Shown piece after piece: positions 1 through 26,554 of a DNA stretch of 26,554 nt. The position numbers and the translations under genes are program-made. The stretch spans positions 1 to 26,554 of the forward strand of contig CAYMJZ010000001.1 of assembly GCA_964391445.1 (NCBI GenBank), read 5' to 3'. The notes under the pieces are model-generated. The model was not told the DNA's origin, made no database searches, and saw only the letters and a program-made list of their open reading frames with translations. How positions within the stretch are numbered: the first letter of the stretch is position 1; every line of letters starts with the position of its first letter. This DNA comes from Candidatus Woesearchaeota archaeon (lineage in GTDB: Archaea; Nanobdellota; Nanobdellia; Pacearchaeales; GW2011-AR1).

Positions 1-59
1 ATTGAAGCTAAAATAATGGATAGGATTAGTGTTGAGCCAATGTAGAATTTTTTGTTCAT
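1..59 (-). CDS. 5' end of a secreted/membrane protein (runs off the window start)
   Basis: ATG at 59..57 shares one base with the TAA of the upstream gene (TAATG). It reads MNKKFYIGSTLILSIILAS, a basic N-terminus plus hydrophobic stretch typical of a signal peptide. Not in the ORF track. Confidence 0.7.
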   Translation of the reverse strand, partial: MNKKFYIGSTLILSIILAS

Positions 60-958
60 TAACACTTACCTCCAATCATTAATCCAGCCTTATCAAAATA
101 AGAATTGAAATTAAGTTCTATACTATTAAATAATGGATCAGAATAAGACTCTCCTACAGCAAGACTTATTTTATCATTACCTTCATCAAACAATATTTCA
201 ATACTTACTATCCCTCCACTCTCTCCTTTAATCATATTTACTTTGGTTCCACTTACTAGTTCATTTCCAACGATAGCCTCTTTTCCATCTTGCAAACTAA
301 TTCTTCTATCATTAGAGATAAGATAAAGATCTGAATCGGTAGATTCACTGCCAATTATATACTCTTTTCCAAGAAGTTTTAGAACCTGTCCTTGAAGATT
401 TTTATTAGAAAAGTCCATATCTTGTGAGAAATATATAACATACTTGTAAAGGAAATCATCAGAATTTTGGGTTTTTATTAAGGTCTTTCCATCTTCATTA
501 ACTAATTTCCTATTCCCAATGTAGAGCATTTGAGCGTATTTGTATTCGAAAGGTTCATCATTAATTAATTCGATAAGCGAACCATCGGCAAGTAAATGTG
601 GAAGTAAGGTTTCAGTAAAAACTTCTCTCTGCATATTTATTGAGTTTCCAATAAATAAAGGTCTAGACATAGGAGCAAGGGCTATATCTTTGCATATATC
701 AATAGATTCCTTTGGAACACAAGCAGTCTTTATGCATTCATAATCCTCGGAACATTGAGAATCTTGCAAGCATTCCAAGTTAAGTCCAATTTTAGCTTTT
801 TCTAAATATGCTGAATCGATAGGTGTAGAAGTATAACTTATGACTTTGGTTTGAGAAAGTCCTAATTGTGCAATAATTATCAAAGATATAACTATTATTG
901 GCACAGCTAGTAAAGCTGTTCTCTTTTGATTCTTTTTAGTTTTAGAACTTTGTCGCAT
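59..958 (-). CDS. Membrane-anchored S-layer-like protein with a small Cys-rich module
   Basis: N-terminal TM helix and a 4-Cys module CLQDSQCSEDYECIKTAC. Segments LPHLLADG..YKYAQMLYIG, LKLLGKEYIIG and GESYSDPLFNSIELNF resemble archaeal S-layer protein segments as I recall them. Confidence 0.55.
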   Translation of the reverse strand: MRQSSKTKKNQKRTALLAVPIIVISLIIIAQLGLSQTKVISYTSTPIDSAYLEKAKIGLNLECLQDSQCSEDYECIKTACVPKESIDICKDIALAPMSRPLFIGNSINMQREVFTETLLPHLLADGSLIELINDEPFEYKYAQMLYIGNRKLVNEDGKTLIKTQNSDDFLYKYVIYFSQDMDFSNKNLQGQVLKLLGKEYIIGSESTDSDLYLISNDRRISLQDGKEAIVGNELVSGTKVNMIKGESGGIVSIEILFDEGNDKISLAVGESYSDPLFNSIELNFNSYFDKAGLMIGGKC

Positions 959-2486
959 TTATGAAATTCTCCACTTGACTAGTAATTTGAACAGAACTTA
1001 ACGAAGTATTCTGCCATATATTGACAATTCTTAATAATGAACTCATATTTATGGTAGTTTCTCCAGTATTATAGAAGTTAAATGCCCAAGTTTGATTATT
1101 CTTTATTGTCGCCTTATCAAAGCTACCTCTAAAATGTTGACCGTTTTCAGCTACAATATAGATCTTCTGATTACTGGAAACAGGATTATTTGGTAAAGAG
1201 TTATTGATTCCTATTGCAATAGCAGCACTCGCAGATCCATAATTAATTGTTAGCGAAGGTCTTTGACTTGGAGTTGGATGATCTCTCGCTGAAATTATTA
1301 TAGGAACTAGCAAATCGGTAGATAAACCAGTACTAAACCTCTTAGACCCATACAAAGACGAATTTAAACTGTTTAATGCTTGTTGGTTAAATGAAAGATT
1401 ATAAGAAGTATTAGCAACTGAACCTAGCAAATTAAGGTTTGAGTAAACAGTCCCATTAGCCATATCATTGTAAAATTGCTCATTTTCGGTCTGGTTATCA
1501 ATCCATTGACTACTATTCTTTTCTATATGAGTAATATTAATGTAATTAGAAGCGTTGGTACTTTCTATAAACAAGGTAAGATTAACTCCTATTATAGTAG
1601 CCACGTCTGATAAATTAACCAAATCAAATCTCCAGTCAATATCCCCTCGAGCTGCACCATTTCCTGGAATCCTGCCAAGTTGCAAAGTTGTTGGATTACT
1701 AAATCTAAATGGACCAATAGCATCATCATCAAAATCATAGCCAACCTTACCATTCCAAGCAATAGAAGAATTTCCTAGTACAAAACTCGGATCTATAACT
1801 AAAGGATAAACAAGCCCAGATCGATTCAAGAAAGACTGGGGGATAGTTAAAGAAACTTGATTACCAGAGAACGTATATTCTAGGTTCTTACAAATACCAC
1901 TATTATCACAGATAAAGGGGTCATCTAAACTAACTGAGTTACCTGTCAGATCAAAGATGGCATCTAAACTATGTTGAGAAATATTTTGTTTAATTATTAT
2001 TTCCCCTTTAAGTCTGTGAGGAAGATACTGATATCGCAAGTCAACGTTTGAGATTACATTTGGATAAGTAATGATGCTTCCGTCAATTATAGGGAGAGAT
2101 AAAGAAGTTACCGAAGTGTTTGCAAAACTTGACATTTGCTGAGTGAATTGTCCCTGATGTGAAGAAACCTCTAAGCGTCCATTGGAACCAGCAACAGCGT
2201 TGTAGTAATAGTCATTTGTACAAAAATCATTTCCGCAAGTGTGCCAATTCTCGTCTATTTCTTCCCATTCACCATCTCTGTTGAAGTATCTGTCATAGGA
2301 GAAAAAAGTAGTGATGCAGTTTGCACCAGTACAATAAGTCTCAAAATTACTTCCTTTGTTAACTAGCTGGTTTTCACCTGGAATTGTAGAATTAGTTCCC
2401 GGATTTGATATTTGAGCAGTTGTAAAAAAGATGAAAACAGATAGAAAGAGAAGAGATACTAAACCGAGAATCACCTTCTTGAGCAT
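942..2486 (-). CDS. Secreted surface protein, DNRLRE/CBM96-like domain
   Basis: Signal/TM N-terminus; rich in Asn/Ser/Thr with many N-x-S/T sequons. Motifs YPLVIDPS, IIGVNLTLFI and S.....RPSLTINY are typical of DNRLRE-domain surface proteins. TATA-like CTTATATA at 2514..2507. Confidence 0.55.
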   Translation of the reverse strand: MLKKVILGLVSLLFLSVFIFFTTAQISNPGTNSTIPGENQLVNKGSNFETYCTGANCITTFFSYDRYFNRDGEWEEIDENWHTCGNDFCTNDYYYNAVAGSNGRLEVSSHQGQFTQQMSSFANTSVTSLSLPIIDGSIITYPNVISNVDLRYQYLPHRLKGEIIIKQNISQHSLDAIFDLTGNSVSLDDPFICDNSGICKNLEYTFSGNQVSLTIPQSFLNRSGLVYPLVIDPSFVLGNSSIAWNGKVGYDFDDDAIGPFRFSNPTTLQLGRIPGNGAARGDIDWRFDLVNLSDVATIIGVNLTLFIESTNASNYINITHIEKNSSQWIDNQTENEQFYNDMANGTVYSNLNLLGSVANTSYNLSFNQQALNSLNSSLYGSKRFSTGLSTDLLVPIIISARDHPTPSQRPSLTINYGSASAAIAIGINNSLPNNPVSSNQKIYIVAENGQHFRGSFDKATIKNNQTWAFNFYNTGETTINMSSLLRIVNIWQNTSLSSVQITSQVENFINATKF

Positions 2487-2629
2487 AGCAATAGATGAAT
2501 TTCTTCTATATAAGGGTTGTGTTTATCCAACAACAGATTTTCTGGATAACCTATTCTTTGATAAATCCATCAAAATATTATTGATAAAATAATAAAAACA
2601 ATTAAAAAGGCTTATTTGTCAGAATTTTC

Positions 2630-3274
2630 ATGAACAGAAATTTGTTCTTAGATTATGGCGAACTTCTTTTCGCTTATCGTTTCAACCCAGCTACTCTTAG
2701 TAGGGCTCATCAACTAATGTTGCCTCAATTAGGAAGAGATTTTAGATTAGAAGATTTATCCACTGCACATAACCAAGCCATCCAAACTTATCTAAGAGCT
2801 AGGAAATCAGGCCAAGAATGGACAATGGAAAGAATTATGAGGCTATTCTTAGTTAATTTAGGAGTTAGGGATGAATCTCTTGTTGAAAAAGCAGTAAATA
2901 ATTACAAACTACATGACCATGATGAATTTCCATTACCAGGAATACCTCAATTAGTTCCTGAACTAACAAGAGACTTTTCATTACATATAGTTTCCAATCT
3001 TCCACATAATTCGCCTTTGAATACATTGACCAAATATGGTTTATCAGGACATTTCGCAACCACTACATTTTCCTATGAAGCAGGATTTAGAAAACCAAGA
3101 CCTGAGATATACCAGTTAGCATTACAAAGAGCAGGGTGCAGACCTGAAAGTGGAATATTCATTTCTCATGATCAAGAAGAGGTAGATGGAGCCAAAAGAG
3201 TTGGTATGCAAGCTTATCTTGCAACTAACGCGGATGAAATCCGAGGAGTTCTCCATGAAAATCCTGTACACTAA
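2630..3274 (+). CDS. HAD-superfamily hydrolase (subfamily IA-like phosphatase)
   Basis: Motif I FLDYGELL, motif II IVSN, motif III GFRKPRPEIY, and a degenerate motif IV FISHDQEEVDGAKRVGM. Confidence 0.85.
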   Translation: MNRNLFLDYGELLFAYRFNPATLSRAHQLMLPQLGRDFRLEDLSTAHNQAIQTYLRARKSGQEWTMERIMRLFLVNLGVRDESLVEKAVNNYKLHDHDEFPLPGIPQLVPELTRDFSLHIVSNLPHNSPLNTLTKYGLSGHFATTTFSYEAGFRKPRPEIYQLALQRAGCRPESGIFISHDQEEVDGAKRVGMQAYLATNADEIRGVLHENPVH

Positions 3275-4361
3275 TATCAGCCCAATTACTAATGCTTATA
3301 CAAATATTAATCATCTATTCTATCTAAAAAACCAAAAGCCTCAGAAAGTTTACTTGTGCATCTGGGACAATTATTTCTTTGAAAACACTATATTAGATCA
3401 ACATGATGAAAATTCTAAGAAAGAAACTCTAGAAAATAATGTAAAACTGCTGCAAAAAGTGATGGATCACTTAAGTATCAATTATAGAATCATTTACTTG
3501 TCAGATATGTGGCATAGACTTTTCAAAAACCCTAAAACTGCCAAAATTTACCAAAAAATCTTATCTTTAATCAATTTGGAACAATTAAGCAAAGGTTTTC
3601 TAATGAATTACACTCCATTTGGAGAAATAAGTCTATCAAAAATAAATTACATAATCGTAGATTACCTTGTATCAATTTATTTGCAAGAAATAGCACCTGA
3701 ACTATGCAATAGTCAGCCAACCCATTACTTAACCTCTGAAAGGTTCAAGGTTTTCAAAAGAGATATAGACCATGTCCTTAAACTAAATTCAATCTATTCT
3801 CCACCACTTCCGCTTTTTATTACAAAGGTACCAGTAATAATGCATCAAAAACAAAAGATTATCCCTTCTATGGGAATGTCAGTTGAAACAATTAAGCAGA
3901 TAATAGATTCAAATTATGCAGGCAAACTGCCAGAAAGAAAAGAAATTGAAGATTTGCTGGAAGTCTTATCAGAAGTAAATAGTAAAGTAGAATTAAGTGA
4001 AAAGTTAAGATATAACCAATTTATAGAAGCCTTAGCTAATGAGTTTTACACTTATTTCGAAAAGATTAATGATATAGCAGCAAAAGTCGAGATAAAGAAT
4101 CAGAAAAAGAGCATGTTTGTTTCAAAACATGAAGAATTTAACAAACAAATTAAACCTCTGAACAAAATAAAACTTGAGATACTAAAATTATGTGATGGGG
4201 AAAATACCAGCCTGGATATTTCTAAGAAGAGTGGGATAAAATTAAGCACTGTCTCAACTTATCTAACTCATCTAAAGAATAAAGGGTTACTTGATGAAGG
4301 CAAGAAACCTAAGAGATCGGTAGATAGCATCGTAATAAATTTGGAGTTGATGGGAGATTAA
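3255..4361 (+). CDS. Degenerate class Ic aminoacyl-tRNA synthetase (TyrRS-like) fold fused to a C-terminal ArsR-like winged helix; putative regulator
   Basis: Start moved to ATG 3255 (SD GAGGAG at 3243-3248), giving 368 aa. The N-terminal ~220 aa align by eye with archaeal TyrRS (see findings). The C-terminus LEILKLCDGENTSLDISKKSGIKLSTVSTYLTHLKNKGLL is a clear wHTH. Confidence 0.65.
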   Translation: MKILYTNISPITNAYTNINHLFYLKNQKPQKVYLCIWDNYFFENTILDQHDENSKKETLENNVKLLQKVMDHLSINYRIIYLSDMWHRLFKNPKTAKIYQKILSLINLEQLSKGFLMNYTPFGEISLSKINYIIVDYLVSIYLQEIAPELCNSQPTHYLTSERFKVFKRDIDHVLKLNSIYSPPLPLFITKVPVIMHQKQKIIPSMGMSVETIKQIIDSNYAGKLPERKEIEDLLEVLSEVNSKVELSEKLRYNQFIEALANEFYTYFEKINDIAAKVEIKNQKKSMFVSKHEEFNKQIKPLNKIKLEILKLCDGENTSLDISKKSGIKLSTVSTYLTHLKNKGLLDEGKKPKRSVDSIVINLELMGD

Positions 4362-4362
4362 A

Positions 4363-5619
4363 ATGACAGATCTAGTATTAATTAACAGTCCATTACAAAG
4401 ATATGAAAGAGCGAATAAGCCTTATTATTTTACAACTGCTCCAATAGGTTTAGGATATTTAGCTACCGTAGCCAGAAAACTTGGTTATCAAGCAGAAATA
4501 GTAGATGCGGAAGCAGAAAAACTGAGCCCAGATGAGATAGTAGAAAGAGTATCTGCAACAAACCCAAAGAGAGTAGGAATTAACATATTTTCAACTAATC
4601 ATCAATTATCTTTAGGAATATTAGATCAAATTGAAGCTCCTGTTAAGTTAGTCGGAGGACCACAAGCTACTTTACAACCAGAAAGAGTCAAGGGAGATTA
4701 TACTGTTGTTACAGGAGAAGCAGAAGAAGCTTTACCAAACCTCTTAAGAGACAATCCGAAAGGGATAGTTCATGGAGGAATAGTTCACGATCTTGATAGA
4801 TTACCTTTTGTAGATAGAGGTTTGTTCTCAAACGATCCTTACAGTACAAAAGGAGGCAAAGAAGCTTCCATGAGTACTGCAAGAGGATGTAGATTTAGTT
4901 GTGCTTATTGCTCTGTCCCTACAATTAATGGAAGAAAGATGAGGGCAAGATCTGTAGATAATGTTCTTGATGAAATAGAAGTTTTACAGCAAGGTGGAGT
5001 AAGAAGAATACATTTTATTGATGACTTATTCAATTATTCCAAAGATAGGGTCAGAGAATTCGCAGAAGGTCTTCAAAGAAGGGAAGTTAGGGTAGGTTGG
5101 CGAGCTTTATGCAGAACAGATAATCTTGATGAAAAATTACTTGAAGAAATGAAAGCAGCAGGTTGTTACAAACTTGCATTTGGAGTAGAGTCAGCAACAT
5201 CTAGGATATTGAAGTATATTGGAAAAAGTCAAGATACAGATCATACTAAAGCAGTTTTCAGAAAGTGTAAGGAATTAGGAATTGAAAGCAAAGGTTTCTT
5301 TACAATTGGATATCCTACTGAAACAAAAGATGAAATTGAGGAAACTATAAGGTTTGCTTTGGATCTTGAAGCTTCTGATGCAAGATTTATGGTGGTTAGA
5401 GCATTTCCAGAGACTAGATTATATGCAGATATGTTGGCAAAAGGATTTACCCATGAACAATTAGACACATACCATCAGTTTGAAACAGGTGGAGAACATG
5501 TTAAATACCATGTTATGAATATACATTCATTAAATGGAATGCCTATGGAAGAGCTAGATGAGTATGTCCGAAAAGCATATGAACGGTTCAATCTTCAACA
5601 AAAAGGAGTTGCAAAATGA
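4363..5619 (+). CDS. B12-binding-domain radical SAM protein (class B methylase-like)
   Basis: CxxxCxxC motif in TARGCRFSCAYC. N-terminal cobalamin-binding-like segment PIGLGYLA..IVDA..VGGPQAT, plus FIDDLF and FGVESAT motifs. Confidence 0.92.
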   Translation: MTDLVLINSPLQRYERANKPYYFTTAPIGLGYLATVARKLGYQAEIVDAEAEKLSPDEIVERVSATNPKRVGINIFSTNHQLSLGILDQIEAPVKLVGGPQATLQPERVKGDYTVVTGEAEEALPNLLRDNPKGIVHGGIVHDLDRLPFVDRGLFSNDPYSTKGGKEASMSTARGCRFSCAYCSVPTINGRKMRARSVDNVLDEIEVLQQGGVRRIHFIDDLFNYSKDRVREFAEGLQRREVRVGWRALCRTDNLDEKLLEEMKAAGCYKLAFGVESATSRILKYIGKSQDTDHTKAVFRKCKELGIESKGFFTIGYPTETKDEIEETIRFALDLEASDARFMVVRAFPETRLYADMLAKGFTHEQLDTYHQFETGGEHVKYHVMNIHSLNGMPMEELDEYVRKAYERFNLQQKGVAK

Positions 5620-6023
5620 AAATATATGTGGCCTATAAGTTGAGCGGAGTAGATTTCACAATTTTAAAGAAACGTCTAGAAGAAGTTTCTAAGATCATAG
5701 AAGAACTTGGGCATAAAAGCTTCATTTTTGTAAGAGATATACAACAATGGAAACCAGGAGGAATGGAACCTAAAGAAATAATGAAAAAAGCATTTGATCA
5801 AATGAAGAAGTGTGATGCAATTATCTCAATAATAGAGACTCAAGAAAAAGGAGAGGGTCTATTAATAGAAAGCGGAATGATGAAAGGATTGGGCAAGAAA
5901 GTTATTGTAGCATCAGGTCCTGAGGGAAGAGGATTTATGCTTAAAGGTATGGCCGATGAGTCTTTTGACTTCAAAGAGATTGATGAATTTAAGAAAAAAT
6001 TGGCAAAAATACTAAAGAATTAG
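5616..6023 (+). CDS. Nucleoside 2-deoxyribosyltransferase / nucleotide N-glycosidase-like protein
   Basis: KIYVAY start, CDAIISII, and GLLIESGMMKGLGKKVIV containing the family catalytic Glu pattern (G..xExG.a.a.gKpv). ATGA overlap with the radical SAM gene and SD AAGGAG upstream. Confidence 0.75.
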   Translation: MKIYVAYKLSGVDFTILKKRLEEVSKIIEELGHKSFIFVRDIQQWKPGGMEPKEIMKKAFDQMKKCDAIISIIETQEKGEGLLIESGMMKGLGKKVIVASGPEGRGFMLKGMADESFDFKEIDEFKKKLAKILKN

Positions 6024-6077
6024 TTTTGATGAATTCGTGAAGCCAGCATTAATATAAAATAAATATCTTAATCTTAT

Positions 6078-6374
6078 ATGAAAAGCACAGAAAAACAAAT
6101 CCGTGAAGATGTGCTCTCTTATCTTCAACCAAAAAACACTCTTCAAATAAAAGGAAGGTTGTGTTATAAAGAAAGGGTGGGGGCTTGGAATATACTTCAT
6201 TTAAGAAAGGAGATACTTACATTATTTCCAGAATTAAGACAAAAACGTCAAAACTTTGGATACGCGATGTATTACTCAAGAGATTCTAAAGAAACAAAGA
6301 AAATGTTGGAGCAGTTAGAAAAACAAGGAGTAGTACCTATTATTCTTTTATTGGGCAGAGTTAAAGAAAATTAA
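6078..6374 (+). CDS. Hypothetical protein (98 aa)
   Basis: Open frame with TTAATATA at 6049-6056 (-29..-22). No family recognised; only a faint AbrB-like look. Confidence 0.6.
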   Translation: MKSTEKQIREDVLSYLQPKNTLQIKGRLCYKERVGAWNILHLRKEILTLFPELRQKRQNFGYAMYYSRDSKETKKMLEQLEKQGVVPIILLLGRVKEN

Positions 6375-6410
6375 GACATGATTTATAAATAAGTTAAAAC
6401 CACTAATTAT

Positions 6411-6548
6411 ATGGAAGGGTTAGCTAAATGTGAAGGATGCGGAAAATTAGTTTCTGAAGATAAAATTGATCGCTATGGTGAATGTAATGACTGTAGGGCT
6501 TCGGATAGAGCCGGAGAAATGACTGTTGGAGACTTAGGTGGTAAATAA
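6411..6548 (+). CDS. 45-aa zinc-finger microprotein (CxxC-x14-CxxC)
   Basis: MEGLAKCEGCGKLVSEDKIDRYGECNDCRASDRAGEMTVGDLGGK*, with TTTATAAA at 6382-6389 (-29..-22). Below the ORF-track length cutoff. Confidence 0.75.
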   Translation: MEGLAKCEGCGKLVSEDKIDRYGECNDCRASDRAGEMTVGDLGGK

Positions 6549-6601
6549 TAAAGAAACCTATAGATATATAAGTTTAGGGACATACATTGTCTTAGAGGTG
6601 A

Positions 6602-7780
6602 ATGATGGAATCTGTTTCAATTAATATATTGGAAAACACTCAGTTAGCTCATTCTCAGTTTAAAGAAGAAAAAAGTCTAGCTTGGAAAGAATTGCCTAAA
6701 AATGCCAACAAACTCCATACTATTTGTAGTTATATGGCTATGTTTCCCCCTTCAGTACCAAATCATTTTATTAGAAAATATTCAAAACCAGGGGATTTTG
6801 TTTTAGATGTATTTTCTGGTAGAGGCACTACTGTTTTAGAAGCTTGTGTAGAAGGAAGAATAGGAATAGGCAATGATAAAAGCCCATTAGCATTTCTTTT
6901 AACAAAGGCTAAAGTAAATGTTCCGTTAAAATCTACTATAATTCGTAGAATTAATGAACTTCAAAGAAATTTTATGAAAGTATCAGAACAAATCGATATA
7001 GCTAATGAAGAAGAAAATATAAAAATGATCTTCCATGATTATACTTTAAAACAATTAGTTTTTTTGAAGAAAGAATTAGACTGGAAGAAAAATAGCGTTG
7101 ATGCATTTATAACGGCTTTAGTGGAAGGGATAATTCATGGAGGTTCTGAAGGTTATCTATCTTTAAGTATGCCTAATACTTTCTCCATGTCCCCCAATTA
7201 TGTAAAAAATTATATCTCAGATAAAAAATTAATAAAACCTAAAAGAGAAACTTTTGATTTGCTCTTAAGAAAACTTGAAAGGTGTTACCAAAGGCCTTGG
7301 CAAAAAGGAATATCTTATAGAAGTGATGCAAGAAAAATCACAAAAATTGAAGATTCCTGTATAGACCTTATAATTACTTCTCCGCCTTATCTTAGAGTTA
7401 TAAAATATGGGCAATATAATTGGATAAGAGTCTGGTTTTTAGGAGAGAATTGTAAAAAGGTAGACCAAAGCTTGTTTTTCTCCCAATCTTTAGATAAATA
7501 CTGTAATTTTATGAAAGAAGTTTTAAAAGAAATGCAAAGAGTCCTGAAACCTAATAGTAAAGCTGTCTTAGTTATAGGGGATGTAAGAAATAAATTTGGA
7601 GATCATATAGAAAATTTGGCCGAACAAGTATGGGAAAGATGCGCTAAACCTCTTGGATTTAATTTAGTAGAACCAATTATTGAGGATATTATAAGTGATA
7701 ACGAAAAAGTATCTAAAATATGGGGCAAAAAACGTGGAAATGCAACAAAAATAGATAGAGTCTTAATAATTGAAAAGTAA
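6602..7780 (+). CDS. Site-specific DNA amino-methyltransferase (alpha motif order, SPPY; probably N4-cytosine)
   Basis: SAM-binding motif I VLDVFSGRGTT lies N-terminal, then a long variable region, then catalytic motif IV DLIITSPPY. SD GAGGTGA at 6595-6601, so the second ATG (6605) may be the true start. Confidence 0.9.
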   Translation: MMESVSINILENTQLAHSQFKEEKSLAWKELPKNANKLHTICSYMAMFPPSVPNHFIRKYSKPGDFVLDVFSGRGTTVLEACVEGRIGIGNDKSPLAFLLTKAKVNVPLKSTIIRRINELQRNFMKVSEQIDIANEEENIKMIFHDYTLKQLVFLKKELDWKKNSVDAFITALVEGIIHGGSEGYLSLSMPNTFSMSPNYVKNYISDKKLIKPKRETFDLLLRKLERCYQRPWQKGISYRSDARKITKIEDSCIDLIITSPPYLRVIKYGQYNWIRVWFLGENCKKVDQSLFFSQSLDKYCNFMKEVLKEMQRVLKPNSKAVLVIGDVRNKFGDHIENLAEQVWERCAKPLGFNLVEPIIEDIISDNEKVSKIWGKKRGNATKIDRVLIIEK

Positions 7781-7782
7781 AT

Positions 7783-8451
7783 CTATCTTTTATTATGTCT
7801 TATTGCATCAAATTGAGACTTAAACTTTTCTTCTAGAATTTTAATAAAAGTTCTTAACTCAATTATTCTCTCCTTTGTAATTGGTTTATTTTGAGAAGAC
7901 TTTCCCCTTATTAGGGATTCTGCATTGTTTTCTTTTAAATAATTTAAAGATTCTTCTACTATATTATTTATGTAATTTAATATCTTATTAAGGGTTCCAA
8001 AATCATATTTGTTTAATTTTAGAAAAGATGCTACATCTAACCAGTTATCAGGTAATGACTTATTTAAAAAATAAGTTTCAAAAATAGGATTTTTAACATA
8101 GACTGAGATCGCCTCATATAAATTAACATTTCTCTTTTCTGATTGGCTTATATCTAAGAGAGACTTTGCCTTAACAAGTCCTAATTGAGTTATTTTATAA
8201 TGATTTGGTCTAGTCCTTTCGATCCAACCCTTACTTACTATCTTTTGTGTCCCCCTAGCCATAACTTCATTCATGACTCTTTTATGATCTGGATATTCTT
8301 CATGGCCTTGGAGACCCCATCTATTTTTATTTAATTTCCAAGCTTCAACTGTTAAATCCCATTCAGTGAATTCTTTAAGAGAATCAGTAGATAATCTGAA
8401 AGCTGCTAACAAGACCTCTTCAGTAGAGCTTAGACTTGTTTTAATATTCAT
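7783..8451 (-). CDS. Winged-helix domain protein with helical C-terminus
   Basis: wHTH-type ending VSKGWIERTRPNHYKITQLG. Overlaps the GHKL gene by 11 bp and converges on the MTase with a 2-bp gap. Confidence 0.65.
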   Translation of the reverse strand: MNIKTSLSSTEEVLLAAFRLSTDSLKEFTEWDLTVEAWKLNKNRWGLQGHEEYPDHKRVMNEVMARGTQKIVSKGWIERTRPNHYKITQLGLVKAKSLLDISQSEKRNVNLYEAISVYVKNPIFETYFLNKSLPDNWLDVASFLKLNKYDFGTLNKILNYINNIVEESLNYLKENNAESLIRGKSSQNKPITKERIIELRTFIKILEEKFKSQFDAIRHNKR

Positions 8452-10798
8452 CTTCTTTATGAGACTGCATTAAGCTATTTATTATTTGTTGTGCCAAATC
8501 TAAAAATTCAGATGATTCAGTTTCAGATTGAGATAATCTTTGCAATGTCTCTATAAAAGTGATGGAAGAATCTGAAATTTTTTGTTTCAGCTTAAGTCTT
8601 TTTAGTATTTCAAAACACTTTACTAAAAGAAAGTCTTGAAAAGTCTTTGATTTCATTCCAACTAATCTTTTTTCTGTACCCATTTCCCTAATTTTTTTAG
8701 CTTCCTTACTACGCGCATTAATCCAAATTATTGCTGGAGGAATATTAAGCCAAAATGGTTCTGAATCAATGATTGTAGGATAAGATTCACCTGCAGGAAT
8801 AGTTCTTTGATTTTCAGGCCAGTTTTCTCTTCCAGGGGCTATATCTCCACAAAACATTATCAAAGGAATATCAGAACTATTTTTATCTTCTGTTTTTTCT
8901 TTTCCAACTTTTAATAGTATTTTTTTAAAATCTTCTTCTCCTTCGCCATATCTTATTCTTATAGTTGCAATACCTTCCTGAGTTCCAGCAATAAACGTAC
9001 CAGATCGATTTATTTTACCCATCCCTTCCTCATCAATAGAAGTCTCAAAAAAAACATTTTCTTTCATTTGACCATCTTCAGTAATTCCTATGATATTTAT
9101 ATCAAATCTCTCTCCTTGTTTAATTAACCTATTTTCGTAATTAACTTGAATATCCTTCAGTTTAACAATATGCACCTCCACCTTATTAGATTTTATCTTA
9201 GCATCTCTGGTTTCTAGGTGGGCTTTTGTTATACCATCTTGCTCACCCTTAATTGAATTTCTAGTTATCAAATCAACAATGTCTCTTTCAGAGTTAATAA
9301 AAAATGGTGGCAGGGATTTCAAGGGAAGTCTCTTTTCTTTATCTAATTCATATCCCTTAATAATAATTGGAACATTTACACCATGAGCTATTTTTAATAC
9401 CTGAGTTTCTTTAGATTCTAAGATTATTTCATCCAATCTTTGACCCCATTTAATATTTATTTCTCTTTTTCTTTGAGAATTATTTTCTCCATCATTTAGA
9501 TTGTTTTCGTTATTTTGTTCTAAAAATTTAGACATTAATTCCCTAATTTTGTCAAGTGCCTTTGAAGCTTTTAATTTATCTTCACTAGACTCCTTCTCTG
9601 ATTGTAGTTCCTGAATATTGGAGATTACCTCGTTTAACATTTTAATAGTCCAGTGACGAAGAGCCCTAGTTAAAGCTGAATCTACTAATGTCATTCTAGT
9701 AGAGCCATCCTGATATTCCTCGGTTAATGCTGCACAAACAAGTTTGGCATGTATAAAACCAGACATAGTAGTAGGAGCCAGGTCAGCAATACTCCAATTG
9801 GCCACAATATTTCGATTATTCCATATTCGGACCACATTTCTAGCCTTTAATGTATCTGTGTTTCGTAAATTTTGATTGCAAGGAAAAATCTGTAATCCAT
9901 CTTTGTCAGTTACATTCAGCTTGATAATCTCTCCAGTTGTAGGATCCTCCAACTCATTTGGTAGTTGCAAAAACTTGATCTCTTTTAATTCAGACATAGG
10001 TTCTAATTCGGTAACTTCTAAAGGTTTGGGATAAACAAGTTTGCTCCCTTTTTGAACCCAAACAAAGCAGGTTTCAATAGTGAGAGAAGCTTGTGCATGA
10101 GACATTAAATCTGCAGGAACCATTCTTATTTTCCTGTCTCTAGTAAACTCATCTACTTTCTTCCAGTCCTTTAAGTCATACAAATGAACTAATGTAAATG
10201 ACTTTCTTTTTAGAAAAGAATTTTTAGCATCTAATGGAAGTTGATCAAAACTTATGCCAAATGGTTCTATCTCTTTATTCAAAACTTTTTTGAAATCTTC
10301 ATCCTTTAGATCACTTATTAAATCTTTATCTTTTGTTTTAAAAGTTACTGTTTTATATTTAAGATCTTTAAGATCGTTAATAAAACCTTTTTTGTTTATC
10401 TTTCCATTAATATAACCGCATAGACTAGATTTCTTTAAACAGCCCCTTACCATAAAAGATTTACCTCCGTTTCCAAAACCAGCTTCAATATTTTCAGACA
10501 TTTCCTTTCTATTTGCAGTTTGACTATTCCATTCTTCCCATCCATCAAAGTCAGAAAGCTGAGCACCAGCAAAATCAAGAACTCCTAATTGAGTTTTATC
10601 TTCAGAAATAATAACTACAATTTGCCTTTCATTCTTATCTTTTACGTTAAGTCTAAAATAGTGATCCTTACTGTTTTTTATTAATTCTGGTAAACCATCT
10701 TTTATAGATTGATATCTGGAAGATAATTGATCTAAACCATGAATCATATTCATTTTTATTGTTTCAGAAGCCTTAAAATCAATTTCCTTAGCAGTCAT
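8441..10798 (-). CDS. GHKL (MORC/MutL/Hsp90-like) ATPase with coiled coil and two Ig-like (Big_2-type) repeats
   Basis: N-box ELIKNSKD, divergent G1 VLDFAG, G2 AGFGNGGKS, and a strand FTLVHL at the motif IV position. Coiled coil at about aa 390-430. Ig-like segments ..IKGEQDGITKAHL.. and ..INRSGTFIAGTQEGIATIRIRY.. Confidence 0.75.
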   Translation of the reverse strand: MTAKEIDFKASETIKMNMIHGLDQLSSRYQSIKDGLPELIKNSKDHYFRLNVKDKNERQIVVIISEDKTQLGVLDFAGAQLSDFDGWEEWNSQTANRKEMSENIEAGFGNGGKSFMVRGCLKKSSLCGYINGKINKKGFINDLKDLKYKTVTFKTKDKDLISDLKDEDFKKVLNKEIEPFGISFDQLPLDAKNSFLKRKSFTLVHLYDLKDWKKVDEFTRDRKIRMVPADLMSHAQASLTIETCFVWVQKGSKLVYPKPLEVTELEPMSELKEIKFLQLPNELEDPTTGEIIKLNVTDKDGLQIFPCNQNLRNTDTLKARNVVRIWNNRNIVANWSIADLAPTTMSGFIHAKLVCAALTEEYQDGSTRMTLVDSALTRALRHWTIKMLNEVISNIQELQSEKESSEDKLKASKALDKIRELMSKFLEQNNENNLNDGENNSQRKREINIKWGQRLDEIILESKETQVLKIAHGVNVPIIIKGYELDKEKRLPLKSLPPFFINSERDIVDLITRNSIKGEQDGITKAHLETRDAKIKSNKVEVHIVKLKDIQVNYENRLIKQGERFDINIIGITEDGQMKENVFFETSIDEEGMGKINRSGTFIAGTQEGIATIRIRYGEGEEDFKKILLKVGKEKTEDKNSSDIPLIMFCGDIAPGRENWPENQRTIPAGESYPTIIDSEPFWLNIPPAIIWINARSKEAKKIREMGTEKRLVGMKSKTFQDFLLVKCFEILKRLKLKQKISDSSITFIETLQRLSQSETESSEFLDLAQQIINSLMQSHKEDEY

Positions 10799-11766
10799 TC
10801 TATATCTCCTATAATCGTATAATCATTGCGTTTATTTTTTATAATCCCAATTTCACGAAGTAAAGAGATTTTTCCAGAACTAAATGTTTGTGCTAAATTG
10901 TTTATCTGTTTTTCAAAAGCTTTAGGATTATCTTTTTTACCACTCCATGCTTCAATATACTTGATAAAAGAAGGATTCTTTTTGAACCAAGCCCATAAAT
11001 CTTTGTTGCCATTATTTCCATTTTTAATGAAAAAGAATATTTCCTTTAATAAAGTATATTCTTTAAAACCTTTTTTGTCTATTTCTCTTAAATATTGAAG
11101 TAACCATTCACTTTCAACAACTGTTAAAGTCTGATCTTCATAATTCTTTTCATCAAAAACTTTGTTAGACAATCTAGAAAAGGCTAATCCTTCTTCAGTA
11201 GGGCGTATAAGAATATTCTTCCAATCTTCACTCCAAATTTTTTCTCCTTCCATTTTCTTTAGAGGCTTTATCTCAAATAATCCCATTTTATGAAATCCAT
11301 CTATAAAATGATAGACGAGTCTACCAACAGATGAGTCAGCAGTTACATCATTTGGAAAACCCTTAAGTTTGGTGAGTTTATTGTAAAGAATCGTATTTTT
11401 AGCGCATTCTATGAGGTCGAATAAGGAAATATAATCTTTCTTAGTTTCATTTAGTAGATTAGCATTTATTCTAAGCAAAGCTTTTCCAGAAAAAAAGTCA
11501 TTGACCATTCCCCATAAACCAACTATGCTAGTTTCATGATCAGAGATCACCTTTCCCTTTGATAACTTAAGATATGAAGGAATTATTAAATAATCATTCT
11601 TAGATAATTCTTTTGAACCTACATTATCAATTTTAGGAAGAGAATCATTTGTAAACATATGCTTCCCAAAACCGCACAAAGGGCATCTTTCAGAATTTTT
11701 TTGAAAATCAAACTCTGTATTACAGCGACCACATTTCACTCTGTTTTCTTTAGAAAATAATGCCAT
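10795..11766 (-). CDS. Zn-ribbon plus tandem winged-helix-like protein
   Basis: CGRC-x12-CPLC at the N-terminus. Two wHTH-like endings (FHKMGLFEI..IRPTEEGLAF; LLREIGIIKNKRNDYTIIG). ATGA overlap with the GHKL gene. Confidence 0.6.
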   Translation of the reverse strand: MALFSKENRVKCGRCNTEFDFQKNSERCPLCGFGKHMFTNDSLPKIDNVGSKELSKNDYLIIPSYLKLSKGKVISDHETSIVGLWGMVNDFFSGKALLRINANLLNETKKDYISLFDLIECAKNTILYNKLTKLKGFPNDVTADSSVGRLVYHFIDGFHKMGLFEIKPLKKMEGEKIWSEDWKNILIRPTEEGLAFSRLSNKVFDEKNYEDQTLTVVESEWLLQYLREIDKKGFKEYTLLKEIFFFIKNGNNGNKDLWAWFKKNPSFIKYIEAWSGKKDNPKAFEKQINNLAQTFSSGKISLLREIGIIKNKRNDYTIIGDIE

Positions 11767-11785
11767 AGGTTAAGTATTTTGAGTT

Positions 11786-11819
11786 ATATGTTAAACATAT
11801 AGCAATATATTCAACATAT
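11786..11819. promoter_or_regulatory. Tandem 15-bp palindromic operator-like sites overlapping the promoter of the GHKL operon
   Basis: ATATGTT-A-AACATAT (11786-11800, perfect) and ATATATT-C-AACATAT (11805-11819, one mismatch). The minus-strand TATA-like TTTAACAT at 11795..11788 sits at -29..-22 from ATG 11766. Confidence 0.65.
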
Positions 11820-11904
11820 TAGTATTTAAACTTTGTTCCTAAAGATTTATCTCTCTTAAAGAGTAAAATGGGAAAAGATTAGACATTTCAAAAGAATTGT
11901 TAAA

Positions 11905-13107
11905 TCAATTTTGAGAAATAGTTTTTAATTGCATGGCTATCTCAACTCTTTTTTCATAAGGAACTATGGAAAATAATTTATCGATCATTTTTTCTACTAT
12001 TCTTATTTTATTGTTTAAATCTTTAATTTCATCTTGCATTATTAACTTTTCATTCTCTGATTTTGTAAGTCTTTGTTCTATTTCCGTCTTAGTGATATCC
12101 ATTAACATATCCTCTTGTGAAATTGTGTCTCGCATGCCTAGAAGTTCAGAGTAATAATGGATTTTCTCAGACTTTTTCCATCCAAACCTATATTTTAATG
12201 CAGATTCTGACTTATATCTAGGTAACCAATAACAGCAGGAATTATGCCTAAAATCATACATAGTTAATTCAGAGTATCTCTGACCAGCTGGACTAATTTT
12301 ATCTCCAAAAAGCTTTTTAGCAAGCCTCTTTAATGTTTTATTAACACTATCATAATTAATAGGAAAAATGTAATCTTCGGCCTGTAAATTCATTTGTTTC
12401 ACATAGATTTTAATTAAATTAGAAGAAAGCATAAGCTTAATTCTTCTGCCAAATGTTTTACTTATTTCCTCCCTGATATTAAGTTCTTTAAAATCATTAT
12501 AAAAATCAGATACTTTTAAGTTTATCAATTCAGTTGGAGCTCTTACTCCCGTATCAAACAAAAACCAAATTAAAACTTCATACTTATACTCCGCATTAAC
12601 ACAAAGTTGCTTTATTTGGTCTTCTGTTAAATATACCCAGTCAGGCTTTTCCTTACTCGTATCTAGATCAACAGTAATATCCCTTATATCAACACCCTTT
12701 TTACGATTAACTTTCATGTACCAATGCCAAAAAGCTTTGAAATCTTTTACATAATCTCCTGCGGTTTTGTAAGTTTTACCGTTTTTTCTTTTTACAACCC
12801 CATTACGAATATCTGAAAGTAAAGCAAATAAATGTTGCTCTTCCAATTCAGTAATATTAAGATGAAATCTTTCCTGTAATCCTCTAACAAGACCTACTAA
12901 ACGTATACTTAATGTGCTTAAACGCATAGGACTTCTTCCGCCTTTTTTATTAGTTGAAGCTACATTAAGCCCTTGTTCCATATCTTGAAGGTATTGCATA
13001 ATAATTTGAGAATTGGCGCGTGTCAAGCCTGAAATGCCGTTTTCTAAGGCTTTGTCTTTCCACTTTAGATATTTCTCTTTAGTTTTGTAAGGATCGATCT
13101 TAACCAT
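11905..13107 (-). CDS. Tyrosine recombinase/integrase with C-terminal coiled coil
   Basis: Catalytic set: R in FDTGVRAPTEL, K in SKTFGR, YDFRH (YxxR variant of HxxR), W in RFGW, and Y in IHYY. Confidence 0.9.
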   Translation of the reverse strand: MVKIDPYKTKEKYLKWKDKALENGISGLTRANSQIIMQYLQDMEQGLNVASTNKKGGRSPMRLSTLSIRLVGLVRGLQERFHLNITELEEQHLFALLSDIRNGVVKRKNGKTYKTAGDYVKDFKAFWHWYMKVNRKKGVDIRDITVDLDTSKEKPDWVYLTEDQIKQLCVNAEYKYEVLIWFLFDTGVRAPTELINLKVSDFYNDFKELNIREEISKTFGRRIKLMLSSNLIKIYVKQMNLQAEDYIFPINYDSVNKTLKRLAKKLFGDKISPAGQRYSELTMYDFRHNSCCYWLPRYKSESALKYRFGWKKSEKIHYYSELLGMRDTISQEDMLMDITKTEIEQRLTKSENEKLIMQDEIKDLNNKIRIVEKMIDKLFSIVPYEKRVEIAMQLKTISQN

Positions 13108-13223
13108 CGACAGAATGTTTGATCTAATTTATTTTTAAGTATTGTCGAGAATGATTGGATGTATTGACAAGCATCAGTTCGCTTTATTAGCCTACTTCAC
13201 ATGATTTGGATCATACAACAATA

Positions 13224-13351
13224 TGCGCGGGCCGGGAATTGAACCCGGGCCACAACATCTTTGCTTTTCTCTCTTCTGTAAAGCGAAGAGTTGGAAATTC
13301 TTCAATTTCCAGATTGGCAATGTCGTATACTAACCACTATACTACCCGCGC
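13224..13351 (-). tRNA. tRNA-Gly(GCC) with 56-nt intron at 37/38 (intron 13259-13314)
   Basis: Acceptor stem GCGCGGG/CCCGCGC plus A73; anticodon stem CGACA/TGTTG with loop TT-GCC-A|A; T arm CCGGG-TTCAATT-CCCGG; 4-nt variable loop. No encoded CCA. Confidence 0.95.
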
Positions 13352-13369
13352 TTAAAAGATACTGGACTG

Positions 13370-13388
13370 AAAGGTTTTATAAAGCTTT
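13370..13388. promoter_or_regulatory. Palindromic TATA box probably shared by the divergent tRNA-Gly and tRNA-Val genes
   Basis: AAAGGT-TTTATAAA-GCTTT, with a self-complementary TTTATAAA core at 13376-13383 and purine-rich BRE-like flanks on both strands. Confidence 0.55.
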
Positions 13389-13412
13389 ATTTTGATTTCA
13401 ATTATGAGATAC

Positions 13413-13513
13413 GGCCCACTAGTCTAATGGTAGAACATCTCGTTTACATGGACTTTTGTTAATACAAAACCCTAAAACCCGAGGAGGCGGAGGTTCGATT
13501 CCTCCGTGGGCCA
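13413..13513 (+). tRNA. tRNA-Val(TAC) with 30-nt intron at 37/38 (intron 13449-13478)
   Basis: Acceptor stem GGCCCAC/GTGGGCC plus A73; anticodon stem TCTCG/CGAGG with loop TT-TAC-A|C; T arm GGAGG-TTCGATT-CCTCC. BHB: TTTA pairs with TAAA, bulges CA|T and AC|C, outer pairs GG/CC. Confidence 0.95.
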
Positions 13514-13573
13514 TTTCAAACTCCGTAGCGAGCTTCCGAGCATGTTGAGGAGAGCGAGCAAGAGAGGTTGAAA
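13514..13573. repeat. 60-bp inverted-repeat-bounded GC-rich element directly after tRNA-Val
   Basis: Arms TTTCAAACTC (13514-13523) and GAGGTTGAAA (13564-13573) are 9/10 complementary. The interior holds two AGCGAGC copies. Confidence 0.4.
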
Positions 13574-13581
13574 TTAATATT

Positions 13582-13818
13582 ATGAAAAAAGAAATCTGGT
13601 TTAAAAGAAAAAGATATGGTTGGGGATGGTATCCGTCAACATGGCAAGGTTGGATGGTTATTCTAGGATTCCTAATATACTTATTATTAGCAATTAGTTA
13701 TTTCATTCCAAAAAATCAAATATGGCAATATATCCTTACAGTAATTATAGGCGTAATAATTTTAATCTATATTTGTTACAAAAAAGGCGAAAAACCAAAA
13801 TGGTCTTGGGGAGATTAG
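13582..13818 (+). CDS. Small two-TM membrane protein (WFKRKRYGWGWYPSTWQGW motif)
   Basis: Trp/Gly-rich N-terminal motif that I recognise from a widespread uncharacterised family, followed by two hydrophobic helices. Confidence 0.8.
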   Translation: MKKEIWFKRKRYGWGWYPSTWQGWMVILGFLIYLLLAISYFIPKNQIWQYILTVIIGVIILIYICYKKGEKPKWSWGD

Positions 13819-14120
13819 GCTACTTTTAGCCTTAAATCTGATATTTTCTTTTTTAGCCTAGCCTTCTCATCTCCATTTTCAAATGATTCTCTTCTTGTAT
13901 AGAATCTAGGACCTGAGTCAAAAATAATTCTTGTTCCTTTATCATCTGTAATCATTAACTTATATCCGTGTCTTATTTTTCCATCTGTTTGTTCATATAA
14001 ACTGAAAGAAATAGACGATCTTCTAAGCCCATAAGTAGGGCTAAACAAAACAAGCCTATCTCCATTCGAACTAAAGCATTTTCCTATTGTTTCTCTCTGA
14101 ATTTCCATTGGGTCGTACAT
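13815..14120 (-). CDS. Hypothetical protein (101 aa)
   Basis: Start moved from GTG 14141 to ATG 14120 because CTTAAATA lies at 14149..14142 (-29..-22). Confidence 0.6.
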   Translation of the reverse strand: MYDPMEIQRETIGKCFSSNGDRLVLFSPTYGLRRSSISFSLYEQTDGKIRHGYKLMITDDKGTRIIFDSGPRFYTRRESFENGDEKARLKKKISDLRLKVA

Positions 14121-14238
14121 GGGATAACTGTAAAGTAACACTATTTAAGGCTTTTTTAATTCACTCTTATGAGTAAATAACCCCTTGATAATAGTTACAA
14201 TTAGGAAGATTTATATATGGATAAAAAATCATAATTTT

Positions 14239-14727
14239 ATGAGAAAAACATTGTTTGCAATATTGATGGTACTGGAATTAATACTAATATTTAGCTTGGG
14301 CTTTATATCTTCAATAGTGATCTATCAAAATAGCCTAGCAGAATTTCCCCTTTCTATAAACAGTCATGAGGAGGCCTCACCTTCTAATTATGTTGATGAA
14401 AAAAGCATCCTAGTATACAAAGACAGAGTAGTAATACTTTTGGATAATCCTTCATTAAGTAAATATGCTGATACAAATAGCATGTTGCCAGTTTTAGATG
14501 CTGGAGCCAATGGGATAAAAGTAATACCAAAAAATGAGAAAGATATCAGAATAGGAGACATAGTATCATTTGAATTTGAAGATAAAATGGTAGTTCATAG
14601 AGTAGTAAGTATTGGGGAAGATAGTGATGGAACTTACTTCATCACTAAAGGAGACAATAACCAATATCAAGATGAGAAAATAAGATTCAAAGACATAAAG
14701 TCAAAAACTATTGCAATAATATACTAA
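14239..14727 (+). CDS. Signal peptidase I, archaeal/SEC11 type (S26)
   Basis: TM anchor, catalytic Ser in TNSMLP, GDIVSF, His in VVHRVV, and TKGDNN. Start moved to ATG 14239 (TTTATATA at 14210-14217). Confidence 0.85.
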   Translation: MRKTLFAILMVLELILIFSLGFISSIVIYQNSLAEFPLSINSHEEASPSNYVDEKSILVYKDRVVILLDNPSLSKYADTNSMLPVLDAGANGIKVIPKNEKDIRIGDIVSFEFEDKMVVHRVVSIGEDSDGTYFITKGDNNQYQDEKIRFKDIKSKTIAIIY

Positions 14728-14765
14728 TTCTCAAGGCTTAAATAACAAAAACATCTAGATAAAAC

Positions 14766-15347
14766 ATGGACTTTGAAAAGAAATTAAAGATTCTAAACCC
14801 TGAAGTTAAGAAAAATATCTCAAAGTTAATAAAAGAAATAGAAAAAAACATAGATTATCTTTACGACTTAGCAACAATAGATGAAAAAACTGAGGTTTAC
14901 AACAATAAATTCTTCAGAACAATTTCTGAAATGGAGCTAGATAAAGCAAAAAGAGGAATTGAGCCATTGAGTCTAATGATAATAGATTTAGATAATTTCA
15001 AAAAGTTAAATGATACTTACGGACACCTAGTGGGAGATAAAATGCTCAAAAGACTAGGTTTTGTATTGAAAGAAAATACTCGAAAATATGATATTGTTTC
15101 TAGATTTGGAGGTGAAGAGTTTGTTATTCTCTTACCCAATACAAACATAAAAAGAGCAAGAATAATTTGCGAAAGACTAAGAAAGAAAGTTCAAGCAGAT
15201 AATGAAATGGGTAAATATTCAGTAACCTTCTCTGGAGGCCTAACTGAATATAAAAAAGGCGACAGTGTTAAAAAAATGCAATTAAGAGCAGATAAGGCAG
15301 TTTATATTGCAAAAAAGAAAGGAAAAAATAGAATAGAAGTTTTATAA
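14766..15347 (+). CDS. Stand-alone GGDEF-domain diguanylate cyclase
   Basis: DEKTEVYN, IIDLDNFKKLNDTYGHLVGD, I-site RKYD five residues before the active site GGEEF, SGG and ADKAVYIAKKKGKN. TATA CTTAAATA at 14737-14744. Confidence 0.93.
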   Translation: MDFEKKLKILNPEVKKNISKLIKEIEKNIDYLYDLATIDEKTEVYNNKFFRTISEMELDKAKRGIEPLSLMIIDLDNFKKLNDTYGHLVGDKMLKRLGFVLKENTRKYDIVSRFGGEEFVILLPNTNIKRARIICERLRKKVQADNEMGKYSVTFSGGLTEYKKGDSVKKMQLRADKAVYIAKKKGKNRIEVL

Positions 15348-15719
15348 CTATTTAGACAGTCTTCGGCTCAAGATAAAACCAATAATTCCCACACTTGCAA
15401 GCCCTAATAAAAGCCATTGTTTCTTATCTAATTCACCGATTTCTCTTTCGGCAGATATAAGCTCATTATTGTTTTCAGCATAAAATTCAATTTTATTCTC
15501 AGATATAGAATTTCTAGTGTTTTCAAGTGTTTTCACAAAATAATCATCAAGTTTTTCGATTTTAATCCTTCTATCCAAATAATCTATCTGGTCTTGTAAT
15601 CCTGTATAAGCTCTTACAACAGGTCTGCTTACTATTTCTCTCTTGGCAATATAATCCCTAACAACTCCAGCACCAGCTAAAATAGTTAATCCTCCTAATA
15701 AAATTTCCCTAGTCTTCAC
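15348..15719 (-). CDS. Hypothetical membrane protein (N- and C-terminal TM helices flanking a helical region)
   Basis: Two hydrophobic ends. Start moved from TTG 15731 to GTG 15719 (TTTAAGAG at 15748..15741). Confidence 0.6.
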   Translation of the reverse strand: MKTREILLGGLTILAGAGVVRDYIAKREIVSRPVVRAYTGLQDQIDYLDRRIKIEKLDDYFVKTLENTRNSISENKIEFYAENNNELISAEREIGELDKKQWLLLGLASVGIIGFILSRRLSK

Positions 15720-15794
15720 AAAAAAAGGCAAGTTTGTTATCTCTTAAACCTTTCCAAACATCGTATTTATATATACAATTTTCTTAAGAAAGGT

Positions 15795-15989
15795 ATGAAG
15801 AGGATGACAAAGAAAGCCATCAAAAAAGAGCCAGTAAAATTGAAAAAAACACATCCTAAGATTGTTATAACTGCTATAGCTGCATTAATATTTGTAGGAC
15901 TTTCTTTCTTATGGCCTTGGTTTATTCTAGTTGCAGTATTTCTTTGGTGGATAAATAAAAAAGCCATAAAAAAACACTTCAAAGTCTAA
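15795..15989 (+). CDS. Small membrane protein (64 aa)
   Basis: Lys-rich ends around a hydrophobic hairpin; TTTATATA at 15766-15773 (-29..-22). Confidence 0.65.
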   Translation: MKRMTKKAIKKEPVKLKKTHPKIVITAIAALIFVGLSFLWPWFILVAVFLWWINKKAIKKHFKV

Positions 15990-16009
15990 AAGATAATTAT
16001 TAAGCTAAA

Positions 16010-17611
16010 TCAATCTAGCCCATCATAAGGATTAGACCTAACTTCCGGAGTTCTAGATCCCGAAGCAGCCAAAACATCATCTATTCTTAATATCATCGTA
16101 GCAACTTCAGATGACGAAGCAACCGCTTGTAATTTGACCCTTATAGGCTCAACAATGCCTGCAGCAAGACAATCCTCAACTCTATTCACAAATAAGTTAA
16201 TTCCATCTCTAGCATGGCCAGATTCATGTTTCTGTTTTAATTCAGTCATTATATTAACAGGATCAAGACCAGCATTTTCTGCCAGAGTTTCAGGAACATA
16301 TTCTAAAGCAGAAGCAAACTCTTCAACAGCTAATTGTTCACGTCCTCCAAGAGTCTTTGCATATTGCCTTAATCTCTTGGCTAATTCCATCTCGACAGCA
16401 CCACCACCAGAAACAATACGTCCATCTTTAACTGCAGCCATAACATCTCCTAATCCATCCTTTACAGCTCTTTCAACTTCGTCTAAAACATGATCTGTGC
16501 TTCCTTGTAGTAATATTGTAACTGCCTTAGGATTCTTACAACCTCTTACGTAAGTCATTACATCATCTCCTTTCTTAATTTGTTCAACAACAGAAGCAAA
16601 CCCTAAGTCCTCTTTACGAATTTCATGTATACTTGAAATTATCCTAGCACTTGTTGCACGAGAAATCTTTTCCATATCAGACTTAGCAACTCTTCTATAA
16701 GCCATTATTCCTGCTTTAGATAAGAAATATTGAGCAACATCATCTATTCCCTTCTGACAAAATACAACTTTAGCTCCTGAATTAATTATTTTATTAGTCA
16801 TTTCTCTAACTGCAAGTTCTTCAGACTGGATAAAGTTCTGAAGTTGTTCAGGTGTAGAAACAGATATTTTAGTTTCGGTTTCAGGACTTCTAAGTTCTAA
16901 TGGAAAGTCAACAACTAATATTGAAGCATTCTCGATTTTTTTAGGCATGAACTCATTAGCAGCTTCCTTATCAAGAGCAATTCCATGAACCAATTCGCTA
17001 TCTTCAATAGAATTTCCCTTTTGCTTAACTATCTTTATAGCATCCATATCAACTTTCTTTCCTTCTCCAATCTGCTCAACAGCTGAGACAATTATATCTG
17101 CTAAATGATCTCTATTGCTTTCAGCACCCTTTCCAGTCATAGCAGTCATAGCAATTTGTTTCAAAACCTGTCTACTATCTGCAGGAATAGATATTTCCTG
17201 TAATATCCCCTTAGCTTTTTCAGCAGCTAACCTATAACCTTTAATTATAACCGTAGGATGTATTTTCTTATCAAGTAATTTCTCAGCATTTTCAAGTAAT
17301 TTTCCAGCTAACATCACGACAGTAGTTGTACCATCTCCAACTTCGTTTTCCTGAGTTTTTGCAATTTCAGCAATCATTTTTGCAGCAGGATGATCTAACT
17401 GAATTTCCTCAAGTATTGTAACTCCATCATTTGTAACTATAATATTTCCAGCAGAATCAACTAACATTTTATCCATTCCCTTAGGACCTAAAGTAGTTTT
17501 AACAATATCTCCAATAATCTTAGCCGCTAGTATATTATTACGCTGTGCATCTTTTCCAAGAGTGCGAGAAACATTTTCCGGTAATATGTATACTGGTTGC
17601 TTATCTGCCAT
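16010..17611 (-). CDS. ths: Thermosome subunit (group II chaperonin)
   Basis: TTLGPKGMDKM, ITNDG-like VTNDGVTIL, GDGTTT and GGGAVE motifs. Start moved to ATG 17611 (MADKQPVYILPE; TTTAAAAT at 17640..17633). Confidence 0.97.
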   Translation of the reverse strand: MADKQPVYILPENVSRTLGKDAQRNNILAAKIIGDIVKTTLGPKGMDKMLVDSAGNIIVTNDGVTILEEIQLDHPAAKMIAEIAKTQENEVGDGTTTVVMLAGKLLENAEKLLDKKIHPTVIIKGYRLAAEKAKGILQEISIPADSRQVLKQIAMTAMTGKGAESNRDHLADIIVSAVEQIGEGKKVDMDAIKIVKQKGNSIEDSELVHGIALDKEAANEFMPKKIENASILVVDFPLELRSPETETKISVSTPEQLQNFIQSEELAVREMTNKIINSGAKVVFCQKGIDDVAQYFLSKAGIMAYRRVAKSDMEKISRATSARIISSIHEIRKEDLGFASVVEQIKKGDDVMTYVRGCKNPKAVTILLQGSTDHVLDEVERAVKDGLGDVMAAVKDGRIVSGGGAVEMELAKRLRQYAKTLGGREQLAVEEFASALEYVPETLAENAGLDPVNIMTELKQKHESGHARDGINLFVNRVEDCLAAGIVEPIRVKLQAVASSSEVATMILRIDDVLAASGSRTPEVRSNPYDGLD

Positions 17612-17628
17612 AAAACATCTGTTCAACA

Positions 17629-17778
17629 TTAGATTTTAAAGATTATTATAGTCAAAGACATTGAAAACTTAGATTTTATATCTAGATATCAATAAAGAAA
17701 CACTACTAATTTGACAAAATGTATGTTATTTACTATATAGTCGATAGTGAAACAAAGTTTAAAAATACTAAAATCTAA
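17629..17778. promoter_or_regulatory. Three copies of TTAGATTTTA in the divergent thermosome/orphan intergenic region
   Basis: Direct copies at 17629-17638 and 17669-17678; inverted copy (TAAAATCTAA) at 17769-17778. Confidence 0.4.
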
Positions 17779-17786
17779 GACCTATT

Positions 17787-18026
17787 ATGACTCACAATCA
17801 AGATTTTGTTTATGCTACAAGAGATTATGCTACAAAATTGCGTTTATGCGGAGATCTAGTTACCAGAAATCCTCAAAGAGCTCTTGATATATGTGGAGAT
17901 GTCACAAATCTTTTATCTTCAGATACAAGACTTAAAGGTCACCGAGAATTTACAGGCATGGTTGAACAACAAGTAGAATTATTAGAAAAATTAGCAGAAC
18001 AAAAATTGTACTCTCCAGAACAATAA
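17787..18026 (+). CDS. Hypothetical protein (79 aa)
   Basis: Own TATA TTTAAAAA at 17758-17765; predicted helical. Confidence 0.65.
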   Translation: MTHNQDFVYATRDYATKLRLCGDLVTRNPQRALDICGDVTNLLSSDTRLKGHREFTGMVEQQVELLEKLAEQKLYSPEQ

Positions 18027-18088
18027 GTTCTCTTAATAAATATTTTTTAGCCAATCTTTAAAAACCCTCAACATTAGACATCAACCCC

Positions 18089-18337
18089 ATGGTTGATTAC
18101 ACAAACGAATTAAGAAGATTAAGAGAAATGCATGACGATTTCTTACTCAGATACGCAACCTCTCGTTCATTAGTTCCCTCAGAGGAAGAAGTGAAAGAAG
18201 CAAGAGAAATCAACAAAGAAATAAGGAGAGTTTGGAGCTTAGCAATTCAAACCTCATGTGATGAATCTGAAGGAGAATTGGTCGATTTAGAGTATACCTT
18301 AGAAAGATTAGCAACAAAAAGGAAATACAACCTATAA
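18089..18337 (+). CDS. Hypothetical protein (82 aa)
   Basis: Own TATA TTTAAAAA at 18057-18064; charged and helical. Confidence 0.65.
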   Translation: MVDYTNELRRLREMHDDFLLRYATSRSLVPSEEEVKEAREINKEIRRVWSLAIQTSCDESEGELVDLEYTLERLATKRKYNL

Positions 18338-18374
18338 TCAAAAGACATTTAAAGCTATATTTTTTATAAAATAC

Positions 18375-18587
18375 ATGCCTCAAAGAAGATCATTGCCTAG
18401 TGAACTACCATTCCCTGAATGCCTAAGAATACTTATACAATTCAGAAGCGCAGATGCACCTGTTTATATACCTAATTTTTTGGCAAGAGAAGGTTACACT
18501 GAAAGAATTGTATTAGATTATCTTTCTGCCGAATCTGAAAAAGGGCCTATAAGTTCAAGAGGAAATTATCAAAGACCTAAGAAATGA
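18375..18587 (+). CDS. Hypothetical protein (70 aa)
   Basis: TTTAAAGC at 18348-18355; ATGA overlap with the next ORF. Confidence 0.55.
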   Translation: MPQRRSLPSELPFPECLRILIQFRSADAPVYIPNFLAREGYTERIVLDYLSAESEKGPISSRGNYQRPKK

Positions 18588-18892
18588 GTGATTTTGATTC
18601 AATTACACCTATACTAAGACACCAAGATAATTTAGATAGATTAGTAGGTAAACTCTCAAATAATTGCCACGTAGCTTACGAAGTTTATGTAGGTGCTAGA
18701 ATGGCAATGAATGAACTAACAACGGACCCTTCGATTAAAGGATATCAAGGTTCAAGAGAAATTTTAGCTAAAATGAAAGCAATTGAAAAAAGAGCTTATA
18801 ATATTTGGAGAAGATTATCTTATCAAGAACTGACTGAATCAGAGTCAGGAATAGATTTACCACCTTTAACAGTTCAGGGCAGATTAATTTAA
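18584..18892 (+). CDS. Hypothetical protein (102 aa)
   Basis: Coupled to the previous ORF by an ATGA overlap; helical. Confidence 0.6.
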   Translation: MSDFDSITPILRHQDNLDRLVGKLSNNCHVAYEVYVGARMAMNELTTDPSIKGYQGSREILAKMKAIEKRAYNIWRRLSYQELTESESGIDLPPLTVQGRLI

Positions 18893-18917
18893 ATATATAA
18901 ATTCTTAAAATAAATAT

Positions 18918-19292
18918 ATGAAAAAAGCATTTTGGTGGGGCATAGGGACAATAGCCTTAATTGTTAGCTTAGTAATAGTTTTATCATCTTCAGGTTCAAG
19001 TAAATATGATGGATTTGCACAATGCATTGCAGATTCAGGAACAAAAATGTACGGAGCATATTGGTGCCCTCATTGCCAAGAACAAAAGAAACTATTTGGA
19101 TCTAGTTGGGACAATGTAGCATATGTCGAGTGTGCGACACCTGGAAGCAACCAACAAACATCTGCCTGCAATGCTGCAGGAATAAAATCATATCCTACTT
19201 GGATATTTGGGGACGGCAAACAAATAGGAGGAGTTCTATCTCTAGAACAACTTGGAACATTTACAAACTGCGATCTTCCAGCAGAAGAGTAA
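18918..19292 (+). CDS. Membrane-anchored thioredoxin-fold thiol-disulfide oxidoreductase (like the Trx domain of VKOR-Trx fusions)
   Basis: N-terminal TM helix, MYGAYWCPHC, YVEC...C extra Cys pair, and cis-Pro loop SYPTW. Confidence 0.85.
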   Translation: MKKAFWWGIGTIALIVSLVIVLSSSGSSKYDGFAQCIADSGTKMYGAYWCPHCQEQKKLFGSSWDNVAYVECATPGSNQQTSACNAAGIKSYPTWIFGDGKQIGGVLSLEQLGTFTNCDLPAEE

Positions 19293-19330
19293 AGAATAAT
19301 TTTTAAACCAAATAAATCCCTTCCTACATA

Positions 19331-19401
19331 GGGCCCATATTATAGTGGCATTATACGCCCATGGCATGGGTGAGACTCGAGTTCGATTCTCGATGGGTCC
19401 A
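19331..19401 (+). tRNA. tRNA-Ala(GGC), intronless
   Basis: Acceptor stem GGGCCCA/TGGGTCC with G3:U70 and A73; anticodon stem CGCCC/GGGTG with loop AT-GGC-AT (A32-U38); T arm TCGAG-TTCGATT-CTCGA. Confidence 0.93.
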
Positions 19402-19435
19402 TTAAGAGAATTGTTCGATTCACAATAGCTAATAA

Positions 19436-20806
19436 TTAGTTCTCAGTAGTTTCAGCAGCAAATCTTGTACTGTTAGATAAAACATGTTCTCGTTTACCTT
19501 CATGTTCGAAAGAGGCGGTAGCTGAACCTAAATCAAAGCTTCCAACAATATTTATCTTGGAGTAGATTACATATGAAAATACCCTTTCCTCTCCTGCATT
19601 CATATGAGATATTTCCCATTCAATCTTTCTATGGACTTCATCAATTCTATGAGGTGGTATTCCAAATTTATTGAACAATTTAGCATGACCAGGTATTCTA
19701 TCAGATATTACCACATTCTTTACAGTAGAGCGAGCCTTAACTCTCAAATTAACTTTCAATGCAAGTTCTCCACCTTTAGTTCTTACAAGAGCAACACCCT
19801 TATACACCGATAATTTTTTAGTAACTAAAAATTTAGCAAAGAAACCAACGATTACAATCAATAAAATGATTATGAAGGGGAAGGTGTAATTAGTCGTAAC
19901 ATTGACTGTATAAGACTCACCAACCCCTATCTCTTCTTCCCAGGAATAATCGACAAATATCCCACTACGAGTTGAAGTAGTAGGTCTATCGGAATATACA
20001 GTGAATAATCTTGTGAATATGTTTTTCCTTACTTCTATGAAAGCAACAGCAGGAACATTTCCTTCGTTAGTTTTAGTAATATTTGTCTTCTTTATAATAA
20101 AACCGCTTGTAGACTCATAAAAAGATATCCCTGAAGCTTCAAGGTATTTTATAGGCAAAGTAATTGAAGATTTTATGTCATTCAATTCATAAGCTATCTC
20201 TACTTCGTAATCACCAGCAGATATCTTATCTTCTAGAATTATAGGAACTGAAAATACCTTACTTTCTTTTCTATCTAAATCAAAAGTTTCAGAAAATTCA
20301 AAGAAATTAGACTTAGCAATTATTTTCAATCCAGGAATTAAAACATCTTCCTTATTCTTAACAATCATTTCCAATTTAGTAGCATTGAGAGGGATATCTT
20401 CGAGAGAAACTGCTACTGCATCCTTAACATCAAATAATCTTACTGCTAATGCTTCTTTAAAAAATCCAGTTTTGTCTCCCTTTATCTGATATTCGAAGGC
20501 ATAAATTCCTCTTTTATCTCTCAAAATCTCCTTGAATGGTGCAGCAGTAACATCAAGAGTTATTGTTTCTCCAGAAGCAATCCTAAACTTCTCCTTAGGA
20601 TACATTGAAACACTAACAAGAGAGTAAATCTGAAAATAATCTGTTTCCCCATTATTTGTAATCTCAAGTTTGAAAGTAGCATTTGACTTATCAAGCTCGG
20701 TAATTATTATTTCATCTTTTTCTAAAACCCTAACACTTAAATCTGCAGCACTTGTAAATGAAGCAAGTAGAACAAACATTAACACAAACACTTTGAAATT
20801 CATCAT
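19436..20806 (-). CDS. Single-pass membrane protein with extracellular beta-sandwich (Ig-like) domains and a C-terminal cytoplasmic beta domain
   Basis: Signal peptide, beta-rich repeats (LEITNNG, MIVKNKE, ITKTNEGN), and TM FPFIIILLIVIVGFFAKFL. ATG 20803 fits the TATA spacing slightly better. Confidence 0.75.
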   Translation of the reverse strand: MMNFKVFVLMFVLLASFTSAADLSVRVLEKDEIIITELDKSNATFKLEITNNGETDYFQIYSLVSVSMYPKEKFRIASGETITLDVTAAPFKEILRDKRGIYAFEYQIKGDKTGFFKEALAVRLFDVKDAVAVSLEDIPLNATKLEMIVKNKEDVLIPGLKIIAKSNFFEFSETFDLDRKESKVFSVPIILEDKISAGDYEVEIAYELNDIKSSITLPIKYLEASGISFYESTSGFIIKKTNITKTNEGNVPAVAFIEVRKNIFTRLFTVYSDRPTTSTRSGIFVDYSWEEEIGVGESYTVNVTTNYTFPFIIILLIVIVGFFAKFLVTKKLSVYKGVALVRTKGGELALKVNLRVKARSTVKNVVISDRIPGHAKLFNKFGIPPHRIDEVHRKIEWEISHMNAGEERVFSYVIYSKINIVGSFDLGSATASFEHEGKREHVLSNSTRFAAETTEN

Positions 20807-20848
20807 CTCGAGGATAGTTTTTTCTATTTAAAGATTGTTGTAAATTAA

Positions 20849-21352
20849 CTACTTCTTTCCAGTTAACTCAAAAAGAGCTTTCATTTCTTCCTTGAAATTC
20901 TGAACATCACTTTCAACTTTATCTTTCATTTGTTCAGTTCTTGAAGGAATCACAAACTTGTTATAAACTTCCTTGAAAAACTTAGTGGTAGCGGACTTAT
21001 TCCATTCATTTTTATAATCTTTTACCAAAGTGCCTTTAGTTTCAATACTTACTTCAACAAATTTATCCATTTTTTTCTTCTTTCCATCAATTTCAACCTC
21101 TACACTTTCCAAACCCAAAATTCTCCATTTAATATCCACTTCAATCTTAAAATAATCCGTAATCTGCTTGCTAGCCTTCCAAGTAACCTCTAAATCTTTA
21201 GAATTCCCCTTAACCTTTTCAGTATATTGTTCCTCCACAACTCCATATCCCTCTCCTCTCCACCAATCATGAGCGTAAGAATAAGCATCACTGAACTTAC
21301 CATAACCAGAGTATTTCAACTTCTCCTTTACAATTACATCTTTCTCAGCCAT
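20849..21352 (-). CDS. Conserved hypothetical protein (family I recall from DPANN genomes)
   Basis: Pattern LKYSG...Y...HDW...GY..E.QY.EK...W.A.K..TDYFK...G.L.KDY...W; TTTATATA at about 21386..21379. Confidence 0.75.
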   Translation of the reverse strand: MAEKDVIVKEKLKYSGYGKFSDAYSYAHDWWRGEGYGVVEEQYTEKVKGNSKDLEVTWKASKQITDYFKIEVDIKWRILGLESVEVEIDGKKKKMDKFVEVSIETKGTLVKDYKNEWNKSATTKFFKEVYNKFVIPSRTEQMKDKVESDVQNFKEEMKALFELTGKK

Positions 21353-21395
21353 GCTTTTATTAACCCAAAGGAACTTTCTATATAAATCTTACCTC

Positions 21396-21956
21396 ATGAA
21401 ACCAATTGTAATAATAGAACATTTAGAGCCAAAATTATGGCCTTGGTGTATCCTAGAATATGAAAGCATATCAAAAATATTCAAAAAGTCAAGTCTATGG
21501 TTCACAAACATCAGTTCAAGCAAAATAAACCGATTTGGAAAAGTTTTCAAAAAATCTGTAATAGATATGGAATTAGACAATGTATGTATTCTTGACCCAG
21601 ATGCCAAAAAGACTCTTACTCCAAAAGAATCCAAGAAATTCAAATATTACATAATCGGAGGAATTCTAGGGGATTACCCTCCAAAAAAGAGAACAAAGGT
21701 AGAATTAACAAGTAAAATGAAAGGTGTTGCAAGAAACATGGGAAAACAACAATTCAGTACTGATAATGCAGTATATGTGCTAGAAAGAATAATATCTGGA
21801 ACACCTTTAAGTAAATTAAAATTCCAAAACAAACTAAATATCAAAATAAACAAAGTAGAATCTATAGAACTTCCTTATTATTATCCTTTAATTAATGGAA
21901 AACCAAGAATATCTAACGCCTTGGTAAATTATATCAAAAAGAAGAAGAATTTTTAG
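21396..21956 (+). CDS. SFM1-like SPOUT-class SAM-dependent methyltransferase
   Basis: IIEHLE...W..LEY, LDPDAKKTLTP, IIGGILGDYPPKKRT and QFSTDNAV motifs. Start moved to ATG 21396. Confidence 0.85.
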   Translation: MKPIVIIEHLEPKLWPWCILEYESISKIFKKSSLWFTNISSSKINRFGKVFKKSVIDMELDNVCILDPDAKKTLTPKESKKFKYYIIGGILGDYPPKKRTKVELTSKMKGVARNMGKQQFSTDNAVYVLERIISGTPLSKLKFQNKLNIKINKVESIELPYYYPLINGKPRISNALVNYIKKKKNF

Positions 21957-22216
21957 TTTTTCTTTAATGTCTCTTCAAGAGTAATCTTCCAATCAGATTC
22001 GTCTCTCATATTACCAGACAATATCTCTCCATCTGGAGCAACTGCCATCTGTCTTGAAAAAGTCTTATAAAATAAATAGTTTGTAGGGATTTGATCCTTA
22101 TCAAGACCCTCTCCAAGCTCAACAGTTACATAATTTCTTAGACTATTAGATGCAGGATTTCTAACCATAAACTGAACATATCTAACCAATCTAAAATCAA
22201 GATTAACTAATGCCAT
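21953..22216 (-). CDS. Hypothetical protein (87 aa)
   Basis: Start moved to ATG 22216 (TTTAAATA at 22245..22238). Confidence 0.55.
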   Translation of the reverse strand: MALVNLDFRLVRYVQFMVRNPASNSLRNYVTVELGEGLDKDQIPTNYLFYKTFSRQMAVAPDGEILSGNMRDESDWKITLEETLKKN

Positions 22217-22269
22217 GAAAGAAAAATATCTAACCAATATTTAAACAAAATGTCAGAATAAAATATATT

Positions 22270-23460
22270 CTAATAGCAATTCTTACAAACAAAGCTTCTT
22301 CCACCTGCATCAGCATCCATAAATCTCTTATTCTTAAACTGTTTACACTTAACACATACACGACCGCATTGCTTACATATTCTCCTCTTTGTAACTGCAC
22401 ATTGATGCCTTAGGCAAGTCTCACAAGATATTTCGCTACAATCTTCACATCTTGCCCCACAATTTCTACAAACAAGATGATTCCCATTGCAAAGAATTAT
22501 TTCATTTAAGGAATTCTTACACAGGTCACATGTAGGAAGATCAATCTTATTTTTTAATGGATCAAATTTAACAACTACTAACCTGGTAACTCCAGCATTA
22601 GATTTGAAAAAAGATTCTATTGAATAGATAGGGTAATCTATAATTGTTGTAGTAATTAGTTTTGTATTAAGCCTTAATGCATGTTTTTTCTGTTCATTTT
22701 GTATAAACAAGTCTCTTTCGGTAACAAACTGTATTTTCTGTCTTTCAAGCTCTACCGGATCTTTAGACTTCAATGCTCCAGACTTTATCCTTGCAATCTG
22801 TTCATCAATTTCCTTGACTTGTTGCTCATGATATGAATTTATTCTAGCAATTTCGTTAGAAAGACTTGAGTCTAATTCTGAAGCAATTTTATTAGTCCTA
22901 GCATTTATAGAACTCTTGATATGTTCTTTAGCGATAGAATAATAGTCTCTTAATTCCGTTATTTCAATATCTTTCTTATTTGTATTAGAAACACTAAATC
23001 TGCTAAGATCTGGATTAACAATAGCCCCTTCGTCAACAAAAACCTCATTTATCAATTTCTCTTCTTCATTCAAATACTTGTAAGTTGTTTGAAATGTAAA
23101 CTTAAACATAAAATTATGAGAAGATTCAGCAGTTGCTTTTACAATAGAACAATTATGAAGCTTAAACTGCTCTTTAATGAAAGAATCTACATTTAATTTA
23201 TAGTTTAATGAAGTTAAAACTGCATCTCCTGAATTGTCTAAATAAGCTTTCATCATTTTAAGCATATAACTTTCGGGAGCAACTAATTCTCCTGTTGAAG
23301 AAAAATTTTTATCAAAAACAATTCTATAAGGTTCATTCTTACCATAAAATTTCTGAAATTTAGGTGGAACTTCACTAACTTCAAGATAATCGGTACTTTC
23401 AGAAACCTTAGCTCCTAACTCTCTAAAAAACTGAATGCTAAACTGCCTCAACTGTTCCAT
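22270..23460 (-). CDS. YqhG-like protein with C-terminal multi-zinc-finger region
   Basis: Start at ATG 23460 (SD GGAGG 6 nt upstream), overlapping the SNF2 stop region. Central coiled coil, then repeated CxxC pairs (CDLC, CRNC, CEDC, CETC, CKQC, CVKC, CKNC). The YqhG label rests on synteny plus weak N-terminal resemblance. Confidence 0.6.
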   Translation of the reverse strand: MEQLRQFSIQFFRELGAKVSESTDYLEVSEVPPKFQKFYGKNEPYRIVFDKNFSSTGELVAPESYMLKMMKAYLDNSGDAVLTSLNYKLNVDSFIKEQFKLHNCSIVKATAESSHNFMFKFTFQTTYKYLNEEEKLINEVFVDEGAIVNPDLSRFSVSNTNKKDIEITELRDYYSIAKEHIKSSINARTNKIASELDSSLSNEIARINSYHEQQVKEIDEQIARIKSGALKSKDPVELERQKIQFVTERDLFIQNEQKKHALRLNTKLITTTIIDYPIYSIESFFKSNAGVTRLVVVKFDPLKNKIDLPTCDLCKNSLNEIILCNGNHLVCRNCGARCEDCSEISCETCLRHQCAVTKRRICKQCGRVCVKCKQFKNKRFMDADAGGRSFVCKNCY

Positions 23461-25231
23461 CCAAGGCCTCCGCGCTAGCTTTCTTAGCTTCTGAATAATC
23501 ATCAATTCCCTTCTGAATAATTTTGCTTATTTCATTGATATCCTTAGCAAAAATCTCTAAATTATTCTTAGAGTCCAGAAAAGAGTTCATTAACATCTCT
23601 TCTATCTTTGCAAGCCCTACTTTTCCTTCACCATCAAGACCAAGATTAAATAATATTGTAGGAAGCTCTCCAATAACAAGACCAATACAACACATCTTAT
23701 TGATAATCAAATCAACAACATGTTCTTCCATCGTATCTTTAGTTGCTAAACTATAAATTTGCATGTCTCTGGTCTGTCCAATCCTGTCAAGTCTTCCAAT
23801 TCTCTGTTCGACAGACATAGGGTTCCATGGCAAGTCATAATTAATAAGAACATTACAAAATTGAAAGTTCAGACCTTCAGCACCGGTATCAGTACTTATC
23901 ATTATCTGAGCATCTTTCTTGAACTGTGCAATCTTTTCAGTCTTTTCCTCACGAGTCAAGCCCCCGATAAACTCCACTATTTTAAGGTTATAAGGCTCTA
24001 GCTTCTCTATTATATATTTCAAAGTGGTAGGATGCCTTGTATAAAGCAATATCTTTGCATTTTTATCTTGTTTTAAAACATTATCTATTATCTCAACAAG
24101 CTTCTCTATTTTTGAGTCTTTTTTCAATTTAGAATATGCATCAATTATATCTTGAGCAATCTGCCTGGTTTCAGAATGATATTTATCGCTCTCAACAATT
24201 CTTGAAAGAGATTCTATAGCAGACCTAGACGAACTTGTTACTTTAGGTAATATTGCGTATAATATTAGCTTTCCCCTTAACTCATCTCCTGTCGCAGAAA
24301 AATACTTTGTCTTTAATAGATCACATATAGAATCATAAATTTTCTTCTCTTCTGAAGTTAGATGAACTACTTCGATCTTGGGTATTCTTTTCTTGTATTC
24401 TATACCTGTTTCTTCTCTTTTTCTACGAAGCATAACTTCTTGTAACCTTCTTCTTAATTCAAGAGGATTTAGTGGCTTTCTTTTATTACCTCTAAAAAGA
24501 AACTTCTGTCTAAATTCTTGTATTGTTCCTAGGTGACCTCTTCTTAACAGATGTAATAAATTATACAATTCAAGCAAGTCATTCTGAAAAGGAGTAGCGG
24601 TCAAAAGTAAAAATCTTTTTTTCTGCATCCTATCCACAAATCTCCATCTAGTAGTATTTCTCTGTTTGAGTTTATGAGCCTCATCTACAATAAGCAAATC
24701 CCATGGAATATCATGTGCCTTAGAATGTCTAAATTTTCCAGCGTCTTTGTCAAATATCTTAACTTTATCAATAGAAGCAATGGCCAAATCTACACTATCC
24801 CAATCAGATTCAGTTTCAATTATCTTAAAATCCATGTTGAATTTCTCCCTTAGTTCTGCAACCCATTGATCAACTAGAGAGGGAGGAGTCAAAATCAAAA
24901 TTTTAGAAACAAATCCTCGTACAAGACATTCCTTAATAACAAAGCCTGTTGTAATTGTCTTTCCCAAACCAACTTCATCAGCAAGAAGAGCAGAACCATT
25001 CATTTCTCGAAGAATGTGTAAAGCTCCTTCAGTCTGATGAGGCAACTTGTAAGTAAGATTATCTTTGACTAAATCATAACAAGCAAGAGCATTAAGTTCA
25101 GTATTTTTCTCAAGTTTAATAGCATCTACCTTAAGATTAGCAACATCTGCACTTCCAAATTTTCTTTGCTCTACTTTCTCAAGAACATCAAGATCATCAT
25201 CAGAAAAACTCTCGTCAATTATAATTGCCAC
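23438..25231 (-). CDS. SNF2-family helicase/ATPase, YqhH-like
   Basis: LPHQ, ADEVGLGKT, TPPSLVDQW, DEAH, TATP, STDTGAEGLN and QRIGRLDRIGQ motifs. GTG start with SD GAGGTG at 25246..25241. Confidence 0.92.
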   Translation of the reverse strand: MAIIIDESFSDDDLDVLEKVEQRKFGSADVANLKVDAIKLEKNTELNALACYDLVKDNLTYKLPHQTEGALHILREMNGSALLADEVGLGKTITTGFVIKECLVRGFVSKILILTPPSLVDQWVAELREKFNMDFKIIETESDWDSVDLAIASIDKVKIFDKDAGKFRHSKAHDIPWDLLIVDEAHKLKQRNTTRWRFVDRMQKKRFLLLTATPFQNDLLELYNLLHLLRRGHLGTIQEFRQKFLFRGNKRKPLNPLELRRRLQEVMLRRKREETGIEYKKRIPKIEVVHLTSEEKKIYDSICDLLKTKYFSATGDELRGKLILYAILPKVTSSSRSAIESLSRIVESDKYHSETRQIAQDIIDAYSKLKKDSKIEKLVEIIDNVLKQDKNAKILLYTRHPTTLKYIIEKLEPYNLKIVEFIGGLTREEKTEKIAQFKKDAQIMISTDTGAEGLNFQFCNVLINYDLPWNPMSVEQRIGRLDRIGQTRDMQIYSLATKDTMEEHVVDLIINKMCCIGLVIGELPTILFNLGLDGEGKVGLAKIEEMLMNSFLDSKNNLEIFAKDINEISKIIQKGIDDYSEAKKASAEALDGTVEAV

Positions 25232-25302
25232 AATACATACACCTCGGAAAACAAAATCAGAATTACAGGTTTTTAAGAATGATTATACTAAAAATTACTC
25301 CT

Positions 25303-25599
25303 TCAATTATTTTTTCTTCTTGAAAAATCGGAATTAACATAATCTGGACCAAGAAGAACCCTAAGATAAGATTCTCCCTGACTTGGTAAAATAAATGGTC
25401 CTGAAGTGCCTAATATTTCTCCAGTAGTTACCTGCCCATTTGAAGAAACAAACTCTTCCATTCTAGTCACAGTATAAGCCATAGATCCTATAGGAGGGTG
25501 CAATAGAGAAGCATCTATCCCAAAACAGCTTACTCTTCTTGGAATATGAGCTATCTTAGCTCCCTTAAATTCAACATATTCTGCAACACGTATTTCCAT
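25303..25599 (-). CDS. Hypothetical protein (98 aa)
   Basis: Start moved to ATG 25599; its TTTAAATA box (25628..25621) overlaps the serS stop codon. Confidence 0.55.
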   Translation of the reverse strand: MEIRVAEYVEFKGAKIAHIPRRVSCFGIDASLLHPPIGSMAYTVTRMEEFVSSNGQVTTGEILGTSGPFILPSQGESYLRVLLGPDYVNSDFSRRKNN

Positions 25600-25623
25600 A
25601 AAAAACCTCAAAAATGACCTTAT

Positions 25624-26554
25624 TTAAACCTGTTTCTTTCCACCAATAACTTTCTTACCATGCATATATGGAAGTAAAGCTTTAGGAATATCTACGCTCC
25701 CATCTTTGTTCTGATAATTTTCAAGTATTGCAACCATTGCCCTTGAAGTAGCAATAGCTGTATTATTCAAAGTATGAGGAACATACTTATCTTTGTTTCC
25801 AGGGTCAACTCTAATCTTTAACTTGCGAGCTTGAGCATCTGTCAAGTTAGAACATGAACCAACTTCAAAATAAGTTTTCTTTCTAGGAGACCATGCTTCA
25901 ATGTCAACTTGAACATGTTTCAAATCTCCCAAATCTCCAGAACATATTCCTAAAATACGAATAGGAATATCCAAATCTCTGAAAATTTCAACAGTTACTG
26001 CTTGAATTTCTTCATAAAACTTCATAGAATCTTCAGGTTTGCAAATTACAACCATTTCAACTTTGTTAAATTGATGACTTCGATATAATCCCTTTTCATC
26101 AATTCCATGGCTCCCTATCTCCTTTCTAAAGCACATAGAGTAAGAAGCAAATTTCATAGGTAATTGTTTTTCAGTTAAAATTGTATCAACATATCTTCCA
26201 ATCATTGAATGTTCACTAGTACCTATTAAATAAGAGTCCTCTCCATCTATCTTGTATATTTGATTCTTCATATCATCTAAAGAAGTAACATTATTCATTA
26301 CAGAAGAACGCAACATTAAAGGAGTTTCAACATAAGTGAATCCCTTGCTAACTAATTTGTCAATAGCAAATCTAATTAACGCTTGGTTTAACAAAGCCAA
26401 ATCTCCTTGCAAATAGTAAAATCCATTCCCTGAAGTTTTAGCAGATGCATCAAAATCAGCAACTCCCAAATTTTCAGCTATTTCAGAATGACTTTTAACT
26501 TCAAAGCCAAATTCCTTAGGTTTTCCAATTTTACGCATTGTAACGTTTTCAGAA
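25624..26554 (-). CDS. serS: Seryl-tRNA synthetase, C-terminal catalytic part (5' end outside the window)
   Basis: Motif 2 CFRKEIGSHG..GLYRSHQFNKVEM, GTSEH, EVGSCSN and HTLNNTAIATSR. The frame stays open to the window edge, so ATG 26538 is internal. Confidence 0.97.
   Translation of the reverse strand, partial: SENVTMRKIGKPKEFGFEVKSHSEIAENLGVADFDASAKTSGNGFYYLQGDLALLNQALIRFAIDKLVSKGFTYVETPLMLRSSVMNNVTSLDDMKNQIYKIDGEDSYLIGTSEHSMIGRYVDTILTEKQLPMKFASYSMCFRKEIGSHGIDEKGLYRSHQFNKVEMVVICKPEDSMKFYEEIQAVTVEIFRDLDIPIRILGICSGDLGDLKHVQVDIEAWSPRKKTYFEVGSCSNLTDAQARKLKIRVDPGNKDKYVPHTLNNTAIATSRAMVAILENYQNKDGSVDIPKALLPYMHGKKVIGGKKQV

What the first reader, a model, noticed from the sequence alone, without database searches (positions are those of the whole stretch)
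2630..6023. Four-gene operon HAD + TyrRS-fold regulator + B12-radical SAM + NDT-like glycosidase: possible nucleoside-modification pathway in a reduced-genome archaeon
Seen: tight coupling (20-bp overlap, 1-bp gap, ATGA overlap) and SD motifs before genes 2-4, unlike the leaderless singletons nearby. Established: NDT-fold nucleotide glycosidases (BlsM/MilB, RCL/DNPH1) together with radical SAM enzymes occur in nucleoside-antibiotic pathways (blasticidin, mildiomycin). A B12-radical SAM enzyme plus a phosphohydrolase (OxsB/OxsA) makes oxetanocin. Inference: the operon could make, or detoxify, a modified nucleoside, possibly antiviral or anti-competitor. A DPANN-type cell would probably have to obtain cobalamin from its host. 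I know no described system with this four-gene set.
Basis: partly seen in the sequence, partly recalled or inferred. Interest (0 to 1): 0.75.

Follow-up and report, generated by a model that had tools for sequence, protein, structure and literature searches.

The report
Regulated radical-SAM nucleotide cassette in DPANN
A rare, mobile five-gene cassette of tiny symbiotic (DPANN) archaea combines a radical-SAM enzyme, a nucleotide-cleaving enzyme and an odd hydrolase under a DNA-binding switch built from a dead tyrosyl-tRNA-synthetase; it probably alters a nucleotide, perhaps for conflict with viruses, but no function has been shown.

Summary
Four tightly coupled genes lie at 2630-6023: a HAD-like hydrolase, a TyrRS-fold + winged-helix protein, a B12-domain radical SAM enzyme and an NDT-fold protein. 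The unit is really five genes, adding a 98-aa gene at 6078-6374, with two operator-like sites at 2557-2574 and 6025-6042.

The same set recurs in DPANN metagenomes at 33-90% protein identity, always with different flanks, which often hold restriction-modification genes. A second copy sits in this same MAG.

Both predicted folds are confirmed: TyrRS/TrpRS at Z about 15 with the HIGH and KMSKS motifs lost, and BcmB/MilB/DNPH1-like for the NDT protein. A TTTGAT-N6-ATCAAA palindrome travels with the TyrRS-like gene even where the cargo enzymes differ, which supports a regulator role.

Cargo enzymes across variants are all nucleotide enzymes (NDT-like, DHH, CYTH, thymidylate-kinase-like, NT5C), so a nucleotide substrate is likely.

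Weak points:
- The HAD lacks the phosphatase Asp+2.
- OxsB similarity is negligible.
- Cobalamin use is untested.
- The antiviral role rests on gene context only.

I found no paper describing this cassette. Earlier notes of this scan reported the same family in other genomes.

The parts
2557..2574 (.). Operator-like palindrome O1, TTTGATAAATCCATCAAA, 55 nt upstream of the HAD start codon
   Evidence: It matches TTTGAT-N6-ATCAAA perfectly. The full 18-mer TTTGATGAATTCATCAAA stands at the same distance in L050, L052 and the MAG's second copy (L049). A site of the same half-sites (TTTGATAAATTTATCAAA / TTTGATAAACCCATCAAA) also lies upstream of gene-2 homologues with other cargo (L041, L044). Background is 0.1% of 200-nt windows.
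2600..2610 (+). TATA-like box AATTAAAAAGG centred about 25 nt upstream of the HAD ATG; implies a leaderless or near-leaderless first gene
   Evidence: Read from the sequence and conserved in L050 and L049. Its promoter function is inferred.
2630..3274 (+). HAD-superfamily protein (214 aa) with non-canonical motifs: motif I D8-Y9-G10 (no Asp+2) and motif IV with invariant His180 in place of the first Asp
   Evidence: Pfam HAD_2 at 42 bits. Family alignment A3. Nearest solved structure is PH0459 (1x42), E 3.8e-18, whose motif I is DFVGT.
3255..4361 (+). Gene 2 (368 aa): class Ic aaRS (TyrRS/TrpRS) fold at residues 1-280 with degenerate HIGH (N17-x-N19-H20) and KMSKS ((E/G)207-M-S) motifs, plus a C-terminal winged helix (about 290-368). 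Proposed ligand-sensing transcription factor.
   Evidence: Model pLDDT 89.5. Foldseek's top 43 hits are all TyrRS/TrpRS. VIA Z 14-15 over 245-265 residues. Motif columns. wHTH matches to ArsR/Csa3 types.
4363..5619 (+). B12-binding-domain radical SAM enzyme (418 aa) with invariant C176-x3-C180-x2-C183
   Evidence: Pfam Radical_SAM 96.6 bits and B12-binding 49.7 bits. Alignment A4. Far below every NCBIfam equivalog cut-off. Nearest solved structure is AprD4 (6fd2), E 1e-22.
5616..6023 (+). NDT-fold protein (135 aa), closest to the nucleotide N-glycosidases BcmB, MilB and DNPH1. Invariant D67, E80-G81 and E85-x-G87.
   Evidence: Pfam PF05014 at 33.1 bits against a cut-off of 28.8. Alignment A2. 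Profile against PDB: BcmB (4jen) at 1.6e-4. Model pLDDT 88, with Foldseek top hit BcmB at 6.7e-7, then NDTs, MilB and DNPH1/Rcl.
6025..6042 (.). Operator-like hybrid site O2, TTTGATGAATTCGTGAAG, ending 6 nt before the TATA-like box TTAATATAAAA (6049-6059) of the small gene
   Evidence: The same site and spacing are conserved in L052, L050 and the second copy on C17. The same GTTCAC-N6-ATCAAA hybrid abuts the TATA box upstream of the operon in L035, L012 and L037.
6078..6374 (+). Fifth gene: small conserved protein (98 aa) of unknown fold. It lies downstream of the NDT gene here, and divergently upstream of the HAD gene in other lineages.
   Evidence: Homologues occur in L048 (61% identity), L052 (55%), L006 (38%), L003 (33%) and L050 (30%). 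No Pfam or Atlas match.

Best explanation
This is a horizontally mobile, self-regulated five-gene cassette that most likely tailors a nucleotide.

Regulation (the best-supported part):
- Gene 2 is a transcription factor. Its sensor is a TyrRS/TrpRS-derived domain that has lost the ATP motifs but keeps an invariant pocket. Its winged helix is proposed to bind the TTTGAT-N6-ATCAAA-type operators in front of the HAD gene and of the small gene.
- A small-molecule ligand, nucleoside-like or amino-acid-like, would switch the cassette.

Enzymology (inferred):
- The B12-domain radical SAM enzyme modifies a nucleotide.
- The translationally coupled NDT-fold enzyme, closest to BcmB, MilB and DNPH1, cleaves the N-glycosidic bond of a nucleoside monophosphate. 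It would either release a modified base, following MilA/MilB or BcmA/BcmB logic, or destroy the product.
- The non-canonical HAD, and a DHH phosphoesterase in variants, handle the phosphate or sugar side.

Role: because the cassette is rare, patchy, duplicated and usually sits beside restriction-modification genes, conflict with viruses, rival elements or the host is the likeliest role.
For: Conservation:
- HAD, gene 2, radical SAM and NDT genes stand in the same order in L003-L007, L035, L050 and L052, at gene-2 identities of 46-88%.
- The MAG's second copy (C17+C33) has all of them too, with gene 2 split across the two contig ends.
- Only these five genes are shared with the window; the flanks differ.

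Rarity:
- The gene-2 family occurs in 13 of 400 genomes of the phylum and in 0 of 27 of the window's own family.
- It has 141 representatives among 1.84 billion proteins.

Regulator:
- Fold and dead motifs.
- The operator travels with gene 2 whatever the cargo.

Nucleotide chemistry:
- NDT fold with catalytic Glu and Asp.
- Variants insert DHH/DHHA1 (L008, L036), add NT5C (L008), or swap in CYTH and a thymidylate-kinase-like gene (L042, L045).
- An overlapping radical SAM-NDT pair persists without gene 2 or HAD in G326 and G229.
- The best phage relative, SF3 gp36, lies between a thymidylate kinase and a NUDIX gene.

Context:
- Restriction-modification or defence-type genes lie within about 5 kb in the window, L003, L006, L052 and L035.
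- A transposase, reverse transcriptase or conjugation ATPase lies near L008 and L050.
Against: - No enzyme activity, ligand or DNA binding has been shown.
- The HAD lacks Asp+2 and a motif-IV Asp, so a simple nucleotidase role is doubtful.
- The radical SAM enzyme belongs to a family greatly expanded in this phylum: relatives occur in 180 of 401 genomes, many in tandem arrays. Family membership alone therefore says nothing about the substrate, and the SF3 match (29% identity) is no closer than those paralogues.
- No PADLOC system matches, apart from a generic 72-bit hit of the radical SAM enzyme.
- Restriction-modification genes may simply be common in these genomes; no background rate was computed.
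- The perfect palindrome is seen in only two independent lineages and the hybrid site in three or four.
- The dimer prediction gave no verdict.
Confidence: 0.55

Rival explanations
1. Housekeeping salvage or pool sanitation. A scavenging DPANN cell uses the cassette to recycle or detoxify foreign or modified nucleotides. DHH would yield NMPs, the NDT-like enzyme would free bases, and the radical SAM enzyme would repair or convert a modified nucleotide. The regulator would sense supply.
For: DNPH1-type enzymes are known pool sanitisers (established knowledge), and the NDT model matches DNPH1/Rcl. DHH and NT5C variants fit catabolism. The MAG is small, 0.76 Mb at 83% completeness.
Against: The full cassette occurs in only 3 of 401 sampled genomes, and the gene-2 family in none of 27 genomes of the window's own family. 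Flanks change between close relatives. A housekeeping salvage route should be more widespread and syntenic.
Confidence: 0.15
2. The radical SAM enzyme acts on a non-nucleotide substrate (lipid, peptide or glycan), and the NDT and HAD genes are unrelated passengers.
For: The best NCBIfam matches are the lipid-type rSAM_ladder_B12 and HpnJ at about 150 bits. B12-radical SAM paralogues are hugely expanded in this phylum.
Against: Those scores are far below the cut-offs of 360 and 578 bits. The radical SAM and NDT genes overlap by ATGA and stay paired in a sister clade without the other genes. Every alternative partner is a nucleotide enzyme.
Confidence: 0.1
3. The targets are polymers. The radical SAM enzyme modifies a base in DNA or tRNA, and the NDT-fold protein acts as a glycosylase-like eraser. 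The winged helix or TyrRS-like domain of gene 2 would guide them to nucleic acid.
For: The cassette lies next to DNA methyltransferases and restriction enzymes. The TyrRS ancestry could in principle retain tRNA binding (inference).
Against: The NDT model is closest to the mononucleotide enzymes BcmB, MilB and DNPH1. The partner enzymes CYTH, kinase, NT5C and DHH act on free nucleotides. A conserved promoter-proximal palindrome explains the winged helix better.
Confidence: 0.08
4. Gene 2 is catalytic: an aminoacyl-tRNA-dependent (CDPS-like) or ligase-type enzyme that makes an aminoacyl-nucleoside antibiotic, as in the puromycin or blasticidin class.
For: Cyclodipeptide synthases appear among the fold matches at E about 1e-3. 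Pocket residues Y15, W37, D38, E43, D136, Y158 and R163 are invariant or nearly so.
Against: HIGH and KMSKS are both lost. True TyrRS/TrpRS match far better than CDPS. The wHTH fusion and the conserved operator fit a regulator. Gene 2 also occurs with quite different cargo.
Confidence: 0.07

Closest known systems
MilA/MilB (mildiomycin) and BcmA/BcmB (bacimethrin): an NMP-modifying enzyme followed by an NDT-fold NMP N-glycosidase
   Same: The NDT-fold enzyme is closest to BcmB and MilB by profile and by fold. It is tightly coupled to an upstream modifying enzyme.
   Different: The modifier here is a B12-domain radical SAM enzyme, not a ThyA-like hydroxymethylase. There are no downstream glycosyltransferase, methyltransferase or kinase genes. 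The host is a DPANN archaeon, and the cassette has its own dedicated regulator.
OxsB/OxsA (oxetanocin A): a B12 radical SAM enzyme plus a phosphohydrolase acting on deoxyadenosine phosphates
   Same: A B12-type radical SAM enzyme is paired with hydrolases in a small cassette, with a presumed nucleotide substrate.
   Different: OxsB matches only the radical SAM core at E 6.5e-4, and it is 744 aa against 418 aa here. OxsA is an HD-domain enzyme, whereas this cassette has a non-canonical HAD and an NDT-fold protein.
Prokaryotic viperins (pVips) with linked nucleotide kinases; vertebrate RSAD2 + CMPK2
   Same: A radical SAM enzyme sits in defence-island-like contexts with nucleotide-handling partners. 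Related cassettes carry thymidylate-kinase-like genes.
   Different: Viperins lack the B12 domain and are a different radical SAM clade. No dehydratase activity is shown here. This cassette has an N-glycosidase and no kinase.
BirA (class II aaRS-like biotin ligase fused to a wHTH) and NadR (HTH fused to a HIGH-type nucleotidyltransferase)
   Same: An aaRS-related or nucleotidyltransferase fold is fused to a DNA-binding domain and controls an operon through a ligand made or bound in the old active site.
   Different: BirA and NadR are still enzymes. Gene 2 is class Ic-derived, has lost HIGH and KMSKS, and carries its wHTH at the C-terminus. No sequence-level link to PF00579 was found.
AprD4 (radical SAM diol dehydratase of apramycin biosynthesis, PDB 6fd2)
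   Same: It is the best solved-structure match of the radical SAM enzyme, E 1e-22 over residues 101-364.
   Different: The protein scores 99.9 bits against the NCBIfam AprD4 cut-off of 500. There is no AprD3-type reductase partner and no aminoglycoside context.

Membership tests
Class Ic aminoacyl-tRNA synthetases (TyrRS/TrpRS, PF00579) | Rossmann catalytic fold with CP1 and the helical domain | tested here: met
   Foldseek's top 43 PDB hits are TyrRS/TrpRS, with E down to 4e-7. VIA Z 14-15 with 245-265 residues aligned over model residues 1-280.
Class Ic aminoacyl-tRNA synthetases (TyrRS/TrpRS, PF00579) | HIGH signature | tested here: not met
   The position reads N17-x-N19-H20 across 42 homologues: the first His and the Gly are replaced. 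The register is placed by secondary structure, not by a residue-level structural alignment.
Class Ic aminoacyl-tRNA synthetases (TyrRS/TrpRS, PF00579) | KMSKS loop with a catalytic Lys | tested here: not met
   The loop reads P204-S-x-(E/G)207-M208-S209 with no conserved Lys.
Class Ic aminoacyl-tRNA synthetases (TyrRS/TrpRS, PF00579) | Sequence-family membership | tested here: not met
   No Pfam PF00579 hit. The profile search of 1.84 billion proteins returned only this family and wHTH fragments. The MAG has two true PF00579 genes elsewhere.
Winged-helix transcription factors (ArsR/Csa3-type) | C-terminal wHTH plus a cognate operator | tested here: inconclusive
   Several wHTH families match at 18-23 bits, just under their cut-offs. 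Csa3/CasR match at E about 2e-6 and an ArsR structure at 0.006. A conserved palindrome lies upstream. Binding itself was not tested.
Cobalamin-dependent (class B) radical SAM enzymes | CxxxCxxC cluster motif and an N-terminal B12-binding Rossmann domain | tested here: met
   C176, C180 and C183 are invariant. PF02310 scores 49.7 bits against a cut-off of 32.1, and PF04055 scores 96.6 bits.
Cobalamin-dependent (class B) radical SAM enzymes | Actual cobalamin binding and use | not testable with these tools
   The nearest structure, AprD4, is (from memory) reported not to use cobalamin. The MAG shows no other B12-domain protein and no BtuC above cut-off.
OxsB family | Full-length similarity including the OxsB-specific N-terminal domain | tested here: not met
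   E 6.5e-4, radical SAM core only (residues 169-340); 418 aa against 744 aa.
NDT / DNPH1 / MilB-BcmB family (PF05014) | Pfam score above the gathering cut-off, and the flavodoxin-like NDT fold | tested here: met
   33.1 bits against 28.8. Foldseek hits BcmB at 6.7e-7, then NDTs, MilB and DNPH1, with TM 0.6-0.73.
NDT / DNPH1 / MilB-BcmB family (PF05014) | Catalytic Glu in the GxxxExG motif and the sugar-binding Asp | tested here: met
   E80-G81...E85-x-G87 and D67 are invariant in 29 sequences. The motif aligns with BcmB.
NDT / DNPH1 / MilB-BcmB family (PF05014) | Nucleotide (5'-phosphate) versus nucleoside substrate | tested here: inconclusive
   The best matches are NMP glycosidases. The beta1 loop reads AYKLSG with conserved K8 and S10. 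No structural mapping of the phosphate site was done.
HAD phosphatases | Motif I DxD (nucleophile plus general acid Asp+2) | tested here: not met
   The motif is D8-Y9-G10 and the +2 position is G or E in all six sequences. It aligns with DFVGT of PH0459.
HAD phosphatases | Motifs II (S/T), III (K) and IV (DD/DxxxD) | tested here: inconclusive
   The S/T of motif II and R154-K155 are kept. In motif IV the first Asp is replaced by invariant H180, and an acidic residue is kept at the second position.
Known anti-phage systems (PADLOC-DB v2) | Match to a system's marker proteins | tested here: not met
   The HAD, NDT and small gene have no hit. The radical SAM enzyme has only a 72-bit hit to candidate PDC-M51A. 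Gene 2 matches only through its wHTH.

The most novel reading that the evidence does not exclude
A transcription factor whose sensor is a catalytically dead tyrosyl/tryptophanyl-tRNA synthetase switches on a B12-type radical SAM pathway. That pathway makes a previously unknown modified nucleobase or nucleotide analogue used by DPANN archaea against viruses, rival elements or their hosts. This would be both a new class of radical-SAM-based immunity or antibiosis, distinct from viperin, and a new class of one-component regulator.
Probability: 0.25. Interest if true: 0.85.

Novelty: new variant of a known kind. Interest (0 to 1): 0.68.

Why it matters
- Product: if the radical SAM and NDT pair really makes or destroys an unusual nucleotide, the cassette adds a new chemistry to the small set of nucleotide-based conflict systems (viperin, oxetanocin, MilA/MilB-type). 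It would do so in DPANN archaea, whose defence and offence biology is almost unknown.
- Regulator: whatever the product, the regulator is of interest on its own. A class I aaRS catalytic domain has been recycled as a ligand sensor, fused to a winged helix, and given a recognisable operator. It travels as a plug-in switch for interchangeable nucleotide-enzyme cargos.
- Testability: the pieces are small, soluble-looking proteins, so both claims can be tested directly in vitro.

Tried and rejected
- Homodimer prediction of gene 2: no verdict. The single-sequence fold failed at pLDDT about 40. This is not evidence either way.
- hhalign of the gene-2 profile against the MAG's own TyrRS, and against phage SF3 gp35: no signal. 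The link to aaRS is therefore structural only.
- Profile against PDB sequences for gene 2: only wHTH hits, plus a weak AcrIF14 match that I regard as chance.
- IMG/VR scan with the gene-2 profile: no relatives on viral contigs.
- Atlas look-up of the 98-aa protein: nothing usable. For the radical SAM enzyme it returned only generic B12-radical SAM clusters.
- AFDB clusters for gene 2: only true TyrRS/TrpRS entries, and no named family with this architecture.
- Literature searches: I found no paper on this gene set or on a TyrRS-like wHTH regulator.
- tRNA genes and flanking direct or inverted repeats as cassette borders: none convincing.
- Oxetanocin-type and AprD4-type membership: rejected on scores.
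- A simple nucleotidase role for the HAD: doubted on its motifs.
- 5'-deoxyadenosine clean-up as the sole role of the NDT-like protein: unlikely. Related B12-radical SAM genes occur in 180 of 401 genomes, but this NDT subfamily in only 24.

Full report
**1. Observation**

The window is AT-rich (about 32% GC). It comes from a 0.76-Mb, 83%-complete MAG whose relatives are labelled Nanoarchaeota, Pacearchaeota or "archaeon".

Four co-directional ORFs lie at 2630-3274, 3255-4361, 4363-5619 and 5616-6023.
- a 20-nt overlap between genes 1 and 2,
- a 1-nt gap between genes 2 and 3,
- an ATGA overlap between genes 3 and 4.

The ORF lister gives gene 2 an earlier ATG at 3186. However, 40 of 42 homologues start with Met at the position of the 3255 ATG, followed by conserved K-I-I/V-Y-T-N-I-S-P, so 3255 is the start. 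GGAG-type motifs lie 6-7 nt before genes 2, 3 and 4. Gene 1 has none. It has a TATA-like AATTAAAAAGG centred about 25 nt upstream of its ATG, which fits a leaderless first gene.

**2. The four proteins**

*Gene 1, HAD-like.* It belongs to the HAD superfamily (HAD_2, 42 bits) but is not a standard phosphatase.
- In six diverged homologues motif I reads D8-Y9-G10, so the general-acid Asp+2 is missing.
- The first Asp of motif IV is replaced by an invariant His180.
- The motif II Ser/Thr and the motif III Lys155 are kept.
- The nearest solved protein is PH0459 of the haloacid-dehalogenase-like branch (E 3.8e-18), whose motif I is DFVGT.

*Gene 2, TyrRS-like + wHTH.* It gave a confident model (pLDDT 89.5).
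- Residues 1-280 are a TyrRS/TrpRS fold. The first 43 Foldseek PDB hits are all class Ic synthetases, as are the Swiss-Prot and AFDB-cluster hits. VIA-align gives Z 14-15 over 245-265 residues.
- HIGH has become N17-x-N19-H20, and the KMSKS loop reads (E/G)207-M-S with no lysine. Canonical adenylation is therefore very unlikely.
- A set of pocket-region residues (Y15, W37, D38, E43, D136, Y158, R163, F167) is invariant or nearly so.
- From motif resemblance only, I-A-D136-Y-L looks like the (Q/M)-A-A-D-I-L helix of TrpRS and TyrRS, whose Asp reads the substrate side chain. This is inference, not a structural mapping.
- Residues 290-368 form a winged helix with sub-threshold ArsR/Csa3-type matches.
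- The MAG has two genuine PF00579 genes elsewhere, so gene 2 is not needed for translation.

*Gene 3, radical SAM.* It has an invariant CxxxCxxC motif and an N-terminal B12-binding domain above the Pfam cut-off. It reaches no curated equivalog: the best matches are rSAM_ladder_B12 and HpnJ at about 150 bits, against cut-offs of 360 and 578. The nearest structure is AprD4 (E 1e-22). OxsB matches only at 6.5e-4.

*Gene 4, NDT-fold.* It scores above the Pfam cut-off. It carries the invariant E80-G81...E85-x-G87 motif and D67. Its model (pLDDT 88) matches BcmB first, then NDTs, MilB and DNPH1/Rcl. The profile-to-PDB search also ranks BcmB first.

**3. It is a conserved cassette of five genes**

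- HAD, gene 2, radical SAM and NDT genes stand in the same order in metagenomic and MAG contigs. Gene-2 identities are 51% (L003-L007), 46% (L035), and 88% and 81% (L050, L052).
- A variant with DHH/DHHA1 inserted before the NDT gene occurs in L008/L009 and L036. In L008/L009 an NT5C gene lies about 2 kb downstream.
- BLAST of all window ORFs against these loci shows that, of the genes around the operon, only five are shared: the four genes plus the 98-aa gene at 6078-6374. Everything flanking differs.
- The small gene lies after the NDT gene in the window, L050, L052 and C17. In L003 and L006 it lies divergently upstream of the HAD gene.
- The MAG itself holds a second copy, split over contigs C17 and C33. 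Identity to the window copy is 90% for the radical SAM enzyme, 85% for gene 2 and 71% for the NDT protein. I cannot tell whether this is a true duplication or a second strain in the bin.

**4. Regulator evidence**

- *Site O1.* About 55 nt upstream of the HAD start, L050, L052 and the C33 copy carry the perfect palindrome TTTGATGAATTCATCAAA. The window has TTTGATAAATCCATCAAA at 2557-2574.
- *Site O2.* A second, hybrid site, TTTGATGAATTCGTGAAG (6025-6042), ends 6 nt before the TATA-like box of the small gene. It is conserved with the same spacing in L052, L050 and C17.
- *Other cargos.* TTTGAT-N6-ATCAAA also lies upstream of gene-2 homologues whose neighbours are unrelated (L041, L044). The hybrid GTTCAC-N6-ATCAAA abuts the TATA box 33-36 nt before the first gene in L035, L012 and L037. 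A related site precedes the radical SAM gene of G258, whose gene 2 lies on another contig.
- *Background.* A perfect 12-base match occurs in 6 of 22 upstream regions, against 0.1% of 1,408 background 200-nt windows. These six come from only two independent lineages.

Together with the obligate-dimer ancestry of TyrRS (established knowledge), this fits a dimeric, probably autoregulated factor acting at or next to the BRE/TATA region. Whether it represses or activates is unknown. A homodimer prediction gave no verdict.

**5. What the enzymes act on**

The gene-2 family is rare.
- It occurs in 13 of 400 sampled genomes of the phylum, in 13 genera, and in none of 27 genomes of the window's own family.
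- It has 141 representatives among 1.84 billion proteins, none of them a true synthetase.

Its neighbours vary, but wherever they can be named they are nucleotide or phosphate enzymes:

| Arrangement | Loci |
|---|---|
| HAD + radical SAM + NDT | window and relatives |
| the same with DHH added | L008, L036 |
| HAD + DHH, or DHH alone | L012, L040 |
| radical SAM + CYTH | L042 |
| radical SAM + CYTH + thymidylate-kinase-like | L045 |
| divergently, a P-loop AAA_17/AAA_18 protein (kinase-like), GT9, radical SAM and NUDIX | L010 |

Two further observations point the same way.
- A sister radical SAM clade (about 305 bits) keeps an overlapping NDT-like gene without gene 2 or HAD, in G326 and G229.
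- The best phage relative, Streptomyces phage SF3 gp36 (29% identity, full length), lies between a thymidylate kinase and a NUDIX gene near the integrase.

This pattern argues for a nucleotide substrate and for consecutive action of the radical SAM and NDT-like enzymes.

There is one caveat. B12-radical SAM relatives at E<1e-40 occur in 180 of 401 genomes of the phylum, often in tandem arrays. Family membership alone therefore says nothing about substrate, and the SF3 match is no closer than those paralogues.

**6. Context**

- Restriction-modification or defence-type genes adjoin the cassette in five independent loci:
  - the window: a type II N6/N4 methyltransferase at 6602-7780;
  - L003: HsdR and HsdS;
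  - L006: DUF2779, a methyltransferase and ResIII;
  - L052: MvaI/BcnI;
  - L035: a PLD-SNF2 helicase and an Eco57I/MmeI-type enzyme.
- L008 has an IS110 transposase. L050 has a reverse transcriptase and a TraC-like ATPase.
- No PADLOC system matches.
- I computed no background rate for restriction-modification genes, so the defence reading stays contextual.

**7. Mechanism I commit to**

- Shown: the gene order, the folds, the lost ATP motifs, the operator-like sites, and the rarity and mobility of the cassette.
- Inferred: gene 2 senses a small molecule and gates transcription. The radical SAM enzyme modifies a nucleotide. The NDT-like enzyme then cleaves an NMP glycosidic bond, either releasing a modified base (MilA/MilB-like logic) or removing the product. 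The atypical HAD, and DHH in variants, process the phosphate or sugar part.

I put about 0.55 on this regulated nucleotide-tailoring reading as a whole, and about 0.25 on the stronger claim that the product is a new antiviral or antibiotic analogue.

Cobalamin use is open. The MAG shows no other B12-domain protein and no BtuC above cut-off. The closest structure, AprD4, is (from memory) not a cobalamin user.

**8. Relation to earlier notes of this scan**

Notes on other genomes describe the same family: e1-3225841, e1-723302, e1-1164350 and e1-4980425. The hint that regulator and promoter recur with different cargo came from e1-1164350. I tested it here with my own loci and it holds. In the five literature searches I ran, I found no description of this cassette.

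Noticed in passing
G000 contigs C17 (L048 8106-11000) and C33 (L049 2-954): A second copy of the whole cassette sits in the same MAG, split across two contig ends. Identity to the window copy is 90% for the radical SAM enzyme, 85% for gene 2, 71% for the NDT protein and 61% for the small gene. Its upstream flank (an AAA_5/vWA module) matches L050 and L052, not the window. It could be a true duplication or a second strain in the bin.
   Followed up: partly
window 14766-15347 (+): A stand-alone 193-aa GGDEF diguanylate-cyclase-type protein (Pfam 135 bits), preceded by a 180-aa ORF with a weak amidase-like match. GGDEF proteins are unusual in archaea. It has no PADLOC hit.
   Followed up: no
window 6602-7780 (+), 7783-8451 (-), 8441-10798 (-), 10795-11766 (-): A type II N6/N4 DNA methyltransferase (PADLOC MTase_II, 138 bits) lies next to the cassette. 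It is followed by three opposite-strand ORFs (222, 785 and 323 aa) with no family match. These may include the cognate nuclease.
   Followed up: partly
window 6413-6549 (+): A small ORF of about 45 aa with two CxxC pairs (zinc-ribbon-like) lies between the small cassette gene and the methyltransferase.
   Followed up: no
window 23438-25231 (-): An SNF2-family helicase (597 aa) has strong PADLOC matches to BrxH and DrmD-type defence helicases (about 220-229 bits). No other BREX or DISARM parts were seen nearby.
   Followed up: no
phylum-wide, e.g. G153:C1:125015-133212, G270:C15:8667-15958: B12-domain radical SAM paralogues of this type are strikingly expanded in the phylum. They occur in 180 of 401 genomes, often in two to four or more copies and in tandem arrays. 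Their function is unknown, and this raises the question of how these small cells obtain cobamides.
   Followed up: no
window 11905-13107 (-) and L048 4506-5648 (+): A 400-aa protein with no family match has a 52%-identical paralogue a few kb from the second cassette copy. The duplicated or mobile region may therefore be larger than the five genes.
   Followed up: no
L035 10035-10331, L036 9835-10125, L008 5063-5269: In the more distant cassette lineages the divergent small gene upstream of the HAD gene is a different protein from the window's 98-aa one. By eye it looks AbrB/SpoVT-like, with a GNxLKKGDEhYYYL motif.
   Followed up: no
L059 (Streptomyces phage SF3, NC_028952.1 25382-28755): This temperate phage carries the genes gp35 (unknown), B12-radical SAM, thymidylate kinase and NUDIX next to its integrase. 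This looks like a moron-type nucleotide-modifying module. I do not recall a published function for it and ran no literature search on it.
   Followed up: partly

What the first reader, a model, noticed from the sequence alone, without database searches (positions are those of the whole stretch)
6602..11766. Candidate undescribed defence/chromatin system: Zn-ribbon-2xwHTH + MORC-like GHKL ATPase + wHTH, convergent on an SPPY methyltransferase, with no recognisable nuclease
Seen: a three-gene translationally coupled operon (4-bp and 11-bp overlaps) meets the MTase tail-to-tail with a 2-bp gap, directly beside an integrase at a tRNA. Established: prokaryotic MORC-type GHKL ATPases are often embedded in restriction-modification loci, usually with an endonuclease. 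Here I could not find a PD-(D/E)xK, HNH, GIY-YIG or PLD motif in any partner; both partners look like DNA-binding proteins. Inference: a methylation-gated, ATP-driven DNA clamp/compaction or silencing system, or an R-M variant with a highly diverged nuclease.
Basis: partly seen in the sequence, partly recalled or inferred. Interest (0 to 1): 0.8.

Follow-up and report, generated by a model that had tools for sequence, protein, structure and literature searches.

The report
Methylase-linked MORC-like ATPase defence cassette
A 5.2-kb mobile four-gene cassette in a tiny archaeal genome pairs a cytosine-N4-type DNA methylase with an unannotated ATP-driven clamp protein and two DNA-binding partners but no recognisable DNA-cutting enzyme, so it is probably an uncharacterised way of telling own DNA from foreign DNA.

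Summary
Window 6602-11766 has the stated genes, overlaps of 4 and 11 bp, and a 2-bp tail-to-tail gap. A tyrosine-recombinase-like gene and an intron-containing tRNA lie beside it.

Pfam, NCBIfam and PADLOC have no model for these three. In 47 assessable non-redundant loci from archaea and many bacterial phyla, the ATPase keeps the winged-helix partner in 46 and a PF01555 methylase in 45. Motif IV is SPP[YF] in 69 of 70 methylases, which suggests m4C. The first gene is replaceable.

I found no nuclease fold in what I could search; the C-terminal domain and the zinc-ribbon protein remain unresolved. My best reading is a restriction-modification-like immunity cassette of the MORC/paraMORC kind predicted in 2008. 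It is a new variant and its function is untested.

This scan reported the same cassette family earlier on other DNA (e1-5226982, e1-4702322, e1-3530235).

The parts
6602..7780 (+). DNA methyltransferase (392 aa). Member of PF01555 with permuted order: motif I (DVFSGRGT) in the N-terminal part and motif IV (SPPY) at residues 260-263. Predicted N4-cytosine type.
   Evidence: A homologous or analogous PF01555 MTase lies next to the ATPase operon in 45 of 47 assessable loci.
7783..8451 (-). Core partner (222 aa). N-terminal winged helix (residues 1-103) with invariant H56-K57-R58 at the start of the third helix and invariant N83/Y85 in the wing, followed by a C-terminal helical domain.
9584..10798 (-). 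ATPase residues 1-405: GHKL (Bergerat) ATP-binding domain plus S5-fold transducer.
8888..9448 (-). ATPase residues 451-637: two Ig-like (Big_2-like) domains, preceded by a long helical hairpin (residues 375-427). Predicted docking surface for the partner's helical domain.
8444..8887 (-). ATPase residues 638-785: family-specific C-terminal domain, a small alpha/beta part followed by three long helices. Conserved residues: D/E678, N694, S697, E699, K727, E/D730. Candidate dimerisation and/or catalytic domain.
   Evidence: DSSP. Column counts. Found only at the C-terminus of this family among 1.84 billion representatives (75 hits). No PDB sequence match.
10795..11766 (-). Accessory first gene (323 aa). 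Four-Cys zinc ribbon followed by about 270 aa of unknown fold. Candidate DNA-recognition adaptor or operon controller.
   Evidence: ESM-Atlas lead to AlwI, FokI and BpuJI recognition domains at only 0.79. Present in 9 of 55 assessable loci and replaced elsewhere by other small proteins or by nothing. Its family also heads operons built on other large proteins.
11786..11819 (.). Tandem ATATGTT-N-AACATAT palindromes in the operon promoter. Candidate operator that belongs to the transferred cassette.
   Evidence: Sequence. The same tandem motif stands upstream of the orthologous first gene in L001, L025 and the bacterial L022. Cassette homology to L001 runs up to 11836.
11905..13107 (-). Tyrosine-recombinase-like integrase (400 aa). 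Context only: it lies outside the cassette homology block.
   Evidence: It has no counterpart beside the orthologous cassette in L001/L027.
13224..13351 (-). Intron-containing tRNA beside the integrase. Context only.
   Evidence: Rfam RF00005, 51.7 bits. Not reported by ARAGORN.

Best explanation
The locus is a horizontally mobile, restriction-modification-like immunity (or addiction) cassette.

Shown:
- The conserved core is three genes: a PF01555 DNA methyltransferase with an SPP[YF] catalytic motif, a roughly 785-aa GHKL+S5 ATPase with a helical hairpin, two Ig domains and a private C-terminal domain, and a roughly 222-aa winged-helix partner.
- The ATP-site residues are invariant across the family.
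- The first gene is an exchangeable accessory.
- The cassette moves as a unit.

Inferred:
- The methylase marks host DNA at its sites, probably as N4-methylcytosine.
- The ATPase dimerises through its C-terminal helices and, on ATP binding, through its GHKL heads, forming a clamp as in MutL, Hsp90 and MORC.
- The partner docks by its helical domain on the Ig domains and presents its winged helix to DNA.
- The zinc-ribbon protein (or its substitutes) supplies site recognition and/or represses the operon through the promoter palindromes.
- Unmethylated incoming DNA is captured and inactivated.

How the DNA is inactivated is open. My odds are about 40% cleavage by an unrecognised catalytic centre in the C-terminal alpha/beta domain (conserved D/E678, E699, K727), about 35% nuclease-free obstruction or compaction, and about 25% recruitment of an unlinked host nuclease.
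For: Fold and motifs.

Linkage:
- In 47 assessable non-redundant loci the partner is present in 46 and the MTase in 45; the MTase is convergent immediately downstream in 36.
- 69 of 70 linked MTases carry SPP[YF], across two permuted MTase architectures. This points to dependence on one kind of mark rather than on one MTase lineage.

Mobility:
- DNA homology to another species of the genus (82%) covers exactly 6681-11836 and stops there.
- The ATPase was found in 1 of 16 other species of the genus and in none of 300 high-quality genomes sampled from the phylum.
- The family nevertheless occurs in Pacearchaeota, Woesearchaeota, Bathyarchaeia, CPR, Planctomycetota, Acidobacteriota, Alphaproteobacteria, Chloroflexota, Bacillota and Armatimonadota.

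Conflict-type neighbours: integrases, serine recombinases, a McrB-like AAA_5 gene with a neighbouring 409-aa gene of unknown family, PIN-MazE, HEPN and a PADLOC candidate gene.

Partner binding: predicted complex score 0.38 against a best control of 0.01, verdict 'weak support'. The mark was reached by 58 of 80 solved complexes and 2 of 110 mismatched pairs, but scores of 0.60 or below are weak.

Precedent: GHKL ATPases act in defence in VcSduA/paraMORC3 (PMC12137116) and Tiamat (10.64898/2026.09.30.754977), and this operon type was predicted in PMC2292703.
Against: - No experiment exists for any member.
- No nuclease or other effector fold was identified.
- The m4C assignment rests only on the SPP[YF] motif.
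- One locus (L007) has an intact ATPase beside an MTase split by a frameshift. If that frameshift is real, it argues against lethal self-restriction; it may equally be a sequencing error.
- The partner's recognition helix is invariant across systems that must differ in target sequence, so it cannot be the sequence reader.
- The complex prediction is weak.
- The family is rare: about 60 clusters at 50% identity among 1.84 billion representatives.
Confidence: 0.6

Rival explanations
1. Nuclease-free reading. The ATPase-partner complex is a methylation-gated DNA clamp that blocks replication or transcription of unmethylated DNA, or compacts it, without cutting. This would work like BREX (no nuclease known) or like eukaryotic MORC/SMCHD1 silencing.
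For: No nuclease fold appeared in the whole-model searches of the ATPase, whose matches cover residues 1-637, or in the partner. The minimal three-gene loci have no further conserved gene (L026). The C-terminal domain has no His, and its acidic residues do not fit the PD-(D/E)xK pattern. The best PDB Foldseek hits of the partner are the kleisin MukF, though weakly (E 0.02).
Against: Every GHKL protein so far shown to act on DNA in defence or repair works with a nuclease: MutL, topoisomerases, VcSduA, Tiamat. The C-terminal domain keeps invariant polar residues (N694, S697, E699, K727), which a mere dimerisation domain would not need. Absence of a match is weak evidence for a 148-aa domain that was searched only as part of a 785-aa model.
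Confidence: 0.25
2. Not immunity. The cassette is an epigenetic housekeeping or repair module, for example a methyl-directed, MutL-like process, chromosome organisation or gene regulation that reads the MTase's marks.
Against: The distribution is patchy: 1 of 16 other species of the genus and 0 of 300 genomes sampled from the phylum. Homology between species is limited to the cassette. Integrase, recombinase, toxin-antitoxin and McrB-like neighbours are typical of accessory conflict genes, not housekeeping.
Confidence: 0.1
3. Chance neighbours. An ordinary solitary or Type II methyltransferase happens to lie beside an unrelated ATPase operon, with no functional link between them.
For: The genes are convergent, not co-transcribed. 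MTases are common in islands.
Against: An MTase is present in 45 of 47 assessable non-redundant loci over many phyla, in the same position in 36. 69 of 70 carry SPP[YF]. The transferred block between two species contains all four genes and nothing else.
Confidence: 0.03

Closest known systems
Prokaryotic MORC / paraMORC1-5 GHKL+S5 ATPases of restriction-modification operons (Iyer, Abhiman & Aravind 2008, PMC2292703)
   Same: A GHKL+S5 module with intact ATP motifs, sporadic laterally transferred distribution, and neighbourhoods with (mostly cytosine) DNA methylases. A minority of those operons also lack helicases.
   Different: No Pfam HATPase_c_3 match. The MORC S5 motif, the paraMORC2 ExxxH motif and the paraMORC5 HxH motif are absent. 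No C-terminal RE or TIR domain (paraMORC3 and paraMORC4) was found. This family has two Ig domains, a private C-terminal domain, an obligate winged-helix partner, and no helicase or nuclease gene.
Shedu type I-D VcSduA (= paraMORC3), validated anti-phage protein (PMC12137116)
   Same: A GHKL ATPase with a clamp-like middle region used in phage defence; ATPase activity is needed for its function.
   Different: VcSduA is a single protein with a DUF4263 PD-(D/E)xK nuclease and no methylase. Here there is no DUF4263 or PADLOC Shedu match, and an MTase and a partner are present.
Tiamat (GHL ATPase + PD-(D/E)xK NOV_C nuclease; bioRxiv 10.64898/2026.09.30.754977)
   Same: A GHL ATPase predicted to dimerise at both ends to form a clamp. 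Some types neighbour DNA methyltransferases.
   Different: Tiamat has TPR-like, DUF3684 and metalloprotease-like folds and a C-terminal nuclease; its MTases are mostly adenine-specific and occur only together with helicases. None of these features is present here.
Type II R-M systems with PvuII-like m4C methylases and controller proteins
   Same: A convergent gene pair with a PF01555 SPP[YF] methylase, a palindromic operator in the promoter of the non-methylase side, and a small RHH gene next to the MTase in some relatives.
   Different: In place of the restriction endonuclease stands an ATPase plus a winged-helix pair with no recognisable nuclease.
BREX
   Same: Methylation-dependent self/non-self discrimination together with ATPase components and no identified nuclease (established knowledge; PMC11341690 abstract).
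   Different: No PglZ, BrxC, BrxL or PglX. PADLOC gave only a secondary MTase-domain match to PglX. The cassette is far smaller and is built on a GHKL, not an AAA+/Lon, ATPase.
Eukaryotic MORC2/3/4 and SMCHD1; MutL; Hsp90; topoisomerase II/VI ATPase subunits
   Same: These are the best structural matches of residues 1-405. They share ATP-driven N-terminal dimerisation combined with constitutive C-terminal dimerisation.
   Different: About 11-14% sequence identity, and different middle and C-terminal domains. There is no CW, SMC-hinge, MutL endonuclease or recognisable Toprim domain.

Membership tests
GHKL (Bergerat-fold) ATPase superfamily | Motif I ExxxNxxD, motif II DxGxG, motif III Gly-rich lid, and the Bergerat fold | tested here: met
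GHKL subgroup with S5 transducer (MutL, Hsp90, topoisomerase, MORC) | An S5-fold second domain following the ATP-binding domain | tested here: met
   The structural alignments run through model residues up to about 400 against the N+M domains of MORC3, GRP94, MutL and topoisomerase II.
MORC family sensu Iyer et al. 2008 | GhXhhpXXRhl motif in the S5 domain | tested here: not met
   A regular-expression search found the motif in 0 of 33 family members. The motif is quoted from PMC2292703.
MORC/paraMORC as captured by Pfam HATPase_c_3 (PF13589) | Significant match to PF13589 | tested here: not met
   No Pfam hit even at E up to 10 for the window's protein, and none in 33 members. The only link is an ESM-Atlas feature resemblance to HATPase_c_3 clusters.
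paraMORC2 / paraMORC3 / paraMORC4 / paraMORC5 | ExxxH in the S5 domain; C-terminal RE-fold nuclease; C-terminal TIR; C-terminal domain with HxH | tested here: not met
   ExxxH in 0 of 33 and HxH in 1 of 33. No nuclease or TIR family hit. The C-terminal fold was not searched separately, so RE and TIR are excluded by sequence only.
N4-cytosine DNA methyltransferase | PF01555 fold with motif IV SPP[YF] and an AdoMet motif I | tested here: met
   PF01555 E 2e-21. SPPY and DVFSGRGT are present. The base actually methylated was not determined, so m4C is an inference from the motif.
Type II restriction-modification system | A cognate restriction endonuclease next to the MTase | tested here: not met
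   PADLOC gave no restriction-enzyme (REase) model match to any of the three non-MTase proteins, and no nuclease fold was detected in them. The Zn-ribbon protein and the ATPase C-terminal domain remain unresolved.
Any named defence system in PADLOC-DB v2 (including BREX, Shedu, Mza, Tiamat, MADS) | A match to the system's signature proteins | tested here: not met
   Zero PADLOC families for the 222-, 785- and 323-aa proteins. Zero also for the alternative upstream genes and for the large and partner proteins of the sister operons.
Mrr_N / HARE-type winged helix (reader of modified DNA) | Winged-helix fold with a family-level match to PF14338 | tested here: inconclusive
   The top AFDB cluster is named Mrr-like N-terminal domain (E 1e-5), and Atlas rows carry Mrr_N. 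Only 1 of 41 family members touches PF14338, at E 0.012, and MarR/PadR folds score equally well.

The most novel reading that the evidence does not exclude
The cassette is a nuclease-free, methylation-gated DNA clamp. An ATP-driven GHKL dimer with a winged-helix partner entraps or compacts DNA that lacks the host's N4-methylcytosine marks and silences it without cutting. That would make it a prokaryotic functional counterpart, and possible evolutionary cousin, of MORC/SMCHD1 epigenetic silencing. A rarer variant that the evidence also does not exclude: the private C-terminal alpha/beta domain plus the invariant Tyr of the partner's winged helix form a topoisomerase/Spo11-like cleavage centre.
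Probability: 0.25. Interest if true: 0.85.

Novelty: new variant of a known kind. Interest (0 to 1): 0.6.

Why it matters
If it is functional, this would be a compact immunity system in which a MutL/MORC-type ATP clamp stands where a restriction enzyme normally does, gated by cytosine-N4 methylation. It would then make an 18-year-old prediction testable: that prokaryotic MORC-like ATPases read DNA methylation and manipulate DNA.

It bears on how eukaryotic MORC and SMCHD1 silencing arose. It could also reveal either a new nuclease fold or a second example, after BREX, of methylation-dependent defence without DNA cleavage.

The cassette occurs in DPANN archaea and CPR bacteria, whose defence repertoires are poorly known, and bacterial homologues exist that could be tested in standard hosts.

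Tried and rejected
1. Sequence-family searches of the three non-MTase proteins (Pfam at E up to 10, NCBIfam, PADLOC) gave nothing beyond zinc-ribbon and weak wHTH hints.

2. PDB profile searches were uninformative. The whole ATPase matched only Ig-like proteins; its C-terminal domain gave spurious zinc-finger hits; the Zn-ribbon family matched only ribosomal L37e-type ribbons.

3. Whole-model fold searches never reported a match for ATPase residues 638-785.

4. I looked for PD-(D/E)xK in the C-terminal domain. D/E678 and E699 are conserved, but E699 sits at the start of a helix, not in a strand, and no (D/E)xK is conserved. I did not accept it as PD-(D/E)xK.

5. I considered HNH in the Zn ribbon. 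The two CxxC pairs are only 12 residues apart, too short for a beta-beta-alpha-Me core. Rejected.

6. I tested the idea that the Zn-ribbon protein is the specificity subunit matched to the MTase. The Zn-ribbon protein and the MTase stay 55-67% identical while the ATPase and partner fall to about 25-30%, which fits. However, close MTases also occur with the 88-aa upstream gene (L029, L030, L032), and Zn-ribbon homologues also head operons with C5 methylases. It is therefore not established.

7. The large protein of those sister operons (817-829 aa) shows GHKL-like motifs by eye, but there is no BLAST, hhalign, Pfam or PDB support. I left it as a lead.

8. No att-type direct repeat of the tRNA was found within 1-14500.

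9. Predicted complex of ATPase and partner: verdict 'weak support', score 0.38 against a best control of 0.01. The mark was reached by 58 of 80 solved complexes and 2 of 110 mismatches, but scores of 0.60 or below are weak. I use it only as a hint for the Ig-domain docking site.

Full report
**1. Observation**

The six-frame ORF list gives exactly the reported genes:
- 6602-7780 (+, 392 aa)
- 7783-8451 (-, 222 aa)
- 8441-10798 (-, 785 aa)
- 10795-11766 (-, 323 aa)

The three minus-strand genes therefore overlap by 11 and 4 bp. The operon meets the plus-strand gene tail to tail with 2 bp between the stop codons.

The next gene (11905-13107, 400 aa) has no Pfam hit of its own. It aligns at E 3e-9 with a 401-aa PF00589 integrase from another locus. 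Rfam finds two intron-containing tRNAs at 13224-13351 (-) and 13413-13513 (+), which ARAGORN missed. I found no att-like repeat within 1-14500.

**2. The proteins**

*Methyltransferase.* It matches PF01555 (E 2e-21) and a full-length PADLOC Type II MTase model (E 7e-41). Motif I (DVFSGRGT) precedes motif IV (SPPY), so the order is permuted relative to the usual PF01555 arrangement.

*The 785-aa protein.* It has no Pfam, NCBIfam or PADLOC match, even at E up to 10.
- An alignment of 33 homologues shows invariant E38, N42 and D45; D75-F-x-G78-A79; and G109-N-G-G-K113. These are the N, G1 and G2 boxes of a Bergerat ATP site.
- Residues 375-427 form a long helical hairpin.
- Residues 638-785 form a small alpha/beta unit followed by three long helices.

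The C-terminal domain had no match in any search. A profile of it found only 75 proteins among 1.84 billion representatives, all of them this family or fragments of it. It keeps D/E678 (32 of 33), N694, S697, E699, K727 and E/D730 (33 of 33 each). The secondary-structure positions do not fit PD-(D/E)xK, and there is no conserved His.

- The best PDB Foldseek hits are MukF, weakly (E 0.02).
- The best AlphaFold-DB cluster is named 'Mrr-like N-terminal domain' (E 1e-5).
- H56-K57-R58 at the start of the third helix, and N83/Y85 in the wing, are invariant in 41 homologues.

*The 323-aa protein.* It begins with a four-Cys zinc ribbon (C12, C15, C28, C31 invariant). The remainder has no detectable family. 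There is only a weak language-model resemblance (0.79) to AlwI, FokI and BpuJI DNA-recognition domains.

**3. Conservation of the arrangement**

Scans of GTDB genomes and JGI metagenomes, plus look-ups by identity, gave 107 loci. After collapsing ATPases that are at least 95% identical, 47 loci have a full-length ATPase and at least 2.3 kb downstream. Of these:
- 46 have the winged-helix partner immediately downstream;
- 45 have a PF01555-family MTase within 5 kb;
- in 36 the MTase is convergent right after the partner.

Among 70 linked MTases of at least 280 aa, 57 have SPPF, 12 have SPPY and one has DPPF. They fall into two permuted architectures: motif IV near the N-terminus, PvuII-like, or in the C-terminal half as here. 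The serine form of motif IV is the hallmark of N4-cytosine enzymes by established knowledge; I did not test it here. The system therefore appears tied to one kind of mark rather than to one MTase lineage.

The gene upstream of the ATPase is not core. Of 55 assessable loci, 21 have none of the three recurrent upstream families, 15 an 88-aa helical protein, 10 a roughly 209-aa protein and 9 the zinc-ribbon protein.

Some relatives carry further genes:
- a McrB-like AAA_5 protein plus a 409-aa protein between the MTase and the ATPase;
- an Hjc-like 86-aa protein, a DUF2130 protein and an 856-aa protein in a Bathyarchaeia locus;
- a small RHH gene beside the MTase.

**4. Mobility and context**

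DNA similarity (82%) to a second species of the same genus covers window 6681-11836 and nothing outside it. That block is the four genes plus their promoter.

With the ATPase as query I found the gene in 1 of 16 other species of the genus. I found it in none of the other 24 relatives searched and in none of 300 high-quality genomes sampled across the phylum. The family nevertheless occurs in several archaeal lineages and at least eight bacterial phyla.

Neighbours elsewhere include integrases, serine recombinases, PIN-MazE and HEPN. In this window the adjacent radical-SAM gene matches a PADLOC candidate family (PDC-M51A, E 1e-20).

Identities between cassettes are uneven. The zinc-ribbon protein and the MTase stay at 55-67% while the ATPase and partner fall to about 25-30% in a Woesearchaeota locus. 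So the cassette has been reassembled from two modules. Zinc-ribbon homologues also head operons with other 817-829-aa and 253-259-aa proteins, in one type followed by Vsr and a C5 methylase. These large proteins show no statistical similarity to the ATPase here, although GHKL-like motifs can be read by eye.

The tandem ATATGTT-N-AACATAT palindromes in the promoter recur upstream of the orthologous first gene in two other archaeal cassettes and in a CPR bacterial one. This fits autoregulation by a cassette protein.

**5. Mechanism**

*Shown:* an intact, conserved GHKL ATP site; an obligate winged-helix partner; near-obligate linkage to an SPP[YF] methylase; transfer as a unit.

*Inferred, from the behaviour of MutL, Hsp90, MORC and topoisomerase ATPases:* the ATPase is a dimeric ATP-operated clamp. 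The C-terminal helices would give constitutive dimerisation, and the Ig domains would widen the lumen.

A predicted complex places the partner's helical domain on the Ig domains. The score was 0.38 against 0.01 for the best control, verdict 'weak support'. The mark was reached by 58 of 80 solved complexes and 2 of 110 mismatches, but scores of 0.60 or below are weak.

By analogy with R-M systems, methylation would protect host DNA and unmethylated DNA would be the target. The partner's invariant recognition helix argues that it reads a generic feature (backbone, methylation state or a protein), not the target sequence.

How the DNA is inactivated is unknown. I put:
- about 40% on an unrecognised catalytic centre in the C-terminal domain. 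Such domains are the nuclease in MutL, GyrB, paraMORC3/VcSduA and Tiamat;
- about 35% on nuclease-free obstruction;
- about 25% on an unlinked nuclease.

**6. Comparison with what is known**

The kind was predicted by Iyer et al. 2008: a GHKL+S5 ATPase in a methylase operon, with sporadic lateral distribution. Two GHKL defence proteins have since been validated, VcSduA and Tiamat.

This family fails the defining features of MORC and of paraMORC2-5 and has no HATPase_c_3 match. It differs by its Ig domains, private C-terminal domain, obligate partner, the SPP[YF] rule, and the absence of any helicase or nuclease gene. I therefore class it as a new variant of a known kind.

Earlier reports of this scan described the same cassette family on other genomes and reached similar readings. 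They are not independent evidence. What I tested here agrees with them.

**7. Verdict**

The function is untested, and the 'no nuclease' claim holds only for the parts that could be searched. Interest 0.6.

Noticed in passing
window 2630-6023: The neighbouring plus-strand operon encodes a wHTH-containing protein, a B12-binding radical-SAM enzyme that matches the PADLOC candidate family PDC-M51A (E 1e-20), and a nucleoside 2-deoxyribosyltransferase-like protein. Together with the cassette and the integrase, this stretch may be a small defence island.
   Followed up: partly
window 11786-11819; L001:6960-7010; L025:1445-1500; L022:6990-7030: The tandem palindromes ATATGTT-N-AACATAT in the operon promoter are conserved upstream of the orthologous zinc-ribbon gene in two other archaeal cassettes and in a CPR bacterial cassette. 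They look like an operator that travels with the zinc-ribbon type of cassette.
   Followed up: partly
L107:5001-10680, L108:1990-7681, L110:5001-10969: Homologues of the zinc-ribbon protein head a different operon. In L107/L108 it runs: a 66-aa protein, an 817-821-aa protein, a 253-aa protein, Vsr, and a convergent C5 cytosine methylase. In L110 it runs: an 829-aa protein, a 259-aa protein, a convergent 569-aa protein of unknown family, and Vsr. The large proteins have no statistical similarity to the ATPase here, but GHKL-like motifs can be read by eye. This may be a sister system sharing the same adaptor.
   Followed up: partly
L005:3023-7969, and likewise L055, L060, L063, L066, L095: In a subgroup of loci a McrB-like AAA_5 protein (about 575 aa) and a 409-aa protein of unknown family lie between the methylase and the ATPase operon. 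They are either an added restriction module or part of an enlarged system.
   Followed up: partly
L024:3451-12519: The Bathyarchaeia version adds a DUF2130 protein, an 86-aa Hjc-like (Holliday-junction-resolvase fold) protein directly upstream of the ATPase, and an 856-aa protein of unknown family between the partner and the methylase. This is the only relative with a nuclease-type hit inside the operon.
   Followed up: partly
L007:11010-11992 and L021:926-4936: In L007 the methylase is split into two frames beside an intact ATPase. In L021 both the ATPase and the methylase are broken into fragments. The L007 case would matter for the self-restriction question if it is not a sequencing error.
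   Followed up: no
window 13224-13351 (-) and 13413-13513 (+): Two divergent tRNA genes of 128 and 101 nt, evidently with introns, are found by Rfam (52 bits each) but not by ARAGORN, which reports only tRNA-Ala at 19331-19401.
   Followed up: no
A3 (for example L010:7703-7951): The commonest upstream gene in bacterial cassettes encodes an unannotated protein of about 85 aa, apparently mostly helical, with conserved F..A..R, GNLSN, Y, K and a C-terminal F-x-L. It has no family match and its role is unknown.
   Followed up: partly
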